From a bacterium (lineage in GTDB: Bacteria; Patescibacteriota; Microgenomatia; Daviesbacterales; UBA10151), in the NCBI GenBank assembly GCA_021786105.1, contig JAJYNW010000006.1, forward strand, positions 7,012-71,011: 64,000 bases of DNA, in the 5' to 3' direction. Of the stretch, positions 1-64,000 are shown in pieces (position 1 is the stretch's first letter; every line of letters starts with the position of its first letter). The position numbers and the translations under genes were made by a program. The notes beneath the pieces are model-generated. The model did not search any database. It worked only from the letters and a program-made list of their open reading frames with translations, and was not told where the DNA came from.

Positions 1-25
1 TCGGTCAGGGGTTTTGGGTACATGA

Positions 26-1201
26 TTAAAGATTAGGGTTTAACAGTTTAAGCTTGGGTAGCTTTACTTCAACAGTAGTGCCCTTATTTTCTTTAGATCT
101 GATGTTAATGATACCGCGGTGCTGGGCTACAATATTTTTGGCTAAAAAGAGTCCCACCCCCATGCCTTCTCCGCTGTGATTTCCGCCCCGGTAAAACATT
201 TGGCAAACTCTCGGCAGGTCTTTTTTAGATATCCCTTTACCCTGATCCTTAACCTGGCAAATCACATAACCGGATTTATGTTTCAGGGAGATGACGATAC
301 TTTTATCCAAAGGAGAAAATTTGGCGGCATTGTCCAGCAAATTAAGAATTGTTTGCAGTAATTTATTGTAGTCACCGATAATCCTATCGTGGCCGGGCAT
401 TAATTTGTTTTCCATTAAAATTTTATTATGAGGACGGATAAAGCGAAAATCTAAGAGTGCCTTGTCTACGATCTCTTTTAAATAACATTCCTCCCAGACA
501 TAGCGAAATTTGCCGGTTCTAATTCGGTCTATTTCCAGTAGCTCATTAACCAGCTGGCCCAGTCTGTAGCTTTCCCAGGACAATTCTTCAATCCACCTTG
601 ATTCAGGAGTATTAGTTTCTGCCAGTTTAGAATAGAGGAGCTGGGTATAGCCGTTGATGGTGGTCAATGGCGTTTTTAGCTCATGGGCAGCCATGGAAAT
701 AAACAGATCCCTGGTTTCCATGGCCTTTTGGGCTTGGAATTGGAGTTGGGCTTTGCGGATGGTTAATACAACCAGGGGGGCAAACAGTTTCAACATATCC
801 TTCTCTTTTTCCGAAAAAAATTTATTCTTCAAAGACATAAAGGAAATTACCCCGATAGGTTTGATACGGTCGGATAGAGGTAGGATGATAACCGAATGGA
901 TCTTTGTTTCTTTGATTTCCGGGTGATGCCGGAATATCTGTTTGGCGTTTAAAATAACCGGTTCCCGTGCCTTTAGAGCCCGGTACATAAAATCCCTTTT
1001 GCGTGGTTTAATTTTACAAAAAACCGGTGCAGAAGCGTAAGCTTTTTTCAATTCTTTATTATCAAGCAATAAAATTGAGCCAAAATCTGTCTGGGTAAGT
1101 TTAATCCCTTCTTCCACAATCTGCCTGTAGGTATCCGGCAAGCTTAAAGGCGACAAGAATTTGAGTCCTGATTGGTAAATTGCTTCCAGGGTATTGTCCA
1201 C
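26..1201 (-). CDS. Sensor histidine kinase with an N-terminal GAF-like region followed by HisKA and HATPase_c domains
   Basis: H-box 'AAHELKTPLTTINGYTQLL'. C-terminal ATPase motifs 'LLDNAAKFSP', 'DQGKGISKKDL', 'GVGLFLAKNIV'. Paralog of 16817..17977 with a similar N-terminus. Confidence 0.85.
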   Translation of the reverse strand: MDNTLEAIYQSGLKFLSPLSLPDTYRQIVEEGIKLTQTDFGSILLLDNKELKKAYASAPVFCKIKPRKRDFMYRALKAREPVILNAKQIFRHHPEIKETKIHSVIILPLSDRIKPIGVISFMSLKNKFFSEKEKDMLKLFAPLVVLTIRKAQLQFQAQKAMETRDLFISMAAHELKTPLTTINGYTQLLYSKLAETNTPESRWIEELSWESYRLGQLVNELLEIDRIRTGKFRYVWEECYLKEIVDKALLDFRFIRPHNKILMENKLMPGHDRIIGDYNKLLQTILNLLDNAAKFSPLDKSIVISLKHKSGYVICQVKDQGKGISKKDLPRVCQMFYRGGNHSGEGMGVGLFLAKNIVAQHRGIINIRSKENKGTTVEVKLPKLKLLNPNL

Positions 1202-1333
1202 AGTCTATTTTCCGATTAAGACTACTATATATTTATATGGATTTCAGTGGATAATCTAACAATATTCATTTAGGACTTGTAGAAAGTCTGTTTTTTGTTA
1301 TGTTACTATACTATGAGATTCGCTGAAGGCGAA

Positions 1334-2382
1334 ATGATGCCAGCCATAATTTCTGTTGGTATGGCAACAGGGGATAGACTTGTTACAAACACCGATGTTG
1401 ATGTTTGCCTGGGGAAAAAAATTGGGTTCACGAATAGAGTAATGAATGGGGTTGGTATTGAACAAAGATTTTGGGTAAAAGAGGGGCAGGCAACTTCTGA
1501 TTTATGTGTTGGAGCGCTTCGACAGGCAATAGATTCCGCTGGAATAGTGTCTGCTGATATCACCAGCTTGCTTGTAGCTACATCTTCTCCTGATATGCAG
1601 GCAGTCTCTACGGCCGCAGTAATTCAAAAGAAACTGGCTTTGTCTAACCGGATTCTTGCAAGTAATAATAGTGATGCTTGTCCGGGGTTTATTTTTGGGT
1701 TACATAGGGCTTTTACAGGTTTAACAAGTCCTCTTGGAGAAAAAGGTTATTATGGAGTAATTGGCGGGGAAGTAATGAGCCCGGTAATAGGTAAAGATGA
1801 TGAGTTTTCTCATGAAAAGAGAAGAAGAGAATCGATTGCTATTCTAGTCGGAGATGCTGCAGGTGCAGTAATTGCTAAAATGGTTACTCCGGATAAAGAA
1901 GCACCAACAAATATGGGTTTTGCTTTTGGAGCAGACGGGGAATATGCAGACGAATTGGGGGTTGAGGCGGGAGGAAGTAAATTACCGATAAATTTAACAG
2001 TCGTTCAGGAGGGAAGGCTTATCTTCATATGGACGGAAAGGCAATATTTAAGCAGGCCGTAAGAAGGATGTCAGAGGTGGCAAAAGAGGCTTTAGCCAGG
2101 GCAGAGGTTCCGATAGAAGAAATTGATTTTTTTGTACCACACCAGGCAAACGGAAAAATAATTAAAGCGGTAGCAGAAAGTTTAGGAGTTGCGATGGAAA
2201 AAGTAATTGTTATCATCAATAAGTACGGAAATACTTTATCTTCATCGATCCCAATTGCTTTATGCGAAGCTGTTAATAGCGGAAAAATTCGCCGTAATCA
2301 TATGATTGCTACGGCTTCTTTCGGAGCAGGGATAGCATTTGGTGCTGCAGTCCTTCCTATGGTGGGTTTACCTAAATCTTAA
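1334..2382 (+). CDS. fabH: 3-oxoacyl-ACP synthase III (FabH), split by an apparent +1 frameshift near 2008-2031
   Basis: ORFs 1295..2062 and 2029..2382 together give a full FabH. The N-terminal part has the active-site Cys context 'DACPGF'. The C-terminal part has 'HQANGKII', 'GNTLSSSIPIAL', 'ASFGAGIAFGAAV'. The frames join at '..VVQEG / KAYLHMDGKAIFK..'. Confidence 0.8.
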
Positions 2383-3529
2383 AACCTAAAACCTCGTAAA
2401 ACTTTTTTAATTCCTTCTTTTGTTTTGCCAGCTCAAGTAAAAAATCCAAGGCTTTGGGAGTGTTTAAATTTTGGTCCATGATTTTTGTAAATTGTTGAGT
2501 ATTACGCTCCAGGGTCTCACCTTTTGAGGCTAAAGCTTTTTCAACGGCCTCGACATTTTTTTGAGCTTGGATTAAGTCTTGTTCTTTATATTCCCAGGAT
2601 TTATCCCAGTGGTGGGAAAGCAGTAACCAGCTGATAGCATTAGGTGAATATTTTTTCAACAAATCAGAAACCATCACTAAATTTCCTTTTGATTTGGACA
2701 TTTTTTCACCCCGGTAATAAACTGTGCCGGTATGAAGCCAATATTTAGCAAAAGGAATCTTCCCGGTGGCTCCTTCTGATTGAGCAATTTCATCTTCGTG
2801 ATGAGGAAAGATTAAATCAATGCCGCCTCCGTGAATATCGATCTGTCCCCCTAAGGTGGCAATGCTCATGGCAGAGCATTCCAGGTGCCAGCCTGGTCTG
2901 CCCGGCCCAAACGGAGAATTAAAAGAGGGGATGTGTCTTGGTTGGTCAGGCGTTTGCGCCCGCCATAAAGTAATATCCAAAGGATTCCTTTTCTCAATGC
3001 AGGCCAAATCTTCCTCAAACTCCTGGGCCACCTTAAACATTTTATTTTTATTAAACTTTGATAATTTGCCAAATCCTTTATCCCGGGAAATATCTAAATA
3101 AACACTGCCGTTTTTTCGGTAAGCCAGGCCTTTGTCCAAAAGTTTTTGGATTAGGTCTATCATGGGGGAAATTTGCTCGGAAGCTTTTAGGTAATAGGTA
3201 GGAGGAGCCCAGTTTAAGGCGGCCATATCTTCTAAAAACTTATCAGTCCAATATTTTGCTAATTCTTGCCAAGGGATATTTTGCTCCCTGGCTCTTTCCA
3301 AAATATCCTTATCGCGGTCATTTATATCAGTAACGTTTTGGGTGTAAGTTACCTTATACCCTTGAAATTTTAAGTACCTGATCAAGGCGTCAAAAGAGAT
3401 GTAAGTGAAGGCGTGGCCTAAGTGAGTGGTGTCGTAAGGAGTAATTCCGCAGACATAAATAGTGACTCTTTTATCCTGCAATGGTTTAAAATCTTCCTGT
3501 TTGTCGCTTAAGGAATTAAAAATCTTCAT
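2372..3529 (-). CDS. cysS: Cysteinyl-tRNA synthetase (compact form)
   Basis: HIGH-type motif 'HLGHAFTY'; KMSKS motif 'GEKMSKSKGN'; 'WHLECSAMS' typical of CysRS. Confidence 0.9.
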   Translation of the reverse strand: MKIFNSLSDKQEDFKPLQDKRVTIYVCGITPYDTTHLGHAFTYISFDALIRYLKFQGYKVTYTQNVTDINDRDKDILERAREQNIPWQELAKYWTDKFLEDMAALNWAPPTYYLKASEQISPMIDLIQKLLDKGLAYRKNGSVYLDISRDKGFGKLSKFNKNKMFKVAQEFEEDLACIEKRNPLDITLWRAQTPDQPRHIPSFNSPFGPGRPGWHLECSAMSIATLGGQIDIHGGGIDLIFPHHEDEIAQSEGATGKIPFAKYWLHTGTVYYRGEKMSKSKGNLVMVSDLLKKYSPNAISWLLLSHHWDKSWEYKEQDLIQAQKNVEAVEKALASKGETLERNTQQFTKIMDQNLNTPKALDFLLELAKQKKELKKFYEVLGFKI

Positions 3530-3613
3530 AAAACTTGGAAACTAAGGGAAGTATACCAAAGTTTGAGTATTAAGTAAGGAAAACTCCCTGCCCCAAGGGG
3601 CAGGGAACAAAAT

Positions 3614-3934
3614 TTAGGCAGTCTGAGTTAACTCAGTCAGGATCCTTTTGTAGTAAGATCCAATTTGGTCTAGCTCAATTTTGCCGCCTGCAGCCAAAGC
3701 TACCGCATTATTCATGGCATTACACATGAACATATATTTGGAAGGTGAAACGATCCGGTCAGTAAAAATACTTTGTCCAACTGCCGGTTTGGTTTCTGAT
3801 GTTTCTTTTTCTACACAAAAACCCTGTCCATCCAAAATCTTGTGGGAATACCAAACTTTGGCATCGCCATTGACCTGTTTCTCGTTCCTGTAGAACTTTG
3901 ACCTGTGTAATTGACAGTAATGTACTACTTGCAT
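3614..3934 (-). CDS. Hypothetical protein. Start chosen at MQVVHY, which is preceded by an AGGAGGTG Shine-Dalgarno.
   Basis: ORF 3614..4015. Internal Met at 3934 has a strong RBS (plus-strand 'cacctcc' at 3941-3947). No recognisable domain. Confidence 0.45.
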   Translation of the reverse strand: MQVVHYCQLHRSKFYRNEKQVNGDAKVWYSHKILDGQGFCVEKETSETKPAVGQSIFTDRIVSPSKYMFMCNAMNNAVALAAGGKIELDQIGSYYKRILTELTQTA

Positions 3935-4282
3935 TTTTTCACCTCCTTTTTTTGAAAAGTAACTCTTTAACTTGTAGCAGATCCCAAAGGACGGTGTTGT
4001 TATTGTTGTAAACAAAAATAGTACGCGGAATTAAAGGCACCAAAGAGTCGGTGAAAAGTGGCTCTTTTAAACTCTTTTTCCTAAATCTTCGTCTCTGAAA
4101 ACTTTTGCTAAAAAAACTCATGCCCAAACCTCTCTTTTAAAATTTGCAGGCAAATTCTACTCCAAATAAAACCCGAAGTCAATACAAAAGATTGGATGCT
4201 TTCTTACTTATTTCTGGCTTAACTTTAACAATAATCCGGTAAGAAGATTTTACAATGGGAACGTATAGGAGGGTAAGTTCAT

Positions 4283-4972
4283 TTGGTTAATGCCAGAAAA
4301 TTCCGGTGGAAAAATTTGATTCTATTTGTTCTACTGGCTGTCCTGGCAGTTTCAACGAGTTACAGAAGTTCTCCGCTAAATCTCTCTGCACAGATGACTT
4401 CTTCTCCTTCAGCTGTTTTAGACACTAATACCAAAGCCTCAGGTTTGAGGGTGGTACTTAATTCTTTGAATAAACAACATGTCGATCTGGCGGCGGAGGC
4501 CATGCGGGATGGGTATGATGGGTTTGGCAGCGAGGCTTTTAAAGCTTCAACTCACACTCTGGATAATAATAGCGTGGCAATGGCTAACTTGATGGGATCG
4601 TTATACGGGACTGATACCAGTAATAAATTTTTGGAGGTTTGGAGAAAGCATATTGATTCTTATATGAACTATACTCTGGCAATAAAAAACAATGACGGGT
4701 CGGAAAGGAGCCGGGCCATGTCAGATTTAAGCAATCAGGCTGAGCAATTGGCAAGTCTATTAAGTGCTGTCAATCCGGATATACAAAAAGATGCTGTTAA
4801 ACAAATGATGGTTGAGCGCGCTCAGTTGATGTTGGCGGTGATTAATGCCCGGGCGGCAGGAGATTGGCAGGCATCATACGATATGCAGGATGCTGCCTAT
4901 AATCAAATCGGGCAATTTGCTGATGGATTGGCGGCAGTTATTGTCAGGCAATTCCCCGAAAAATTCCAGTAA
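4283..4972 (+). CDS. Secreted or membrane-anchored hypothetical protein (N-terminal signal/TM 'LILFVLLAVLAVS')
   Basis: 229-aa ORF with a hydrophobic N-terminus. No recognisable catalytic motif. Confidence 0.5.
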   Translation: MVNARKFRWKNLILFVLLAVLAVSTSYRSSPLNLSAQMTSSPSAVLDTNTKASGLRVVLNSLNKQHVDLAAEAMRDGYDGFGSEAFKASTHTLDNNSVAMANLMGSLYGTDTSNKFLEVWRKHIDSYMNYTLAIKNNDGSERSRAMSDLSNQAEQLASLLSAVNPDIQKDAVKQMMVERAQLMLAVINARAAGDWQASYDMQDAAYNQIGQFADGLAAVIVRQFPEKFQ

Positions 4973-4993
4973 AGAGGATCTCTTTTTTGTAAA

Positions 4994-5048
4994 GTGATCC
5001 CAACGATACATTGCACAGACTGAATGAGTTTTTTAGTTTATTCTTATT
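4994..5048. repeat. Left copy of a ~55-bp imperfect direct repeat (gtgatccc..cacagactga.tga..ttattctt) bounding a 1.6-kb AT-rich segment
   Basis: Aligns at ~80% identity with 6600..6652. The two copies flank ORF 5101..6210 and a 530-bp non-coding stretch. Confidence 0.6.
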
Positions 5049-5100
5049 TTGGATTAAAAGATGCATAAGTATGCGTATCAGAAAGTTTATCTCAAATGAG

Positions 5101-6210
5101 TTATTCTTGTTGACTAAATTCTTGAGTAATGCGTTTTTTGACTTCATCTGTTGCTTGTTCCATAGTCTCAAAAGTTTGTTGAGTAACTTCTCCTGTTTGT
5201 GGTTTCATAAATACAACGTCAACAGGTTTTTCTGGTTCGATAGAAGATAATTCTTCGAGTGTAATTTGATTTTGATCTAGCCTTATATCTGAAACAAGAG
5301 AACATTGAAAAAATCCAGTTTGGTCATTAGTAACAATAATTCCTATATTCGCTACGCTTGGGCCAAATAACATTGCGTCTCCTGCTCCTAATAAATCGAA
5401 ACCTCGTACTGTGCCAAGTTCTACAGTTTTCTTTTTTGCTTCACGATCTTCTCTTAAATACCTAACTCTGGTCCCCACTTGTAATTGATTCCATCGTTGC
5501 CATTCTTCTTCAGAAGATGGATCTAGGCTAGCAAAATCTGCTTCTTCTCCATCAATATCAAAAGCGATATATGTTTTCCCTTCATGTTCAATTCTTCTTA
5601 TGCTTGGTTTGTCTCTTACCTGATCTTCTAAACCACCTGCGGGCATAAAAGGTTTTCCCATTATCCTTTGTACTCTAAAAACAGTACTTAGCGGTATTGG
5701 TCTTTGTGCTCCTTCAGTTAGATCAATTGACTCTCTAATCTCTCTAGTCATCCACAATAAGCCATCTGCCAACGTTCTCAAATCTTCATCCATTAAGTTT
5801 CCTTGATATGCTTTAATTTCTTCCGGAATGGGCACTGCATTAAATGATTCTTGTATCCTTTTATAATGTGCACTAGTATCTTCATCGCTATGGTCTCCAT
5901 TCCAGTATGGACGCCATATATCGGAATGTACCTTACCCCAACGTATCCAAGGCTCTAATAAACGATCTGCCTCGCTTACAGTTTGGACATCGAATAATCT
6001 GTTAACAAAGGATTGTACCCATATAGCCCGCCTTCTGCCGACTCCGCTGTATTGATTTGGGTCTGCAAACTGCATATTCCACAGATTATATCCGTGCTTA
6101 AATTCATCAGTTTCATAGTATCTTTTCAGGAATTGGCGAGTAGATCCTCCAAGAGGTCTATCTAAATTAGGATCATGGTCAAATTTTGGGCCCGTGTCTC
6201 TATCTAACAT
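5101..6210 (-). CDS. Hypothetical protein in an AT-rich island, no recognisable domain
   Basis: 369-aa ORF. Codon usage and base composition are visibly more AT-rich than neighbouring genes. It lies between the direct repeats. Confidence 0.55.
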   Translation of the reverse strand: MLDRDTGPKFDHDPNLDRPLGGSTRQFLKRYYETDEFKHGYNLWNMQFADPNQYSGVGRRRAIWVQSFVNRLFDVQTVSEADRLLEPWIRWGKVHSDIWRPYWNGDHSDEDTSAHYKRIQESFNAVPIPEEIKAYQGNLMDEDLRTLADGLLWMTREIRESIDLTEGAQRPIPLSTVFRVQRIMGKPFMPAGGLEDQVRDKPSIRRIEHEGKTYIAFDIDGEEADFASLDPSSEEEWQRWNQLQVGTRVRYLREDREAKKKTVELGTVRGFDLLGAGDAMLFGPSVANIGIIVTNDQTGFFQCSLVSDIRLDQNQITLEELSSIEPEKPVDVVFMKPQTGEVTQQTFETMEQATDEVKKRITQEFSQQE

Positions 6211-6310
6211 ATTCTGTGTACATGGAGCAGGTTTTGACTGCTGTTATTATATCTAATTTAAGATTATTTGCATTATTTATTTGAAAAGAGGCAGGAGGTG
6301 GTGATGGTAA

Positions 6311-6481
6311 ATGTTGCCATTGGATGTAATCAGAAAATATTATTCTAATGCATCAGATGAGGAATTAAAAGGAATACAAGAATTTGTTTACCTTTTATCT
6401 TGCGGAATAATGCAGTATTTTTATGGATCTGATTGGGAAAAGGATATTATTGATTCAGATTTTGAAAATAAGAAAGATTGA
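6311..6481 (+). CDS. Small ORF (56 aa), acidic hypothetical protein with an upstream AGGAGGTGG
   Basis: Below the ORF-track length cut-off. 'aggaggtgg' at 6290-6298 precedes the ATG. Lies inside the island between the direct repeats. Confidence 0.25.
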   Translation: MLPLDVIRKYYSNASDEELKGIQEFVYLLSCGIMQYFYGSDWEKDIIDSDFENKKD

Positions 6482-6599
6482 CAGAACAATCCAATCATGA
6501 GTTCGAATCCTGCTCGGTCTCTTGTTTATAGGCTCAAAAATAAGGGATTTTTAACAAAATCTCGAGGCTAAATTTGTGCCAAAACACTAATATCATTCT

Positions 6600-6652
6600 G
6601 TGATCCCGATGATATCTTACACAGACTGAGTGAATTTTTCAAATTATTCTTG
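6600..6652. repeat. Right copy of the ~55-bp direct repeat (see 4994..5048)
   Basis: Same core: gtgatcccgatgatatcttacacagactgagtgaatttttcaaattattcttg. Confidence 0.6.
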
Positions 6653-6745
6653 TCTGACGGTCTAAACTCTGAATATACCTATCTCTTTTGCTTAAGAAAT
6701 GTACAATAAAGTACAGCAACTATTTTTATGCTAACATGAGAGCTA

Positions 6746-7303
6746 ATGGTTATTTTCATCGATGAATCAGGCATCCACAAGCAAACAGGTCATTCTACAG
6801 GAGCAGTTGTATATGTTGAGGTCAATAACTTTGAAAAGTTTGATAATAAGCTTAAAAAGATAGAGGAGGATTTAAAAATTAGTTACTTCCATTGGGCGGA
6901 AGAACGATGGTTTATGAAAAATAAATTTCTTTCTCGAATTTTCGATCTTGATTTTACTGTTAAGGTGGCTGTATTTGAAAATCCGGTAAAACCAGATTCT
7001 CTGCTTGAGATTGTATTCCAGCACCTTATTACAGAAAAAACCATCAAAAGTATTTATATCGACGGAGAAAAACCGAAATGGTACGAACATAAACTCAAGA
7101 AAGTATTACGAGATAAAGGTATAGGGCTTAAGAAATTGCGGACAGTAAGAAGTAAATCTGAAGTTGGTATTCAGCTTGCCGATGCTTTAGCAAGCTTAAT
7201 CAGATATTATCATGATAATCCGCAAGAAAAGGATGCTAAAAAGTGGTTTAGTAAGTTGAAAAAAGAGAAAAAGCTGGCTTTCGAACTGTTGGTTAATCAA
7301 TGA
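6746..7303 (+). CDS. DUF3800-family protein (N-terminal 'IFIDESG' motif); paralog of 62801..63373
   Basis: N-terminus 'MVIFIDESGIHKQ' matches the DUF3800 signature as I recall it. About 55% aa identity and ~80% DNA identity at the 5' end with 62801..63373. Confidence 0.6.
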   Translation: MVIFIDESGIHKQTGHSTGAVVYVEVNNFEKFDNKLKKIEEDLKISYFHWAEERWFMKNKFLSRIFDLDFTVKVAVFENPVKPDSLLEIVFQHLITEKTIKSIYIDGEKPKWYEHKLKKVLRDKGIGLKKLRTVRSKSEVGIQLADALASLIRYYHDNPQEKDAKKWFSKLKKEKKLAFELLVNQ

Positions 7304-7333
7304 ACAAGTTCTTGTCTTTGCCAATAAAAAACC

Positions 7334-7357
7334 CCACCTAAAGGTGGGGTCAGTTAG
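7334..7357. terminator. GC-rich hairpin ccccacc-taaa-ggtgggg with an A-tract 5' on the plus strand (T-tract on the minus strand)
   Basis: Perfect 7-bp stem immediately after the DUF3800 gene. The U-tract is on the minus-strand side, so it may terminate minus-strand readthrough or act bidirectionally. Confidence 0.5.
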
Positions 7358-7471
7358 TCAGCTAGTTCTTTCGAACTTTTCCCAGCCTGGGAATTTGTCG
7401 CTGATAACTTGTTATAAACGTATACTACCACAAGTACCCTTAAAATACAATCCCAATTCTAGCTTTAAAAA

Positions 7472-7573
7472 ATCGATCCCTGTGGCCAAGATGAATCATT
7501 TTTTACAATGTCAACATTCGCTCCCTAAAAGTAAGGTATTTTTACCCCGAGGACCATTCGGTGAAATTATTAT
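7472..7573. repeat. Copy 1 of a ~110-nt intergenic repeat (tcgatccctgtggc..acattcgc.ccctaaaagtaagg..cattcggt.aa..tatta)
   Basis: ~80% identity with 41716..41848 (copy 2). Copy 2 has an extra 31-nt insertion. The listed ORF 7344..7601 is probably not coding. Confidence 0.65.
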
Positions 7574-7578
7574 ACAGC

Positions 7579-8313
7579 TTAAAGGTATTTTAAATCAATA
7601 ATTTTGAAGGTAGAAAGTATATGTTCAAACATTTCCTGATCTCTTGCGTTATTCGAAATAGTAAAAATTACTCCATCTTTTGTGAAGTAGACTATGTCTA
7701 TTGGTGAGCCTACTGTTTCTGCACTGATTTTCTTAGCATCCAAACCATCCACTTTTAAATTTACCCAGCTATTAGAAATTGGGCTACTAAAAGACATTGA
7801 GAGTTGATCGTTCTGAGGCCATTGTTTGGGATCTACCTCTGAAAGTTGTTTATTTTTAGCAATTTTGATTGTGATTGATGGAATTATGTCGTTGAGTAAA
7901 CCATTATCTTTATTCTGAGCTTCTCCTAAGTAGATAGTCGCTGGGTCTTGGTAAATTAATTTTCCGTATGTTGTATAAGCTGTCCATATACTTGGAACTT
8001 CAACCTCAAAAACAGGATAACCTAAATGAAAAACTTTATATTGATATTTAATATAAGTACTTGAAGTGCTATCTTTAGGTAATGTTGTAGGGCTAATTTG
8101 GGGTGAGTATATAGTTTGTTTAACTTGAGACGATTCTTGATTTTTTTGAGTTCCTAGGTAATATGCACCTCCAGCTATAACGATCAAAAATATCACTACT
8201 CCTACTATCAAGGGAATAAAACCTTTCTGATTTGTTACTGGCGAATTATCAATTTTTGCTTTTGGGATTTCTTTAATAGCAGTTACCTGTGGTTTAGATA
8301 TATATGATTCCAT
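7579..8313 (-). CDS. Membrane-anchored hypothetical protein (single TM 'FIPLIVGVVIFLIVIAGGAYYLG')
   Basis: 244-aa ORF with an N-terminal TM helix. No recognisable domain. Confidence 0.5.
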   Translation of the reverse strand: MESYISKPQVTAIKEIPKAKIDNSPVTNQKGFIPLIVGVVIFLIVIAGGAYYLGTQKNQESSQVKQTIYSPQISPTTLPKDSTSSTYIKYQYKVFHLGYPVFEVEVPSIWTAYTTYGKLIYQDPATIYLGEAQNKDNGLLNDIIPSITIKIAKNKQLSEVDPKQWPQNDQLSMSFSSPISNSWVNLKVDGLDAKKISAETVGSPIDIVYFTKDGVIFTISNNARDQEMFEHILSTFKIIDLKYL

Positions 8314-8404
8314 ACTAGATTAGTATTTCAAAAATCAATCAATAACGCAACTGACCTCAATTATTGTTAACTTCTTTCATCTATTTTTAACTATTATTAA
8401 CTAG

Positions 8405-8477
8405 TGAGCCGGCAGGGGATCGAACCCTGGACCAAGAGCTTAAAAGGCTCCTGCTCTACCGCTGAGCTACCGGCCCA
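8405..8477 (-). tRNA. tRNA-Lys (anticodon UUU)
   Basis: Reverse complement folds as a 73-nt cloverleaf: GGGCCGG-TA-GCTC..GAGC-A-GGAGC-CTTTTAA-GCTCT-TGGTC-CAGGG-TTCGATC-CCCTG-CCGGCTC-A. Anticodon loop is CTTTTAA. Confidence 0.9.
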
Positions 8478-8518
8478 AACCTAATCTGTTTAATCTACTT
8501 TATCTTGCGTCCGGCATT

Positions 8519-8650
8519 ATAGTCGCTTCGTGACTACTCCTGCTCTTCCTGGGATAACCCTGATTTTAACTCATCCGCTGATCGCGGATCAGTATGTAGT
8601 TATCCCGTTAAAGTAAGGTTGCTTACTTTAACCCGCTGAGCTACCGGCCC
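8519..8650 (-). ncRNA. tRNA-Lys-associated structured element A: the first 19 nt of the tRNA-Lys(UUU) 5' end fused to a conserved multi-hairpin sequence
   Basis: Minus-strand reading: GGGCCGGTAGCTCAGCGGG + hairpin AAGTAAG/CTTACTT + GGGATAAC..GTTATCCC + ATCCGC-GATCA-GCGGAT + GAGCAGGAG + hairpin TAGTC..GACTA. A homologous element lies at 44200..44346 with compensatory stem changes. Confidence 0.5.
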
Positions 8651-8813
8651 TCGTCTAAGCACGGTTTATGTTTTCGCTTCAATGAATTGAAGCTTCAACT
8701 TTCACCGGCTTCTCCTCTCAAAATTGCTTCTCAATTTTGGAAAACACAGAAAATCAATCCTGAGTTTAATCAGTATTGTACTAAATTTGCTTTAATTTTG
8801 CTAATATGATCTC

Positions 8814-9776
8814 ATGGTTTTGGGGTTGAATTGGATTGATCTGGTGGTTATTGGGGTGCTTATCCTTTTTGCTTTAGAGGCAGTGGGTAGACCGTTGGTT
8901 TTGGAAAGTCTGGATTTTATCAGCTTTCTTTTGTCTTTCTTTTTCTCCTTTCGGGCTTACAATTTCCCGGCTAAATTTTTTGAAACTCAGTTCCATATTC
9001 CCCACGGATTAAGTTTAGTTTTTGGTTTTATGCTGGTTTGGTTTTTATCTGAAGCTATTTTTTTTCTGCTGGTTAGAATATTCCTGCCAAAAATCCCTAA
9101 GATCAATATTCCCGGGATTAATACTTTATCAATCATTCCGGCACTGCTGCGGGGGCTGATATTTATTGCAATAGCTTTGGTTTTAGTGTCTACTTTTCCC
9201 ATCCAGCCCAATATAAAAAAGAGTGTTTTGGATTCAAAATTAGGCAGCCAAATTCTTAAAGTTTCCTATAACCTGGAAGCTCCGGTTAAACAAGTTTTCG
9301 GCGGTGCGGCTAATGATTCATTAACCTTTTTGACAATTAAACCGAAAACCGACGAGCGGGTGAATTTAGGTTTTCATACTGACCAATTCTCTATCGACGA
9401 GCAATCGGAAAATCTAATGATAGATTTAGTTAACCGGGAAAGAGTCAGCCGGGGGTTAAAAGCTTTGTCGCTTGACGGACGGTTAAGGGAAGTGGGGCGG
9501 GGCCACAGTGCCGACATGCTTAAAAGAGGTTATTTTTCTCATTATTCGCCGGAAGGTTTAACTGTTGCTGACCGGGTAACTAATGCCGGAATTGATTTTC
9601 TAATAGTAGGAGAGAATTTGGCTTATGCTCCTAATGTGGAGCTGGCTCATCAGGGGTTGATGAATTCAGAAGGGCACCGGGCCAATATTTTATCTGCTGA
9701 TTTTAGTAAGATTGGGATAGGTGTTATGGATGGAGGGGTATACGGAAGGATGTTTACCCAAGTATTTAGTAACTGA
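8814..9776 (+). CDS. CvpA-like membrane domain fused to a C-terminal CAP/SCP (PR-1-like) domain
   Basis: N-terminal multi-TM region resembles CvpA. C-terminus has CAP-domain motifs 'GHSADML', 'GENLAY', 'HRANIL..FSKIGIGV'. Confidence 0.55.
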   Translation: MVLGLNWIDLVVIGVLILFALEAVGRPLVLESLDFISFLLSFFFSFRAYNFPAKFFETQFHIPHGLSLVFGFMLVWFLSEAIFFLLVRIFLPKIPKINIPGINTLSIIPALLRGLIFIAIALVLVSTFPIQPNIKKSVLDSKLGSQILKVSYNLEAPVKQVFGGAANDSLTFLTIKPKTDERVNLGFHTDQFSIDEQSENLMIDLVNRERVSRGLKALSLDGRLREVGRGHSADMLKRGYFSHYSPEGLTVADRVTNAGIDFLIVGENLAYAPNVELAHQGLMNSEGHRANILSADFSKIGIGVMDGGVYGRMFTQVFSN

Positions 9777-10360
9777 TGTGGTCTAACAGCAAATTATTAG
9801 CTATTGCTAGTTTTTTAATCGTTATTACTGGTTTTAGCTTTTTGTGGTTTGGACTGAATCAAGCCCCGCCGGTACAACCGTCCCCACTGCCTATTCCTGT
9901 TGTCCAAAATTCTCCTGTTGCCAGCAGTTCAGCCCAGCTTGGAATTACCGGCGAACGAATTGTAGTTTCTCGGGTAGTAGATGGGGATACGATTGAGCTG
10001 GTAGACGGCAAGACTGTGCGTTTTGTGGGAATGGATACGCCGGAAACAGTTGATCCGCGCCGGCCGGTTGGCTGTTTTGGCAAGGAGGCTTCCAATGAAA
10101 CTAAGAGTTTATTATCCGGTAAAGAAGTGATTCTGCAAAAGGATGTATCAGAGACGGATAAGTATAAAAGGTTACTCCGTTATGTTTTTCTGCCTTTGGA
10201 AAACGGCCAGATTCTTTTTATGAATGATTATTTGGTGCGGGAAGGGTTTGCAAAAGTTAAAGCTTATCCTCCGGATACAAAATATAATGAACAATTCAAG
10301 CAGGCGGAAAAAGAGGCCAGGGAAAACAACAGAGGATTATGGGGAAAGTGCGGAAATTAG
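9776..10360 (+). CDS. Secreted thermonuclease (staphylococcal nuclease, SNase-fold) homolog
   Basis: 'VVDGDTIELVDGKTVRFVGMDTPET' is the classic SNase motif. N-terminal TM/signal present. Confidence 0.8.
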   Translation: MWSNSKLLAIASFLIVITGFSFLWFGLNQAPPVQPSPLPIPVVQNSPVASSSAQLGITGERIVVSRVVDGDTIELVDGKTVRFVGMDTPETVDPRRPVGCFGKEASNETKSLLSGKEVILQKDVSETDKYKRLLRYVFLPLENGQILFMNDYLVREGFAKVKAYPPDTKYNEQFKQAEKEARENNRGLWGKCGN

Positions 10361-10403
10361 CTTGCGGTTTCGCTTTTTAACCTTGTGATACACTATTATT
10401 AAC

Positions 10404-10889
10404 ATGAAAAAATTTATTATTCAGACTGTGCTTTTAATTTTAGTTATTGCAATCGCTTTTTTTGTATATCGGGCCAATCCTAGTGTTTCCAATTTGCCTT
10501 TTGTGCCGGCGGCGACAGTTTTTAGGGAAGTGCAGATTAATAACGCAAAATTAAAGGTGGAGGTGGCAGATACGGCCGAAAAAAGGAGCCAGGGTTTGGG
10601 AGGAAGACAAAGTTTAGGCCAGGATGAGGGTATGCTGTTTGTCTTTCCATCTCCTGGTACACATGCATTTTGGATGAAGGGCTTAACTTTCCCCTTGGAC
10701 TTTATTTGGATCAGAGGAGGTAAGGTGATTGATTTGACTCCAAATGTGCCGCCTCCTGCTTCCGGACAACCGGATTCAACTTTACCGATTTATCAACCGA
10801 AGCAGGATGTGGATAAAGTGTTGGAAGTAAATGGGGGAACGATTCAAAGATTAAATATTAAGGTGGGAGATATGATTAAAACTCAATAA
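10404..10889 (+). CDS. DUF192 (COG1430) family secreted protein
   Basis: 'KRSQGLGGRQSLGQDEGMLFVFPSPGTHAFWMKGLTFPLDFIWI' matches the DUF192 pattern. Confidence 0.65.
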   Translation: MKKFIIQTVLLILVIAIAFFVYRANPSVSNLPFVPAATVFREVQINNAKLKVEVADTAEKRSQGLGGRQSLGQDEGMLFVFPSPGTHAFWMKGLTFPLDFIWIRGGKVIDLTPNVPPPASGQPDSTLPIYQPKQDVDKVLEVNGGTIQRLNIKVGDMIKTQ

Positions 10890-12424
10890 TGATTGAAATT
10901 CTGCCTATCAGATTACTAACTCCGGAGGATGCCCGGATATTCGGCAGCCTCAACGTGGCTTTGGCAAAGCTGTCAAGGTTCGGACTTGCTGTCGGAAACG
11001 GAATAGTAATTACCCCTCCGCAATTTAAGCTAAGAGTGGTTTTGGAGCATTTTGACTTTGGGACAAAAGAGGTTTTTGAGCAAACCCTGACTCTTGTCAA
11101 AAAAGAAATAAATTCGATTCCACTGCCAGAGGTTTTAATCAAAGAAACCGGTAAACAGCAACAATTTTTATTAAATGGAGAAAGGATTAAGTCGGTTAAG
11201 GGTTTATGGTTGGTTTTGCTGCATGTTTGGTTTGAGCAGATTAAAGGCCGGCTTTGGGACAGCGGTTTTTATCAAAGTATTACAGAAGATTTAGATCCGC
11301 AGGCGGTAATTTTTGTTAAAAAACTGGAAAGTTTAGGGTTTGCTCACTTTGATCCTTTGCAGGATGATGTGGAGATTTCAGTCAATCATGGGAAATTACA
11401 CCCAAACGACCAAAAGAAAATATTTGATATGGTTCAGCTGGCCAATAAAAAATTGTTTATTCCTCACCGGTATGAATGGATTTTAGACGGAGGCGTAAAG
11501 TTGGTGGGTGTAAAGCCTTATGCTTTTCCCGCTATCATTCCTGATTCTTTTTCTGTCATTGCGAGGAGCGGAGCAACGAAGCAATCTTCAACGGAGCGGG
11601 AGGATTGCCACGCTATCGCTCGCGATGACAAAAAAATTTCTGCTGTTAAAGTTTTTTTTGAATTATCTAAGGGATTTGCCGCTCAAGAAAATATTGACGG
11701 AATATACCTGGATTCGGGAAAAATCTTTGATTTAAACAAACCCCGGGAATCATTTGAGGAGTTGGTTTTGAAACTGGTGGGGTCTGCCAATGATTTCCCC
11801 GGTTCCCCCATACTTTTTAAACTGGCTGACAAATCAGAAGGCATGGGTAAAGTGCGCGGAACTTTACGGTTGCTTCACCAAAGCAGTCTGTTTGAACCGC
11901 TGACGGAGGCTTTAGATTTTGTCCGTCACAAAAAGGGATTTACCAATATCCATATAGTTATTCCTTTTGTCAGAGGAGTGAATGAGTTGTTGCAAATCAA
12001 AAGGGAGCTGGCGGTTAAGAAATTGGCCCGGAAAAATTCTTTGGGACTTTGGATGGAGGTAAGTACACCGGAAAATATCGTGAATCTGGAGGATTATTTA
12101 TTGGCCGGGATTGACGGGGTAGTTTTAAACTTGGATGAACTAATTTCTTACCTGAATGGTTTTAATTCAGCGGAAGGGGAATTGGCTTTTTATAAACAAG
12201 AGGTGGAAGGGTTATTAAAGTTTTTGGAAGACGGGATCAGGTTGCTGCATAAATCAAAAATCCCTTTTATAGCTTATGGCAGTTTAGCCCTTTATCCAAA
12301 AGTGTTGGAATTTTTGGTGGAAAAAGGAGTTTGGGGGATTGTGGTGGAAAGGTATGATGCCCACTCGGCCAAGGATTTATTAAATCAAACCGAAAGAAGA
12401 ATAGTTTTAAGAAAAACGGAATAA
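10889..12424 (+). CDS. PEP-utilising-enzyme-like protein (pyruvate-phosphate-dikinase / PEP-synthase-related TIM-barrel domain); assignment tentative
   Basis: C-terminal region 'IVIPFVRGVNELLQIKRELAV..LGLWMEVSTPENIVNLEDYLLAGIDGVVLNLDELISYL' resembles the PEP-utilising TIM-barrel domain. No clear phospho-His motif was found. Confidence 0.4.
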   Translation: MIEILPIRLLTPEDARIFGSLNVALAKLSRFGLAVGNGIVITPPQFKLRVVLEHFDFGTKEVFEQTLTLVKKEINSIPLPEVLIKETGKQQQFLLNGERIKSVKGLWLVLLHVWFEQIKGRLWDSGFYQSITEDLDPQAVIFVKKLESLGFAHFDPLQDDVEISVNHGKLHPNDQKKIFDMVQLANKKLFIPHRYEWILDGGVKLVGVKPYAFPAIIPDSFSVIARSGATKQSSTEREDCHAIARDDKKISAVKVFFELSKGFAAQENIDGIYLDSGKIFDLNKPRESFEELVLKLVGSANDFPGSPILFKLADKSEGMGKVRGTLRLLHQSSLFEPLTEALDFVRHKKGFTNIHIVIPFVRGVNELLQIKRELAVKKLARKNSLGLWMEVSTPENIVNLEDYLLAGIDGVVLNLDELISYLNGFNSAEGELAFYKQEVEGLLKFLEDGIRLLHKSKIPFIAYGSLALYPKVLEFLVEKGVWGIVVERYDAHSAKDLLNQTERRIVLRKTE

Positions 12425-13081
12425 TAAGATGTATTCCCCTTTGGGGTTTTTGAGGGTTTCCAGCCATTTTGATATTAATTTTGATTCTACGCTTTGGTGG
12501 ATTTTGGTTAACTCATGGGCTAAAACTATTTCAATATCCCCAAAAACTTGTCTTATATCCTCTAAAGTTCTTAACAATTTGTGGGGTGAAATAAAAAATA
12601 TATAAGTAGCTTTTAGATTCCCATTATGCTCGCGGTCGAGAATGTTTTGGAAAAGATTGATTCTGTGCCCTGGTTTTTCTGAGGGGTAGCCTAAGAATAT
12701 GAATTTATCTGGTGGCAAGCCAGATAGGGTGAGGGCTGTAATAACAGAAGAAGGGCCAGGTAAGGAATCAACCTGGATGTCTTGTTGTAAGCATTCCCTG
12801 ACTAATTTATAACCAGGATCAGAAATTAAGGGAGTGCCGGCATCAGAAACTAAGGCCAGATTTTCTTCTGCTTTTAGTCTGTCTATTATGGAAGGAAAAA
12901 CTTTCGCTTCATTGTAGTCGTTTAAAATGATTAAGGGTTTTTGGATATGATAGTGGTTTAATAACAGTGAAGTCCTTCTGGTGTCTTCACAAATTATTCC
13001 GTCAACTGACTCAAGGGTTTCCAAAGCCCTTAAAGTAATATCTTTTAAATTGCCAATCGGTGTTGGTACAATGAATAACAT
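12407..13081 (-). CDS. rsmI: 16S rRNA (cytidine1402-2'-O)-methyltransferase RsmI
   Basis: 'LFIVPTPIGNLKDITLRALETLESVDGIICEDTRRT' is the tetrapyrrole-methylase-fold RsmI signature. Start chosen at the Met preceding this motif. Confidence 0.85.
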   Translation of the reverse strand: MLFIVPTPIGNLKDITLRALETLESVDGIICEDTRRTSLLLNHYHIQKPLIILNDYNEAKVFPSIIDRLKAEENLALVSDAGTPLISDPGYKLVRECLQQDIQVDSLPGPSSVITALTLSGLPPDKFIFLGYPSEKPGHRINLFQNILDREHNGNLKATYIFFISPHKLLRTLEDIRQVFGDIEIVLAHELTKIHQSVESKLISKWLETLKNPKGEYILLFRFS

Positions 13082-13688
13082 GCTTGAAAGCATAGCAAAT
13101 TGGGTGATAAATGTCATCTCGACCATGGGTTATCCTGGCATTGTCCTAACTATGGCCATTGAGTCGGCTTTAATTCCTCTTCCTTCGGAAATCATTATGC
13201 CTTTTTCCGGTTTTTTAGCATCTGTCGGTAAATTTGATTTGAATCTGGTAGCTTTAATGGGAGCTATTGGTAATGTAACCGGATCCTTGGTGGCTTATGG
13301 TATTGGTTACTATGGCCATGAAAAATTAGTCAGGAGGTTTATCAGGAAATTTGGGAAATGGATTCTGGTTTCGGAAAAGGAACTGGATGAGACTGAGAAA
13401 TTACTCAATAAATATAATGGTTTAGTAGTTTTAGGGAGTAGGGTAATTCCGGGAGTCAGGACGGTAATTTCTTTGCCCTGTGGGTTTGCGAAGCTTCCTT
13501 TAGGCAGGTTTATTGCGTTAACATTTATTGGCTCATTGATTTGGTCATACCTATTGGCTTGGATTGGGTTTACTTTGGGCCAAAACTGGCAGGCCCTTGG
13601 TCCGTACTTTCATAAACTGGATGCAGTAATAGTGGTGTTAATTATTGGTGCAATCGGCTTCTATATTTACCACAAAATTAAGAAATAA
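13071..13688 (+). CDS. dedA: DedA-family membrane protein
   Basis: '..VLGSRVIPGVRTVISLPCGFAKLPLGRFIALTFIGSLIWSYLLAWIG' is the typical DedA/SNARE-associated core. Its start is divergent from rsmI and nearly overlaps it. Confidence 0.8.
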   Translation: MNNMLESIANWVINVISTMGYPGIVLTMAIESALIPLPSEIIMPFSGFLASVGKFDLNLVALMGAIGNVTGSLVAYGIGYYGHEKLVRRFIRKFGKWILVSEKELDETEKLLNKYNGLVVLGSRVIPGVRTVISLPCGFAKLPLGRFIALTFIGSLIWSYLLAWIGFTLGQNWQALGPYFHKLDAVIVVLIIGAIGFYIYHKIKK

Positions 13689-13782
13689 ATTTATCTTTTA
13701 GAATTCTTACTAACTTCTTACTTTATTGTTATTTTTTAGATATAGAGTGATGTTGATAATAAATATTGACAAGGAGGAAGAT

Positions 13783-13989
13783 ATGACTCAAACTAAAATT
13801 AAAGGACTTAAAATGGATAAAGCAAAGATAATGAAGGATTTATTTGGGGGTTTAAAAACTTCTGCAGAACCTTTTAAGCTAGAAGGAAATACGGTTAGTA
13901 AAGAAAAATTTAGAGAGTTAGCTGGAGAAGTAAAAGAAATATTGAAAGATGAAGAATGTGAACGGAGCTCCTCCTTATTCTCAGTTTGA
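13783..13989 (+). CDS. Small protein (68 aa) immediately upstream of the PIN-domain gene; possible cognate antitoxin
   Basis: AAGGAGG Shine-Dalgarno 6 nt before the ATG. Its stop abuts the PIN reading frame. No HTH was recognised, so the antitoxin call rests only on gene order. Confidence 0.4.
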   Translation: MTQTKIKGLKMDKAKIMKDLFGGLKTSAEPFKLEGNTVSKEKFRELAGEVKEILKDEECERSSSLFSV

Positions 13990-13990
13990 T

Positions 13991-14505
13991 TTTATTGAAC
14001 TGTATCATATTTTTTTAGATACCAATGTTTTTATTGATGCATCAAAAACCCGGATCCGTTCTTAGATCTTTTTGATTATTTAAAACAAAAAGATAATTTA
14101 ATACTTACTACTAGCAGCGTTGCGCTGGAGTTTTTAAGAGGCAGTAGATCTGTAAAAGAATTCGAGAAGAAGAAAAACTTCATGCTTAGTCTCATGAATT
14201 ACAGTATTTATACTATACCTAAAGATGCAGAAGATTGCGCTTTAGAGCTTGCATTAGTTTATCAGTTAGCTGGCGGTAATATTGATATTACAGATTTTTA
14301 TCTTGCTGCATTACTGAAGAATTTTAAATTAGGTAGAAAGATTTTAGTAATAAGCAAAGATCACAGAGCTTTCCCTACAAGTATTTATGATAGAAAAGAA
14401 ACTTTTATAGTAGAAAACGAAACCGACGTACAAGTCTTTGGATTTTATAGTTTTAATGAAAACAAATACCAAAAGGTTCTTGATAAGATAATTGTAGTGA
14501 AATGA
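13991..14505 (+). pseudogene. PIN-domain (VapC-like) toxin gene with no ATG start and a frameshift at an A5C3 homopolymer (~14041-14052)
   Basis: Frame 2 encodes '..IFLDTNVFIDASK', the PIN N-terminal Asp motif, then stops at 14063. Frame 1 (ORF 14182..14505 extended upstream) continues 'NPDPFLDLFDYLKQKDNLILTTSSVALEFL..DITDFYLAALL', giving the 2nd and 3rd acidic PIN residues. Confidence 0.6.
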
Positions 14506-14514
14506 TATTACAAA

Positions 14515-15132
14515 TTATTGAAACCTGCGGATCACACCGACGCATTTGCCCTGGATTTTGACATCAGTGGCATAAATGGGGGACATGGCGGCATTGGCTG
14601 GTTCTAATCTGATCCGGTCTTTTTCCTTGAAAAATCTTTTTAAGGTGGCTAAGCCATTATCCAAAAGCGCCACCACGATATCGCCATCCCGGGCAGTATT
14701 TTGTTCTTCAATGATGACATAATCACCGTCCAAAATCCCATCTTCAATCATAGAGTTGCCTTTAACCTGCAAAACATAAGAACGCTTTTTGCCGGAAATC
14801 ATATTGGGAGCAACTTTAACAGTGGCATCAGGATCAGTAAAAGGCAGAATTGGTGAACCGGCGGCAATAAAGCCCAGAACCGGCAGTTCAATCCCTTTCA
14901 AAGAAGAAGAGATTTTTTGGTCTAAAACTTCAATGCCCCGGACTGCCCCTTCAAATCTTTTAATCACGCCTTTTTGGGCTAAAGCCTGCAGGTGTTCGTG
15001 AACCGTAGCCAAGGAGGAAACGCCAATGGCTTCGGCAATTTCTCCTAAGGTAGGCGAGTAGCTGTATTTATCAATGTATTGCTTGATAAAATCCAGGATT
15101 TGCTTTTGGCGGCGGTAAAGGGTTATTGGCAT
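14515..15132 (-). CDS. lexA: LexA repressor (wHTH plus S24 peptidase)
   Basis: 'QKQILDFIKQYIDKYSYSPTLGEIAEAIGVSSLATVHEHL' is the DNA-binding domain. 'VKGNSMIEDGI' carries the catalytic Ser and a Lys follows downstream. The autocleavage region is present. Confidence 0.9.
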   Translation of the reverse strand: MPITLYRRQKQILDFIKQYIDKYSYSPTLGEIAEAIGVSSLATVHEHLQALAQKGVIKRFEGAVRGIEVLDQKISSSLKGIELPVLGFIAAGSPILPFTDPDATVKVAPNMISGKKRSYVLQVKGNSMIEDGILDGDYVIIEEQNTARDGDIVVALLDNGLATLKRFFKEKDRIRLEPANAAMSPIYATDVKIQGKCVGVIRRFQ

Positions 15133-15548
15133 ATAATCAAATTACCAAGAAAACCCGAAGGTGTCAATACTGCAGTTTAAGGTCTGTGCCCGATGATGAG
15201 GTTGCTAAGAAGCAAATTGTTGGTGTTTTTCTTGGAAACTTTGGAAATATCCAGTTTTGGCTCATCAATGGGAGCTGTCCAAAGGGTAAATAAGGCACCG
15301 AAGATTGAATCCTCAAAGATTTGTTTAATTTTAGGACTAAGTTTGACCCTGCTCATCTGCTCTTACTCAGTTGAAGGGTAGGTCCAAGAAATTTTAGGCA
15401 GATATATATTTAAATTTTGATCTCCTGGTTATTCTTGGTAATCTCTGGCAGGAAATCCTATCAGGTATTTTCCTACCCTCAAACCTGAGCTTGAACGTAT
15501 TCTAAACTTTGAAAATAAGAAGAAGAATAAAATAATGTAATAATTATG

Positions 15549-16820
15549 TCAGAACATATATTGGTGGTTGCGGGAGTGCAGCAGGGCAGGGATCATTTTT
15601 GAATCAAGGTGATTGATTTTATCAATCAGGCTAAAGTCTTTTGGATCGGAAAATGGGATCTGTATGCGTTCCCCGATATCTTTATTCCAGAATCTGAACC
15701 ATCTTTTTTCCGGCATGCCCAGGCTGGCAAATAAATGCGGGAAAAATTTATCTCCGATGATGTATATAACATCATCCCGGATTTCCTGAACTTGCGGGGA
15801 AAGTAAATTATGGTGACCGGAATCTAGAAGATGGAATTCTTCCTTCACGATCTCCCTTTGTATGCGATCAAGCTTTATTTCTCCCCTATCGTCAAGTTCC
15901 AGTATTAACCAGGCATTTTGCCGGGCGCTTTCAGTGGCTGTATAAAGGGTGCCAAAGCTTATAGGGTAATCTGCCATTTTCTGAAGCGCTTCCTCGGTTA
16001 CTTCTATATTCATATCTTGATCCAGCCATTGACCGATTTCTTTCGGTGTGGCATCCGGAGGTAACTTCGATCTTTTACTTAACCTGCGGGCTTCTGATTT
16101 GGCATCGGTCAGCAGCGCATAAACAGTGACATTCTTTGGATTCTCGGAACAAAGATGTTTTATGAGAGTGAAGCCCCGGTTGGATCCTAAGTAAGAATAA
16201 CCGTTTGATGTTCTTGAGGTAACATCTGAAACGCCGGAAGCGGTCATGGCGGGGAAATCAAGTGCCGTAATGCCAATATGGTTTCTGTCTATGGTCGGCA
16301 TCAGACTGCCTGGTTGCATTCCGTTTTTGGCTATTTCAACGGCCGGGAATCCAACATTGGTGATGATGTCAAAATCATCAGGAGACCACCTGCCCAGTTC
16401 TTTGGATTCTACCAGATTAGATCCTTCTGCTGTCCGGATCATATTGATAAAAAGCAGCCGGTAATAAACGAGCACTTGCCGAGAGTTTCTTGAACCGGGA
16501 TAGGGTACAATCCAGTCTTGATTATCGACTTCTTCCATAGATGGTTCCATAAGAGCGTAGATAAAATTGTTCATGAACTGATTTAAGGTATCGGTTTTTC
16601 CCCAGGCTGGGGCGCCGATAGAAACAACAAAGTTCATTTTTCCGCGGGGAGGTGTTTGGACCCGGTTAAAGAGATCCTGAAAGAGTTCGGTAAATTGCGG
16701 GTCAGATCTTCCTTCCTTATTAGTAAAAGGTTTCAAGTAGTTCAGGATTTCTGCTCCCGGAGACATATCCCATATAGCATACATGGCCGGTGTTTGCTCC
16801 GGGCGGAAGCCATAGTTCAT
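15549..16820 (-). CDS. P-loop NTPase or kinase-like protein of unknown function (Walker A 'GAPAWGKTD')
   Basis: 423-aa ORF with 'VVSIGAPAWGKTDTL'. Its 3' end overlaps by 4 nt the start of the upstream histidine kinase, so they are co-operonic. Confidence 0.5.
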   Translation of the reverse strand: MNYGFRPEQTPAMYAIWDMSPGAEILNYLKPFTNKEGRSDPQFTELFQDLFNRVQTPPRGKMNFVVSIGAPAWGKTDTLNQFMNNFIYALMEPSMEEVDNQDWIVPYPGSRNSRQVLVYYRLLFINMIRTAEGSNLVESKELGRWSPDDFDIITNVGFPAVEIAKNGMQPGSLMPTIDRNHIGITALDFPAMTASGVSDVTSRTSNGYSYLGSNRGFTLIKHLCSENPKNVTVYALLTDAKSEARRLSKRSKLPPDATPKEIGQWLDQDMNIEVTEEALQKMADYPISFGTLYTATESARQNAWLILELDDRGEIKLDRIQREIVKEEFHLLDSGHHNLLSPQVQEIRDDVIYIIGDKFFPHLFASLGMPEKRWFRFWNKDIGERIQIPFSDPKDFSLIDKINHLDSKMIPALLHSRNHQYMF

Positions 16821-17977
16821 ATTTTTGCTTTTGCTAATTGTACTTCTACCAAAGTTCCTTTGCCAGGATGTGATTTAATTTTAATTGAGCCTCGGTGTTT
16901 TTCAATAATACTTTTACACAAGAATAATCCCAGCCCCATTCCTTTAGAGGTGTCGTCCTCCTTTTTGTAGTAGCCTTCAAAGACCTTTGGTAAATCTTTT
17001 TTGCTAATTCCTTTACCCTGATCAATAACCCGCAAAACATAATTATGAGGTTTGGAGTCCAGGCGGATGGTGATCTGGGTATCCGGTGAGGAAAATTTAG
17101 CCGCATTCTCCAAAAGATTGTTAAGAACTTGTAATAGTTTGTCAAAATCCCCAATAATTTTATCATTTGGATTGTTAAGGAGATCTTCAAATATAATTTT
17201 TCTGTCCGGGTAGTTTAATTTAATTTTTTGAATTGCCATGTAGATAATTTCTTTCAAAGAACATTCCCTAAAAACGTACTGCAGTTCTCCTGACTTAATA
17301 CGCTCGATTTCCAAAAGTTCTTTAATTAAAAGAGTCAGATGATAACTTTCCGCATGCAGAAATTTAATCCATTTTGCTTCTGTGTTATTTCTTCCACTGC
17401 TTTTGGTATTTAGAAGCTGAGTGTAGCCAAAAATAGTGGCTACAGGGGTACGTAGCTCGTGTGCTGCCAAAGAAATAAACAAATCTCTGTTTTTCAAAGC
17501 TTTCCTTGTCTCATCATAAAGCTGCGTCTTTCTGATTGCCATAGAGGCCATGGAGGCAAACAGGCTTAAGATTTTTAGCTTATCATTATTAAAATGCTTC
17601 TCTTTACATGATAATACAGTTAAGACTCCAATAGACTTCTTGTGGTATGACAAAGGAATAATCATGGTAGATTTCATCCCTGCAGCTTCTAGCTGGGGAT
17701 GAATTTTAACCATCTTTTCTATTTTAGTGATTAAAGGTTTATGGCTTGTATAAGCTTGATATACAAAACCTTTTTTACGTTGTTTAAAAGAATATAAGAC
17801 AGCAGATGTAGCATATACTCTTTTAAGCTTTTTTCCTTGCTTTAAGAATATAGAAGCATCATCAGCCTGCACTAATTTTTTGGCCTCTTTGCCTACTATT
17901 GCATAAGTTTCCTCCGGGGTTAGCGGTTCCAGAAGCTTTAATCCTGATTTATAGATTTCCTCAAGAATATTTTCCAT
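16817..17977 (-). CDS. Sensor histidine kinase with GAF-like, HisKA and HATPase_c domains; paralog of 26..1201
   Basis: H-box 'AAHELRTPVATIFGYTQLL'; 'LLENAAKFSSPD'; 'DQGKGISKKDL'. Start chosen at 'MENILEEIYKSGL', which is homologous to 'MDNTLEAIYQSGL' of the other copy. Confidence 0.85.
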   Translation of the reverse strand: MENILEEIYKSGLKLLEPLTPEETYAIVGKEAKKLVQADDASIFLKQGKKLKRVYATSAVLYSFKQRKKGFVYQAYTSHKPLITKIEKMVKIHPQLEAAGMKSTMIIPLSYHKKSIGVLTVLSCKEKHFNNDKLKILSLFASMASMAIRKTQLYDETRKALKNRDLFISLAAHELRTPVATIFGYTQLLNTKSSGRNNTEAKWIKFLHAESYHLTLLIKELLEIERIKSGELQYVFRECSLKEIIYMAIQKIKLNYPDRKIIFEDLLNNPNDKIIGDFDKLLQVLNNLLENAAKFSSPDTQITIRLDSKPHNYVLRVIDQGKGISKKDLPKVFEGYYKKEDDTSKGMGLGLFLCKSIIEKHRGSIKIKSHPGKGTLVEVQLAKAKI

Positions 17978-18139
17978 GGAGTGCTCGCTGAAGGAATAAT
18001 AATAACAGGTCTTGAGGTTATTGCAATACAAAAACCTAATCTTCTTACATATTTCTTACTGAATTCTTATAGGATTTTGTAGTATCTCTCTTTATTGTTG
18101 TTTCATAAGGAACCTAGCCCAAGTGGTTAGGTTTTTATT

Positions 18140-18934
18140 ATGCCGGAAGGCGAACTAAGAGAATTACCAAAGTTAGGGATTGATTTTGATGGGACGATGG
18201 TGAATGTCATCGGTCCTTTTGTGCTTTGGTTGCGGTCAACTTATCCCAATAAGTTTACTAAAGCCCAGTATTTAAATAAAAATCCTGATGCCTCAGACCA
18301 GAAACAGCGTGATTACTCGGAGGTCAGGAGAGTTTTCATGACGGATCCTAAACGCATACCGGACCTGTCTTTTTACCGGGGAGTTTTGCAAGCTCTGCCG
18401 TTATTGAAGAGAGATTTCTCCGAAATCTATATCAATTCTTTAAGGTGGACGGACCCGGATCCCGAAAAAGACCAAGAATCTTCCATAAGAGGACTTTTAA
18501 GAGAGAATCATAGCTCTGAATATATCTCGGGAATTCTTTTAAGGAAAACCAGGGATGACAGAAAATGGGAGGTTAAGCTGGAGAATACACAAGAGTTCGG
18601 TATCAGCTATATGGTGGAAGATGATTCAAAGATAGCGCTGCGTCTTGCAAAATACCTGGAAGGAATTGTTTTGATTAGGAGACCCTGGAATAAACACGAA
18701 CCTAATAATCCGGGCTATGACCTTGCTAACCGCGAAAATTTAATAATATGCAGGGGGCTTTGGGATTTTGCGATGGGGGTTTATTTAGCCGGTTCTGTGG
18801 AAGAGTTTTTTGTAGAACATGCAGAAGGTTTAAAAGATCCCGTAAATCTTTATACTGTTTACCAGGCGCCGGTTCCCGCAGAAACGTGGATATCCCTCAC
18901 CGTATCCAGAGAGTTAGTTTCCTCATCTTCTTAG
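18140..18934 (+). CDS. Hypothetical protein with a possible HAD-like 'IDFDGTM' motif
   Basis: 'LGIDFDGTMVNVIG' resembles HAD motif I (DxDGT). The rest is unrecognised. Confidence 0.35.
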   Translation: MPEGELRELPKLGIDFDGTMVNVIGPFVLWLRSTYPNKFTKAQYLNKNPDASDQKQRDYSEVRRVFMTDPKRIPDLSFYRGVLQALPLLKRDFSEIYINSLRWTDPDPEKDQESSIRGLLRENHSSEYISGILLRKTRDDRKWEVKLENTQEFGISYMVEDDSKIALRLAKYLEGIVLIRRPWNKHEPNNPGYDLANRENLIICRGLWDFAMGVYLAGSVEEFFVEHAEGLKDPVNLYTVYQAPVPAETWISLTVSRELVSSSS

Positions 18935-18993
18935 TTTAGATATCTTGTAGTATTAATCAATTTTTTGTTACATGAATTGTTAAAAACAAAGGG

Positions 18994-19022
18994 TTGACAA
19001 GATCTAAAAAAGGGCTTATAAA
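18994..19022 (+). promoter_or_regulatory. Sigma-70-like promoter TTGACA-N17-TATAAA upstream of the first TasA/SipW locus
   Basis: ttgaca at 18994-18999 and tataaa at 19017-19022 with exact 17-nt spacing. Shares 'TTGACAAGA' with the element upstream of the second locus at 35008. Confidence 0.45.
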
Positions 19023-19104
19023 AGAAATTGTAAGGTTTTTTTGAATTTTTCCTGCCCCGATATCAATGAATTCTCAATCTTTAAATATTAATAATCAAAA
19101 TTAT

Positions 19105-19133
19105 TCAGACCAGCTGTTTAGAGCTGGTTTTTT
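19105..19133 (+). terminator. Terminator-like hairpin (ccagct-gtttag-agctgg + T6) inside the 5' leader of the TasA-like gene; possible attenuator
   Basis: 6-bp stem followed by TTTTTT, located between the candidate promoter and the RBS of 19177. Confidence 0.35.
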
Positions 19134-19176
19134 ATTGGAAAAAACATTTAAATTCTAGGGAAAGGGGGTGAAAAAA

Positions 19177-19767
19177 ATGGGAAAAATAATTTCAGGTTTA
19201 TTAGGTTTGGTAATGGTAGTGGCAGTAGTTTCCGGCACAGCTTATGCTGTATTTTCAGATCAAGTACAAGTAAGTGGTGTAACTTTGTCTACCGGTAATG
19301 CTGATTTACAAATTTGGGATGGAGATGGATGGCAAGAGAGTCTGTCATCAGCACTATTTACCGGTAACACTTACCCGGGTTGGCAGCAAGGTCAATATTT
19401 TGCTTTGCAAAATAATAGCGCTTCAAACATCGGATTGGATGTTACCGCTAGATTGACCAGTGCACCGTCCGGTAACTGGGGATTGCTCAGCCCGATAGTC
19501 CAGGTAGCAGTGGTTCAGTATGATAGTCAAGCTGCTGCATTGGCTGCTGTTGCCGCCAACAACCCCGGTCTTGGTGGAGTAGATGCTAGTACAGGATGGC
19601 AGACTTTAGCCGCATGGAATGCAAGTCCGATAGCTATTAGTACTAATTTGTTGAAGGGTGCACAGGGTGATTTTGTGATTTGGGGAAAGATTCCCTCAGA
19701 TGCAGGTAACTCTATTGCAAACCAGTCGCTTACGACTGATTGGGTGTTAATCGGTACTCAGCATTAA
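19177..19767 (+). CDS. TasA/camelysin-like secreted protein with a SipW-cognate-type signal peptide ('..SGTAYAVFSDQ')
   Basis: N-terminal TM followed by 'GTAYAVFSD' resembles the TasA/CalY signal region 'GGGTFAYFSD'. Encoded next to a SipW-type peptidase. RBS 'aaaggggg'. Confidence 0.65.
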   Translation: MGKIISGLLGLVMVVAVVSGTAYAVFSDQVQVSGVTLSTGNADLQIWDGDGWQESLSSALFTGNTYPGWQQGQYFALQNNSASNIGLDVTARLTSAPSGNWGLLSPIVQVAVVQYDSQAAALAAVAANNPGLGGVDASTGWQTLAAWNASPIAISTNLLKGAQGDFVIWGKIPSDAGNSIANQSLTTDWVLIGTQH

Positions 19768-19833
19768 TAAAGGTTTGAGTGCTTACTGATGGCATAAGGC
19801 AACTTGTGCTGTCAGATAAGGATTTAACTTTTT

Positions 19834-21861
19834 ATGAAGAAAACTTTAAAAAAGATTAATTTAGTATGGAAGAAAGTTGAAAAACCTGCAAAAATTGCCG
19901 GGAAGATTTTAGAGTGGGGAGTTTTTGCTGTTTTGGTTTTAATCTTTACCGTAGTGTTATCACCGCTTCTGCCGACTAAAAAATATGTTTCTACTTATAT
20001 TGTGTCTTCCGGTTCAATGGAGCCAACAATCAAAACCGGCTCAATCGCTTTTATTCAGCCGATAAAAGCAGATCAGGTTAAAGAAGGAGATATTGTTACT
20101 TTTACCCAACCAACAGATTCGACAAAAATTATCCTGCACCGGATTTTTAAAGCAGAAAACCAGAATGGAAATTTAAGTTTTCAAACCAAGGGTGACTATA
20201 ATAATGGCCCGGATATGTGGAACGTCCCTTCCACTTTAATGCAGGGGAAATATATTGCAGCCGTTCCTTATTTAGGGTATCCGGCCATGCTAATGAAAAC
20301 TCCAAAAGGTTTTGCTATAATAGTCGGCATTCCTGCCCTGCTCCTGCTCTTCCTGCAAATTAAAAAAATAAAGGAGGGTATTGAAGAAGAAGTCCAGAAA
20401 AGAACTGAGAGAGCTTTAAAGAAAGCAAAGCCTGTTAAAACTGACCTTTTAAGTATTTTGATGGCGGTAACCTTACTTTCTATACTTACTGGTTACAGCA
20501 GTATGAAATCAGTATCAGCTCTTTTTGTGTCTAAGGTAATGGTCAGCGGAGTTTCCATTTCCGTTAAGGATTTTGTGCCTCCGCCGGTCCCAGCCTTACT
20601 TTTGCCAGAGAATAATTCCAGCAGAAACACTAATGGGATGGTGATGGATTGGACTGATGTTTCTGATTATAAAGATATGCACAATCCGGTTTATTATATT
20701 TACCAAAGCGCTTACGATCCAGATTTTAAATCTGTTGCTTATACTTCCGCGCATCTTGCTGTTTCCCAAATTCCCGCTCCAGGAACTCCTAATGGAATTT
20801 ATTATTGGCATGTTAAGGCTTGCGACTCCATCGATAATTGTTCGGCCTGGTCAGATGCATGGAAGGTAACTGTGGACAATACTCCTGCACCTTCACTTAC
20901 CCCCACAGCTACACCAAGTGCTACCCCAACTCCAACACCTTCCCCCACACCATCCCCTTCTCCTAGCGTGGTTATCAATGAAGTGATGTGGATGGGGTCG
21001 ACTAAATCTGTGGCTGATGAATGGCTGGAGCTTCGTAATATGACTGATCATGAAATTGATCTTTCTAGCTGGCAAATTGAAAATGCAGTTTCCGGAGAGG
21101 GTGGCCATTTAGAAATTCCTGCACATAAAGTTATTCCGGCAAATGGATATTTCCTAATTTCCAACTACGAAGATGATGAGACTCATTCAGCTTTAAATGG
21201 GAGTTTACATATAGATTACCAGACAACAAGCATAAATTTTGAAAATGATTATAGGGAAAATGGGGCTTTGATTCTTAAAGACAAAGATAAAAATGTGATA
21301 GATTCAACCCCGGATCCAGTTTCTGGTAATTGGCCGGTGGGAAATGATGCTGGTTCAACCGGTTTGCATCAGTCCATGGAAAGAAATAATATTCCCGGAG
21401 ATGGGAGGTTGGTCAGTAGTTGGCATGCCTGCACTGATTCAGCTTGCCAAAGCACGGATTACTGGACTGTGAGTGGGGATAATTATGGAACTCCCAGGGC
21501 TTTAAATCATTCTGACAATGATCCAAGTACGACACCAACACCAACTCCTACTCCCACGCCCGCCCCAACACCAACTCCGACACCATCGACAACAATCAAT
21601 CCGGTTCCTGAATCGTCACCGTCAGCAAATTTAGGTTCCTCATCCGAGCCGGAACCTGAAGCATCTTTATCTCCGGCTCCTTCGTCTGCTCCTGAACCAA
21701 GCATGACACCGGTTCCTTCAGCGAGTCCGTCACCAACGCCGTCAGCAGAACCTGCCTCGAGTCCGGAGCCCTCTCCCACCCCTTCACCGTCACCTGTAAC
21801 TGGATCTGTTTCAACTCCGGAGCCATCGCCGTCTGCAACTCCTGCCCCCAAACGAAAATGA
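19834..21861 (+). CDS. SipW-type signal peptidase I (S26) fused to a lamin-tail domain (LTD) and Pro/Thr/Ser-rich low-complexity regions
   Basis: 'YIVSSGSMEPTIKTGSIAFIQP' is peptidase box B with the catalytic Ser, and 'ILHRIF' carries a His. LTD: 'VVINEVMWMGS..DEWLELRNMTDHEIDLSSWQIEN..IPANGYFLIS'. PT-rich linkers at 20884-20960 and 21520-21850. Confidence 0.7.
   Translation: MKKTLKKINLVWKKVEKPAKIAGKILEWGVFAVLVLIFTVVLSPLLPTKKYVSTYIVSSGSMEPTIKTGSIAFIQPIKADQVKEGDIVTFTQPTDSTKIILHRIFKAENQNGNLSFQTKGDYNNGPDMWNVPSTLMQGKYIAAVPYLGYPAMLMKTPKGFAIIVGIPALLLLFLQIKKIKEGIEEEVQKRTERALKKAKPVKTDLLSILMAVTLLSILTGYSSMKSVSALFVSKVMVSGVSISVKDFVPPPVPALLLPENNSSRNTNGMVMDWTDVSDYKDMHNPVYYIYQSAYDPDFKSVAYTSAHLAVSQIPAPGTPNGIYYWHVKACDSIDNCSAWSDAWKVTVDNTPAPSLTPTATPSATPTPTPSPTPSPSPSVVINEVMWMGSTKSVADEWLELRNMTDHEIDLSSWQIENAVSGEGGHLEIPAHKVIPANGYFLISNYEDDETHSALNGSLHIDYQTTSINFENDYRENGALILKDKDKNVIDSTPDPVSGNWPVGNDAGSTGLHQSMERNNIPGDGRLVSSWHACTDSACQSTDYWTVSGDNYGTPRALNHSDNDPSTTPTPTPTPTPAPTPTPTPSTTINPVPESSPSANLGSSSEPEPEASLSPAPSSAPEPSMTPVPSASPSPTPSAEPASSPEPSPTPSPSPVTGSVSTPEPSPSATPAPKRK
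21520..21850. repeat. Low-complexity coding repeat (TPTPTP / SPEPS) forming the C-terminal tail of 19834..21861
   Basis: Runs of ACn CCn codons. The minus-strand ORFs 21507..21851 and 21596..22039 are shadow ORFs of this repeat. Confidence 0.7.
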
Positions 21862-22976
21862 AAAAAATACTTAAAGTTTTAATATTGGTTTTGATAGGTT
21901 TTTCCTTTTTTCCGGCTTTGGCAAGGGCAGCAGACTTGAATATCGATTGCAATTCTTCTGACTGCACCAAAACCGGGCTGGAACCTATTTTCAGTACTGC
22001 TCTTGATGGAGTCTGGCATCCTGGAAGGATTATTACCAAGACGATTAATTTGAAAAATTCGGGAGCAGATACTAGTGAAATGGCTATTAAGGGAACAAGG
22101 GTGGGTGAGGCTGGTGCTTTAGAGCAAGTGATGAATGTCAGTTTGTCGGCGCCGGAAGGGCCGGTAATCTGGGCCGGCAGTTTGGCTGATTTTTATGCCC
22201 AGGACGTAATCAGGATGGGTGTTTTTGAGCCGGGTAAGGATTTGGATTATAACTTTACAGTCGGTATGGACTACGGGGCGGGTAACGATTACCAGAATTT
22301 GCAGGCAACTATGGATCTTTCCGTAGGTTTTTGGACTGAACCACCTTCCAGCCCCACTCCGTCTCCGGCCTCAACTTCCAACGGCAACGGGAGTAGAGAT
22401 GTATTGGGGGCAGGAGTCAGTGCTCCTTCTTGTAATGATGCCAAGCCGGCAACTCCTAATCTACTTTCAGCTGTAGTTACCGGTCCGAACCAGGTTACTT
22501 TAAACTGGTCTAAAGCTGATGGTAGTGTCAGCTATTACCTGGTGGCTTATGGGCTGGAATCCGGGAAGATGCTTTATGGCAATCCTAATGTGGGGGGTGC
22601 AGATACCACTTCTTATACGGTTAATGATTTATCCGGCGGAACAACTTATTATTTTAAAGTCAGGGCCGGTAACGGTTGCACCCCGGGAGAGCTTTCCAAC
22701 GAATTATCAGCCACCCCAGGAGGCCAGGCAGTAACCGGTACTCCGGCAGGCTTTTTGCCGGGTGTTTTAGGAGTGACAAACGAAGAAGCAGTGCCTTCGT
22801 CAGAGCCGGAGAGTTCCCAATCAGGTATTTTAGGTGCTGAAACATCACCAAAACCGAAAGAGGCTGTAATAGTGGGAGGTTTTATGGGTAAACTGGGTTG
22901 GTTTGTTTTAGGACCTGTGGCATTATTTGTTTTTCTTTTCGGACGCAAGCTTTTAGGTAAAAGATTTCCGTTTTAG
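21858..22976 (+). CDS. Secreted TasA-like domain protein with a fibronectin-III-like domain and a C-terminal TM anchor; paralog of 37028..37687
   Basis: Sec signal '..ALARAADL'. N-terminal domain aligns with 37028 ('AADLNIDCNSSDC..LKNSGADTSEMAIKG' vs 'AADLEISCSGSDK..LKNDSGADQVISVQG'). FN3-like 'VTLNWSKADGSVSYYLVAYG..TTYYFKVRAGN'. C-terminal TM 'WFVLGPVALFVFLFG'. Confidence 0.6.
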   Translation: MKKILKVLILVLIGFSFFPALARAADLNIDCNSSDCTKTGLEPIFSTALDGVWHPGRIITKTINLKNSGADTSEMAIKGTRVGEAGALEQVMNVSLSAPEGPVIWAGSLADFYAQDVIRMGVFEPGKDLDYNFTVGMDYGAGNDYQNLQATMDLSVGFWTEPPSSPTPSPASTSNGNGSRDVLGAGVSAPSCNDAKPATPNLLSAVVTGPNQVTLNWSKADGSVSYYLVAYGLESGKMLYGNPNVGGADTTSYTVNDLSGGTTYYFKVRAGNGCTPGELSNELSATPGGQAVTGTPAGFLPGVLGVTNEEAVPSSEPESSQSGILGAETSPKPKEAVIVGGFMGKLGWFVLGPVALFVFLFGRKLLGKRFPF

Positions 22977-23042
22977 CTACTGTATTTTCGGGTCTTCTTC
23001 GTGTTAAAATTGGCATTAACGATACAATGTTTAAATCGTTTA

Positions 23043-23124
23043 TGTCATCCTGAGCGAGCGAAGTGAGCCGAAGGGACTCTGTCATGTTTCGAGATTGCTT
23101 CGTCACTTCGTTTCTCGCAATGAC
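23043..23124. repeat. MITE-like inverted-repeat element E1 (TGTCATCC..GAGCGAGCGAAGTGAGCCGAAGG .. CTTCGTCACTTCGTTTCTCGC..AATGAC) in the uvrB upstream region
   Basis: ~82 bp with imperfect ~25-bp terminal inverted arms. The same terminal motif is seen at 56354..56421. The core 'cctgagcgaRcgaagtgagYcgaagg' recurs at 41783..41813. Confidence 0.55.
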
Positions 23125-23132
23125 TGGAAAAT

Positions 23133-25106
23133 ATGGCAAATTTCAAAATTATTTCCGATTTTAAGCCTACCGGCGATCAGCCGCAGGCAATAGACAAGCT
23201 GGCAACTGGCATTAATGCCGGAAAAGAAAACCAGGTTCTGTTAGGTGTAACCGGTTCCGGTAAAACCTTTTCCATGGCTAATGTTATTCAAAAAGTACAA
23301 AGGCCGACTTTAATTATTTCCCACAATAAAACTTTGGCCGGACAACTGGCCCAAGAATTTAGATCCATTTTTCCCAACAATGCCGTGGAATATTTTGTGT
23401 CTTATTACGATTATTATCAACCGGAGGCGTATATTCCCCAATCCGATACTTACATTGAGAAGGAAACGCAAATTAATGAGGAAATTGAAAAATTAAGGCT
23501 GTCAACTACTGCCTCTTTGTTGAGTCGCCGGGATGTCGTGGTGGTGGCCTCGGTTTCCTGCATCTATAACTTGGGTTCTCCCGTCGAATACGGCCAGGCG
23601 ATTTTGGAAATCGGCCGCGGTATGAAGGCCGGTATGCAGCAGGTAATGAAAATCCTGCAAAAGATGTATTATGACCGGAATGATATTGAGTTCAAGCGGG
23701 GTACTTACCGGGTCCGCGGTGATACTTTGGATATTTTTCCTTCTTATATGGATCAAGGTTACAGGTTACAGTTTTTAGGTGACAGAGTAGAAAAAATAAG
23801 CCAACTGGAAGTTGTAACAGGAAATACTACGGAAACACAAGGCACGCAGACTGTTTATCCAGCTAAGCATTACATTACTCCGGAGCAAAGGATTGTGCCC
23901 GGGATAAAACAAATTGAGATTGATTTGGAAAACCGGCTTAAGCAGCTAAAATCCAGCGGAAAGTTAGTGGAAGCGCAAAGGTTAGAACAAAGGACTCATT
24001 ATGATTTGGAAATGATCCGGCAGTTTGGTTATTGTAACGGAATTGAGAATTACTCGCGCTATTTTGACGGCCGGGAGCCGGGCGACGCACCATTTACCTT
24101 AATGGATTACTTTCCCAAGGATTTCCTGCTGATTGTTGATGAGTCACACATTACCATTCCGCAAATTAGGGGGATGTATAATGGAGACCGTTCCCGTAAA
24201 GAAACTTTGATTGATTTTGGTTTCCGGCTGCCGTCGGCTTTGGATAACCGGCCGCTTAAGTTCGACGAATTCCAACGAAGAATTAACCAGGTTGTTTATG
24301 TGTCCGCCACGCCGGATGAGTACGAATTGTCGTTGACTGGTCAAGACGGAGTGGTCGAGCAATTGGTCAGGCCCACCGGGATTTTGGATCCGGAAATTTC
24401 TGTGAGACCAATTCAGGGACAAATTGAGGATTTGATTGGGGAAATTAAAATCCGGGTGGAAAAGGGTGAGCGGACTTTGGTGACCACTTTAACCAAAAGG
24501 ACAGCAGAAGATTTAGCAGAATATATGCATGATAAAGGAATTAAAGTGCACTATCTTCATTCTGATGTGGCCACTTTGGAAAGAGGAGATATTTTGCAGT
24601 CGTTACGGCTGGGGGAGTATGACGTGATTGTGGGAATTAACCTTTTGCGGGAAGGATTGGATTTGCCGGAAGTTTCTTTGGTGGCTATTTTGGATGCGGA
24701 TAAGGAAGGATTTTTAAGATCGAGAACTTCTTTAATTCAGACCATGGGACGGGCTGCAAGGCATGTTAAAGGGCAGGTAATCATGTATGCGGATAATGTG
24801 ACCAAGTCCATGAAAGCAGCCATGGATGAGGTAGAAAGAAGAAGGAAATATCAGCAGGAATATAACAAAAAACATAACATTACCCCCAAAAGTATTGAAA
24901 AAGCTTTGCGGGAAAGATTGATTGAAAAAGTAGAGGAGTTGGAGGAAGAATTAGGTAAAAAAGATTTGACCATTGATGATATTCCGGTAAAAGAACGGAA
25001 AAAGATGCTGGAAAACCTGGAGGCTCAAATGAAGCAAGCAGCAGAAATTTTGGACTTTGAAGAAGCAGCCAGAATAAGGGATCAAATTAAAGAACTGACC
25101 ATCTAA
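23133..25106 (+). CDS. uvrB: Excinuclease ABC subunit B
   Basis: 'GVTGSGKTFSMANVIQKVQRPTLIISHNKTLAGQL', 'YYDYYQPEAYIPQSDTYIEKE', helicase motifs, C-terminal UVR domain. Confidence 0.95.
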   Translation: MANFKIISDFKPTGDQPQAIDKLATGINAGKENQVLLGVTGSGKTFSMANVIQKVQRPTLIISHNKTLAGQLAQEFRSIFPNNAVEYFVSYYDYYQPEAYIPQSDTYIEKETQINEEIEKLRLSTTASLLSRRDVVVVASVSCIYNLGSPVEYGQAILEIGRGMKAGMQQVMKILQKMYYDRNDIEFKRGTYRVRGDTLDIFPSYMDQGYRLQFLGDRVEKISQLEVVTGNTTETQGTQTVYPAKHYITPEQRIVPGIKQIEIDLENRLKQLKSSGKLVEAQRLEQRTHYDLEMIRQFGYCNGIENYSRYFDGREPGDAPFTLMDYFPKDFLLIVDESHITIPQIRGMYNGDRSRKETLIDFGFRLPSALDNRPLKFDEFQRRINQVVYVSATPDEYELSLTGQDGVVEQLVRPTGILDPEISVRPIQGQIEDLIGEIKIRVEKGERTLVTTLTKRTAEDLAEYMHDKGIKVHYLHSDVATLERGDILQSLRLGEYDVIVGINLLREGLDLPEVSLVAILDADKEGFLRSRTSLIQTMGRAARHVKGQVIMYADNVTKSMKAAMDEVERRRKYQQEYNKKHNITPKSIEKALRERLIEKVEELEEELGKKDLTIDDIPVKERKKMLENLEAQMKQAAEILDFEEAARIRDQIKELTI

Positions 25107-25181
25107 CCCCTTTAAAAGTCTTGCAAAATAGTTTAAAATAGGTGCTTACTTTTCGGGAAAAATTCGTCCCCAAAATTTTTT

Positions 25182-28121
25182 ATGGCTATAGATAAGATTA
25201 CTATTAAAGGTGCTCGTGAGCATAATTTAAAAAATATTGACTTGGAAATTCCTAAAAACAAGCTGGTGGTTTTGGTGGGCATTTCCGGTTCAGGTAAATC
25301 TTCTTTAGCTTTTGATACATTGTATGCGGAAGGCCAAAGGCGGTATGTGGAATCTTTATCTTCCTATGCCCGGCAATTTTTAGGCGTAATGGATAAGCCG
25401 GATGTGGATATGATTGAAGGCTTGTCTCCGGCCATTTCCATTGATCAAAAAGGCGTTTCTCACAACCCCCGTTCTACAGTTGGTACTACCACGGAGATCT
25501 ATGATTATATGAGGCTATTGTTTGCCCGGGTTGGTCACCCCCATTGTCCGGTTTGCGGCCGGGAAGTTTCCAAAATGTCAGTGGAACAGATTGCAGAAAA
25601 GGTGACGCAACTTCGTCATCCTGAACTCGTTTCAGGATCTGATAAAGAGATTCCGAAACAAGTTCGGAATGACAAAAGAGGTCGGAGGATAATGATTTTG
25701 GCTCCGGTGGTTAAAGACCGAAAAGGGGAATATAGCCAAATGTTTGAGGATTTTAGGAAAAAAGGATTTTCCAAAGTTAGGGTTGACGGGCAAGTCAGGG
25801 ATTTATCAGATGATTTTGTTTTGATTAAAACTAATAAACATACGATTGATTTGGTGATAGATCGGTTAGTTCTGGATACAAAAAGTGCACAAGATCAAAC
25901 TTTGTACTCAAGATTATCCCAAAGTATTGAAACAGCGCTCAAATTTGGTGAAGGAGCCGTGATTGTTTCTGATGTTTTGGATGCTGCTTTGGAATTCCCT
26001 CCAAATCCCAAGAAAATGGAAGATCATCTTTATTCAGAAAGGTTTGCTTGTCCGGTAGACAATATTTCTCTGCCGGAAATTGAACCAAGATTATTGTCTT
26101 TTAATTCTCCGCATGGCGCTTGCCCGAAATGTTTAGGCTTGGGAACGCTTTTAGAGATAGATGAAACCACTATTTTAAATCCGATTTTATCAATTGCTGA
26201 AGGCGGAATATTGCCCTGGTCAAAACTGGTTACCAACGACACCTGGTTTACCAGGCTGATTGAGGCGGTCGGAAAAAAATATGGCTTTGATGTGAATACC
26301 AGATTGGGAAATTTGACAGCTGAAGCCTGGCAAGTTTTGCTTCACGGGGCTCCAGACGAAGAATTTAAGGTGGAAGGCAGGAACAGGCAAGGCAAGTGGA
26401 CGCATTTTTACTCAGAATTTACCGGGCTGGTGATTTACCTAAAAGAAAGATACGAAACCTCGGAATCGGATTTTGTCAAAGCAGAAATTGAAAAGTACAT
26501 GGTGAAAGAAACCTGCCCGAAGTGTAAGGGCGCCAGGTTAAAAGATGAGGCTTTATCAATCACTATTAATGAATTAAATATTGCCGAGGTAACCAGTCAG
26601 TCGATCATTCAGACTTTGGAGTGGATAAAAACCATTAAACTCTCCGACAGGGAAGCTCAAATTGCCGCCCCGATTTTGAAAGAAATTATTTCCCGGCTGC
26701 AGTTTTTAGTTGATGTCGGTTTGGATTATTTAACTTTGGATCGGGCTGCCATGACTTTGGCAGGCGGTGAGTCGCAAAGGATTAGACTGGCTTCCCAAAT
26801 CGGGTCCGGGTTATCCGGAGTTTTATATGTTTTGGACGAACCGTCAATTGGTTTGCACCAGCGAGACAATTCAAGGCTGATTGAGACGTTAAAAAAACTC
26901 AAGAATCTGGGTAATACGGTGGTTGTTAATGAGCATGACGGAGAAACTATGGAAGCGGCTGATATGCTGATTGAGATTGGACCGGGAGCCGGAGAGCACG
27001 GAGGTAATATTGTTTTTGCTGGTACCCCGGATGAAATGAAAAAAAGTTCAGTTTCTTTGACCGGACAATATTTGTCAGGCAGGAAAAAAGTTGAAGTAGC
27101 AGATGATCTAAAACGAGCACCGGTGGAAATGGGTCATCTTAAAGTGCTGGGTGCAGCTGAGCATAATCTGAAAAATATTGATGTCTCTTTCCCTCTGGGG
27201 AAGTTCGTTACTGTGACTGGTGTATCCGGTTCCGGCAAGTCAACTTTGATTCACGATATTTTATATAAAGCTATGGCGCAAAAGATTTACCGGTCCCGGG
27301 AAAGGGCAGGTTTGCATAAGAGGATTGAGGGGACGGAATACATAGATAAGGTAGTTTTGGTAGATCAATCGCCAATTGGCCGGACTCCCCGTTCAAATCC
27401 AGCTACCTACACCGGAGCTTTTACCCACATCAGGGAATTATTTGCTCAATCTCCTGAGGCTAAAATCAGAGGCTATGGCCCGGGCCGGTTTTCTTTTAAT
27501 GTGAAAGGCGGCAGGTGTGAGGTTTGCGAGGGAGAAGGACAGCTGAAGATTGAAATGCAGTTTTTGCCGGATGTGTATGTGACTTGTGAGTCGTGTAACG
27601 GAGCCAGGTACAACCGGGAAGCTTTAGAGATTCGTTTTAAAGATAAAAATATCTCCGAGGTACTAAATATGACCGTGGAAGAGAGCCTGAGATTTTTTGA
27701 AAATATTCCTCAAATTAAAAATAAGCTGCAGGTGTTGTTTGATGTGGGCTTGGGCTACATTAAACTGGGTCAGCCGGCGCCCACTCTTTCCGGAGGTGAA
27801 GCCCAAAGGATTAAGCTTTCTTCGGAATTATCCAAAAGAGCAACCGGCCGAACTCTCTATATTCTGGATGAGCCCACTACAGGATTGCATTTTGCTGATA
27901 TTGAAAGGCTGTTGAATATTTTAAGGAAGCTGGTTAATTTTGGTAACACAGTGGTTATCATTGAACATAATCTGGATGTGATTAAAAATACAGATTGGAT
28001 AATAGATTTAGGGCCGGAAGGCGGGGATAAAGGCGGGCAAATTATTGCTGAAGGTACTCCGGCTCAGCTTTGTAAAATCAAGGATTCTTATACCGGCCAA
28101 TACCTGGCAAAGATGTTGTAA
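25182..28121 (+). CDS. uvrA: Excinuclease ABC subunit A
   Basis: Two ABC ATPase modules ('GISGSGKSSLAFDTLYAEGQRRYVESLS', 'GVSGSGKSTLIHD'), zinc-finger Cys clusters, 979 aa. Confidence 0.95.
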   Translation: MAIDKITIKGAREHNLKNIDLEIPKNKLVVLVGISGSGKSSLAFDTLYAEGQRRYVESLSSYARQFLGVMDKPDVDMIEGLSPAISIDQKGVSHNPRSTVGTTTEIYDYMRLLFARVGHPHCPVCGREVSKMSVEQIAEKVTQLRHPELVSGSDKEIPKQVRNDKRGRRIMILAPVVKDRKGEYSQMFEDFRKKGFSKVRVDGQVRDLSDDFVLIKTNKHTIDLVIDRLVLDTKSAQDQTLYSRLSQSIETALKFGEGAVIVSDVLDAALEFPPNPKKMEDHLYSERFACPVDNISLPEIEPRLLSFNSPHGACPKCLGLGTLLEIDETTILNPILSIAEGGILPWSKLVTNDTWFTRLIEAVGKKYGFDVNTRLGNLTAEAWQVLLHGAPDEEFKVEGRNRQGKWTHFYSEFTGLVIYLKERYETSESDFVKAEIEKYMVKETCPKCKGARLKDEALSITINELNIAEVTSQSIIQTLEWIKTIKLSDREAQIAAPILKEIISRLQFLVDVGLDYLTLDRAAMTLAGGESQRIRLASQIGSGLSGVLYVLDEPSIGLHQRDNSRLIETLKKLKNLGNTVVVNEHDGETMEAADMLIEIGPGAGEHGGNIVFAGTPDEMKKSSVSLTGQYLSGRKKVEVADDLKRAPVEMGHLKVLGAAEHNLKNIDVSFPLGKFVTVTGVSGSGKSTLIHDILYKAMAQKIYRSRERAGLHKRIEGTEYIDKVVLVDQSPIGRTPRSNPATYTGAFTHIRELFAQSPEAKIRGYGPGRFSFNVKGGRCEVCEGEGQLKIEMQFLPDVYVTCESCNGARYNREALEIRFKDKNISEVLNMTVEESLRFFENIPQIKNKLQVLFDVGLGYIKLGQPAPTLSGGEAQRIKLSSELSKRATGRTLYILDEPTTGLHFADIERLLNILRKLVNFGNTVVIIEHNLDVIKNTDWIIDLGPEGGDKGGQIIAEGTPAQLCKIKDSYTGQYLAKML

Positions 28122-28145
28122 AGAGATTTTTGCTACAATGAAATA

Positions 28146-30062
28146 ATGGTTAAAAGAGTTTTAGTGCTAATCGTCTTCCTGTTCTGCCTCATCTTGCCGC
28201 AAAAAGTGTCTGCTGCAGAGCTTCCAACTGGTAAGGCTGGATTTGCTACTGCTTATGATGTTTTGTACGACGTGGATGACAGCGGAATAACCGCTGTTAC
28301 TGAAAAAATCACCCTCAAAAATTTAACTTCGGAATACTATGCCAATCAATTTAAATTAACCATTGGAGCCACCCAAATTTCCGATATTAATGCTTCTGAT
28401 CCTGGCGGACCGTTGGAGGTGACTCAACAGCAACAGGCCACCACCACTACTATCGGAGTGAAATTCAACCAGCAGGTAGCAGGATTAGGGAAGAGCCTGT
28501 CTTGGACTATCTCGTTTAAATCCAAGGATTTTGCGGAAAAATCCGGTAAGGTTTGGGAAATCAGAACCCCGAAAATTTCTTCCACCTCAAATATGGAATC
28601 CTACAACCTGACTTTATCTGTACCGCAGAGCTTCGGTGAGCCTTCTTTAATCAGCCCGCTTCCCAAGAGCCAAACCATTTCTATGGGTAAAATATTTTTG
28701 ACTTTTGATAAAAGCCAGCTGGAATCTTCCGGCATCTCTGCCAATTTTGGTGCAAATCAGCTGTTTGATTTTGACCTGACATATCACCTAAAAAATGACA
28801 ATTGGATGCCGATTCTGACTAGTGTGGCCTTGCCTCCTGATACGTCTTTTCAGGATGTGATTTACCAAAGAATTGAGCCTAAGCCGCTTAATGTGACGGT
28901 GGATAATGACGGTAATTATTTAGCTTGGTTTTGGTTAAACCGCGGCCAGAAAACGGATGTAAAAGTTTTTGGCTCGGCAAAGCTTTATACAAATTCTAAA
29001 GTAAAACATCCTTTTTTGGATGACACCTTACGGAGGAAATATACTGAATCTGCTAAATACTGGGAAAAGGATAACCCGCAAATTTTGGCTAAATTAAATG
29101 AAATTCTGGGCAGTAACCCGGCGGTGGATACGGAAACTAAAGCTAAGCTGATTTTTCAGTTTGTGGTGGATTACTTAAGATACGACCCCTCGAGATTGAA
29201 AGACAGTAACACGGAAAGGTTGGGCGCTGTGACAGCTTTGGCCAACCCAAATTCGGCAGTCTGTATGGAGTTTACTGATTTATTTATTGCGCTGGCCCGG
29301 GCAGCCGGCATACCGAGCCGGGAATTGGATGGGTACGCTTATACTGCCAATTCCACCTTGCGGCCACTTTCTTTGACCAAGGATATTCTTCATACCTGGC
29401 CGGAGTATTGGGATGACAGACGCGGCTGGGTTATGGTAGATCCAACCTGGGCCAATACTACCGGCGGAGTTGATTATTTTAGCAAATTAGATTTAAATCA
29501 CTTTGTTTTTGCAGTAAAAGGTTTTTCCTCTACCGATCCTATCCCGGCTGGTTCTTACAAATCCGGTGATCAGGATTCCCATGATGTGAAAGTGACTTTA
29601 TCCGAGAATGATTTTTTAGGTAAACCGCAGATTGATGTTCAAATTGATATCCCAAATCCGATGCTGTCCGGTCTTCCCGGAGTAATAAAATTAAAAGTTA
29701 CCAATACCGGTAATGCCGTTTATCCGTCAGCCCCATTGGCTGTAAAGGCTGATAAGCTCTTAATACTTGATTCAGCGGACCAAAGTTCCGGTTTAATCCC
29801 GCCTTTTGGTACAGCCGAGTTTAGTTTTAATACCCGGACTAAATCCCTATTTGATACTTACAATGACCAAATTTCCGTGACTGTCGGCGGACAGAAATTT
29901 ACCAAAGACATTGTAGTCAAACCCTTAATATTATTCCAGGGAACACCATTTATAATAGCTTCGGTTGGAGTATTGATGGTGCTAATTTACATATCAGTTT
30001 TAGGCGTCCACATCCATCAGAAAAGGAAGGCCAAGGGTAAGAAAAAGCACGTTAGAAAGTAG
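28146..30062 (+). CDS. Secreted transglutaminase-like domain protein with a C-terminal TM anchor
   Basis: Signal peptide. Transglutaminase core 'CMEFTDLFIALARAAGIPSRELDGYAY'. C-terminal TM 'FIIASVGVLMVLIYISVLGV' plus a basic tail. Confidence 0.65.
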   Translation: MVKRVLVLIVFLFCLILPQKVSAAELPTGKAGFATAYDVLYDVDDSGITAVTEKITLKNLTSEYYANQFKLTIGATQISDINASDPGGPLEVTQQQQATTTTIGVKFNQQVAGLGKSLSWTISFKSKDFAEKSGKVWEIRTPKISSTSNMESYNLTLSVPQSFGEPSLISPLPKSQTISMGKIFLTFDKSQLESSGISANFGANQLFDFDLTYHLKNDNWMPILTSVALPPDTSFQDVIYQRIEPKPLNVTVDNDGNYLAWFWLNRGQKTDVKVFGSAKLYTNSKVKHPFLDDTLRRKYTESAKYWEKDNPQILAKLNEILGSNPAVDTETKAKLIFQFVVDYLRYDPSRLKDSNTERLGAVTALANPNSAVCMEFTDLFIALARAAGIPSRELDGYAYTANSTLRPLSLTKDILHTWPEYWDDRRGWVMVDPTWANTTGGVDYFSKLDLNHFVFAVKGFSSTDPIPAGSYKSGDQDSHDVKVTLSENDFLGKPQIDVQIDIPNPMLSGLPGVIKLKVTNTGNAVYPSAPLAVKADKLLILDSADQSSGLIPPFGTAEFSFNTRTKSLFDTYNDQISVTVGGQKFTKDIVVKPLILFQGTPFIIASVGVLMVLIYISVLGVHIHQKRKAKGKKKHVRK

Positions 30063-30069
30063 CAGGCGG

Positions 30070-31437
30070 ATGAGGTATACTACGCGTCCTATGATACCTG
30101 TCTTCATTGATAGATCCCAAATCCCGCACCAACCTGGTGTTTATATTTACAAAGATAACCGCGGGAGAATTTTATATGTCGGAAAAGCGATAGATTTATA
30201 CCACCGGGTGGCATCTTACTTTCACGCTTCGAGTCAGGAGGAGAGTCCCAAAACAAAAGCTTTGGTGGAACGGATAGCAGGAGTGAAAACTATTGTGGTG
30301 GAATCAGAATTGGAGGCCCTGATTTTAGAGGCTAACCTGATCCAGAAATATCTACCGCCGTTTAATATCAGGCTGACGGATGAGAATGATTATTTATATA
30401 TTGCCGTAACTGACGAAGATTTCCCCAAAATTATCACTGCTAGAAAAAAAGACCTGCCTGCCGGCAGGCAAGGTCTTGGTAAGGAAAAAAAGTATTGGGG
30501 CCCTTTCCCTTCCAGTCGGACTGTTAGGGAAACTTTGAAATCTCTGAGGAGAGTCTTCCCCTGGTGTTCGAATTTCCAATCCCGGTTTGTCGATTCAAAA
30601 CCAAACCGGGATCGGAAACGTAGGCCGTGTTTTTACTACCATATTGGCTTGTGTCCGGGCGTGTGTGCCGGATTGGTGACTAAGGAAGACTACGCTAAGA
30701 TTATCAGCAGATTCTCAAAATTTATGGATGGGAAAAAAGAGGAATTGGTTTCCCAACTGACTAAGGAAATGTTGTCAGCGTCTGAGAACCGCCGGTTTGA
30801 AGAAGCTGCCAAAATCAAAAAAATCCTGGGGGGAATTGTTTACATGACTCAACCCAACCGAACCAAACTTTATTTGGAAAACCCGAATTTTTTAGAAGAT
30901 GAAAGACGGTTGGCTCTGGAGGAACTTAAAAAAGAATTAAGCTTGGAAAAGTTGCCGCGTAGGGTTGAAGGATATGATATTTCCAATATTTCCGGTCAGG
31001 AAGCCACAGGATCCATGGTAGTTTTGACCCACGGCGAGATTGATAAATCCCAATACAGGAAATTTAAAATCAATATTTCGGGTAAACCGAATGATGTGGG
31101 GATGCATCGGGAGATGATGAGAAGAAGGTTGCGGCATAAAGAATGGCCAATGCCTGATTTAATTCTAATTGACGGAGGTCGGGGGCAAGTGCGGGGAGTT
31201 TGCTCAGAACTGCAATCTGTTAACTGCCGAATACCAATTTTTGGTTTGGCTAAGCGGATGGAATGGCTATATCCGCCAGAGGGTGAGATTTTGAAATTAT
31301 CAAAAAAAAGCCCGGCCCTAAAATTATTGCAAAAGCTGCGGGACGAGGCTCACCGGTTTGCCGTCACTTACCACCGGAAATTACATGGTAGAATATTATT
31401 AGGTATCCCTTCGACAAGCTTAGGGAATATTCGGTGA
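30070..31437 (+). CDS. uvrC: Excinuclease ABC subunit C (short form)
   Basis: GIY-YIG motif 'PGVYIYKDNRGRILYVGKAIDLYHRVASYF'. UvrC homology region 'VEGYDISNISGQEATGSMVV'. 455 aa, shorter than the canonical ~600 aa. Confidence 0.8.
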   Translation: MRYTTRPMIPVFIDRSQIPHQPGVYIYKDNRGRILYVGKAIDLYHRVASYFHASSQEESPKTKALVERIAGVKTIVVESELEALILEANLIQKYLPPFNIRLTDENDYLYIAVTDEDFPKIITARKKDLPAGRQGLGKEKKYWGPFPSSRTVRETLKSLRRVFPWCSNFQSRFVDSKPNRDRKRRPCFYYHIGLCPGVCAGLVTKEDYAKIISRFSKFMDGKKEELVSQLTKEMLSASENRRFEEAAKIKKILGGIVYMTQPNRTKLYLENPNFLEDERRLALEELKKELSLEKLPRRVEGYDISNISGQEATGSMVVLTHGEIDKSQYRKFKINISGKPNDVGMHREMMRRRLRHKEWPMPDLILIDGGRGQVRGVCSELQSVNCRIPIFGLAKRMEWLYPPEGEILKLSKKSPALKLLQKLRDEAHRFAVTYHRKLHGRILLGIPSTSLGNIR

Positions 31438-31865
31438 GCAAAGTCGAACCGTTACCTCCAAACATGAGGACTATGCTCCGTTATTTTTTAATTAATTTGG
31501 TTTCCTTGTGGTTGGCTACCAGATTAATCCCGGGTTTGACTTATACCGGTGGAGCAAAAAGCTTGATTTTGGGCGGCTTGGCGTTTATGGCGATTAATTT
31601 CCTGCTGGTGCCGCTTTTAAAGATTTTATTTCTGCCGCTTAATCTGTTAACCTTGGGGTTGTTTGCCTGGATTACTAATGTTTTGGCCTTGTTTGCTTTG
31701 ACCACAATAGTGTCTGATTTCCGGCTGACGCCTTACACCTTTGCCGGATTAAATTACAATGGTTTTATATTGCCGGCGTATGATTTGTCGCCCTTTTTGG
31801 TGGCGGTAGTTGCTTCTTTTATAATTGGGATTATTACCCACTTCCTCCAGTGGCTCAGTCATTAA
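31434..31865 (+). CDS. DUF360 / phage-holin-4-like small membrane protein
   Basis: Four hydrophobic segments. 'LINLVSLWLATRLIPGLTY..LVPLLKILFLPLNLLTLGLFAWITNVLALFAL' matches the duplicated DUF360 pattern. Confidence 0.5.
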   Translation: MSKVEPLPPNMRTMLRYFLINLVSLWLATRLIPGLTYTGGAKSLILGGLAFMAINFLLVPLLKILFLPLNLLTLGLFAWITNVLALFALTTIVSDFRLTPYTFAGLNYNGFILPAYDLSPFLVAVVASFIIGIITHFLQWLSH

Positions 31866-31888
31866 GGTTTGGTGTATAATGCTAAGGC

Positions 31889-32104
31889 ATGAAGCCGGTA
31901 ATTTCTGTTATTCAAATTATTTTAGGGATTCTCTTGATAGTGGTTATAATACTGCAGCAAAAAGGCGCCGGTTTGGGATCGAGCTTTGGCGGGGATCTGT
32001 CTTTTTACCGGACTAAAAGGGGAGCTGAAAAGCTGTTGTTTTATGCCACTATTGTCATTGCCGTGGCTTTTATACTGTCTTCTTTGGCCGGGTTGGTGCT
32101 TTAG
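31889..32104 (+). CDS. secG: Preprotein translocase subunit SecG
   Basis: 71 aa. 'ILQQKGAGLGSSFGG' plus a second TM, which is the typical SecG shape. Confidence 0.75.
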   Translation: MKPVISVIQIILGILLIVVIILQQKGAGLGSSFGGDLSFYRTKRGAEKLLFYATIVIAVAFILSSLAGLVL

Positions 32105-32107
32105 ATT

Positions 32108-33490
32108 ATGAATTTAAAACCTTTCAGGTTGTTCTTGCTGATTATTTTTGAATATCTGAAAAGGAATAAGATTTGGGTAATTGGCGGGATAGCTTTTTTA
32201 ACAGCTTTAGTAATTCTGCAGGTTAAATTTAACCTTCTTCATTCGCAAAATTCGATTAGGGTCGGTTTAATAGGCACTTTTCAGGAGCACGATTTGCCGG
32301 AAGAACTGACAAAATTGGTTTCGGCTTCCTTAGTGGAGGCCAGCAGTGACGGTAAGCTAAGGTCTAATTTGGTGAAAGGGTGGGAGGTTAATAATGATGC
32401 CACCCAGTTTAAATTCAAATTAAAAGATGATCTTCGCTGGTCTGATAATACCCCAATAAAAACCACTGATTTGGAATTTGCCATTCCCAATACCAATGTC
32501 TCGTATCCTGATGATAAAACGATTCAGTTCAATTTAAAGGAGTCCTATTCGCCACTACCTTCGCTGCTGATTAAACCTGTCTTTAAAAAAGGAACGTTGA
32601 TAGGAACCGGTCCGTATCGGATAACAAAGGTAGAAAAAAGCCGGATTTTTATTACCAAGATTACTTTGCAGTCTGACGATCCTAATTTGCCCCGGGTCTA
32701 CATTCGTTTCTACCCCAATGAAAAAGTGGCCGTTACCGGTTTTAGTTTAGGTGAAGTTGAGGTCCTTATGGGTCTTAATGACCCAAAATTGATGCCCCAA
32801 AGTTCTTTAATTGATGTCAAACAAAAGACGGATTATTCGAAAATCGTCACGATCTTTTTTCAGACCGGCGATACACTCCTCCGGAACCGGTCGCTGCGCC
32901 AGGCTTTGTCTTACCAAATTCCTCAGATTTCCGGTGAAGAGGTGGCTGACAATCCTTATCCGCCGAATTCCTGGGTTTATAACAGTGATTCTAAAAAATA
33001 CCTTTCCAATCCGGAGGAAGCCCAGTCAGCGCTGGAAAGAGCTAAGTCGCAGGTTACGGATGATCAGTTGCATTCGGAGTTAGTGCTGACGGCAACTCCA
33101 AATCTGGAAGAAGTGGGAAAAATTGTTACTGAGTCCTGGAGGAAATTAGGATTTGATGCTAAACTGCGGATTGAATCCGGTATGCCGCAAAACTTTCAGG
33201 CGCTTTTGATTACCCAAAGTATTCCGGCAGATCCTGATCAGTACTTTCTATGGCATGCAAGTCAAACCAAGACTAATCTGACGAAGTACGATTCAAAAAG
33301 AGCGGATAAGGATTTGGAAGACGGCAGAAAAATTATTACAGAAGATGACAGGCGTACTAAATACTTTGATTTTCAAAAAACCCTTCTGGAAGATGCTCCG
33401 GCCGCTTTCCTGTATTTCCCCAAATATAATATTGTTTATTTAAAGAAGATCGGTCCGCTGCTGGGTAAACTGTTATCAAAAGAGGGATAG
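32108..33490 (+). CDS. Membrane-anchored extracellular solute-binding-like protein (SBP family 5 / OppA-like; tentative)
   Basis: N-terminal TM. Overall length and scattered motifs ('TGPYRITK', 'ADPDQYFLWHAS') resemble SBP_bac_5. No ABC transporter partner genes are adjacent. Confidence 0.4.
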   Translation: MNLKPFRLFLLIIFEYLKRNKIWVIGGIAFLTALVILQVKFNLLHSQNSIRVGLIGTFQEHDLPEELTKLVSASLVEASSDGKLRSNLVKGWEVNNDATQFKFKLKDDLRWSDNTPIKTTDLEFAIPNTNVSYPDDKTIQFNLKESYSPLPSLLIKPVFKKGTLIGTGPYRITKVEKSRIFITKITLQSDDPNLPRVYIRFYPNEKVAVTGFSLGEVEVLMGLNDPKLMPQSSLIDVKQKTDYSKIVTIFFQTGDTLLRNRSLRQALSYQIPQISGEEVADNPYPPNSWVYNSDSKKYLSNPEEAQSALERAKSQVTDDQLHSELVLTATPNLEEVGKIVTESWRKLGFDAKLRIESGMPQNFQALLITQSIPADPDQYFLWHASQTKTNLTKYDSKRADKDLEDGRKIITEDDRRTKYFDFQKTLLEDAPAAFLYFPKYNIVYLKKIGPLLGKLLSKEG

Positions 33491-34837
33491 TATTGTGCCG
33501 ATTCCGGCAGCAGCCATCAAACCGGTAATGATCCAGCCCAAAAATGAAATAGCTGGATGGTTAATCCGGTCGCCCATTAATTTTTTGCTGCTGCTTAATA
33601 ACACTATTAAAGCTAAAATTACCGGAGCAATTAAACCGTTAACTACGGCAGAATAGATCAAAGTTTTAATAGCATCTAAACCAATAAAATTAAGTGCGAG
33701 ACCGACTGCCATAGAAATAATAATGACTCCGTAAAAGGCATTGGCTTCTTTAAGTTGGTGGTGAAGACCGTATTGCCAACCCAGGCTTTCTGATAAGCAG
33801 TATGAGGCTGCACCGGCCAAAACAGGTACTGCCAAAAGCCCGGTGCCAATAATTCCCAATGTAAAAAGCAGGTAGGTATAGTCTCCGGCAATCGGGCGCA
33901 AGGCAGCAGCGGCATCGGCCGCGGTGGTGATATTGGTAATGCCGTGACTATAAAGAGTGGCGGCGCAGGCGGCAATGATAAAAAACATCACCAGATTTGA
34001 TAAAAACATTCCTGACCAGACATCGATCCTCATTTTTTTGACATCTTCATCAGAGCAGCCTTTTCTAAGTTCCAATGTGTCTTTGCCTTTTTTGATATCT
34101 TCTTCTACCTCCTGGGATGTTTGCCAGAAGAAGAGGTACGGCGATATGGTGGTACCTAATATGGCGCAGACTAAGATGATTTGATTTTTGGAAAAGGTAA
34201 TAGCGGGTATAACTGCGTGGGAAAGCAAGTGCCCCCAATTAATATTTACCATAAAAGCAGAAAGGACATAGGATAAAAGAATTAAAGCCAGCCATTTTAA
34301 GTATTTGGCATATTTTTCATACGGGGTAAATATTTGTAAGCCTAAACTAAAGGCGGTAAATATAAAAACCAACAGCCCGAAATTAATATTAGGAAACAAC
34401 AGCTGGGTGGCTTTGGCCATGGCGCCTAAGTCTGCGCCGATGTTTAAAGTGTTGGCTATTAATAATAATATTGTAGAAAGGTACAGAATCCATTTGGGAA
34501 AGTGGTCCCGGATATTGCCGGCCAGCCCTTGGCCTGTCACCAGACCGATTCTGGCACACATTTCTTGAACTATGGCCATTAAAGGGAAAGTCAGAGGGGC
34601 GAGCCACAGGAGCTGAAATCCGAATTGGGCTCCGGTTTGTGAATAGGTAGCAATTCCTGATGGGTCGTCATCAGAAGCACCGGTGGTTAGACCGGGTCCC
34701 AAATTATCCCAATATTCTTTGCCTTTTTTGACATGTTTTTGGTTTTTAATCGTTGAACCAACAAGCTGAGATAAGCTAATAGCATGTCCCAAAAAAATTG
34801 CCGGCGATTCAACTAATCTTTCCAGTTTTCTCTCCAT
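33476..34837 (-). CDS. mntH: NRAMP-family divalent metal (Mn/Fe) transporter
   Basis: 'GPGLTTGASDDDPSGIATYSQTGAQFGFQLLW' is the NRAMP TM1 motif. About 11 predicted TM helices. Confidence 0.8.
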   Translation of the reverse strand: MERKLERLVESPAIFLGHAISLSQLVGSTIKNQKHVKKGKEYWDNLGPGLTTGASDDDPSGIATYSQTGAQFGFQLLWLAPLTFPLMAIVQEMCARIGLVTGQGLAGNIRDHFPKWILYLSTILLLIANTLNIGADLGAMAKATQLLFPNINFGLLVFIFTAFSLGLQIFTPYEKYAKYLKWLALILLSYVLSAFMVNINWGHLLSHAVIPAITFSKNQIILVCAILGTTISPYLFFWQTSQEVEEDIKKGKDTLELRKGCSDEDVKKMRIDVWSGMFLSNLVMFFIIAACAATLYSHGITNITTAADAAAALRPIAGDYTYLLFTLGIIGTGLLAVPVLAGAASYCLSESLGWQYGLHHQLKEANAFYGVIIISMAVGLALNFIGLDAIKTLIYSAVVNGLIAPVILALIVLLSSSKKLMGDRINHPAISFLGWIITGLMAAAGIGTILSLF

Positions 34838-34884
34838 AGGATTCCCTCCTTAGATTAATCCAGCTGAGTTTTCCTTTAAAAAAC

Positions 34885-34924
34885 GAGCGTAGGAAGAAAG
34901 TGGTTATTCGTTTCTTCTACGCTC
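34885..34924. promoter_or_regulatory. Long imperfect hairpin (gagcgtaggaagaaa..gtttcttctacgctc) in the divergent mntH / locus-2 intergenic region
   Basis: ~15-bp stem. Sits between the divergently transcribed Mn transporter and the TasA/SipW locus. Possible operator or structured leader. Confidence 0.3.
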
Positions 34925-35007
34925 TAACAAGTTAAGTGTAGTCCTCGCTTTTAGGGGTTGTCAAGACTGTAAAATGTAAAGCTAAAAGTGGAAATAGATT
35001 TTGGCAA

Positions 35008-35040
35008 TTGACAAGAGTACTCCTTTTGTTTTTAAATAAG
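35008..35040 (+). promoter_or_regulatory. Candidate promoter (TTGACAAGA..) upstream of the second TasA/SipW locus
   Basis: TTGACA at 35008-35013, shared 'TTGACAAGA' with 18994. The -10 is weak (tttaaat). Confidence 0.3.
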
Positions 35041-35147
35041 CCTCTGAGGTAAAAACATACACCTGCGGAAATAATATTCTTTCTGCCCCAAATTAATGCT
35101 CATACTTCTGTCCGTATGGTTTACCCGCTCAGAAAGGAGGTGAACAT

Positions 35148-35705
35148 ATGAGAAGAATTCTTTTAGCCACTGTAATCGCCACTGCTTCTCTTTCGGTAGC
35201 TGTGATGACAACTTGGGCTGCCTGGACTTCGTCTGTAACAGTCAGTAATAACGTTATTACTACAGGCAGTGTTAGCTTGCAAGTTTCTCTTACTGGTAAC
35301 AGTAATGATTATGGATCATCTGTATCCTCAAGCACAGCGATATCCGGTTTAATGCCTACCAATACAAGCAGTAAAGGTACGACATTCTATGTAAAAAACA
35401 ACAGCTCAACCGGGGTTAATTTTAACCTGGGAGCTGTAGGATCAGCTGTTATTTCTGGGAGTCCTGCACCTGCCGATTTAACCAGTCTGCAGATATCAAT
35501 TGTCCCGAGTGGAAGCTCAGCTTCAACAATTGATGCTAACTATCATACATTGTCTGCATGGGGATCCAGTCAGACTTTGGGTACTTTGAGTTCAGGAGCA
35601 AGCCAACCATATGATATATATGCCAAGCTTGCTACCACCGCAGCCGATGATTGGCAAGGAAGACAAGTAACCTTTGCCGTTACGGTTACCGGTTCACAGA
35701 TCTAG
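35148..35705 (+). CDS. TasA-like secreted protein with a SipW-cognate-type signal ('..TTWAAWTSS')
   Basis: AGGAGGTG RBS. N-terminal TM followed by 'TWAAWTSSVTVSNNVITTG'. Composition resembles 19177 ('VKNNSSTGVNFNLGAVG'). Confidence 0.55.
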   Translation: MRRILLATVIATASLSVAVMTTWAAWTSSVTVSNNVITTGSVSLQVSLTGNSNDYGSSVSSSTAISGLMPTNTSSKGTTFYVKNNSSTGVNFNLGAVGSAVISGSPAPADLTSLQISIVPSGSSASTIDANYHTLSAWGSSQTLGTLSSGASQPYDIYAKLATTAADDWQGRQVTFAVTVTGSQI

Positions 35706-35775
35706 AATTTTTCTAGTCTTTTTGGGAGTCAAAGGGACGCCTTTGGCTCCTTGTAAAGGTTAGAAGTTTAATTAT

Positions 35776-36330
35776 ATGAAGTTGATTTGGCCAAAACATA
35801 CAATTTTGTTTACTTTTAAAGTATTAATTTTTTGCCTGGCGGTTTTTATGGCCATATTGTCAGCGTTGGTGTATTTGCCTTTGAAAACACCGCTTAAAAT
35901 GTTTGTAGTTTTATCCGGCAGTATGAACCCGGTAATTCCGGCCGGTTCGATTGTAATGGTTGAGCGTGAGCCGGTCTCGATTCAAAAGGGAGAGGTGATC
36001 ACTTTTATCCATCCAAATAAACCACTGGAGTTTGTTACCCACAGAGTTATTAATGTTGAGAGTCAAGGAAATACAGCTGTTTATCAAACAAAGGGAGATG
36101 CTAATAATATTCCGGATCAGTGGGTGGTAAAAAAAGAGGCTGTTTGGGGTAAAGCCACTTTTGTGGTGCCATTTTTGGGTTATCTAATCAACTTTGCCAA
36201 AACTAAGTTGGGGGTAGTGTTGATAATAGCGTTACCGCTGTTTTTAATAGCTGCCAGCGAAATGACAGTAATTGTTAAAGAAATTAAACGCCTTAGGCAG
36301 GCAAAGATTAAACTGCCGCAACTGGACTAA
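35776..36330 (+). CDS. SipW-type signal peptidase I (standalone, 184 aa)
   Basis: 'VVLSGSMNPVIPAGSIVMV' is box B with the catalytic Ser. 'VTHRVI' carries a His. N- and C-terminal TM helices. Confidence 0.8.
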   Translation: MKLIWPKHTILFTFKVLIFCLAVFMAILSALVYLPLKTPLKMFVVLSGSMNPVIPAGSIVMVEREPVSIQKGEVITFIHPNKPLEFVTHRVINVESQGNTAVYQTKGDANNIPDQWVVKKEAVWGKATFVVPFLGYLINFAKTKLGVVLIIALPLFLIAASEMTVIVKEIKRLRQAKIKLPQLD

Positions 36331-37031
36331 TGAAAAAAAATAAATCCTTATTTTTAGCAATAATTTTGATTTTGAGTTTTAACGTGCTGATGCTGGTGCC
36401 AACTACCCGGGCGCTTTTTACAGACAGTATCCAAGTGACAAATAACAATATTTCTACCGGCACCTGGCCGGCACCTACGCCAACCCCAACCGCAACTCCG
36501 GCTCCCACACCAACACCTACCCCGGCACCAACTGCTACACCAACCCCTGCTCCTACTGCCACTCCGGCACCGACGACGACTCCTAACCCGAATGCGGTTG
36601 ATACCAGAATTGATCCTGCTACTGCCACTGCTTCAGCTAGTCAGAACTTTACTGTTAATTTAGTAGTCAGTAACGCCCAAGATACGGGAGGATTCCAGAC
36701 AACTATTTCTTATGACCCAAACAAAGTAACTTTTGTCAGCGCAGCTTTGGGTCCATTCCTTACCAGTACCGGTAGAGCTCTTTATGGGACATTTGGGCCA
36801 ATGGTAGATTCTACAGCCGGGACTGTAACCTATGGAGCTAATACCCTCGGCCTTGCTCCGCTTGGACCTAATGGTGAAGGAACTATTGCCAGCTTTACCT
36901 TTACAACTAAATCAGTCGGCCAAAGCAGCTTGAATATTACTGATATGGAGGTTGACCGCCGTTTAGATACAGGTTCGGGTTCAATCCAGCCTAACGGCCA
37001 AATAACAGGAGGAACCGTCACTGCCCAGTGA
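36330..37031 (+). CDS. Secreted cohesin-like domain protein with a SipW-cognate signal ('..TTRALFTDS') and a PT-rich linker
   Basis: 'TRALFTDSIQVTNNNISTG' signal-type motif. PT linker 36470-36600. Cohesin-like 'QNFTVNLVVSNAQDTGGFQTTISYDPNKVTFVSAALGPF'. Confidence 0.55.
   Translation: MKKNKSLFLAIILILSFNVLMLVPTTRALFTDSIQVTNNNISTGTWPAPTPTPTATPAPTPTPTPAPTATPTPAPTATPAPTTTPNPNAVDTRIDPATATASASQNFTVNLVVSNAQDTGGFQTTISYDPNKVTFVSAALGPFLTSTGRALYGTFGPMVDSTAGTVTYGANTLGLAPLGPNGEGTIASFTFTTKSVGQSSLNITDMEVDRRLDTGSGSIQPNGQITGGTVTAQ
36470..36600. repeat. PT-linker coding repeat (PAPTPTPTATPAPTPTPTPAPTATPTPAPTATP)
   Basis: The minus-strand ORF 36308..36628 (GVGVAVGAGV...) is its shadow. Confidence 0.7.
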
Positions 37032-37687
37032 AACTTACTTTGAAGTTATTCGTTATAACTATAATGCTGGTTTTTACTCCTTTGCTACTAACAGGCTTAG
37101 TCAAAGCCGCGGATTTGGAAATTAGTTGTTCCGGTTCAGACAAAGATTGTTCAAAATCAACTGATGCTTCCTTGTTTAGCGCAACTGACGGGTTGTGGTT
37201 TCCCGGAAAAACTGTTTCCAAAATTATCTCTTTAAAAAATGACAGCGGGGCAGATCAAGTAATATCCGTCCAGGGGATCCGAAGAGGCAGAAGAGACGGC
37301 TTGGGGAATGTGTTATACCTGACTTTTGCCAACAACCAAACCAGTCAGATTGTTTGGCAGGGCACTTTAACCAGGCTTGATGCTAATAAATTAATTAATC
37401 TGGGTAGTCTTGCAGCTGGGGATAGCCTGGAAGTAAAGACGTCTTTAGGGATGTTAAAAACTGCCTCTGCTGACTTCGAAAACCAAAAAACTACCTTTGA
37501 TCTGACTTTTAATTTCCGAAGTGACAGCGAAAAAAATAACAAGACTGAAGAGAGAAAGAATGAGGGCCGGGTTTTGGGGCAATCAACTGAGGCGACCCCA
37601 GAGTCTTCCTGGATTTCAAAAATATTTACAGCCATTCATGGATTTTTCTCAAGAATTTTCAGTGTCTTTAATGTCTTTGCCCGGTGA
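37028..37687 (+). CDS. Secreted TasA-like domain protein; paralog of the N-terminal domain of 21858..22976
   Basis: Sec signal '..LVKAADL'. Motif-by-motif alignment with 21858 ('DGLWFPGKTVSKIISLKNDSGADQVISVQG'). Confidence 0.55.
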   Translation: MKLTLKLFVITIMLVFTPLLLTGLVKAADLEISCSGSDKDCSKSTDASLFSATDGLWFPGKTVSKIISLKNDSGADQVISVQGIRRGRRDGLGNVLYLTFANNQTSQIVWQGTLTRLDANKLINLGSLAAGDSLEVKTSLGMLKTASADFENQKTTFDLTFNFRSDSEKNNKTEERKNEGRVLGQSTEATPESSWISKIFTAIHGFFSRIFSVFNVFAR

Positions 37688-37735
37688 CAGCCTGAATTGA
37701 CATATGCAAGTTACCTATAGTAAACTTTAGAACTT

Positions 37736-38941
37736 ATGTCTATAGAATCTAAATTAAATAAGATAGAAAAACTTCTCCCGGTTAGTCGCAAGGGTGGAAT
37801 AAATATAGTTGGTGGAGTATTAATTACTGGTACGGCCTTGTTGATTGCTGCAAATCCGGATGCTGCAGCAGCATTTTTTGCTAAATTGAGTTCCCCGAGT
37901 GCAGTTTCCAGTATTCCTGCCGTTCCTACCCCAGGATTAGGAGCAATGACTGTTTACCAGGTTGAAAATGCCAACCCCACCAATCTTCTTGTTACATCAA
38001 TTATTACGGATACTGTGAGCTTTAAAACAGTCATAACTAATACTATTCCTGCATGCAGTACTTCCCAGATCCATCTTAGAGATATTAATCAAGTTTCCAG
38101 TCCTTTTAACGGAGCAATGACTGTTAGCGCGGATCAACCCATGAATGCAAGAATTGTCGGTTATGATTATCCGCCCGGGGTTGTGGTTACTACGACAATA
38201 AATCAGCAAGTACAAGCGGTAGATTTTAACGGAGACGGAAAAATAACCAATGCGGATATCCAACCTCCAGCTACCCGTTGGGGAATTGACGAATGTAATA
38301 CTGCTTATGCTTCGCAATATGATATCAGAAACGCAAATGGTGAAAAATATCCTGACGGCAAAATGAAAACTGGAGATATCCAAGCAGTATCCACCATGTG
38401 GGGTATGACCTACACCCTGCCCATCACTAATACGGCTCAGGCAGCGGCTTTAAAGCGGCCTTTGGCAATGGCGCCACAAGTGGATTTAAAACTTCAACCG
38501 TCAGATATTACTGTTTTGCCTGGAGGGACTTTCACCGTTAGCATTGAAGCGGATAATGTGACTGATCTGGCTGGATTTGAGGCTACACTGAAATATGACC
38601 CTGCGAAATTACAAATGACGGGTACTCTGTTAGGTAAGACAAGCCGACCCATGAAGCAACTAAGCCGTCCAACAGAAGACGGCAACGGTATTGTGGTAGA
38701 AGGTCATAGTCAGGGGATGCTTCCGGCGGGAGATAATGGCAATGTTGTTTTGGAAACCTTTTCTTTTAAGGCAGGAGGAGCGGGTAGTATTGATTTAACA
38801 CTGAGCGGTGCAGAAGTAAACTCACGCCTTAATGGCGGAATGGGTATTAGGTCTATAACTAATGCCAAGGTTTTAATTTCTGACCTTTTGCACAGGCTCT
38901 ATTTGCCTGGGGTATTCCGCTTATCGCCCTCGAAGCCTTAA
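37736..38941 (+). CDS. Cell-surface protein with a dockerin-like Ca-binding repeat and a cohesin-like domain
   Basis: 'VDFNGDGKITNADIQ' is a dockerin-type repeat. 'FTVSIEADNVTDLAGFEATLKYDPAKLQM' is a cohesin-like signature. N-terminal TM. Confidence 0.5.
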   Translation: MSIESKLNKIEKLLPVSRKGGINIVGGVLITGTALLIAANPDAAAAFFAKLSSPSAVSSIPAVPTPGLGAMTVYQVENANPTNLLVTSIITDTVSFKTVITNTIPACSTSQIHLRDINQVSSPFNGAMTVSADQPMNARIVGYDYPPGVVVTTTINQQVQAVDFNGDGKITNADIQPPATRWGIDECNTAYASQYDIRNANGEKYPDGKMKTGDIQAVSTMWGMTYTLPITNTAQAAALKRPLAMAPQVDLKLQPSDITVLPGGTFTVSIEADNVTDLAGFEATLKYDPAKLQMTGTLLGKTSRPMKQLSRPTEDGNGIVVEGHSQGMLPAGDNGNVVLETFSFKAGGAGSIDLTLSGAEVNSRLNGGMGIRSITNAKVLISDLLHRLYLPGVFRLSPSKP

Positions 38942-39000
38942 GTTGAACTAGTAAAGATCCTCTTTAACTCTTTGAGAGAAACTCAGGTATAATCAGACTT

Positions 39001-40413
39001 ATGAGATTAAGAAAGACTAAAATTATTTGTACTATTGGCCCGGCTTCCTGGGATAAATTAGAGCAGCTGATGCAAAATGGCATGGATTTGGCCCGGTTAA
39101 ATTTCTCTCACGGTACTCATGAGGAGAAGAAAGAACAAATAGTCAATATCAGAAAGCTTTCCCAAAAATTAAACAAACACGTAGCCGTCATTGCTGATCT
39201 GCAGGGACCTAAACTAAGACTGGGGACTTTTGAAGGAGAGAAAAGTATTACCCAAGGAGAGATTGTTCATTTGGCCTTAAATCCGGTGGCCGGGGAAATT
39301 CCTATTCAGTTTGATCTTTCCACTTACGTAAAAAAAGGACAGCGGATATTTTTGAACGATGGCTTGGTAGAATTAAAGGTAAGTAAACTTAAAGGAAAAA
39401 TTATCGAGGCAGTTGCACAAAATAACGGTTGGGTGGCTGCTAATAAAGGAGTAAATATTCCTGATACTTCATTAGGTAAAGACACTTTTACCGAGAAGGA
39501 TTATGCAGACGCGGAGTTTGCCCTAAAAGAAGGGGTGGATTTTTTAGCGATGTCTTTTGTGCAAAGGGCACAGGATTTGGATGCTTTGAAGGATTTGATC
39601 AAAAAACACAAAAGCAAAGCTAAAGTTATTGCCAAAATTGAGAAAAAAGAAGCAGCCGAAAACCTAAAAGACATTATTCTGGCCTCAGATGGGGTTATGG
39701 TAGCCAGAGGTGATTTAGCAATTGAAACTTCCGCGGCCAAAGTGCCGATTCTTCAGCAAGAAATAATTTCCCTGGCCCGTCAATTACGAAAACCAGTGAT
39801 CATCGCTACCCAAATGTTGGAGTCGATGGTTGGCAATCCCCGGCCTACCCGGGCCGAAGCGTCTGATGTGGCATATGCGGTTTTTAATCAAGTGGATGCG
39901 GTAATGCTGTCTGCAGAATCGGCTATCGGAAAATACCCGGTGGAAGCAGCAGCTACAATGCAGGATATTATTTTTTCCGTAGAAGAGAACCCTGATCTTG
40001 TACACTCTCTCAACATTGGATGGGAGAATTTGGATAAAGAAGAATTGCAGTTAAATGCTCTTGTTTCTTCTGCAGCTTCACTTGCTCGTAATATTCAATC
40101 TCCGCTTATTGCTGCGGCTACTGAAACAGGCAAGACTGCCCGCTATGTTTCTGCTTTCCGTCCCAACGCTGTGATTGTGGCAGCCGTTGCTGATGAAACG
40201 ATCCGAAACCAGCTGATGCTGATTTGGGGAGTACATCCTTTAATTGTGGAGCTTTCTCCTTCCAGTGATATTTATTTAAAAAGAATTATTGAAACAATTA
40301 AGAAAAAAAGGTTGGCAGAAAAGGGCAGCAAAATAGTGATGATTACCGGTTCAATTACCGGAGTCAGCGGAGCTACGGATACTGTTAAAATAGGCCGGAT
40401 TTGTGGAATTTAA
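39001..40413 (+). CDS. pyk: Pyruvate kinase
   Basis: 'KTKIICTIGPASWDKLEQLMQNGMDLARLNFSHG', 'MVARGDLAIE', 'ATQMLESM'. Confidence 0.95.
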   Translation: MRLRKTKIICTIGPASWDKLEQLMQNGMDLARLNFSHGTHEEKKEQIVNIRKLSQKLNKHVAVIADLQGPKLRLGTFEGEKSITQGEIVHLALNPVAGEIPIQFDLSTYVKKGQRIFLNDGLVELKVSKLKGKIIEAVAQNNGWVAANKGVNIPDTSLGKDTFTEKDYADAEFALKEGVDFLAMSFVQRAQDLDALKDLIKKHKSKAKVIAKIEKKEAAENLKDIILASDGVMVARGDLAIETSAAKVPILQQEIISLARQLRKPVIIATQMLESMVGNPRPTRAEASDVAYAVFNQVDAVMLSAESAIGKYPVEAAATMQDIIFSVEENPDLVHSLNIGWENLDKEELQLNALVSSAASLARNIQSPLIAAATETGKTARYVSAFRPNAVIVAAVADETIRNQLMLIWGVHPLIVELSPSSDIYLKRIIETIKKKRLAEKGSKIVMITGSITGVSGATDTVKIGRICGI

Positions 40414-40437
40414 AACCTCAACTAGGAACCTGGCTGA

Positions 40438-40563
40438 TGGTTTTATCATTTAAGCTCTTCGGAGCTAATGAATTTGGTGTACGTTTCTTCTCTGCCTTTT
40501 TTGGAATACTCATATTAATAACTGTCTATTTTAGCAAGAAGTATTTCGACAGACTTAGGTGAT
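40438..40563 (+). pseudogene. 41-codon remnant of a GT39/GT83 (ArnT/PMT-like) glycosyltransferase N-terminus
   Basis: 'MVLSFKLFGANEFGVRFFSAFFGILILITVYFSKKYFDRLR*' matches the first TM and loop of ArnT-family proteins (e.g. 'LFGDSEFALRLPSALAG'). The rest of the gene is absent; a Fic gene follows on the opposite strand. Confidence 0.5.
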
Positions 40564-40633
40564 CCAGTGGGTTTTCCGAGGAAGTAAATAATTTATCTGC
40601 ATTATCAAATTCTTGCACTTTTCCATTCATTGC

Positions 40634-41668
40634 TTATTTTTCCTTTAAGATATAGTAAGTCGCTTTGCCTTTACCTTTTCTGCTAATTAAGTCTAGCTCT
40701 ATTAATTTCTTAAAATCCAGTGCTCTGGTTGCTTTTGCCCGTTTAGCTAGTTTTGCATAATCACGGTCAGCAATAAATCCTTTTTCTTTTATAAATTCAA
40801 GGATTTTCAGATGGTATGGCTTAAGTTGAGTTTGGGGATTGATTCCAACATCCGGCAAGATTTTTTGGACTCTTAAAAGTTCATCGATAATTCCTTCGGT
40901 AAAGTACTCAAGCCATGACGTAAAATCAATCTTATCTATTAGTTCATAATAGTTCCCAAATTCACCAACTGTTTGAAAATATTTAGTAACATTTTTATTG
41001 TAGTAATTCTCAAAGCTAAACAAATTAAAGGTATTAAGTCCCATTTCGGCAAGTAATACTTTTGTAGCAAGACGAGTTGTTCTACCATTCCCATCCATAA
41101 AAGGATGAATAATTACAAGTTGCTTATGAAAGATAGCGGCTAAAATAAGTGGATCAACGGTATCTCTATTTGTATTTACAAATTTAACTAATTCTTCAAT
41201 CAAGGTCTTAACATCTTTTGCGTCCGGGGGTAAATAAATAACTTTTCTAGTTCGTGGGTCATTAACCACGACAGGTTTCCATCTTAGCTTTCCGGATTCA
41301 AATTTAGGTAGTAACCCTTCAGTAATTTGTTTTTGAATCTTTAGGATAAGATCAAGTGAAAGTCTAACCTTATTTTCATCAAGCTTTTTGTTTAAGTCTT
41401 GTAATGCTTGGTTATAGTTTAAAACCTCTTTTTCGCTATCTCTAATATGAGCAGGTTTTGATTTGAGGATTTTTTTAACCTCAGTTAAAGGAAGAGGATT
41501 GCCTTCAATACTGGTTGAGGCATATGTTGAAACTGCCCTTGCTGTTTTTTCTAACTCTACTAAGACAACATGGGGAAATCTTCTGTTATTTAATTCATTA
41601 ACCAAAGAATTAATTCTTTTTATATTTGCGAGGAGTTGATCTGTGATTATATATTTCTGATTAAACAT
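40634..41668 (-). CDS. fic: Fic/Doc-family protein (probable AMPylase) with a C-terminal wHTH-like region
   Basis: Canonical Fic motif 'HPFMDGNGRTTRL'. Confidence 0.9.
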   Translation of the reverse strand: MFNQKYIITDQLLANIKRINSLVNELNNRRFPHVVLVELEKTARAVSTYASTSIEGNPLPLTEVKKILKSKPAHIRDSEKEVLNYNQALQDLNKKLDENKVRLSLDLILKIQKQITEGLLPKFESGKLRWKPVVVNDPRTRKVIYLPPDAKDVKTLIEELVKFVNTNRDTVDPLILAAIFHKQLVIIHPFMDGNGRTTRLATKVLLAEMGLNTFNLFSFENYYNKNVTKYFQTVGEFGNYYELIDKIDFTSWLEYFTEGIIDELLRVQKILPDVGINPQTQLKPYHLKILEFIKEKGFIADRDYAKLAKRAKATRALDFKKLIELDLISRKGKGKATYYILKEK

Positions 41669-41715
41669 CTAGACGTATTATAGACGATTATTAGACGATT
41701 CGCAATGAGTAAAAC

Positions 41716-41848
41716 TTCGATCCCTGTGGCAAAGACGGTCATCTGTTACCAGTGCCGACATTCGCCCCCTAAAAGTAAGGACTTGTCCTGAGCGAACGAA
41801 GTGAGTCGAAGGATACTTTCACCGCAAGAATCATTCGGTAAAAGTATT
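41716..41848. repeat. Copy 2 of the ~110-nt intergenic repeat, carrying a 31-nt insertion (41783..41813) homologous to the E1 core
   Basis: tcgatccctgtggcaaag..acattcgccccctaaaagtaagg[acttgtcctgagcgaacgaagtgagtcgaagga]tactttcaccgcaagaatcattcggtaaaag aligns with 7472..7573 minus the insertion. The ORF track's 41801..42058 begins inside the insertion. Confidence 0.65.
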
Positions 41849-42294
41849 ATATATACTTGGTGTGTAGTACGTTATGTCAAGCATCGTAATTTTTTAATAA
41901 GGTATGAATGTATGAAAAATAAAAATTATTTAGCTCGATTTGCAAATGCCAGTTCCATTGCCTCATTTATGTTAGGTATTGTTATTGGGAAACTTGGCTG
42001 GAGCAGCAATGCAATAAAGGCTGATCTCCAAAATAAAAATCCAGAGTGTTTTCCGTAAAATACGCGGTATAAATAACTAAGCTTTGATTAGACCGTTATA
42101 TCAATCTAATCCCAGTCTGTTTTTAGCACTATCTGGTGAGCTATCTGTACCAATTTTCGAACTTGTATGATGGAATGATAGTTCTTTATCAGAAGCTTAT
42201 TCAACTATTCCCAAGCGTAGAAAAAGAAGGTTTTAGGGTTTTCTATATAATCAATTTATAGTAGGATGGGGGTTGCAGAAAACCGCCAAATGAA

Positions 42295-43338
42295 CTAATT
42301 ACTTGTAGGTGGATATTCCCAGCAAGAAGGTTGCCCATCTGGAACAGCAACCCACTTCTGCCATTTTGGAGATTTCTTTGCTTGATCCAATTCTTTCCGG
42401 GCTCTTTCTTCTAGTGCTGCCGGAGAGGATCCGTGTTCAACCCTTCGGACAGTCTCATTATATAGAGCTGTTTCTAGTAAAGTTTCACTATCTGCTGCTT
42501 CTCTTGGAATACTAGCACTGTAAAACTCAAGATTGGTCTGTTTTTGCTCTGTCCAACCGCTAAGAAAATGTTCACCTGGGTAGCCAACAGAAACCGAGGA
42601 TATGCATAATTCCTTTCTATCGTTTCCGGAATCTTGTTCTACATTAACTACTGTAATCCGCAAAGCGGTACTGTTTATAGCAGGTTCATATCTTTGTGTT
42701 TCTGGATGGCCGGGTGTGTAGTCACCAGAACCAATATTAAGTCTGCCTTCTACTTTAGGAACATACTGCATTCTCACACTAGGGTACTGATAAAATAGCT
42801 CCAACCCACCCATATCATGTGTCCAGTTATATGCATAATTTTGGTGCGTATAACAAGCTTTTTTACCTGCAATAAAAGTTCGTCCTGCCGCTCTTCTAAT
42901 TTCACCTCTGCCTCCCCATATTGTATCCTTGATATATTGCAACCTTTCCGCTACTCTAAATACTTCTAAGATACCATCCGTTTCTTTTCTTATTAATTCT
43001 TGTTGTTCTTCTTGTAGTTTTATTGCTTCTTGACGCCTCAATTTTTCTGATTTTGCAAATGCCTCTGCTGCGGCTGCCGCTTCTGCTGCTTTCATATTCT
43101 CTAGATCAAGCGCTTTCTGTTGATCTGCCGCTAGCCGTCCATCAACAACTGAATTAATTTTATCTGCAAAATTCTCTAATCCCGGTGGAGGTTGTCCAAA
43201 TGTTGGTTGACTTGTTATTAGAGTAGGATTTTTTGATGGTTCAGTTATTCCGAAAATTCTTCTTAAAAATCCAGGGAGACAACCTTGAGGTTCTTGAGGG
43301 GCAGTTATACCAGTTTGCTTAGGTGCTTCTGCTGACAT
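42295..43338 (-). CDS. Hypothetical protein (Pro-rich N-terminus, Ala/Glu coiled-coil, globular C-terminal domain)
   Basis: 347 aa, no recognisable motif. Lies in the Fic/tRNA-Lys island next to a 2H phosphoesterase. Confidence 0.5.
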   Translation of the reverse strand: MSAEAPKQTGITAPQEPQGCLPGFLRRIFGITEPSKNPTLITSQPTFGQPPPGLENFADKINSVVDGRLAADQQKALDLENMKAAEAAAAAEAFAKSEKLRRQEAIKLQEEQQELIRKETDGILEVFRVAERLQYIKDTIWGGRGEIRRAAGRTFIAGKKACYTHQNYAYNWTHDMGGLELFYQYPSVRMQYVPKVEGRLNIGSGDYTPGHPETQRYEPAINSTALRITVVNVEQDSGNDRKELCISSVSVGYPGEHFLSGWTEQKQTNLEFYSASIPREAADSETLLETALYNETVRRVEHGSSPAALEERARKELDQAKKSPKWQKWVAVPDGQPSCWEYPPTSN

Positions 43339-43379
43339 AACAGCTTGATTTTACCCCTCTAAACCAATAAAGTCAAAAT

Positions 43380-43952
43380 ATGAAGAATTTTAGCTCTTAT
43401 TTTATCGGAATCCCTCTACCACAAAAGTATCAACTGGATTTTGAAACTTTACAGGCCGATGTCTCTCAAATCAGTCCTTTATTTAAAACAACCCACCCTA
43501 AAACTCCCCACATTACTGTTTACTACTTAGATAAACTGCCTCAATCTTCCTTGCCAAAAATAGCAGAAGAAGTTAAGAAACACTTAGAAATACTAAAAGA
43601 AGCTAAATTAAAAGTAGGTGGTTTTGGGTATTTTGGTAAGGATAAACCAAGAATACTATTTGCAGATGTTAAATATCCACCGGAGTTACTGGAATTTAAT
43701 AAGTTAATTTCCGAAAGCTTATCTGTTTATTCAGCATATGATAGCAGCTTACCATTTCGTCCTCATGTTACAGTAGCCTGGGTAGGAGATCCTGATGCTC
43801 AATTAGCTTTTAAAGCTAATATGTCAGAATTAAGATCAATAGTTGAAAAAGTTAACTGGACATTTGATGTTACAGAAGTAGTTTTATATGGAGTTGATAC
43901 TACAAAAAAACCAGAGTACCACGAAAGATTAATAACTATTGAAGTTAGATAA
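43380..43952 (+). CDS. 2H phosphoesterase superfamily protein (LigT/ThpR-like 2'-5' RNA ligase / cyclic phosphodiesterase)
   Basis: Two H-x-T-x motifs: 'HITVYY' and 'HVTVAWV'. Confidence 0.65.
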   Translation: MKNFSSYFIGIPLPQKYQLDFETLQADVSQISPLFKTTHPKTPHITVYYLDKLPQSSLPKIAEEVKKHLEILKEAKLKVGGFGYFGKDKPRILFADVKYPPELLEFNKLISESLSVYSAYDSSLPFRPHVTVAWVGDPDAQLAFKANMSELRSIVEKVNWTFDVTEVVLYGVDTTKKPEYHERLITIEVR

Positions 43953-44107
43953 ATAACCTTATTTTACTGTTTGGGTTTCGAACTATTTTATGCCTAAGAA
44001 AAAGAAGAAATTAACTGACATATTATTAACGAACCAGCACTATAACAGCAAAATTAAATCCAGCAGTTGAATTTTTGAAAACCTATAATCCAACTCTGGA
44101 CAAACTG

Positions 44108-44180
44108 TGAGCCGGGTGGGGCTCGAACCCACGACCGAAGGATTAAGAGTCCTTTGCTCTACCAACTGAGCTACCGGCCC
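44108..44180 (-). tRNA. tRNA-Lys (anticodon CUU)
   Basis: Reverse complement: GGGCCGG-TA-GCTC-AGTTGGTA-GAGC-A-AAGGA-CTCTTAA-TCCTT-CGGTC-GTGGG-TTCGAGC-CCCAC-CCGGCTC-A. Confidence 0.9.
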
Positions 44181-44199
44181 ATACAATCATTATCTATCA

Positions 44200-44346
44200 A
44201 TTGTTAAACGTACTTCCTGCAAAAAACCTTCGGCCTTGCTCTTCCTGGGATGACAATTATTTTAAGCTATCCGCTGATCGCGGATTAATTTGTAGTTATC
44301 CCGTTTAAGCCGGTTTACGGCTTTAACCCAACTGAGCTACCGGCCC
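44200..44346 (-). ncRNA. tRNA-Lys-associated structured element B (first 19 nt of tRNA-Lys(CUU) plus conserved hairpins); homolog of 8519..8650
   Basis: Minus-strand reading: GGGCCGGTAGCTCAGTTGGG + hairpin AAGCCG/CGGCTT + GGGATAAC..GTCATCCC + ATCCGC-GATCA-GCGGAT + GAGCAAGG.... Stem 1 differs from element A by fully compensatory changes. Confidence 0.5.
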
Positions 44347-44450
44347 AAGGTTTATATTCTACCAATTTACGCACTAAAGCGCTACTTTGGCGATAATGTA
44401 ATTTATATACCGCTGAGCTTGTTTGTTTATGATATTCCCAATAAATTGCA

Positions 44451-44927
44451 TTGTCAGGTCCTCTATGTTATATTAGGCCAAATCTGCCCGCAATAAAGAA
44501 TATGGCAGTCGAATGGGATCATGGTAGAAAATCTATTGATGGTAAGGTAGTGTTCAGTGTTCAACATAATTCTGTACTACATCTTGTTTCATTTCCACAA
44601 GCAGTTAAAGAAGAACAAATAAGAGATCTTGTTCAGGAAAGAAAATTACGAGGAGTAACTCCAGATGAATGGGTGGATTTTCTCGCCGATCAAAGATTAG
44701 AAAAAGCTGATTGTGATATTGCCTTAATGTTCACTGGACAATGGGATGATTCTGAGGCCCGTTTTCCGGCTACTATGGTGTACAGGACTCATACCAGGGA
44801 AATGGAGATGGTTTCCAATTGGTTACGAGTATATTGGGAGCCGGGATATGCTTTTCTCTTTGCCGAAGAATCTCCTGAGCACCATCGAGTAAGGAGAATC
44901 ATAGACTCCTCGGAATGGGCAAGATAA
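44451..44927 (+). CDS. Hypothetical protein
   Basis: 158-aa ORF, no motif recognised. Confidence 0.4.
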   Translation: MSGPLCYIRPNLPAIKNMAVEWDHGRKSIDGKVVFSVQHNSVLHLVSFPQAVKEEQIRDLVQERKLRGVTPDEWVDFLADQRLEKADCDIALMFTGQWDDSEARFPATMVYRTHTREMEMVSNWLRVYWEPGYAFLFAEESPEHHRVRRIIDSSEWAR

Positions 44928-44975
44928 TTATTTATTTTAAACCTCTAAGATACAGAATATGCTAGACTGGCTTTA

Positions 44976-45650
44976 ATGGTCTATTTTATTCTTTTCCTAG
45001 TTGAGCTAGTTTTTCTCTTCCTTTTATCCCGACAGCTGGTTCAATCACTGGCTCGTGCAATTTATAAAATATCCAAGAGCCACCGGGTAGTGGTGCATAC
45101 TTTAGCCATTTTGTTTTTACCAGGCACGATTATTCATGAGCTGGCCCATCTGTTATTTGCCGGCGTGATGCTGGTACCAGTGGGGGAAATGAATGTGCTG
45201 CCAGAGATTGAAGGTGATGGGGTTAAATTGGGCAGTGTCCAAATAGCCAAAACTGATCCTTTCAGAAGAATGATTATTGGGGTAGCACCAGTGCTTTTGG
45301 GGATGATTTTAATTTTTTCTATTTTTCTTTTGGTAAAATTAGGCGTCTCACCTTGGTGGCAGGCGGCTCTTGCTTTATATTTTCTTTTTGAAATTGGTAA
45401 TACCATGTTCTCTTCTAAAAAAGATATTGAAGGCAGTGTTCTGTTTGTAATCCTAATTTTAACTCTAGCATTGGTAATCACAATAGCCTTATATTTTCTA
45501 AATCCGAATATCCTGCAAAACTTCTGGTTGTATTTAAATCAGCTAAATCTTGATTTTGCAGCAAATTTTTTTAAACAAGCCTCTATTTATCTAATAATAC
45601 CGGCTGCTTTAGATTTACTGATGATTTTACTGACTAAGCTTGCTACTTGA
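44976..45650 (+). CDS. Polytopic membrane protein with an HExxH motif ('IIHELAHLLFAG'); possible intramembrane metalloprotease
   Basis: Five to six hydrophobic segments. HELAH sits in a predicted TM helix, as in site-2-protease-like enzymes. Tentative. Confidence 0.35.
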   Translation: MVYFILFLVELVFLFLLSRQLVQSLARAIYKISKSHRVVVHTLAILFLPGTIIHELAHLLFAGVMLVPVGEMNVLPEIEGDGVKLGSVQIAKTDPFRRMIIGVAPVLLGMILIFSIFLLVKLGVSPWWQAALALYFLFEIGNTMFSSKKDIEGSVLFVILILTLALVITIALYFLNPNILQNFWLYLNQLNLDFAANFFKQASIYLIIPAALDLLMILLTKLAT

Positions 45651-45724
45651 GGCTCATAGTGGTATGATATGCAGACTGCTTATGAACCGCCATGAGGGGC
45701 GGTTTTTTGGTGAGAAAGAAATTT

Positions 45725-47512
45725 ATGACTGATATTAGAAATGTAGCCATTATCGCCCACGTTGATCACGGCAAAACTACTCTGGTAGATGCCTTGCTTC
45801 GCCAATCCAAAACCAAGCTGGGAAAACAGTTTACCGATAATTCCGAGCTAATAATGGATTCTAATGATTTGGAAAAAGAACGTGGAATCACCATTTTCTC
45901 CAAAAACGCCTCCGTTAACTGGAAAAATACCAAGATCAATATTATTGATACCCCGGGTCATGCTGATTTTGGCGGGGAAGTGGAACGGGTCTTAAAAATG
46001 GCTGACGGGTGTTTGCTTTTGATTGATGCTAAAGAAGGCCCAATGCCTCAAACCAGATTCGTCTTAAAGAAAGCTTTAGAGATGAAACATAAGATTGTTG
46101 TAGTTATTAACAAAATTGACAAACCTGATGCGAGGATAAATTATGTTATCAATAAAACTTTTGATCTATTTTTGGAACTTGGTGCTGATGAAGAAGCTGC
46201 CTATTTTCCGACTATTTACTCTTCCGGAAAACACGGAAAAGCAGGTCTTGAAACTGATCTTTCCAAGATGGATGATATCTCACCGGTTTTTGATGCCATT
46301 TTGGAACATATTCCGGCACCTGTTGATGACATAAATAAACCATTGCAGGTGTTAATTACCAACACAATTTATGACAATTTTAAAGGCAGGATTGCAACCG
46401 GCCGGGTTTATAGCGGCACCGTCAAAGCCGGGCAGGAAATCGCCCACATCAACCGGGATGGCCTAATAAAGAAATTCAGACTAACTTCCTTAATGGGATT
46501 TGAGGGTTTGGAACGGGTGGATATTACCGAAGCGCACGCCGGTGACATTATTGCTCTCTCCGGAATTCCTGATATTACCATTGGCGAAACCATTGCCGAT
46601 CCAGTTAATTCAATCGCTTTGCCGGTTTTAGATATTGAGGAATCAACTGTTAGGATGAGATTTGGAGTTAACACTTCCCCTTTTGCCGGTCTTGAAGGTG
46701 AGTTTAAAACCGCCAGACAGATCCGGGAAAGGTTATATAAGGCTGCTGAGGCTGATGTGGCTTTAAAGGTAGAAGACGGGCCATCAGGCGACCAAATTGT
46801 CAGCGGCCGGGGAGAGCTGCATTTGGCAATTTTAATTGAAAGATTAAGGCGGGAAGGTTATGAATTTGAAGTGGGTAAGCCCCAGGTGATTGAGAAAATG
46901 GAAAACGGCAAGTTAATGACACCATATGAGAAGGTAGCGATTGAGGTGCCGGAGGAATTATCCGGATCGGTTATGCAAAAAATGGGACTCAGGCACGCCG
47001 AGCTTTTGGACATGAACACTGAGCAGGGGGTAGTGTTTTTGGAATTTTTGGTTGCCACCAAAGAATTTTTTGGTTACAGGTCCCAATTTATTACAGACAC
47101 TAAAGGTTTGGGCATTATCAGCAGCTCCTTTTTTGAATACAGGCCTGATTCCGGCCAAAAGTTTGAGAGGGCCCAAGGTTCATTAGTGGTTCATGAATCA
47201 GGAAATACCAAGTTATATGCTTTAATCGGAGCCCAGGATAGAGGAACTTTGTTTGTAGGACCGGGAGTAAATGTTTACAAAGGGCAGGTTATTGGTGCAA
47301 ACAGCAGAGGAGACGATATTAAGATTAATGTTTGCAAAGAAAAGCAGCAAACTAATCACAGATCTTCGGGTGAAGGAACTTCAGAGCATTTTAATACTCC
47401 AAAGCTGATGAGCTTGGAAAATGCCATTGAATATATTGATGATACAGAATTGGTAGAAATCACCCCCAAAAATATCAGAATTAGGAAAATTGATCTAAGC
47501 GCTAAAGTTTAG
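45725..47512 (+). CDS. typA: Translational GTPase TypA/BipA
   Basis: 'IRNVAIIAHVDHGKTTLVDALL', 'DTPGHADFGGEVERVL', 'NKIDKPDAR'. EF-G-like domain order. Confidence 0.9.
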   Translation: MTDIRNVAIIAHVDHGKTTLVDALLRQSKTKLGKQFTDNSELIMDSNDLEKERGITIFSKNASVNWKNTKINIIDTPGHADFGGEVERVLKMADGCLLLIDAKEGPMPQTRFVLKKALEMKHKIVVVINKIDKPDARINYVINKTFDLFLELGADEEAAYFPTIYSSGKHGKAGLETDLSKMDDISPVFDAILEHIPAPVDDINKPLQVLITNTIYDNFKGRIATGRVYSGTVKAGQEIAHINRDGLIKKFRLTSLMGFEGLERVDITEAHAGDIIALSGIPDITIGETIADPVNSIALPVLDIEESTVRMRFGVNTSPFAGLEGEFKTARQIRERLYKAAEADVALKVEDGPSGDQIVSGRGELHLAILIERLRREGYEFEVGKPQVIEKMENGKLMTPYEKVAIEVPEELSGSVMQKMGLRHAELLDMNTEQGVVFLEFLVATKEFFGYRSQFITDTKGLGIISSSFFEYRPDSGQKFERAQGSLVVHESGNTKLYALIGAQDRGTLFVGPGVNVYKGQVIGANSRGDDIKINVCKEKQQTNHRSSGEGTSEHFNTPKLMSLENAIEYIDDTELVEITPKNIRIRKIDLSAKV

Positions 47513-47541
47513 CCTGTAACCTTCCAGGTTGAGGCACGAAT

Positions 47542-47826
47542 TTAGTCCTTGTCTTGGTGTTCCAATTCATCTTTGTGGATTTCTTCATCAATTCCTAACT
47601 CACCTGGATGATCTTCGTCCTGGTTCTCATACAAACCTGCTTCATGGGCATCATCTAAAGTGTCATCATCTGATTCCGGGTCCGGGGTTGAACCGCTGGT
47701 AGTTTGCTCTCCGGTTTTAATATCTTCCGGAACCGCCTTCTCATGTTTTTGCTGATCAGGCTCAAGCCTTTTAGTTCTTCTGGTCTTAAAATAGATAATC
47801 GTTCTTTGATCTTTTCTTTTGGGCAT
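47542..47826 (-). CDS. Small, highly acidic hypothetical protein
   Basis: 94-aa ORF, Asp/Glu-rich C-terminus. Weak support. Confidence 0.3.
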   Translation of the reverse strand: MPKRKDQRTIIYFKTRRTKRLEPDQQKHEKAVPEDIKTGEQTTSGSTPDPESDDDTLDDAHEAGLYENQDEDHPGELGIDEEIHKDELEHQDKD

Positions 47827-47900
47827 GTTTACAATCTATATCAGGAATATATCTATTGCAACAAAATAGGGCATTAAATTGGTAAGAAAATATTGTGCTG

Positions 47901-47973
47901 CGCCCCTGGAAGGATTTGCACCCTCGACCCTTTCGTCCGAAGCGAAATGCTCTATCTGCTGAGCTACAGGGGC
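47901..47973 (-). tRNA. tRNA-Arg-like (anticodon UCG) with an atypical T-loop (TGCAAAT)
   Basis: Reverse complement: GCCCCTG-TA-GCTC-AGCAGATA-GAGC-A-TTTCG-CTTCGGA-CGAAA-GGGTC-GAGGG-TGCAAAT-CCTTC-CAGGGGC-G. Position 55 is G rather than U. A 10-bp palindrome lies at 47975-48005 just 5' of it. Confidence 0.6.
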
Positions 47974-48076
47974 TTGAATGTCTAAACGACATTCAAGCCG
48001 GTCAATATCTTTTTATCGACGAAGTCGAAATATAATCATTGTTTGACCGACACGCCGTCTAGATAGCTATATTCTA

Positions 48077-48895
48077 TCATCTTAGGAGTTCCAATGCCCC
48101 GTAAAGACCGGCATCATCATCCAGCGAGCATTTAGTAATCAGGGGAGCCTGGGGAAAGACGGTTAAGAATCGATTTAAATAGCCTTGAACTTTTTCTAAA
48201 GGGATAGACCGGGAGACACTGCCGCCCAAAATAAAAATATCCGGTGACCAATGAACTGCTACGTTAGTCAAACCAATTGCCAAATATTTTGCTATTTCAT
48301 CCCAAATTTGCGGATCAGTAATATTTTCCCCCTTTTGCCCATATATTTTCTCCAAATACGATCCGCCAACATAAGATTCCCAATGGCCTTTGCCGCCACA
48401 AGTGCAAAGGTTGCCTTCCGGCACAATAATTTGGTGTCCTGGTTCAAAGCCTAAAGAGTTTTTATCGATTTTCCCCGCCACAATTCTGACTCCGCCAATG
48501 CCGGTGCCAATGTTAATAAAAGCTACGATACCTTTTCCTTGTCCGGTGCCTTTGGCGGCTTCACCTAAGCCTTCGATGGCTGTATCATTTTCCAGGTAAG
48601 CTTGACAACCAAATGCTTTTTCCAGTTCCAGCTTTAGTGGTTTACCCGCCCAACTTGAAGCGTGGGCACTTTTAGCCAAGGCTGTTTTTTCGTGGTTCAG
48701 AACTCCGGCGATGCCTCCTGCAACGCCTTCAATTTTTTCGCCCCCTGAAAGTTCCCCGGTTATTTTTTTTAGTGTTAGGACGCCTTGACCAAAATCATCT
48801 GGCTTCGAAACTATTTTTGATTCCTTGATGGTTTCTCCGTCCGGAGAAACACCCAACCTCATATTGGTCCCGCCAATATCAAATACAAAATACAT
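48077..48895 (-). CDS. glk: ROK-family glucokinase
   Basis: 'MYFVFDIGGTNMRLGV' at the N-terminus. Zinc motif 'CTCGGKGHWESY'. Confidence 0.85.
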   Translation of the reverse strand: MYFVFDIGGTNMRLGVSPDGETIKESKIVSKPDDFGQGVLTLKKITGELSGGEKIEGVAGGIAGVLNHEKTALAKSAHASSWAGKPLKLELEKAFGCQAYLENDTAIEGLGEAAKGTGQGKGIVAFINIGTGIGGVRIVAGKIDKNSLGFEPGHQIIVPEGNLCTCGGKGHWESYVGGSYLEKIYGQKGENITDPQIWDEIAKYLAIGLTNVAVHWSPDIFILGGSVSRSIPLEKVQGYLNRFLTVFPQAPLITKCSLDDDAGLYGALELLR

Positions 48896-49018
48896 ATTTT
48901 GATTCTAGCATACCATAAAAAATCTATCACCCATCTCTTACTGGATTTTAATTCAATCCTAAAATTGCCGGAGTAAGATTTAAGCGTAAAGGATGAAAAA
49001 TGAGGTAAGGAGGTGAGA

Positions 49019-49219
49019 ATGAATATGATTAAGAAAGGCTTGATTGCGGTAGGCAGCTTGATAACTGCATTTGCATTGACTTTAGGCGTGGCGATGGCTC
49101 AATCACCCTCACCAACGGAAAGCCCAACTATATCACCGAGCCCAACAACAACAGTAAGTCCAACAGCGTCACCTACTGTGCCAACTGGTGCTCCTGCAAC
49201 AGGTATGGGTGGACAGTAA
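49019..49219 (+). CDS. Small secreted Pro/Thr/Ser-rich peptide (signal peptide plus PT-rich tail)
   Basis: TAAGGAGG RBS. Signal 'LIAVGSLITAFALTLGVAMAQ'. It lies immediately upstream of a sortase gene. No LPXTG and no C-terminal TM. Confidence 0.5.
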   Translation: MNMIKKGLIAVGSLITAFALTLGVAMAQSPSPTESPTISPSPTTTVSPTASPTVPTGAPATGMGGQ

Positions 49220-49283
49220 ACCCGTAGGGTGGTAAAATGGCAGGCGTTTTTCGTTCTACGGACACGCCTGCCAGAAATAAGCT

Positions 49284-49928
49284 ATGAAAAAACTGTCCAA
49301 TATCCTGGTTATAATAGTTTTTGCTTTGGTGGGGGTCCTGCTTGGTTTGAGATTTATTCCTCAAGCCCGTCAGGTAAATCAAAGCCAAAGTACGGTCCCA
49401 GTGGTTTCCACCAGTGTTCCGCAGCCGGTCCAAGACCAAAACAAGCCGGAACCTGCCGTAAAAGCCGTAGAAGTAAAACCAGCTGCTGAGCCTCAAACTT
49501 TATCCATTCCTAAATTAGGAGTTAATGCCGCTGTTGAATCCGTAGGACAAGACAGATCCGGTAGGATGGATGTGCCAACGGGGGTAGATAATGTCGGCTG
49601 GTATAGCTTAGGGTACAAGCCTGGAGAAAAAGGAAATGCGGTAATAGACGGACACCTAGATGCAGTAACCGGTGCTCCGGCAGTATTTTATTATCTGGAC
49701 CGGTTGCAGCCTGGTGATCAAGTGATTGTGACTGATAAGAACGGTAAGGACTTAACTTTTGAAGTGACCGTGTCGCAATCATATCCTTTTGATCAGGTTC
49801 CTTTGCAGGAAATCTTTGGGTCCAACGACAAATCAAGGCTCAATTTAATAACTTGTACGGGTGTTTGGAATAGCGGGGCCAGGAATTATTCAAACAGGTT
49901 AGTGGTTTATGCAGAACTAAAAAGCTAA
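49284..49928 (+). CDS. Sortase-family transpeptidase
   Basis: N-terminal TM. Catalytic His 'IDGHLD', Cys 'LNLITCTG', Arg 'RLVVYA'. Confidence 0.85.
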   Translation: MKKLSNILVIIVFALVGVLLGLRFIPQARQVNQSQSTVPVVSTSVPQPVQDQNKPEPAVKAVEVKPAAEPQTLSIPKLGVNAAVESVGQDRSGRMDVPTGVDNVGWYSLGYKPGEKGNAVIDGHLDAVTGAPAVFYYLDRLQPGDQVIVTDKNGKDLTFEVTVSQSYPFDQVPLQEIFGSNDKSRLNLITCTGVWNSGARNYSNRLVVYAELKS

Positions 49929-49980
49929 GGGATTTAGTTTACTTCTTTACACAATCTTTCCCATAAATTATATTTAGGTC

Positions 49981-50997
49981 ATGAAACTTGGTTATATAGG
50001 TTTGGGCAGAATGGGGAAGAATATGGTTTTAAATCTTTTGGGAAAGGGAATTGAAGTGGTGGCTTGGAACAGGTCTCCCCAACCTCGGGAAGAGTTGAAA
50101 AAAGAAGCTGCAGGATTAAAAAGCGGTTCGGAAAATTTGGAAGTTGCTGAGAGTTTGGATGAATTAGTATCAATATTAAGAAATCAAGATCGCCACGTCG
50201 CTGACACTCTCCCGCTTAGCGGGACTATAGCTCGCGATGACAATATTGTAATTTGGTTGATGGTCACTGCCGGGCCGGCAGTTGATGAAGTTATTAATCA
50301 GCTGGCGGAAAAGCTGGATAAAGGTGATTTAGTAATAGACGGCGGTAATTCCCTTTATACAGATACTTTAAGACGAAACGAAATATTAACTAAAAAAGGC
50401 ATTCATTTCATGGATGCCGGTACTTCCGGCGGAGTAGAAGGCGCAAGAGATGGTGCGTGTATTATGGTAGGCGGGGCTCCGGAGGATTATAAGTTGGTAG
50501 AGCCTGTTTTGAAGGCAGCTGCCAAGCCTGATGCTTATGCTTATTTGGGCCCAGTGGGAGCAGGTCACTTTGCCAAAACTATTCACAATGGGATTGAATA
50601 CGGCATGATGGAAGCAATTGGTGAGGGGGCGGCAATATTGAAAAGTTCTCCTTTTCCATACGATTTGCGGGAAGTTTTTCGGATTTATAACAACAGCTCG
50701 ATTATTGAATCGAGATTAGTCGGTTGGACTCTAGCAGAATTGAAGAATGATCCTAAGCTGGAAAACATTTCTTCTGTAATAGGTTCAGGAGGCGGCGCAG
50801 GTAAAACTAAAGGTGAGGGCCACTGGACTGTGGAGCTGGCTAAGAGTTTAGAGGTGGATGTGCCCGTGATTGAAGCTTCTGTGGCAGTCCGGGATAATTC
50901 TGATCAAGATAAAGAGGATTCTCCCAATGGTTTTAGGAATAAAGTAGTAGCCGCCATGCGCTGGCAGTTTGGGCGCCACCCAGTTAAAAAGCATTAA
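49981..50997 (+). CDS. gnd: 6-phosphogluconate dehydrogenase (decarboxylating), short Gnd/YqeC-like form
   Basis: 'MKLGYIGLGRMGKNMVLNLL' is the NAD(P)-binding Rossmann motif. 'GDLVIDGGNS', 'GTSGGVEGA'. Confidence 0.8.
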   Translation: MKLGYIGLGRMGKNMVLNLLGKGIEVVAWNRSPQPREELKKEAAGLKSGSENLEVAESLDELVSILRNQDRHVADTLPLSGTIARDDNIVIWLMVTAGPAVDEVINQLAEKLDKGDLVIDGGNSLYTDTLRRNEILTKKGIHFMDAGTSGGVEGARDGACIMVGGAPEDYKLVEPVLKAAAKPDAYAYLGPVGAGHFAKTIHNGIEYGMMEAIGEGAAILKSSPFPYDLREVFRIYNNSSIIESRLVGWTLAELKNDPKLENISSVIGSGGGAGKTKGEGHWTVELAKSLEVDVPVIEASVAVRDNSDQDKEDSPNGFRNKVVAAMRWQFGRHPVKKH

Positions 50998-51800
50998 TAC
51001 AATATCCTACCTCGGAGGTAGGAGTGAGGTTACACCTAGGGTTTTAGGTAATTTTCAATCTTCCCCATCAATTAATAAATGCTTTACCGTTTCTAAGCTC
51101 TGTGCGTATTCTACCTGGTCTAACACAAATTGTTCATATTTCTTTTTAGTTTTGAACAAAGATAAGATGATATCATTTGTACAAACCCTGTCTATTTGTA
51201 AGCCAATATAAGCTAGGTAGGATGACCAAGAATAATCTTTTAGGTTTTTAACCAAAAACGATGCAATTGGATTTAAATGAATATATCGAGAAACATGAAT
51301 AAGTTGCGTATCAGATTCTATTCTTACAGCTTTAAATTGCCCTTGTAAGAGCGGACCTATTCTATTGTGTTTTGCATTAAAAAATTTTGTATAACTATTT
51401 GAGATTTTATTGATAAACTCAGAAATACCATTTTCTTGGAGCTGTTTTATCAAGAAATGGTAATGATTTGGCATTAAGCAGTAACATAGAATCTCTACAA
51501 TCTTTTCATTCTTCTCAAATTTGAAATCCTTAAACCTATTTAGTTGGGAAAATTGTGGTTTAGGTCCTTGGAATTGGTAATAATAAATTGTTTCCAGGAA
51601 GCGATTGTAATCTCTTTTATCTGTAAAGATTGGCAGTTTTGCTACACCACGATTAAAAACATGATAGATTTGATCATTAACAAGTGGGGTTGTTCGATAG
51701 GGCATATAAATAAACTAAACTATATAAACCCCACGTGTCAATACATTTCTACCTCGGAGGTAGGAGTATAATGATACATAGGGTTTTGTGACTCTAAGCT
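50998..51800. mobile_element. IS200/IS605-family or RAYT-like element: a Y1 (HuH) transposase gene flanked by ~50-bp direct repeats, each with a CTACCTCGGAGGTAG hairpin
   Basis: Left flank 51003-51052 'cctacctcggaggtaggagtgaggttacacctagggtttt'. Right flank 51752-51800 'ctacctcggaggtaggagtataatgatacatagggtttt'. The transposase CDS lies between them. Confidence 0.65.
51055..51705 (-). CDS. tnpA: IS200-like Y1 (HuH) transposase / REP-associated tyrosine transposase
   Basis: 'YHVFNRGV', HuH motif 'LMPNHYHFLI', and 'SRYIHLNP' carrying the candidate catalytic Tyr. Typical Y1_Tnp architecture. Confidence 0.75.
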   Translation of the reverse strand: MPYRTTPLVNDQIYHVFNRGVAKLPIFTDKRDYNRFLETIYYYQFQGPKPQFSQLNRFKDFKFEKNEKIVEILCYCLMPNHYHFLIKQLQENGISEFINKISNSYTKFFNAKHNRIGPLLQGQFKAVRIESDTQLIHVSRYIHLNPIASFLVKNLKDYSWSSYLAYIGLQIDRVCTNDIILSLFKTKKKYEQFVLDQVEYAQSLETVKHLLIDGED

Positions 51801-51871
51801 TTTAGGATATACAATAGCGGAGCTTTATATCCTTACTTTCGGAGTTTTTTTATGCCACTGCTTACACCAGG

Positions 51872-52519
51872 TTACAAAAGTTTAGAGAGAATTTCGGTAT
51901 GGTTTGAAATTACCGGTGCATCATCAGGAATTCTCGGATCTTTATCTGCTAAATCCCGGCAAAAATAGATAAAGCTGCAACCAGCGCTTTTGACTGCCAG
52001 ATAATCGTTATAAGCATCGCCGACATAAACACAATCCTGTATAGGTAGTCCCATCAGCTTAGCGGTTAATAAAATCGGTTCCGGATCCGGTTTACCATGC
52101 TTATACATTTCCCAGGAAACCGTATTATCTTTTAACATTTGTAGGCCAAAAAGATGGTTGTAAATGGAAAGCGCAAAATCCCTGCGGGCGGAGGTACAAA
52201 CCCACACATTTACTCCATGTTCCTTAAGTTTTTTATAAGCATCTAAAAAATTTTCAAACAATCCGGCTGCGTGAGTATTTTTATTAACATATTCTTCTTT
52301 TGCTTGGACAAAACTTTTGCCGTGAGTAGCGAACTTTTCTCCCAGGATCATTTTGGCGGCTGTTTCGTTGGCCATGCCTTTTTGGTTCCGCAGAAAATCC
52401 TGGTTAATATCGATATCGTGGCTTTTGCCGGCTTCCTGCCAGCCTTGTTCATGGAGTTTGGTGGTGGAAATAATGGTTCCATCCAAATCATAAATCACAC
52501 CCTTTTTCTTGATGTCCAC
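51872..52519 (-). CDS. HAD-superfamily hydrolase (beta-phosphoglucomutase / phosphatase-like)
   Basis: Motif I 'VIYDLDGTII'. C-terminal 'YVGDAYNDYLAVKSAG' is motif IV. Confidence 0.8.
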   Translation of the reverse strand: MDIKKKGVIYDLDGTIISTTKLHEQGWQEAGKSHDIDINQDFLRNQKGMANETAAKMILGEKFATHGKSFVQAKEEYVNKNTHAAGLFENFLDAYKKLKEHGVNVWVCTSARRDFALSIYNHLFGLQMLKDNTVSWEMYKHGKPDPEPILLTAKLMGLPIQDCVYVGDAYNDYLAVKSAGCSFIYFCRDLADKDPRIPDDAPVISNHTEILSKLL

Positions 52520-52541
52520 ACACCATATAATATACTAAGCG

Positions 52542-52883
52542 ATGGATAATGACAAAACTCTCCTAAAAATAGTCAAAACTTGGAATATTAAAATGCAGCC
52601 GGAATACCGGGGTTTTAGGTGTGCCGATTGCCAAAGGTATTTGCACAAAGCCTGGCATCACTACTTAAATTACGGCGGTTTTAAAACTCCTGTCCACTTT
52701 TGTAATAACTGCCAGAAAAAATTTGGTTCAAAAACTGGAATTCTTAAAATTTTTACCTGTGATAAATGTGGCCGAAATATGTTTAAAACTTTTCATATTT
52801 GGACCAAAGAAGGTAAAAATTTAGTGGAAATCCATCTTTGTAAAGAGTGTTTTAACAAATCAAATCCGGCAAAAATCCATTGA
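52542..52883 (+). CDS. Cys-rich (zinc-ribbon-like) small protein
   Basis: Several CxxC pairs: 'CADCQ', 'CNNCQ', 'CDKCG', 'CKEC'. Confidence 0.35.
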   Translation: MDNDKTLLKIVKTWNIKMQPEYRGFRCADCQRYLHKAWHHYLNYGGFKTPVHFCNNCQKKFGSKTGILKIFTCDKCGRNMFKTFHIWTKEGKNLVEIHLCKECFNKSNPAKIH

Positions 52884-54314
52884 GGGTTCAAGCCATGTTC
52901 GGCCATCTTCTTTGATCAGTTTATTTGCTTCTTCTGGTCCCCAAGTTCCAGGTTTATATATGTAAGGGTTGTTTTTGTTTTCAGCGAGCGGATCAATAAA
53001 AGCCCATTGGGTTTCTACTTCCTCAGCGTCATTAAAAAAGGTTTGATCACCCTTCATGGCATCACTCAAAAGTCTTTCATAAGGATCAGGGATATAGTGG
53101 TTGTGCGGGTCAATCCGGTAACAATATTGCATATATTCAGGCTGTAATTTGGTTTCCAGGCCGGGAATTTTGGTGAGAATCTTTAAGACTATACCTTCGT
53201 TTGGCTGGATCCGGTAAATTAACACATTTGGTTCATCCCCTGAGTTTGATTTAATTAATCTATTCACAGGATTTTTAAAAATGATGGCTATTTCTGTAAC
53301 AGTTTGTTTTAATTTTTTACCGGCTCTGATATAGACCGGTACATTCTTAAAGCGCTCATTATTGATAAAGGTTTTTAAGGCATAAAATGTATCAGTATTT
53401 GAATCTGTTGCTACATTAACTTCCTTCTGATAACCTTCGTATTGGCCATAAACAATCTTTTGGGGTAAAGGGGTCAGGTTTTTTAGAATTTTAATTCTTT
53501 CTTTGGTTACGGCCTTACTGCTAAGCTCGCTTGGCGCGTCCATAGTGGCAAAAGCCAGCATCTGCAGCTGGTGATTTTGCCCTACGTCTTTTAAAGCGCC
53601 AACTTGATCATAGTAACCGCCTCGTTTGCCGATACCAAAATCCTCACTGGCTAGGATCTGGATATGGTCAATGTGATCTTTGTTAATCATGGGTTCAAAG
53701 ATGTCGTTGGCAAACCTGAAAGTTAAGATATTCTGCAGGGTTTCTTTCCCTAAATAATGATCCAGCCGGTAAATTTGATCTTCAGTAAAGTATTCCAAAA
53801 GCAGTTTATTAAGTTCCTGGGCTGATTTAAGATCGTGGCCGATTGGTTTTTCAATCATTAACCTGACCCAGCCGTCCTGCTGGATATTTAGCTTATTTTT
53901 TTGTAAATTTTCAAAAACTTGAATATAAAGTTCCGGATAGGTAGCCAAATAAAAGATTCGGTTTTTGCGGTCTAAAAGTTTCGTCAATCTTTCGTATAGG
54001 TTTTGATCGTTAATTTGGCCGTTTAAGTATTTAAGTCTTTTATAAAGTTTCTGGAAGACTTGTTCTTTTATTTCATGCTTGTGATGAATGTTTTCCAAGT
54101 GTAAAACTGAGTGAATGTAGTTTTTAAATTCCATTTCCGACATGGCAGTTCTGGCTATGCCGACAATAGTCATGTTGTCAGGTAAAATCCCTTTTTCCTC
54201 CATATCATAAAGGGCTGGGATGAGTTTAATTTGGGCTAAATTACTGGTGATACCGAAGATGGTTAAGGCAAAGGATTCCATTAATGTCCTACAACATACC
54301 ACTTTTTTTCTCAT
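52860..54314 (-). CDS. zwf: Glucose-6-phosphate 1-dehydrogenase
   Basis: Active-site signature 'RLDHYLGKE'. N-terminal NADP-binding 'IFGITSNLAQIKLIPALY'. Confidence 0.95.
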   Translation of the reverse strand: MRKKVVCCRTLMESFALTIFGITSNLAQIKLIPALYDMEEKGILPDNMTIVGIARTAMSEMEFKNYIHSVLHLENIHHKHEIKEQVFQKLYKRLKYLNGQINDQNLYERLTKLLDRKNRIFYLATYPELYIQVFENLQKNKLNIQQDGWVRLMIEKPIGHDLKSAQELNKLLLEYFTEDQIYRLDHYLGKETLQNILTFRFANDIFEPMINKDHIDHIQILASEDFGIGKRGGYYDQVGALKDVGQNHQLQMLAFATMDAPSELSSKAVTKERIKILKNLTPLPQKIVYGQYEGYQKEVNVATDSNTDTFYALKTFINNERFKNVPVYIRAGKKLKQTVTEIAIIFKNPVNRLIKSNSGDEPNVLIYRIQPNEGIVLKILTKIPGLETKLQPEYMQYCYRIDPHNHYIPDPYERLLSDAMKGDQTFFNDAEEVETQWAFIDPLAENKNNPYIYKPGTWGPEEANKLIKEDGRTWLEPSMDFCRI

Positions 54315-54343
54315 AAGTCATCTGATATGTTAGTATACTGTTA

Positions 54344-55360
54344 ATGGATAATTTAGACCCGAAAAATGTGCTTGGTTCAACAGAAATGCTGGCAGATCAA
54401 TGCAAACAAATATGGGAGGATGCAAAGAGTTTAGAGTTTCCGGATTCTTATAAAAATTGCCAGAATATTATCCTTTGCGGAATGGGTGGTTCTGCTTACG
54501 GAGGATATGTAGTTTCTTCGCTTTTTAAAGACAGTTTAAAGGCTTCAATTATTTCAAATAATGATTATGGTCTGCCGGCATTTGCCAATGAAAATTCCCT
54601 AATTTTCCTTTCCAGTTATTCCGGATCAACAGAGGAGGTTTTGTCTTGCGCCCAAAAAGCTCAGGAAAAGAATCTTAAAATCACCGGCACAACGAGCGGG
54701 GGAAAGTTGGGTGACCTCTTTAAAGATGAAGAAGCGCCTGGTTTAATATTTGATCCTAAATTTAACCCATCTGCTCAACCAAGATTAGGAACTGGGTATA
54801 TGGTTTTAGGCTCAATCGGACTGTTAAATAAATTAGGGGTAATTTCTGTTTCGGATGAAGAAGTCTCAAAGGCAATTTCTGAGCTTGAGGAAAATACTGA
54901 AGATATTAAGGCAAAAGCAAAATCCTTGGTGGAAAAGATTAAAGGTTTCATTCCGGTAATAATTTCAGCGGAATTTTTAGCTGGAAATGCCCACATCATG
55001 AGAAACCAGTTTAACGAGACCGCCAAAAGCTTTGCCGCTTATTCTCAGCTTCCGGAATTAAACCATCATTTGATGGAAGGATTAAAAAACCCGGCTGACC
55101 GGAAGTTATTAATGCTGTTTATTGCTTCGGATATGTATTCAGATAAATTAAAGAAAAGGCTGGAATTGACCAAGGATGTGGTCAATAAAAATAACGTAAA
55201 TTATGAAGAGTATGTAGCAGAAGGCAGCTCAAAACTTTCGCAAATGCTCAATGTTTTATCTTTTGGAGGATTCCTGACTTTATACCTGGCTTTCTTATAC
55301 GGTGAGGATCCAAGTTTGATTCCATGGGTGGATTATTTTAAGGAACAGTTGGCAAAATAG
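54344..55360 (+). CDS. Bifunctional phosphoglucose/phosphomannose isomerase (archaeal-type SIS-domain PGI/PMI)
   Basis: SIS motif 'IILCGMGGSAYGG'. ~340 aa, two SIS-like halves. Lies beside zwf and gnd. Confidence 0.6.
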   Translation: MDNLDPKNVLGSTEMLADQCKQIWEDAKSLEFPDSYKNCQNIILCGMGGSAYGGYVVSSLFKDSLKASIISNNDYGLPAFANENSLIFLSSYSGSTEEVLSCAQKAQEKNLKITGTTSGGKLGDLFKDEEAPGLIFDPKFNPSAQPRLGTGYMVLGSIGLLNKLGVISVSDEEVSKAISELEENTEDIKAKAKSLVEKIKGFIPVIISAEFLAGNAHIMRNQFNETAKSFAAYSQLPELNHHLMEGLKNPADRKLLMLFIASDMYSDKLKKRLELTKDVVNKNNVNYEEYVAEGSSKLSQMLNVLSFGGFLTLYLAFLYGEDPSLIPWVDYFKEQLAK

Positions 55361-56338
55361 TTAACGTTGGACAAATAGCACTGCCATGGGAAGACCTCTG
55401 CCGGGGCCTAGTTTGTAGCCGCCGTACCACAAAGCTGTGGAACCGCCCTCATCTAAATTCAAAGCCGAATCCATATTTAAAGCTTTCATAACCTGAGCCG
55501 ATTCACCCATCGTGGCATTGTGAACAAAACCAATATAAACCATATTGCCTTTGGCGGCAATGAATCCCCTAGGGCCTTTTTGGCCGAATTTTGGTTCATT
55601 AGGCGCTTCAGAATAAGCAATGTTACCTCCGGCAACTAAAAGCGGATAATTGGCAATAACGCTGTCTATTCCGGTATCCCGGCCCCACTCCAAACTGCGG
55701 CTGACAAACCTGGCCGAACCCGGGGAGAAAATGGCCGCCGGAATGGTGGAATAAACATTATTATCCGAATTAAAGTAATGCTTGTTTTTGTTCATCAGCA
55801 AAGTATCGAAGGAATTAGTCTTGCCGGCGCAGGAAGGATATTCAGCCGGGCAAAAGAAGGAGCCGTTAATGCCGGCCCAGGCTCCATTCCGGCTGACATA
55901 ATCCGCAAGAGGCAAAATCGGGCAATTATTGGCACAATCAGAATCTGAGGCCGTATCCACAATAACTTTTGTGGAATTCATATCAGCGGCAATAATGGAA
56001 ACCGGGAAGGTTTGGCCATCGGCACTGACGTTTTGATAGGAATAGCCTGAACCAGGAGGGTTATTGTTGGAAACCGGCTGAGGGGCAACGGAGGGTGTGG
56101 GTGTGGCAGTTGATTTAGGGGTGGGAATAGAGGTGGGAGCTGGAGTTGGCGTAGGTAATGAGGTGGGAGTGGTGGTAGGTGAGGGGGTAGAAGTTGGTTG
56201 AGTCACCAGGGAAGCCTGCTTTTTTGTAATATTGGTTATTTTGCCGTGGGTGGATTCATAAATTACCGCAGCTGAGATTACTGCAATTACGATAATTATG
56301 GTAACAGGAATAAATCCTTGTTGATTTAGGAATTTCAT
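55361..56338 (-). CDS. Secreted protein with a PT-linker and a C-terminal phosphodiester-glycosidase-like (DUF2233) domain; tentative
   Basis: N-terminal TM. PT-rich 'PTSTPSPTTTPTSLPTPTPAPTSIPTP'. 'WAGINGSFF' and 'NLDEGGSTALWYGG' resemble DUF2233 motifs. Confidence 0.45.
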   Translation of the reverse strand: MKFLNQQGFIPVTIIIVIAVISAAVIYESTHGKITNITKKQASLVTQPTSTPSPTTTPTSLPTPTPAPTSIPTPKSTATPTPSVAPQPVSNNNPPGSGYSYQNVSADGQTFPVSIIAADMNSTKVIVDTASDSDCANNCPILPLADYVSRNGAWAGINGSFFCPAEYPSCAGKTNSFDTLLMNKNKHYFNSDNNVYSTIPAAIFSPGSARFVSRSLEWGRDTGIDSVIANYPLLVAGGNIAYSEAPNEPKFGQKGPRGFIAAKGNMVYIGFVHNATMGESAQVMKALNMDSALNLDEGGSTALWYGGYKLGPGRGLPMAVLFVQR

Positions 56339-56353
56339 GGACGGTTTCCCCTT

Positions 56354-56421
56354 TGTCATCCCGATGAAAATCGGGATCCACATAATAATTATGTAGATTC
56401 CAGATCAAGTCTGGAATGACA
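56354..56421. repeat. MITE-like element E2 (TGTCATCC..nested hairpins..GGAATGACA) overlapping the 3' end of gmk
   Basis: Hairpins tcccgat-gaaa-atcggga, atccacataat/attatgtagat and ttccaga-tcaag-tctggaa. Termini match E1. The last ~10 gmk codons ('..SCHSRLDLEST') are read from the element. Confidence 0.5.
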
Positions 56422-57018
56422 GCTGGCTTTCGAATGGTGATTCTGTATAACTTCGGCAATTTGATCAACTGTTTCATCCAGTCTTCCGGGAACGTTTTCT
56501 ATCACAAAATCATAGCAATTCTGGTATTCCTGCCAAAACTCCCGATCTTCCTGCATTCTTTTCCTGATTTCCTCTTCAGTCAGCCCGCGTTTATTCAATC
56601 TGTCTAAAATCACGTTGTCATCAACCGTCAGATATATGACTAGAGTTCTTTTTAATAAATCCTCAGCTAATTCCGGTGGAAAAGAATTCTTAATAAATTG
56701 CCTGATTTGACCGGCCCGGGAAGGATCAATCCGCCAAATCAAATCCTGATCTAAACTATCGGTAATTTGTGCTTTTTCGGTACCGTATAAATTTCCACCG
56801 TATTCCACCCATTCAATAAAATCCCCTTTTTCGGCTTTTTGCTTAAAATCAGCCTTGGAAATAAAATTATAATCTACCCCGTTTGCTTCACCGTTTCTCA
56901 GTGTTCTGGAGGTGGTGGTAACTACTCTTTTGAACTGCGGAAAACGGGCCAAAAGCTTAGCCATAATGGTGTCCTTACCTGAAGCTGTTTTTCCGGTCAA
57001 TACGATTAGTTTGCTCAT
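56389..57018 (-). CDS. gmk: Guanylate kinase
   Basis: 'IVLTGKTASGKDTI' P-loop. 'TTTSRTLRNGEANGVDYNFIS', 'FIEWVEYGGNLYGT'. Confidence 0.8.
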   Translation of the reverse strand: MSKLIVLTGKTASGKDTIMAKLLARFPQFKRVVTTTSRTLRNGEANGVDYNFISKADFKQKAEKGDFIEWVEYGGNLYGTEKAQITDSLDQDLIWRIDPSRAGQIRQFIKNSFPPELAEDLLKRTLVIYLTVDDNVILDRLNKRGLTEEEIRKRMQEDREFWQEYQNCYDFVIENVPGRLDETVDQIAEVIQNHHSKASCHSRLDLEST

Positions 57019-57022
57019 GCGT

Positions 57023-57388
57023 TCAAACCGCTTCCTTGTCAAACGAAATTACTTTTTCCAGCGAGTGGTTTTTATAAATGATTTTGCGGTGTTTTTTAGG
57101 AAGAGTTAATCCGTGAATAATGGTGCCTAAAAGAACGCCCTTGGTAACAATATAGTCCATTACCCCCAATGATACAAAAAAAGAAACCAGCAGAATAATA
57201 GAAAAATATATCCAGTGGTGCAAATGAATAACTCTGCCAAATACTTTAATCCTTAGCACCGGGAAAACCTGGACCCTTTTGGTTTTAATATTAGGCATTT
57301 TTTTTCTGATTCTGGATGTAGGATGAGTTAAAGTTCTGGAGGCTAAGTATCCTAAGGCCGTGGCCGGTATGAGTGATAAGTATTCCAT
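57023..57388 (-). CDS. Small membrane hypothetical protein
   Basis: Two hydrophobic segments. Start uncertain (possibly the internal Met at 57298). Confidence 0.3.
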   Translation of the reverse strand: MEYLSLIPATALGYLASRTLTHPTSRIRKKMPNIKTKRVQVFPVLRIKVFGRVIHLHHWIYFSIILLVSFFVSLGVMDYIVTKGVLLGTIIHGLTLPKKHRKIIYKNHSLEKVISFDKEAV

Positions 57389-57679
57389 GTCTAACCAATT
57401 TCCATTGTATTAGAACCAGCCTGGAAATGCAAATATATCCATGATATAATCGTCGCATGAGCCAATTACAGGATATCCTAATTGCTCTGATAGCTATAGA
57501 GTTCCTCATTATTGCTTCCTGTATTTTGATTGTCACTTATTTTTTTGTAAAAACATTAAGATCTGTTTCTGAGACTTCCAAGAGTATAAACGAAAAGCTT
57601 CAAATGAAGTTTGTAGCTTTTATTCCGGCATTATTGGTAGCACTTATTGGCAGAATATTCAAAAAGAGGGGGTGATTTT

Positions 57680-57931
57680 ATGGCACAAGATGATAAGGGT
57701 AATGCTTTGGCAGCCGGAGTAGCCGGAGCAGTGATTGGTGCAGCTGCCGCAGCTGCAGCAATTGCTTTGGCAGATGAAAAAAATCGGAAAAAAGCAGAGC
57801 AAGTTTTGGCTGATTTACAAAAACAAGGCAATAAAGTTTTGAAAGAAATTTCTAAGAAAGCTTTGGAAATTAAAGATGCAGTTTCTAAAACATCTGAAGA
57901 AGCTCCAAAAAAAGCAGCGGCAAAGAAATAA
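57680..57931 (+). CDS. Small protein with a Gly/Ala-zipper TM segment and a Lys-rich helical tail (YtxH/DUF948-like shape)
   Basis: AGAGGGGGTG RBS. 'AAGVAGAVIGAAAAAAAIALA' followed by a charged, helix-prone tail. Confidence 0.4.
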   Translation: MAQDDKGNALAAGVAGAVIGAAAAAAAIALADEKNRKKAEQVLADLQKQGNKVLKEISKKALEIKDAVSKTSEEAPKKAAAKK

Positions 57932-57976
57932 AATTATTGCTTAAAAGTCCATAATTATGCTAGACTCCTGAACATT

Positions 57977-60346
57977 ATGGCGGTTGCACCGGAGAAAATA
58001 AAAGAGACACCTGTGGGTAAGAAAATAGTTAGTGATTTTGATGGTGTTTGGGTAGATAGAGGTCTAGCTAAAATAGGTACATATTTTAAAGAACAACTTG
58101 AAGAACGATTTGGCAAGAAGGCTGATTCAATACAAGATTTAAGCGTGATTCCGGATATGGATCACACCCCGATAAATCGCCCTGCTAGGGGTTTAAAGGG
58201 TAAAATTTCTTTCCTTCATCATTCAAGAAGAAAACCAACTGAGTTTGCGGGTATGCTTAAAGAAGAAGGTGAAAAAGGAGCGTGGATACATATTGCTTCG
58301 GGCAGGCCAGCCACCACGGAATATTATGGCGTCACCGTTGACCAAGCGGATCGAGCCGGAATCCCGTATGTAGATATTTCTCATACTCCTGTTACTTCTA
58401 AAAAAGATAAAGCAAATAGGATCAATAGTATTCTCAGTAAAGCGCATGTTATCGAATCGGTAAATACTGATGAAGTTTGGGAAGATGATCGAAAAAGTGC
58501 CAAAAGTTTTGCTGTCAGGTTCCCCGCCAAAGTTAAATATTTTGATTATGGTTATCCAATAGAGCCGGAATTTTTAGCCCAACATCCAAATTTGGAAGTT
58601 GTTTCTGTTAAAGAATTACGAAAAAGAAAGAAAGCAGAAAAATCAGCTCCTGGTGTTTCTGAAACAAGAAATGCCTGGATTCGGGAAAAAACTGCTGGTG
58701 GAATTCACAACTTTATGCTGTCTGTGCATAAATATACGCGCTGGCTTACCCCCACTCATCTAAATATTTTAGGGTTTATGGAGGTGGCTGCTGGAGCTGC
58801 CATTGCAGCTAGCCGTGATCCAAATGAACCTGGTGGTGAGAAAGTTAAAACTGCTGAAGCTGCCGTATTAATTGCTAAAGGTTCAATTTTAGACGCAGGC
58901 GATGGTTCCTTGGCTAGAATTATGGAAGCTGAGGATCCGAATAGCATTGATTCCAAAAGAGGGCCTTATTATGATGCTTTAAGCGATAGAGGCCAAGAGA
59001 AAGCCTTAGCCAAAAGTAGGGAAAAACAAGCTAATGAAAGAGGAGGATTGGTTGGTTCGCTAGGTAAAGTAGCCGCTTTTGGTACTGATATTACTAATCC
59101 ATTTACCAGTTTAACCAGAGCATTTGCGGAACATCGGGGTAAAGTAGTGCCAGAGAGCGGTAGGGGGATATTTGGTGCAGTAGGGACGCGGCCTGGCCGA
59201 GCATTAATTGGCGGTATTGCGACTTTATGGCCTGAGCCAAAGGGTATACCTTTGCAACTGACGGCTGATGTTTTAATGACAACTTCAAATCTAGTAACAA
59301 CTGTGGATCGTCTAAGAATAGCTTTTTCTAAAGAAGAAGGAACCTTATCAAAAGAAGCGAGAGATAATGCAAGAACTAGATTAACAGTTTTGGGGATTTC
59401 TACCGCTGTTTCTTTAGCTGATTCGTTGTTTACTTATTGGAGAATGCATAAGGATGATCCAAAGCCCCCGGAAATGAAGCCTGTAAGTAGCTTTACGTAT
59501 GTTAGGGTCCTAAACGCTATTGAACGATACTGTAGCGAAGAGGGTTTAGAGCATCGATTTGTAGGAGGAACAGTGACGGACTGGATTGGTCCACAAACAG
59601 AGTTTAACATTGACGTTTCCAAAAAAAGAGTAACCTTAAAAAAACCAAATGTTCCAGTTCCTGTAAGGTCAGACGGGAGCGTAAAAGATATTGACCTAAT
59701 TGTTTTCAATGCTAATGAAGAAAGAATGACAAGAGCAAGAGAAACGTTTGCCAGATGGAAAGTTGTATATGAAAACAGCGGAGTTATTATTCCGCAAATT
59801 TCTATAGAGGCAGCAAAACAGCCGGATGGAGAAAAACGCAGTCGGATTAAACAATTTGTAATTGCCTGGGAAATGGATAAGAAAGGAGCTCCTCATTTAG
59901 TTTTTGGAAAAGTAGATCAGGAAATAAAACGGGCTTCAATTGCGCCTTGGAAACTAGATACAGGCAATGGTACCAATCTAACTATTTTAAACCCAGTTGG
60001 ACAAGCACTTTGTTATGAGCTAAGGGTTCCTTCCGGCTATAAGCCAAAGGATCTAGAGGAAATCGGTACTTATAATGATTGGGTTATCCGATCACCCTAC
60101 AGCAAAATAGATCTTATTAATAATTTAGCTAATCAGACTATTGAGGAAGGGTTACGAAGAGGAGTTGATTACAATGAGATTTTCCGTGAATGGAGAAATT
60201 ATATTCACAATGTTTCCCATAATGTTGATACCTTAACTAATATCAAAAGGTCAATTATTGGTGTATATTGGAAAACTATCGGTACCCAGGTAGCTCATGG
60301 TAAAGTGCTGGGGCTTGCCAAATTTAGTGACAGATTAACAGGTTAA
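57977..60346 (+). CDS. Large hypothetical protein (789 aa) with a CDP-alcohol-phosphotransferase-like 'DAGDGSLAR..G..D..D' motif and a 'GSVKDIDLIVF' nucleotidyltransferase-like motif
   Basis: No confident family assignment. The motifs are noted from sequence only. Confidence 0.5.
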   Translation: MAVAPEKIKETPVGKKIVSDFDGVWVDRGLAKIGTYFKEQLEERFGKKADSIQDLSVIPDMDHTPINRPARGLKGKISFLHHSRRKPTEFAGMLKEEGEKGAWIHIASGRPATTEYYGVTVDQADRAGIPYVDISHTPVTSKKDKANRINSILSKAHVIESVNTDEVWEDDRKSAKSFAVRFPAKVKYFDYGYPIEPEFLAQHPNLEVVSVKELRKRKKAEKSAPGVSETRNAWIREKTAGGIHNFMLSVHKYTRWLTPTHLNILGFMEVAAGAAIAASRDPNEPGGEKVKTAEAAVLIAKGSILDAGDGSLARIMEAEDPNSIDSKRGPYYDALSDRGQEKALAKSREKQANERGGLVGSLGKVAAFGTDITNPFTSLTRAFAEHRGKVVPESGRGIFGAVGTRPGRALIGGIATLWPEPKGIPLQLTADVLMTTSNLVTTVDRLRIAFSKEEGTLSKEARDNARTRLTVLGISTAVSLADSLFTYWRMHKDDPKPPEMKPVSSFTYVRVLNAIERYCSEEGLEHRFVGGTVTDWIGPQTEFNIDVSKKRVTLKKPNVPVPVRSDGSVKDIDLIVFNANEERMTRARETFARWKVVYENSGVIIPQISIEAAKQPDGEKRSRIKQFVIAWEMDKKGAPHLVFGKVDQEIKRASIAPWKLDTGNGTNLTILNPVGQALCYELRVPSGYKPKDLEEIGTYNDWVIRSPYSKIDLINNLANQTIEEGLRRGVDYNEIFREWRNYIHNVSHNVDTLTNIKRSIIGVYWKTIGTQVAHGKVLGLAKFSDRLTG

Positions 60347-60417
60347 TAAACTTCAATTTATTTGTTATACTATCTAAAATAGTTGCAAATAGTATTAAAA
60401 ACTTTAAATTCCTGGAT

Positions 60418-61054
60418 GTGGTAACGGCCTTTTTTGTGGCAGTTTTAATCATTTCCAATATTGCCTCTTCCAAAATCACCCAAATCGGGCCAATGTCTTT
60501 GGATGGAGGTACCATTCTTTTTCCCTTAACTTATATTTTTGGCGATATTTTGACTGAGGTGTATGGTTTTAAAAAAGCCCGGAAAGTGATTTGGCTGGGG
60601 GTATTTGCCAATGTATTAATGGCTTTAACTTTTGCCATAGTCGGCCTTTTACCCTCGGCCCCGGATTGGCCTAACCAGGCCGCCTACCTGGTTATTTTAG
60701 GCATGACCCCCCCGAATCGTGCTGGCCAGCATTACGGCTTATTTTATGGGGGAATATTCTAATTCCGTAGTCTTATCCAAAATGAAAATTATTACAAAAG
60801 GCAAATGGTTATGGACCAGAACGATTGGTTCTACGGTGGTAGGGGAGCTGGTGGATTCCTTAATCTTTGTGACAATTGCTTTTTTGGGAGTTTTGCCTAC
60901 TGAGCTGATTATTCCGCTGATTATTTCCAATTATTTGTTTAAAACCGGGGTGGAAGTTTTATTTACCCCGATTACTTATAAAGTGGTGAATTTTTTGAAA
61001 AAAGCAGAACAGGAAGATTACTACGATATCAACGTGGCCTATACCCCGGTTTAA
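60418..61054 (+). CDS. yhhQ: YhhQ/DUF165-family (queuosine-precursor / vitamin-uptake-like) transporter, split by a frameshift in a C7 homopolymer (60707-60713)
   Basis: ORFs 60418..60762 and 60719..61054 together encode 'FPLTYIFGDILTEVYGFKKARKVIW..GMTP(P)RIVLASITAYFMGEYSNSVVL..'. Removing one C restores a single frame. Confidence 0.7.
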
Positions 61055-61117
61055 AATATCTTGTAAACTTTTTCAAAAGACCATAAAATTGGTTTAGGAG
61101 TCTGTAGCAATTAGATT

Positions 61118-61624
61118 GTGAAAAAAGCTGCCCAGGGATTTACTCTAACAGAACTTTTGGTAGTTCTGGCGATTGTGGTGATTTTTGTCGCCATAGTTTT
61201 AGTGGTTATTAATCCTTTTGAAGTTATGAAAAAAGGCCGGGATAGCACCAGGATGTCTGATTTGGATAATTTACAAAAAGCGATTATTGTGGCTTTGTCA
61301 AACTCTACAGATACAGCCGCCACGCTTTGTCATAATTCAGCCGTTCCTTGTACCGATTCATCCCTTAGCTTGGGAGCAAGAAATAATGATAGTACGGGGT
61401 GGGTTAAAGTTGACTTTACCGGGCAATTAACGCTAAGTATTTCTACTTTACCGGTTGATCCGATAAATAATCCGACTTACCACTATACTTATTATTCAGA
61501 TGGTGTAAGTTTTGAGTTAAATGCAGTATTGGAATCCAGTAAGCAGAGATTTACAATGGCGCAAGACGGGGGAGATAATAATAATGTTTATGAGGTGGGT
61601 ACAGATTTAGCTTTACTTCATTAA
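61118..61624 (+). CDS. Type IV pilin / pseudopilin-like protein (prepilin-type N-terminal cleavage and methylation motif)
   Basis: 'KKAAQGFTLTELLVVLAIVVIFVAIV' is a G^FTLxE class III signal. Confidence 0.85.
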   Translation: MKKAAQGFTLTELLVVLAIVVIFVAIVLVVINPFEVMKKGRDSTRMSDLDNLQKAIIVALSNSTDTAATLCHNSAVPCTDSSLSLGARNNDSTGWVKVDFTGQLTLSISTLPVDPINNPTYHYTYYSDGVSFELNAVLESSKQRFTMAQDGGDNNNVYEVGTDLALLH

Positions 61625-61683
61625 ATTTCTTTTCTTTTTGCCTTTTCTAGGCATGAAGGATTAGCTGATATAATATTTATTCT

Positions 61684-61980
61684 ATGGCCGCTAAATACCT
61701 GTTAATTTTTCAGCAGATGCTAAAAGAAAACGAAGAATTATTGTCCAATTTTAAATTGCTTCACGATAAATATGAGGCTGACCCAAATACTTATCAGGAC
61801 CAATACAACAAAGAAGGTGAGGCAATTTTAGAGCTTATTCAAAGATATGAAAATATGCTTACTTCCCATACTGAAAATTCCGGATATGGCAAATATGCTG
61901 TTAACTTATCAGATAAATTCCATTCTGCCGTAAAATCACTCTTCCCAAAAATAGATTTTATCGGAATTCAAAGGGGTTAA
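61684..61980 (+). CDS. Hypothetical protein
   Basis: 98-aa ORF, no motif recognised. Confidence 0.35.
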   Translation: MAAKYLLIFQQMLKENEELLSNFKLLHDKYEADPNTYQDQYNKEGEAILELIQRYENMLTSHTENSGYGKYAVNLSDKFHSAVKSLFPKIDFIGIQRG

Positions 61981-61997
61981 ATAAGCAAAATAATCAA

Positions 61998-62666
61998 ATG
62001 AATCGGCTACAACGGCGAAAGTATTTATTCCTGATGTCTTTTCTTTTCGCAGCTTTCATATTAACCACTATTCTTGTAATAAACGGATCATTTTTGCAGT
62101 TGGATCACTATATTGACCAAATGCTGCCATACTCTACAAACAATGGTTTGTATTATGCTTCAAGGTTTATTGCTAACCTTTATTTTCCGCTCCTGATTGC
62201 CGTAGCTGTCCTTTTGTGGAATTTTATACGGAAAAAACAGAAATTTGAGGTTTTAATGCTCCTGGTCAGCTTTTCAGGTTTAGTAGTTGTCGAGTTGTTA
62301 TTAAAACCGATTTTTCATATTCCATGCCCTTCTACCTATTATGCTAATGTTATAGCCGGGCAGGAGTTATTTAAGATACCATTATTACAACAAGCTGCGC
62401 TTTATGAAACTTGTTATCCTTCCGGGCACACTGCATTTTATGTCGTATCTTTTGGTTATTTAATATTTCCTGCCTATATTTTTATAAAGAGAACTTGGTT
62501 AAAACGCATTATTATTATACTGCTGGCACTGGTTATTTTGTTAGTTGGGCCTTCCCGTGTTTACCTGCACGTACATTGGTTGTCTGATGTAGTAGCGTCA
62601 TACTTCTTAGGTTTTGCAATACTAATCCTTTTGATAGTACTCCGTAAGAATTATATAAAAAGCTAA
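61998..62666 (+). CDS. PAP2-family membrane phosphatase
   Basis: 'YPSGHTAFY' and 'SRVYLHVHWLSDV' are PAP2 motifs II and III. Confidence 0.75.
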   Translation: MNRLQRRKYLFLMSFLFAAFILTTILVINGSFLQLDHYIDQMLPYSTNNGLYYASRFIANLYFPLLIAVAVLLWNFIRKKQKFEVLMLLVSFSGLVVVELLLKPIFHIPCPSTYYANVIAGQELFKIPLLQQAALYETCYPSGHTAFYVVSFGYLIFPAYIFIKRTWLKRIIIILLALVILLVGPSRVYLHVHWLSDVVASYFLGFAILILLIVLRKNYIKS

Positions 62667-62800
62667 CTATATTAAACTCATAAGGGTGGGTGGGCAGACT
62701 TTAGAGCGATTAGCTTGCAAGGTTTCCTTACTTCGTACCCAGCTACAGTCATTTGAGCCAATTTATATGATTCCTAACTATGATATAGTTTAGTTAATTT

Positions 62801-63373
62801 ATGGTTATCTTCATCGATGAATCTGGTACTCATAAGCAAGTAGATCATACTACCATAGCCTTAGTCTATGTAGAAATAGCCAATCTGGAAGAATTTGAGA
62901 AAGCAGTAGAAAAGATTGAGGAAAAGTTAAGTATCAAACACTTTCATTGGACAGATGAAAAATGGGAGAAAAGGGGAAAGTTTATTGAGCAAATTTTGAA
63001 ACTGGATTTTTTTGTTAAAGTAGCCATACTAAAAAACCCAATTAAACTTGCTGAAAGCCTAGAAGAAGCCTTAAGACATCTTGTGGTTGAAGAGAATATA
63101 AAGAAAATTATGCTTGATGGTAGAAAACCAAGATGGTATAACCAAAAGCTGAAAAAAGTATTAAGAGATAAGGGTGTATCTGTTAAAAAGATTGTTACTG
63201 TCAGAAAAGATGAATCTAGTCCTGGGATAAGAGTATCTGATTGTTTAGCAGGGTTAATTAGAAGTAATTACGATAATCCCGATTCACAAGCTTCTAGGTG
63301 GTATGACAGGATGAAAAATGCAGAGAAGATTAGACTTGAGATTACTACTTATCCACAAAAAAGCCTCGCTTAA
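62801..63373 (+). CDS. DUF3800-family protein; paralog of 6746..7303
   Basis: 'MVIFIDESGTHKQ'. Colinear with the first copy along its whole length. Confidence 0.6.
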   Translation: MVIFIDESGTHKQVDHTTIALVYVEIANLEEFEKAVEKIEEKLSIKHFHWTDEKWEKRGKFIEQILKLDFFVKVAILKNPIKLAESLEEALRHLVVEENIKKIMLDGRKPRWYNQKLKKVLRDKGVSVKKIVTVRKDESSPGIRVSDCLAGLIRSNYDNPDSQASRWYDRMKNAEKIRLEITTYPQKSLA

Positions 63374-63384
63374 AGCGAGGCCAG
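63361..63384. terminator. Hairpin gcctcgc-ttaaa-gcgaggc directly after the DUF3800 paralog, with an A-tract on the plus-strand 5' side
   Basis: Same geometry as the hairpin after the first DUF3800 copy (7334..7357). Confidence 0.45.
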
Positions 63385-63554
63385 TTGTACAGGTAGTACT
63401 AATTTCTTAGAACTCGGCGGCTCACCGTCCTTTGTCCCTGCCAACTTGTTGTAAATGTATTATATCACAATCTGTATTAAAAACTCATCTCAAAATCAAA
63501 ACACCCATAAACTAAGGTTTAATGAGAAAATAAGTCTGGTATAATTTTCCAAGA

Positions 63555-64000
63555 ATGAATAACACGTTTTATTTCTTAAGACATGGAGAAACAAGAAAAG
63601 ACAGAAATCTACCAATTAGTCAGTGGACACTTTCAGATAAGGGAAAGGAACAAGCTGAAAAGTTAGCCAGAGAGAAGATTTTTAATGATATAGATATCAT
63701 TTTCTCTTCCACAGAGGAAAAAGCTTTCCAAACTGCTAAACCCATTGCTGATTCTTTGGGAAAGGAAATAACTCAGTTGCAAGAGATTAGTGAACTAAAT
63801 AGAGATCAAGGAGGATTTATAGAGGATGAGGAATATGCGAAGGTTATAAAATACTGTTTAGAAAACTTGAATGGATCAATTCATAATTGGGAAACAGCAA
63901 CCCATGCCTTAGAAAGATTTTCAAGAAAAACTGAAGAATTGGATAAAGAGTATGAAAATCAGAAGATATTAGTGGTGGGACATGGCTTCACCATAAATTT
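63555..64000 (+). CDS. Histidine phosphatase (phosphoglycerate-mutase-like) family protein; 3' end truncated by the window edge
   Basis: 'FYFLRHGETRKD' is the RHG catalytic motif. A later 'VVGHGF' carries the second His. The ORF continues past position 64000. Confidence 0.7.
   Translation, partial: MNNTFYFLRHGETRKDRNLPISQWTLSDKGKEQAEKLAREKIFNDIDIIFSSTEEKAFQTAKPIADSLGKEITQLQEISELNRDQGGFIEDEEYAKVIKYCLENLNGSIHNWETATHALERFSRKTEELDKEYENQKILVVGHGFTIN

Follow-up and report, generated by a model that had tools for sequence, protein, structure and literature searches.

SoFic is a single-gene anti-phage Fic system of class II (PMC12249575 and work cited there). The Fic gene of the locus described here is likewise solitary and matches the PADLOC SoFic model PDLC03963 over its full length (E 4.8e-45), and its product shares with SoFic a class II N-terminal inhibitory motif, the canonical HPFx(D/E)GNGRxxR motif and a helical/winged-helix region at the C terminus. 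It scored 73 bits against an NCBIfam SoFic equivalog cut-off of 550, indicating that it is not a SoFic ortholog. Unlike SoFic, it follows a conserved structured RNA and lacks a conserved small downstream antitoxin such as the 47-aa AS1; unlike typical, patchily distributed defence genes, it is 75–89% conserved over a superphylum-level group, with a dN/dS of 0.05. The best solved-structure sequence match was FICD/HYPE (E 3.7e-18): the inhibitory TVAIEGN segment of human FICD aligns to TSIEGN in our protein, and the catalytic loop aligns as well. In contrast to FICD, the protein lacks both a TPR domain and a membrane anchor and carries a bacterial winged-helix C terminus instead.

ThpR/LigT 2H enzymes act on RNA 2′,3′-cyclic phosphate ends. 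The 2H protein of the locus resembles this group (TIGR02258; 2H superfamily) in scoring above the curated cut-off, in having both HxT motifs and in its length of ~190 aa, although its similarity to solved LigT structures was very weak (E 0.0096). It differs in that its gene forms a divergent pair with the gene for an uncharacterised, fast-evolving protein and appears to have been exchanged horizontally between lineages. DUF3800-associated RNA motifs (Weinberg et al. 2017, PMC5737381) are conserved structured RNAs found in bacteria of this kind. The Fic leader is likewise conserved and structured, and its other copy (7466–7536) lies ahead of a DUF3800-II RNA (Rfam RF02961) at a distance of ~50 nt, but it matches no Rfam family (E ≤ 5), and its link is mostly with Fic and not with DUF3800. 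As at defence/toxin–antitoxin hot spots, close relatives carry differing accessory genes after pyk (Fic, HigB-like/XRE, stubs) and gene fragments lie at the junctions; unlike those hot spots, the locus has no mobility gene or flanking repeats, and any defence role is putative.

Organization of the pyk–tRNA-Lys(CUU) interval

The window, by which we mean the whole 64,000-nucleotide stretch of DNA analysed, belongs to a tiny-celled, groundwater-type bacterium. Its pyk–tRNA-Lys(CUU) interval holds a patchwork of two gene stubs, a Fic gene with a folded RNA leader, and a phosphoesterase gene with a partner of an uncharacterised family. An earlier, sequence-only reading had treated the interval as one Fic-containing island; the parts that it listed were all present, whereas the single island was unsupported. 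We consider it probable that the interval is instead a rearranged accessory locus of independent modules and not one integrated element. The features are as follows:

39001–40413, plus strand: pyk (Pfam PK, E 4e-102)
40393–40413, plus strand: non-homologous pyk tail, GRICGI*; left recombination junction
40401–40562, plus strand: internal fragment of a GT-C (PMT_2/ArnT-type) gene, a pseudogene stub; 53-codon ORF with an ATG at 40438
40559–40630, minus strand (40630→40559): stub of a 183-aa gene, first 24 codons (tblastn)
40634–41668, minus strand: class II Fic AMPylase of SoFic-type architecture, 344 aa (Pfam Fic, E 1.4e-18, 67.9 bits)
41669–41705, minus strand: Fic core promoter, three CGTCTA repeats and a TATAAT box (TTGCGA-17-TATAAT at 41705–41677)
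41706–41842, minus strand: structured RNA leader, previously called repeat copy 2 (covariance model R1, 70.9 bits, E 6e-18)
41843–42294, no strand: spacer of ~450 nt without similarity to loci outside the same species
42295–43338, minus strand (43338–42295): fast-evolving 347-aa protein (family of 95 representatives)
43339–43379, no strand: divergent promoter region between the 347-aa and 2H genes (TTGACT-17-TAAAAT at 43376–43348, minus strand)
43380–43952, plus strand: ThpR/LigT-type 2H phosphoesterase, 190 aa (TIGR02258, 80.4 bits; cut-off 65.7)
44107–44180, minus strand: intact tRNA-Lys(CUU) (ARAGORN; Rfam tRNA, 72.1 bits)
44227–44346, minus strand: tRNA-Lys upstream element (blastn copy upstream of tRNA-Lys(UUU))

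Two abutting gene fragments at the pyk end

Nucleotide homology of pyk to its closest relative, L026 (84% identity), and to L024 (71%) stops at 40391/40392, seven codons short of the stop codon. The C termini of ~30 homologs end in ...T[IV]K[VI]xx[ILV]; the tail in the window is unique and longer, its last seven codons being supplied by DNA of the glycosyltransferase piece. The homologous part of this piece spans about 40413–40535. The 53-codon ORF matches Pfam PMT_2 (E 8.4e-7; 29.8 bits, gathering score 26.1) at profile positions 2–42 of 160, PMT at positions 63–103 of 245 and NCBIfam ArnT at positions 61–100 of 539, and the stub aligns with residues 63–106 of a 499-aa PMT_2 protein. Since the match is only internal (about residues 60–105), the N-terminal ~60 and C-terminal ~400 residues are both missing. 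The interval therefore does contain a destroyed glycosyltransferase gene, as had been proposed, but one truncated at both ends and not a gene of which the first 41 codons survive. No further piece of it, the missing 3′ part included, was found elsewhere in the window, and the ORF is not kept as a small gene in L026.

The adjoining stub had been overlooked. Gene callers give it as a 34-aa ORF at 40526–40630; its 24 codons are 62.5% identical to residues 1–24 of the 183-aa protein of L045 (tblastn). In L045 and L052 the 183-aa gene comes after Fic, and nucleotide homology with these loci runs beyond the Fic stop codon to 40526. Fic thus has a truncation scar of its own, implying at least two events. 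The two back-to-back stubs probably mark illegitimate recombination junctions.

The Fic gene and its RNA leader

The Fic gene lies on the opposite strand after the glycosyltransferase stub, as the sequence-only reading had it, and encodes the catalytic motif H188-PFMDGNGRTTR-199 and the inhibitory motif S51-TSIEG-56. Identity is 75–89% across Microgenomates, with more than 120 clusters at 82–89%. Synonymous sites are saturated (pS 0.65–0.76) and dN/dS is about 0.05, so the gene is old and very strongly constrained, and the idea of Fic as recent foreign cargo is not supported; all lineages examined show it to be AT-rich. Its neighbours in Levybacteria, Gottesmanbacteria and other contigs are unrelated genes, and none of 80 other Fic loci has, within 5 kb, the glycosyltransferase piece or either gene of the 2H/347-aa pair. 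Homology of the unit stops exactly at the stop codon in ~75 of the 80 loci, with an upstream limit at about 41700–41854. The Fic gene is solitary, probably a module independent of the 2H pair.

The promoter block is kept in essentially all 80 loci, with homology extending to at least about 41700. The −10 hexamer, ending at 41677, is followed after ~9 nt by the ATG at 41668, a spacing that suggests an mRNA with no leader or almost none. Repeat copy 2 was confirmed as a blastn match of 41710–41780 to 7466–7536 (E 3e-12). The RNA folds into a three-way junction of three helices, the P2 loop of which carries a MITE-like insert, and occurs upstream of Fic in many lineages. Across 24 instances, 91.7% of cells were paired versus 33–54% in slid controls, and helix 3 showed compensatory changes among the 24 covariance-model hits. 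The spacer beyond it showed no similarity by blastn or tblastx to fetched loci outside the same species; its sole ORF, an unsupported 85-codon GTG ORF (41801–42058), had no Pfam match.

We propose that the Fic unit is self-contained: a class II SoFic-type AMPylase together with its promoter, which bears CGTCTA three times, and a structured RNA of ~100–137 nt. The predicted enzyme would move AMP from ATP onto a target protein, with the N-terminal inhibitory glutamate E55 keeping it in check, and its expression is probably tuned by the RNA leader and, at the CGTCTA repeats, by the C-terminal winged helix. Its role may be that of an abortive-infection toxin, as with SoFic, or of a homeostatic AMPylase, as with FICD; conservation this extreme speaks for a constant cellular target.

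The divergent 2H/347-aa pair and the tRNA-Lys gene

The second unit is a divergent pair of a ThpR-type 2H phosphoesterase and the fast-evolving 347-aa protein. The latter had been called an orphan: the ORF stands, but a profile search found a family of 95 cluster representatives, of which 49 had E < 1e-30. It has a conserved N terminus (MSAEAPK...GCLPGFLRR), a ~70-residue helix and then a beta-rich domain. Domain analysis gave no Pfam or NCBIfam match for the ORF and no fold match in PDB or BFVD (AF2 model, pLDDT 70). None of the 49 members had a Pfam match at or above curated gathering scores, three single-member matches (E 0.004–0.009) being at chance level. The dN/dS of the gene was 0.25–0.39.

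The proposed 2H phosphoesterase was borne out, with additional matches to Pfam 2_5_RNA_ligase2 and LigT_PEase and invariant HxT motifs (H44-T46 and H129-T131); the enzyme would hydrolyse 2′,3′-cyclic phosphate ends of RNA or nucleotides. The two genes adjoin divergently in four of seven genomes (the window, L021, L019 and L023), the outer flanks differing in each, and the pair thus recurs in other Microgenomates; the 347-aa gene has no 2H neighbour in L015, L115 and L116. The closest relative of the pair, in L021 (81–84% identity), shares neither flank. A block of ~700 nt with sharp limits, which includes the divergent promoter region, is 75–95% identical at the nucleotide level in L021, L019 and L023, whereas the 347-aa gene body is merely 35–60% identical to L019 and L023. 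The 2H gene is 75–81% identical in these three, with a pS of 0.35–0.47 versus 0.62–0.75 for four core genes and the 347-aa gene (the genome baseline). Synonymous divergence so far below baseline suggests horizontal exchange, and only the 2H gene shows this signature. Selection on synonymous sites could account for part of the low 2H synonymous divergence. At other loci of the pair, no called Fic gene was found nearby and no tRNA-Lys gene adjoined it, the nearest, tRNA-Lys(UUU), lying ~4.5 kb away in L019.

The tRNA-Lys gene and a structured element were both found where the sequence-only reading had placed them. The element (44237–44346) matches 8541–8650 upstream of tRNA-Lys(UUU) (blastn E 2e-22, 78–81% identity) and consists, in order, of a copy of tRNA positions 1–19 (44346→44328), an 86-nt structured core (44327→44242), GAGCAAGG and GGCCGAAGG. 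The core was also found at L021 2807–2895; the hairpins of the element covary, and the element had no Rfam match. The tRNA-Lys gene and this element would be neighbours of the modules, nothing more.

One element, one system or inherited DNA

The interval is not syntenic in relatives: L021 differs around the pair, and L026 retains the cohesin-type genes upstream of pyk and carries after it a HigB-like toxin and XRE gene pair, homologous to pairs beside Fic in L045 and L035. L024 has no neighbours in common with the window. Synteny decays fast in these bacteria, so different contexts alone are no proof of mobility; the data support a reading of the interval as accessory DNA without conserved synteny. 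Neither L026/L027 nor L021, the only two sets of near relatives found, both on short contigs, showed an empty site. An ordinary vertically inherited region, whose contexts reflect fast gene-order loss and whose 53-codon ORF is a chance ORF or small membrane protein, would agree with saturated synonymous sites in Fic like those of core genes, with pyk synteny already gone at 71% identity and with same-species assemblies that are all identical across the interval. We regard it as unlikely, because the ORF exceeds the Pfam gathering score and corresponds to an inner stretch of a ~500-aa enzyme, two stubs abut, the pyk tail is replaced, and the 2H block is discordant, its divergence being below baseline against distant genomes and above that of the neighbour gene against the closest genome.

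It is quite unlikely that a single foreign island, made up of the Fic, 347-aa and 2H genes, inserted itself at tRNA-Lys(CUU) and so destroyed a glycosyltransferase gene resident there. The three are adjacent, are placed 3′ of a tRNA gene with a glycosyltransferase fragment at the far border of a non-syntenic interval, and are among the six lowest-GC3 genes of the 58 in the window; adjacency and low GC3 would fit co-acquisition too. However, the 10 kb to each side hold no integrase or recombinase, the distal border carries no copy of the tRNA 3′ end (att-type direct repeat), and neither module has terminal repeats, so the proposed insertion of foreign cargo at tRNA-Lys was not upheld. Fic is moreover ancient and intrinsically AT-rich, accompanies the pair at none of the 80 other Fic loci or, as a called gene, of the other pair loci, and bears its separate scar, and the glycosyltransferase piece is cut at both ends. 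Very unlikely is a single RNA-targeting conflict or repair system of Fic, 2H, the 347-aa protein and the tRNA-Lys locus, for example one of tRNA-Lys damage and healing. The RNA-end chemistry of the 2H family would suit it, the anticodon nuclease PrrC classically targets tRNA-Lys, both tRNA-Lys genes have an upstream tRNA 5′-end copy with a structured insert, and the L019 pair lies to the 3′ side of tRNA-Lys(UUU). Against it, Fic does not co-occur with the pair at the loci compared, so that the functional module suggested earlier is not supported; the pair stands beside tRNA-Lys in this window only, with none within reach in L021 or L023; a nuclease, ligase or kinase partner is absent; and the 2H gene and 347-aa protein had no PADLOC match. 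For the rearranged locus of independent modules that we favour, the main interest lies in the RNA leader and the 2H pair.

Structure of the interval between pyk and tRNA-Lys(CUU)

The host genome belongs to the Patescibacteria and is of the Microgenomates type. Identical proteins are encoded at the same locus in GCA_027424735.1, GCA_027342865.1, and GCA_023487645.1, as well as on several short-read contigs. Every feature that a sequence-only reading had described between pyk and tRNA-Lys(CUU) was present, and the interval was laid out as follows:

39001–40413, + strand: pyk
40401–40562, + strand: 53-codon ORF with PMT_2, PMT, and ArnT matches
41668–40634, − strand: Fic gene
41710–41780: repeat upstream of Fic
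43338–42295, − strand: 347-aa ORF without a domain match
43380–43952, + strand: 2H phosphoesterase gene
44107–44180, − strand: tRNA-Lys(CUU), with a conserved element upstream of the tRNA

The tRNA is separated from bipA by two genes (44451–45650), neither with a Pfam or NCBIfam match. One encodes a 158-aa protein without a homolog in any fetched locus and the other a 224-aa membrane protein with a HELAH (HExxH-like) motif.

The 53-codon ORF matched PF13231 (PMT_2) at profile positions 2–42 of 160 (29.8 bits; gathering score, 26.1), PF02366 (PMT) at positions 63–103 of 245 (23.7 versus 22.7 bits), and the ArnT model at positions 61–100 of 539; it also aligned with residues 63–106 of a 499-aa PMT_2 protein at L033, a comparison locus from another genome. 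The piece had been taken for the first 41 codons of a GT39/ArnT-like gene. Because the matches fall at about positions 60–100 of long profiles, it is instead an internal piece truncated at both ends, and its frame is bounded by stop codons at 40386–40388 upstream and 40560–40562 downstream. A complete GT-C enzyme is a multi-pass protein of ~450–550 aa with an N-terminal catalytic loop; here, about 45 codons are left, and no further pieces of the gene were detected within the window. The presence of a destroyed glycosyltransferase gene in an accessory interval is thereby upheld.

The junctions on both sides of this piece were also abnormal. Nucleotide homology between pyk and its relatives stops at 40391/40392, and the C terminus, which reads ...T[IV]K[VI]xx[ILV] in ~30 homologs, is replaced in the window by a unique GRICGI tail, indicating that the last seven pyk codons come from the DNA of the fragment, read in another frame. 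The right side of the fragment adjoins a second stub, missed in the sequence-only reading (40630 to 40559, − strand), which represents the first 24 codons of a 183-aa gene (62.5% identity), so that the two truncated genes stand back to back. In two loci from other genomes (L045 and L052), the 183-aa gene starts 4 nt past the Fic stop codon. Illegitimate recombination on at least two occasions is indicated by the back-to-back truncations together with the exchange of the pyk tail.

In the closest pyk relative (L026; 84% identity), the upstream cohesin-type genes are kept, and pyk is followed by an XRE regulator and a HigB-like toxin gene. In L045, a pair ~75% identical to these genes is located past Fic and the 183-aa gene, and a pair of the same type precedes Fic in L035 and L036 (~75% identity to L026). 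The earlier order in the clade may thus have been pyk, XRE regulator and toxin, 183-aa gene, and Fic, in which case this genome would have lost the middle part. We infer this order with caution, as the toxin gene is cut off by the end of the L026 contig. Two contigs were compared for an empty site: L026 has other genes after pyk and ends 0.8 kb further on, and L021, the closest relative of the 347-aa/2H gene pair, is 3 kb long. A scan of genome contigs with pyk returned no relative.

The sequence-only reading had interpreted the interval as foreign cargo inserted at a tRNA-Lys locus. The interval is indeed accessory DNA, and it is rearranged and, after pyk, variable. A single insertion at the tRNA was not supported: no integrase or recombinase was found within 10 kb on either side (Pfam search of all ORFs and precomputed Pfam annotation) and blastn-short with the tRNA and its flanks detected no direct repeat of the tRNA 3′ end in the 38–44 kb region, the only copy being one of the 5′ end at 44328–44347. 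Neither module is surrounded by terminal repeats, and blastn and tblastx found no remnants in the 41843–42294 spacer. The 347-aa/2H pair lies beside a tRNA-Lys gene in the window only; in the Daviesbacteria locus L019, tRNA-Lys(UUU) is 4.5 kb away. The sole transposase near the interval is a Y1 transposase ~7 kb away. Its gene (51055–51705, − strand) is of the IS200/IS605 type and is accompanied by 39-nt hairpin-containing direct repeats at 51007–51045 and 51749–51787. We conclude that the interval is a rearranged accessory locus with a destroyed glycosyltransferase gene and probably not a single cargo inserted at tRNA-Lys.

A predicted class II Fic protein conserved as a discrete unit

Fic classes were defined according to PMC12249575, with an inhibitory (S/T)xxxE(G/N) helix as the mark of class II, and HxFx(D/E)GNGRxxR was taken as the catalytic motif. 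The Fic protein matched PF02661 with 67.9 bits (threshold, 24), and its translation, aligned to FICD, contained the catalytic motif H188-PFMDGNGRTTR-199. The inhibitory motif S51-T-S-I-E55-G56 was found in the same polypeptide on the N-terminal side of the core, aligning with TVAIEGN of FICD. Human FICD was the best solved-structure match (E 3.7e-18). The PADLOC SoFic model matched over its full length (E 4.8e-45; residues 12–342 on profile positions 25–352 of 361), the NCBIfam SoFic equivalog NF046030 scored 73.3 bits against a cut-off of 550, and SoFic PDB chains matched only at E 1e-10. We assign the protein, from its predicted sequence features, to class II and to the SoFic type by architecture, without orthology to Shewanella SoFic.

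SoFic has been described as a class II Fic protein serving as a single-protein abortive-infection defence and, in E. coli, having a 47-aa antitoxin, AS1, encoded downstream (PMC12249575). No conserved small AS1-like antitoxin ORF was found behind the present Fic, homology ending at the Fic stop codon in ~75 of the 80 loci. A 34-codon ORF after Fic was considered as an AS1-like candidate and rejected, being the truncated start of the 183-aa gene.

Relatives of Fic formed more than 120 clusters at 82–89% identity in Levy-, Davies-, Roizman-, Gottesman-, and Blackburnbacteria, whereas pyk was only 54–60% identical to these groups. The low GC content of the gene raised the possibility of a recent import, which we rejected. 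Synonymous sites were saturated (pS 0.65–0.76) and dN/dS was ~0.05, so the wide conservation does not reflect recent spread; Fic was equally AT-rich in nine other lineages (GC3 0.23–0.32), so the low GC is a family trait. In all 80 further metagenome loci, Fic was a discrete unit with flanking genes that varied by locus, and within 5 kb of it there was no 2H gene, 347-aa gene, glycosyltransferase piece, or gene from the right of the tRNA. The proposal that Fic, the 2H phosphoesterase, and the uncharacterized protein form a functional module is not supported by these loci, none of which carries the pair.

A structured RNA upstream of Fic

The repeat at 41710–41780 belongs to the Fic leader. Homology upstream of Fic extended over ~185 nt in the closest ~20 loci. 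The minimal form of this leader is an RNA of ~100 nt with a three-way junction, in which a 12-bp P1 helix, followed by a U-rich run, closes the structure and the loops of two hairpins, P2 and P3, accept MITE-like inserts of 10–130 nt. A covariance model of this RNA found 24 instances in 85 sources. Pairing was seen in 91.7% of aligned cells versus 33–54% when the partners were slid by 1–3 columns, and helix 3 displayed repeated compensatory changes (for example, 11 AU versus 9 GC at one pair). Rfam searches at E ≤ 5 of 41600–44500 and 7300–8800 returned only the tRNA and DUF3800-II, with neither of the two leader RNA copies matched.

For most instances, the distance to the Fic ATG downstream is 40 or 74 nt, and at least 19 loci have the RNA ahead of a SoFic-type Fic gene. 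Three copies are located away from Fic. In the window, the copy at 7462–7565 (− strand) precedes a DUF3800-II sRNA by ~50 nt; in L035, the copy at 3034–3148 precedes a HigB-like toxin gene, also by ~50 nt; and in L086, the copy at 2995–3098 follows a gene homologous to that for the 244-aa membrane protein of the window. The gap between the RNA and the Fic ATG (41668) contains three CGTCTA repeats and a TATAAT −10 hexamer ending at 41677, ~9 nt before the ATG. The RNA would act either as a small RNA or as a leader that regulates in cis, and the CGTCTA repeats would form an operator. Tied to a hyper-conserved SoFic-type Fic gene, this structured RNA is apparently undescribed and open to testing.

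The MITE-like short sequences within the loops (...CGAAGTGAGTCGAAGGA / GCTCAGGAC...) recur at other places in the window as well as in other genomes. They were located at 41785–41811, 23048–23074, 11548–11587, and 23092–23131, and inserts were seen in L028, L033, L035, and L037. In each of at least four samples, the Logan short-read contigs break at 41671–41699, with an overlap of ~30 nt inside the conserved Fic promoter. A population variant or indel was set aside for the simpler account that this promoter is common to co-occurring relatives; the break is probably an assembly-graph branch caused by their identical promoter 30-mers.

A recurrent gene pair with an apparently mobile 2H gene

The 2H protein scored 80.4 with TIGR02258 (ThpR; cut-off, 65.7) and 54.6 with PF13563 (27), and both HxT motifs (H44-I-T-V and H129-V-T-V) were invariant in four genomes, supporting its identification as a predicted 2H phosphoesterase of the ThpR/LigT type. 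PADLOC gave no match to it and PHROGs a single match of unknown function (E 2e-4). The 347-aa protein had been called an orphan; a profile search yielded 95 cluster representatives. The family has an invariant N terminus (MSAEAPK...), and most members contain an adjacent GCLPGFLRR-type segment and a WGGKGEI-type motif. Its AlphaFold model (pLDDT 70) comprises a disordered N terminus, a helix of ~70 residues, and a beta-rich domain. Domain analysis of 42295–43338 was uninformative for Pfam, PDB, and viral folds: the family profile found nothing better than E 0.34 among PDB sequences, a Pfam scan of 49 members gave just three single-member matches (E 0.004–0.009), and PADLOC and PHROGs gave none. 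A five-member alignment used as a contig-search query recovered two loci only.

The two genes are divergent neighbours, 41–58 nt apart, in four genomes (the window, L021, L019, and L023), with different outer flanks in each. The 347-aa protein is 81–84% identical to that of L021, 37–44% to that of Daviesbacteria L019, and 35–42% to that of L023. The pairing is absent in three other family members (L015, L115, and L116). A proline-rich gene that flanks the 2H gene in L021 directly adjoins the 347-aa homolog in L116; L116 thus has the appearance of an empty 2H site.

The divergence of the 2H gene was discordant with that of its neighbour, lying above it in the closest genome, L021, and far below it in the distant ones.

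Synonymous divergence (pS) and amino acid (aa) identity of the pair and of core genes
Window versus L019, four core genes: pS 0.62–0.75; 59–72% aa identity
Window versus L019, 347-aa gene: pS 0.72; 44% aa identity
All four genomes pairwise, 2H gene: pS 0.35–0.47 (star-like); 75–85% aa identity
Window versus L021, 2H gene: pS 0.47; 81% aa identity
Window versus L021, 347-aa gene: pS 0.31; 84% aa identity

A sliding comparison revealed a sharply bounded block from ~43975 to ~43260, which covers the 2H gene and extends across the intergenic region into the start of the 347-aa gene (~25 codons). This block was 75–95% identical to all three relatives, whereas the rest of the 347-aa gene was 35–60% identical to L019 and L023. 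The low synonymous divergence of the 2H gene could alternatively arise from selection on synonymous sites. The simplest reading of these sequence comparisons is that the 2H block would have been exchanged horizontally among lineages, landing always at the same position. The 2H phosphoesterase gene recurs beside that of an uncharacterized protein, and of the two, the enzyme gene alone would move between lineages.

Other elements were observed around the 347-aa homologs. A group I intron (L015, 8632–8848; Rfam, 61 bits) beside a small GIY-YIG gene lies just upstream of the Woykebacteria homolog, and the L019 homolog has a GIY-YIG gene 1 kb downstream. In L021, a GC-rich stretch of ~550 nt without a convincing ORF (2250–2800) separates the 347-aa homolog from a core element of the type found upstream of the tRNA; Rfam gave no match for this stretch at gathering scores, and it may represent a structured RNA.

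Elements upstream of the tRNA-Lys genes and a second low-GC3 cluster

Both tRNA-Lys genes (UUU and CUU) have a copy of their own first 19 nt located 55–60 nt upstream, within the following elements:

8541–8650, − strand: tRNA-upstream element
44227–44346, − strand: tRNA-upstream element
L021 2807–2895: core only, in a non-tRNA context

An 86-nt structured core occupies the D-loop position and is followed by GAGCA(A)GG as in the tRNA; its first hairpin covaries among the three copies. At the CUU locus, tRNA positions 40–48 have a perfect complement in GGCCGAAGG. The element had no Rfam match, and the core was absent from viral contigs. Possible interpretations are a small mobile insertion accompanied by partial duplication of the tRNA, and a leader or decoy for tRNA-Lys.

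A second low-GC3 cluster (5101–8313), containing a 369-aa gene, an ORF at 6746–7303, and a 244-aa gene, lies on the 3′ side of tRNA-Lys(UUU). The region on the other side (8814–12424; CvpA-CAP, SNase, DUF192, and PEP-utilizer) is syntenic with Daviesbacteria L019, where the 2H/347-aa pair lies to the 3′ side of tRNA-Lys(UUU), at 4.5 kb. Two DUF3800-II RNAs (Rfam RF02961) were found in the window:

7348–7415, − strand: DUF3800-II RNA
63379–63452, − strand: DUF3800-II RNA

Each is convergent with and directly 3′ of a + strand gene, namely the ORF at 6746–7303, which we take to be a DUF3800 gene from the known association of the motif, and a 190-aa ORF at 62801–63373. A TATAAT promoter of its own and a clear terminator hairpin accompany the second RNA.

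Discussion

The observations of the sequence-only reading hold with two corrections, and its interpretation in part only. What looks like an island in a small genome with poor synteny can turn out to be a jumble of junctions joining independent modules, which bears on how such regions are annotated. What is of interest in the interval is the Fic-linked structured RNA, the recurrent 2H/uncharacterized gene pair, and the element upstream of both tRNA-Lys genes. We consider it rather unlikely, though worth stating, that two things hold jointly: that the three-way-junction RNA represents a new regulatory RNA class, gating toxin-type conflict genes in Microgenomates, and that the 2H protein and its fast-evolving partner form a horizontally exchanged two-gene conflict module acting on RNA or nucleotide cyclic-phosphate ends. 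The former part draws on the genes downstream of the RNA copies, which are Fic (at least 19 loci), the HigB-like toxin (L035), and the DUF3800-II sRNA (window). Finally, Fic is kept at 75–89% identity across Microgenomates, a constraint unusual for a protein labelled as phage defence in databases, which points to a constant cellular target in bacteria living attached to other cells.

What the first reader, a model, noticed from the sequence alone, without database searches (positions are those of the whole stretch)
44108..44346. Second copy of the tRNA-Lys-associated element, at tRNA-Lys(CUU), with a locus-specific 5' tRNA segment
Element B begins with GGGCCGGTAGCTCAGTTGG, which is the D-loop variant of its own neighbouring tRNA-Lys(CUU), not of the UUU tRNA. 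The following 90 nt align with element A: shared cores AACGGGATAACTACA, ATCCGCGATCAGCGGAT, TTAAAAT and ATCCCAGGAAGAGCA. Stem 1 is AAGCCG/CGGCTT here versus AAGTAAG/CTTACTT in A, a fully compensatory change. Each element co-evolves with, or was copied from, its own tRNA.
Basis: seen in the sequence. Interest (0 to 1): 0.75.

Follow-up and report, generated by a model that had tools for sequence, protein, structure and literature searches.

The report
Structured RNA inside truncated tRNA copy
Just upstream of tRNA-Lys(CUU) lies a cut-off copy of the tRNA's own first ~30 bases with a conserved, folded ~85-base insert in its D-loop; the same insert sits at the same D-loop position next to at least seven kinds of tRNA gene in Daviesbacteria, and matched no Rfam family or paper I searched.

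Summary
Element B (minus strand, 44346→~44221) is a copy of tRNA-Lys(CUU) positions 1-19. An ~85-nt insert follows at D-loop position 20, then the 3' D-stem strand and a short hairpin with a U-run. The intact tRNA starts 166 nt after the copy starts. Element A at tRNA-Lys(UUU) has the same build (93/115 identical, compensatory P1).

It is not specific to tRNA-Lys, and I found no integrative-island signature. Pattern scans recovered 20 copies in Candidatus Daviesbacteria (Patescibacteria) genomes and metagenomes. All but one sit in the D-loop of 5' tRNA fragments of Lys, Gly, Thr, Ile, Pro, Asn or Val-like type. Most lie directly upstream of a tRNA gene, and one is the first element of a tRNA-Thr operon.

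Four helices are supported: 96% of cells pair, 10 pairs change on both sides, and 0 of 500 shuffles reach this. G-U pairs fit only the tRNA-sense strand.

Close relatives have the same tRNA-Lys(CUU) and promoter without the element.

Best reading: an unreported structured leader or small RNA, driven by the tRNA's own promoter. It arose by partial duplication of the tRNA gene and spreads among tRNA genes by recombination. What the RNA does is unknown.

The parts
44349..44365 (-). Native tRNA-Lys(CUU) promoter-like box TTGGTAGAATATAAACC (-10-like TAGAAT at 44361-44356). It now drives the truncated copy.
   Evidence: Relatives that lack the element have TTGTTAGAATATA(C/A)A directly in front of tRNA-Lys(CUU) (L001, L003, L029). 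Read by eye; the sigma-70 scan did not call it.
44328..44346 (-). Copy of tRNA-Lys(CUU) positions 1-19 (acceptor 5' strand, U8 A9, D-stem 5' strand GCTC at 44337-44334, D-loop AGTTGG).
   Evidence: Identical to 44180-44162.
44243..44327 (-). Conserved 85-nt insert at D-loop position 20. P1 hairpin 44327-44303. P2 is GGGATAAC (44302-44295) pairing with GTCATCCC (44254-44247). P3 hairpin ATCCGC-GATCA-GCGGAT is 44285-44269. Conserved unpaired stretches are TACAAAT and CTTAAAATAAT, with a tail AGGA.
   Evidence: Covariance model R1 scores it 113.6 bits, E 4.5e-28. Folds; covariation.
44234..44242 (-). A21, the D-stem 3' strand GAGC (44241-44238), and AAGG, the remnant of tRNA positions 26-30.
   Evidence: GAGC pairs with GCTC at 44337-44334.
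44221..44233 (-). Short hairpin plus U-run, CCGAAGGTTTTTT: a weak terminator-like end of the element.
   Evidence: The same module, GCCGAAGGCTTTTTGCAGAGAGTAC, follows the insert in L008. The terminator scan did not call it.
44181..44220 (-). Spacer carrying a second promoter-like box, TTGATAGATAAT (44200-44189), in front of the intact tRNA.
   Evidence: It is homologous to the spacer of the L008 cassette.
44107..44180 (-). Intact tRNA-Lys(CUU).
   Evidence: ARAGORN; Rfam RF00005, 72.1 bits.
8633..8650 (-). Element A: copy of tRNA-Lys(UUU) positions 1-19 (D-loop AGCGG).
8547..8632 (-). Element A: the 86-nt insert.
   Evidence: R1 scores it 108.4 bits; fold z -5.3.
8520..8546 (-). Element A: A21, GAGC, AGGAG (tRNA positions 21-30) and the mini-hairpin TAGTC-ACGAAGC-GACTA.
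8404..8476 (-). Intact tRNA-Lys(UUU). It starts 174 nt after the start of fragment A.

Best explanation
Element B is one member of a structured RNA family that matched no Rfam family or paper I searched. The ~85-nt module forms a three-way junction. The tRNA D stem closes a P1 hairpin stacked next to a P2 helix, and P2 carries an internal loop and the P3 hairpin. The module sits at position 20 of the D-loop of a truncated, promoter-proximal copy of a tRNA gene.

Shown: the anatomy, the family, the covariation, the strand, the position and the patchy distribution.

Inferred, origin: the copy arose by partial tandem duplication of the tRNA gene's promoter and 5' part. Its 3' part then decayed while the D arm and module were kept. 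The decay series runs from L025, which is almost full length, through L026 to most other copies.

Inferred, expression: the tRNA's native promoter transcribes the module as a leader or small RNA of roughly 125-140 nt. Its 3' end is set either by a weak hairpin and U-run (B, L008) or by RNase P cutting at the 5' end of the tRNA that follows directly (L012, L014, L017, L032).

Inferred, spread: cassettes move between tRNA genes by recombination or gene conversion through the shared 5' and D-arm sequence. This leaves the target tRNA intact behind a second promoter.

Inferred, weakest step: the invariant unpaired nucleotides (AAC-GGGAUAAC-NACA, CUUAAAAU, CCCAGGAAG) form a binding surface for a trans factor, so RNA output is tied to tRNA transcription. 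The biochemical function is unknown.
For: Family and position: 20 copies were found in Daviesbacteria genomes and metagenomes. All lie between G19 and A21 of a tRNA-like D arm except L015. All score 100-122 bits with model R1.

Structure: 28 pairs, 96.4% of cells paired, 10 pairs changed on both sides, 0/500 shuffles reach this, and slid controls collapse. Six G-U pairs in P1 are allowed only on the tRNA-sense strand.

Not a known family: no Rfam hit even at E<=10. Literature searches found nothing matching.

Duplication origin: a 5' tRNA repeat lies upstream of 7 of 33 tRNAs, always with the module, never downstream or antisense, at a spacing of 146-176 nt. L025 keeps the T arm and 3' acceptor strand of the upstream copy. 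L010 duplicates at least 65 nt of upstream DNA with the tRNA start.

Native promoter in front of the fragment.

Leader position: in L032 the order is promoter, fragment with module, 27 nt, tRNA-Thr(UGU), tRNA-Thr(GGU).

Gain or loss: relatives with 90-93% identical TypA have tRNA-Lys(CUU) without the module.

Movement between loci: B's terminator and spacer are homologous to the cassette at tRNA-Lys(UUU) in L008. A and B share an identical P3 that L008 lacks. L020 carries the P3 of L014 and L018, whereas its ortholog L016 has a fully compensated different P3.

Retention: in old copies whose acceptor strand no longer matches any neighbouring tRNA (L012, L017, L032), the module and D stem are intact.
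Against: There are no expression data, so transcription, RNA ends and stability are inferred from promoter-like boxes read by eye. The consensus scan called neither the promoters nor a terminator.

No partner protein or RNA was identified, and gene neighbourhoods share no protein.

Both search patterns required AACGGGATAAC and CCCAGGAA(G). P2 invariance and part of the sequence conservation are therefore by construction, and the true breadth of the family is unknown.

Absence from orthologous tRNA genes of close relatives shows the module is dispensable at any given locus. That fits a selfish element as well as a useful RNA.

Whole-hairpin swaps between copies inflate the count of independent compensatory events.

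How the module first enters the D-loop of a new tRNA type is unexplained; tRNA-Gly has an ATTC/GAAT D stem and little flanking homology.
Confidence: 0.45

Rival explanations
1. Selfish DNA insertion with no RNA function. On this reading the module is a small non-autonomous mobile element, such as a MITE or an IS200/REP-like single-strand hairpin element, or a homing footprint that destroys an endonuclease site. It lands at the conserved GG/AG of tRNA D-loops. Only insertions into a redundant, duplicated tRNA 5' copy survive. The hairpins are kept for recognition by an enzyme acting in trans.
For: Distribution among close relatives is patchy, and the module occurs with at least seven tRNA identities. 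L008 has a tandem array. L015 is a solo copy with exact ends and no tRNA flanks. The window encodes a Y1/IS200-like protein (51055-51705). HNH and LAGLIDADG-like ORFs lie near some copies (L014, L010). G-T pairs are also tolerated in folded single-stranded DNA.
Against: The palindromes flanking the Y1 gene (CTACCTC-C-GAGGTAG) are unrelated to P1 or P3 and occur only twice in the window. Copy number is low. Every copy is in the tRNA-sense orientation behind a promoter. There is no fixed target-site duplication: the repeats run from 19 nt to more than 84 nt. The LAGLIDADG-like ORF is present at tRNA-Asn loci that lack the module (L027, L028). Unpaired nucleotides are more conserved than the stems. 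The module stays intact in old, diverged fragments.
Confidence: 0.22
2. Cis-regulatory leader, riboswitch-like or a protein-binding attenuator. On this reading the module senses a ligand or factor. It then controls read-through into the downstream tRNA(s), or in L015 the translation of the downstream ORF.
For: The module is the first transcribed element of tRNA operons (L032, L012, L014, L017). B and L008 have a hairpin and U-run directly after it. Conserved junction nucleotides with variable peripheral stems are typical of aptamers. In L015 the conserved tail AGGAAGGA lies about 10 nt before an ORF start, like a ribosome-binding site.
Against: There is no common expression platform. What follows the D stem differs in every locus, and the distance to the tRNA ranges from 4 to 70 nt. 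Several copies are followed by a separate promoter-like box, which would bypass any attenuation. Orthologous tRNAs in close relatives do without the module. Riboswitch control of tRNA genes has no precedent that I know of.
Confidence: 0.15
3. Scar of an integrative element. On this reading the 5' tRNA repeat is an att-site duplication left by an island that integrated at tRNA-Lys.
For: A direct repeat of a tRNA segment flanks the inserted DNA. Large serine recombinase genes abut tRNA-Lys or tRNA-Asn in L004, L008 and L028. A Campbell-type step through the shared Lys 5' sequence could explain the kinship between B and L008.
Against: Those recombinases sit at the 3' ends of the tRNAs, not at the 5' repeat. 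The window ORFs I scanned gave no Pfam recombinase domain other than the Y1 transposase-like ORF about 7 kb away; 42295-45650, 47542-47826 and 48077-52519 around B, and 26-12424 around A, were scanned, with 10889-12424 left out. The repeats are 166-174 nt apart. The conserved module lies inside the duplicated tRNA segment, not at its edge. The two downstream regions share no genes.
Confidence: 0.04
4. D-loop intron or expansion of a functional or split tRNA gene.
For: The insertion is at a structurally tolerant tRNA position with both flanks in register. Patescibacteria are rich in tRNA introns (PMC13011429). L025 is almost a full-length tRNA.
Against: Fragments stop at tRNA positions 26-34 and have no 3' exon. 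An intact tRNA of the same identity lies next door. L025 has a 4-bp stem with a tetraloop in place of the anticodon arm, and only 5 of its 7 acceptor pairs remain. The module gives no group I hit, whereas the real group I intron in L010, L026, L027 and L028 is detected. The junction strands are 5 nt long, not a bulge-helix-bulge.
Confidence: 0.04

Closest known systems
Direct repeats of tRNA segments made by integrative elements (attL/attR at tRNA genes)
   Same: Part of a tRNA gene is duplicated, the functional tRNA is preserved, and the inserted DNA lies between the repeats. Tandem arrays are possible, as in L008.
   Different: Here the 5' end is repeated, not the 3' end. The repeats are about 166 nt apart. 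No recombinase lies between them. The conserved sequence sits inside the repeated tRNA segment, at D-loop position 20.
Related introns at many positions of archaeal tRNA genes (intron transposition in Thermoproteales; recalled from memory, Fujishima et al. 2010)
   Same: One conserved insert is found in many different tRNA species, including in D-arm positions. This implies spread from tRNA to tRNA.
   Different: Those are spliced bulge-helix-bulge introns in complete, functional tRNA genes of archaea. Here the host copies are truncated, there is no bulge-helix-bulge, the organism is a bacterium, and an intact tRNA sits alongside.
Group I introns in Patescibacteria tRNA genes (Nakagawa et al. 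2026, PMC13011429)
   Same: Same phylum, and both are structured insertions in tRNA genes. One of my loci (L010) has both: the module in a tRNA-Asn fragment and a group I intron at 35/36 in the real tRNA-Asn.
   Different: The module is about 85 nt with three helices, gives no RF00028 signal, lies in the D-loop rather than the anticodon loop, and is not flanked by a 3' exon.
tRNA-like non-coding RNAs (bacterial Y RNA YrlA, mascRNA, tmRNA)
   Same: All are RNAs built on part of a tRNA fold.
   Different: Those mimic the acceptor/T-arm elbow and are stand-alone genes. Here only the 5' strand and D arm are kept, and the sequence is copied from the neighbouring tRNA. Rfam YrlA and mascRNA models touch only the real tRNA (E 0.6-1.6).
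Orphan structured RNA motifs with strongly conserved junctions and a 3' terminator (DUF3800-I, drum, skipping-rope; Weinberg et al. 2017, PMC5737381)
   Same: All are small, highly conserved multi-helix RNAs of unknown function, some followed by terminators, found by comparative analysis. DUF3800-II copies occur in this same window.
   Different: None is embedded in a tRNA fragment. This module has no associated protein gene.

Membership tests
tRNA (RF00005) | Complete cloverleaf: acceptor stem, D arm, anticodon arm and T arm | tested here: not met
   ARAGORN and Rfam call only 44107-44180 and 8404-8476. The fragment has positions 1-19 and 21-~30 only.
Integrative element at a tRNA gene | Integrase or recombinase gene and a kb-scale island between direct repeats of the tRNA segment | tested here: not met
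   Repeats are 166 nt (B) and 174 nt (A) apart and enclose no ORF. Neighbouring ORFs gave no Pfam recombinase hit. The two downstream regions share no genes.
Group I intron in a tRNA gene | Match to the group I catalytic core (RF00028), flanked by both exons | tested here: not met
   The module gives no RF00028 hit at E<=10, while true introns in L010, L026, L027 and L028 are detected. No 3' exon follows the module.
Archaeal-type bulge-helix-bulge tRNA intron | Two 3-nt bulges separated by a 4-bp helix at the exon-intron borders, inside a complete tRNA gene | tested here: not met
   The junction strands are 5-6 nt (AGYGG) and 5 nt (AGGAA) around a 4-bp D stem. The host copies are truncated.
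REP/RAYT or IS200/IS605-derived miniature element | Hairpins matching those that flank the cognate Y1 transposase gene | tested here: not met
   The Y1-like gene at 51055-51705 is flanked by CTACCTC-C-GAGGTAG palindromes that are unrelated to P1 or P3.
REP/RAYT or IS200/IS605-derived miniature element | Many dispersed copies in both orientations | tested here: not met
   The window has two copies and no weaker ones. Every copy found is in tRNA-sense orientation.
Any Rfam 15 family | Covariance-model match at or near the gathering score | tested here: not met
   nothing overlaps the module, even at E<=10.
Riboswitch or cis-regulatory leader | Conserved aptamer in the 5' leader of the regulated gene | tested here: met
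   A conserved structured domain lies between the promoter and the tRNA(s) (L032, L012, L014, L017).
Riboswitch or cis-regulatory leader | Expression platform that alternates with the aptamer (terminator/antiterminator, or ribosome-binding-site sequestration) | tested here: inconclusive
   B and L008 have a hairpin and U-run, and L015 has an SD-like tail. Sequence after the D stem is not conserved across loci, and the terminator scan was negative.
Riboswitch or cis-regulatory leader | Ligand- or factor-dependent switching | not testable with these tools
   Needs in-line probing or transcription assays.
tRNA-like Y RNA (YrlA) | Ro-binding stem plus a tRNA-like acceptor/T-arm module, encoded near rsr | tested here: not met
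   RF02553 scores 15.7 bits (E 1.6), and only on the real tRNA. No T arm or acceptor stem in the element. None of the window ORFs I scanned against Pfam carries a Ro60 (TROVE) domain, but most of the window's ORFs were not scanned.

The most novel reading that the evidence does not exclude
The module may be a new class of tRNA-targeting genetic element. On this reading, an ~85-nt structured unit enters position 20 of tRNA D-loops of many identities, by a DNA- or RNA-level mechanism not yet described. It survives because the event, or later recombination, duplicates the promoter-proximal half of the target. The tRNA stays functional and the element captures the tRNA promoter for its own RNA. 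That RNA could itself be catalytic or act as a guide in the process.
Probability: 0.2. Interest if true: 0.85.

Novelty: new variant of a known kind. Interest (0 to 1): 0.62.

Why it matters
Patescibacteria have very small genomes and one copy of most tRNA genes. Even so, this lineage keeps ~170-nt cassettes in front of many of them. If the module is a functional RNA, it is a new structured RNA class whose synthesis is wired to tRNA transcription, in a group whose regulatory RNAs are almost unknown. If it is selfish, it shows a way to colonise essential single-copy tRNA genes without killing them, and it identifies the conserved D arm as a recombination target.

There is also a practical point. 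tRNA finders ignore these fragments, so tRNA-proximal 'intergenic' DNA in these genomes is currently unannotated.

Tried and rejected
1. Pairing with the tRNA's variable loop. The full-length fold of B pairs GGCCGAAGG with CCUUCGGUC of the tRNA's anticodon-stem and variable region, and A has a similar GGACGCAAGA/UCUUGGUCC. I took this for locus-specific co-evolution. I dropped it because L008 has the same GCCGAAGGC module next to a UUU tRNA that has no complement to it.

2. The 234-aa HTH plus LAGLIDADG-like ORF between the module and tRNA-Asn in L010 and L023 as the element's own enzyme. Rejected: the ORF family sits upstream of the intron-containing tRNA-Asn whether or not the module is present (L027 and L028 lack it).

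3. The Y1/IS200-like gene in the window as mobiliser. Its flanking palindromes are unrelated to the module.

4. Rfam, at gathering and E-value thresholds: no family matches.

5. IMG/VR viral contigs. Three pattern scans gave nothing, or chance hits that the covariance model rejects.

6. Pfam, NCBIfam and PDB sequence searches on ORFs next to copies found no shared or informative family.

7. Synteny between the two tRNA-Lys neighbourhoods: none.

8. Tracing the tRNA-Thr leader through orthologs of the neighbouring site-2 protease. The one ortholog fetched was not syntenic.

9. Hammerhead, purine-riboswitch and SRP-Alu three-way-junction architectures, compared by eye only. Junction strand lengths and core nucleotides do not fit.

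Full report
**What is at the coordinates.** The window has three tRNA genes, all on the minus strand: tRNA-Lys(UUU) at 8404-8476, tRNA-Lys(CUU) at 44107-44180 and tRNA-Arg(UCG) at 47900-47973. Read on the minus strand, 44346-44328 is GGGCCGGTAGCTCAGTTGG, identical to positions 1-19 of the CUU tRNA that starts 166 nt later. An 85-nt insert follows (44327-44243). After it the tRNA sequence resumes in register with A21 and the D-stem 3' strand GAGC, plus AAGG (44242-44234). Next come CCGAAGG-TTTTTT (44233-44221), a 40-nt spacer with a TTGATAGATAAT box, and the intact tRNA. Element A at the UUU tRNA (8650→~8520) has the same build with its own D-loop variant. A and B are 93/115 identical, and the insert alignment scores about 13 sd above shuffles. 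Both fold with the tRNA D stem closing a three-way junction of P1 and P2, with P2 enclosing P3. The stated range also includes the tRNA itself.

**Organism and near relatives.** The TypA gene 1.3 kb away has its best named hits in Candidatus Daviesbacteria (Microgenomates, Patescibacteria). Four relatives with 90-93% identical TypA keep tRNA-Lys(CUU) in the same place upstream of typA. In them the tRNA directly follows a conserved box, TTGTTAGAATATA, and there is no element (L001/L002, L003, L029). In the window the equivalent box, TTGGTAGAATATAAACC, precedes the truncated copy, not the tRNA. So the element lies between the native promoter and the tRNA, and it is a lineage-specific gain (or a loss in the relatives).

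**It is a family, and not about lysine.** One scan of GTDB species genomes and one of JGI metagenomes used patterns built from the cores. Together with the window they gave 20 copies, 15 of them distinct, plus one chance hit. In every copy but one the insert lies between G19 and A21 of a tRNA-like D arm.
- The flanks are those of tRNA-Lys (window, L008), Gly (L009), Thr (L014, L018, L032), Ile (L016, L020), Pro-like (L017), Asn (L010, L023, L025) and a Val/Ile-like tRNA (L012).
- In L009 both flanks carry the unusual ATTC/GAAT D stem of the adjacent tRNA-Gly, so both sides are of local origin.
- L015 is a solo copy with no tRNA flanks. It lies 12 nt before an ORF.
- Weaker variants exist: L009 2494-2391 (39 bits), and a two-hairpin version lacking P3 in a pseudo-tRNA-Asn (L026, 20.5 bits).
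- No Rfam family matches, and four literature searches found nothing comparable.

**Structure.** On the 15 distinct copies RNAalifold recovers the D stem, P1, P2 and P3. Of all cells 96.4% pair, 10 pairs change on both sides, no shuffle of 500 reaches this, and sliding the partners destroys it. P2 is invariant, but both search patterns fixed the P2 5' strand (GGGATAAC) and part of its 3' strand. Six G-U pairs in P1 would be C-A on the other strand, so the folded strand is the tRNA-sense one. The most conserved residues are unpaired: GG before P1, AAC/GGGAUAAC/NACA, CUUAAAAU, and CCCAGGAAG.

**Origin.** A repeat of the tRNA's first 16 nt was found upstream of 7 of 33 tRNAs in all fetched DNA. 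It was always with the module, never downstream or antisense, and the spacing was 146-176 nt. The duplicated stretch can extend upstream of the tRNA: about 9 nt in L026, about 30 nt in L008 and at least 65 nt in L010. L025 still has the T arm and most of the 3' acceptor strand of the upstream copy, but a 4-bp stem with a tetraloop replaces the anticodon arm. L026 keeps only an acceptor remnant. Most copies stop at positions 26-34. I read this as partial or whole tandem duplication followed by decay of everything except the D arm and module. The variable repeat length argues against a transposase-type target duplication.

**Movement and exchange.** B's post-insert module (GCCGAAGGnTTTTTGCAGnnAGTAC...) and spacer are homologous to the cassette at tRNA-Lys(UUU) in another genome, L008, where the unit is tandemly repeated. 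A shares P1 with L008. A and B share an identical P3 that L008 lacks. L020 and L016 are orthologous Ile loci with similar spacers but wholly different, compensated P3 hairpins, and L020's P3 equals that of the Thr-locus copies. Cassettes therefore move between tRNA genes that share 5' sequence, and copies exchange segments. How the module first enters a new tRNA type is not explained. Microhomology at the conserved D arm (TAGCTCAG-GG / AGAGC) is my inference.

**Expression context.** In L032 the order is promoter-like CGCTATAAT, fragment with module, 27 nt, tRNA-Thr(UGU), tRNA-Thr(GGU). In L012, L014 and L017 the next tRNA starts 4-10 nt after the fragment. Copies whose acceptor strand still matches the downstream tRNA (A, B, L008, L009, L016) instead have a 45-70-nt spacer. 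In all of these the spacer carries a second promoter-like box; in A, B, L008 and L009 it also holds a hairpin. This fits the fold prediction that a matching 5' strand would compete for the tRNA's 3' strand in a co-transcript. It could also simply reflect age. All promoter and terminator calls are by eye; the consensus scan found neither.

**Associated proteins.** None. ORFs near the copies differ from locus to locus. The LAGLIDADG-like ORF of L010 and L023 belongs to the intron-containing tRNA-Asn locus, not to the module. The window's Y1/IS200-like gene has its own, unrelated palindromes. Large serine recombinases in L004, L008 and L028 sit at tRNA 3' ends. The two tRNA-Lys neighbourhoods share no genes.

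**Verdict.**
- Best reading (0.45): an undescribed structured RNA module carried in the D-loop of a truncated tRNA copy. It is made from the tRNA's promoter as a leader or small RNA, is born by partial duplication, and spreads by recombination. Its biochemical role is unknown; a binding platform for a trans factor is my guess.
- Rivals: selfish DNA with no RNA role (0.22), cis-regulatory leader (0.15), integrative-element scar (0.04), intron or split tRNA (0.04).
The link to the element's own tRNA is right as 'copied from'. The tRNA-Lys specificity and the island idea are not supported.

Noticed in passing
window 51055-51705 (-), with palindromes at 51005-51023 and 51745-51763: A 216-aa Y1/IS200-like transposase-family protein (PF01797, E 1.4e-8). 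It is flanked on both sides by the same palindrome, CTCCTACCTC-C-GAGGTAGGA, a RAYT/REP-like arrangement. These are the only two copies in the window.
   Followed up: partly
window 6746-7303 (+) with 7348-7415 (-); 62801-63373 (+) with 63379-63452 (-): Two DUF3800 genes, each followed within about 50 nt by a DUF3800-II RNA (RF02961, 73.8 and 55.5 bits) on the opposite strand. One pair lies about 1 kb downstream of tRNA-Lys(UUU).
   Followed up: no
window 7466-7575 and 41710-41850 (+ strand alignment): A ~100-nt non-coding repeat (82% identical over 72 nt) beginning with a T-arm-like TTCGATCCCTGTGGC. The second copy carries a 33-nt insertion and folds well on the minus strand (z -4.1). It is the only similarity between the regions downstream of the two tRNA-Lys genes.
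   Followed up: partly
L010 1630-929 (-), L023, L026 3001-3696, L027 3001-3690, L028 3001-3696: A conserved ~231-aa ORF family (N-terminal HTH, LAGIAFYAGEG motif, no Pfam hit) lies immediately upstream of the tRNA-Asn gene that carries a group I intron at 35/36. In L010 its stop codon lies inside the tRNA 5' end. It is a candidate free-standing homing endonuclease for the introns that Nakagawa et al. 2026 describe as mostly lacking such genes.
   Followed up: partly
L026 3700-3775 (+): A pseudo-tRNA-Asn fragment with a shorter two-hairpin D-loop insert (GTCCTGCACGAAGTGCGGAC GGGAGTCTAAATGACTCCC AGG). It looks like a minimal relative of the module without P3.
   Followed up: partly
L018 1421-1354 (-) and L014 5497-5545 (+): Further small hairpin insertions in 5' tRNA fragments. 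L018 has a second partial copy of tRNA-Thr(CGU) positions 1-15 plus a ~50-nt hairpin. L014 has a 38-nt hairpin between the acceptor strand and D arm of the module-bearing fragment.
   Followed up: no
L032 5353-5430 (+): A direct repeat of the 3' end of tRNA-Thr(GGU) (TTCCCGCTGTCGGCTCC) lies about 60 nt downstream of the gene, like a small att-type scar.
   Followed up: no
L032 4741-4903 (+): A sub-threshold 6S RNA match (RF00013, 32.6 bits against a gathering score of 46.4) lies between the site-2 protease gene and the tRNA-Thr operon.
   Followed up: no
L004 488-2017, L008 667-2244, L028 3953-5491: Large serine recombinase genes abut or overlap the 3' ends of tRNA-Lys(CUU), tRNA-Lys(UUU) and tRNA-Asn in different Daviesbacteria. 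This suggests islands integrated at these tRNAs that are separate from the module.
   Followed up: no
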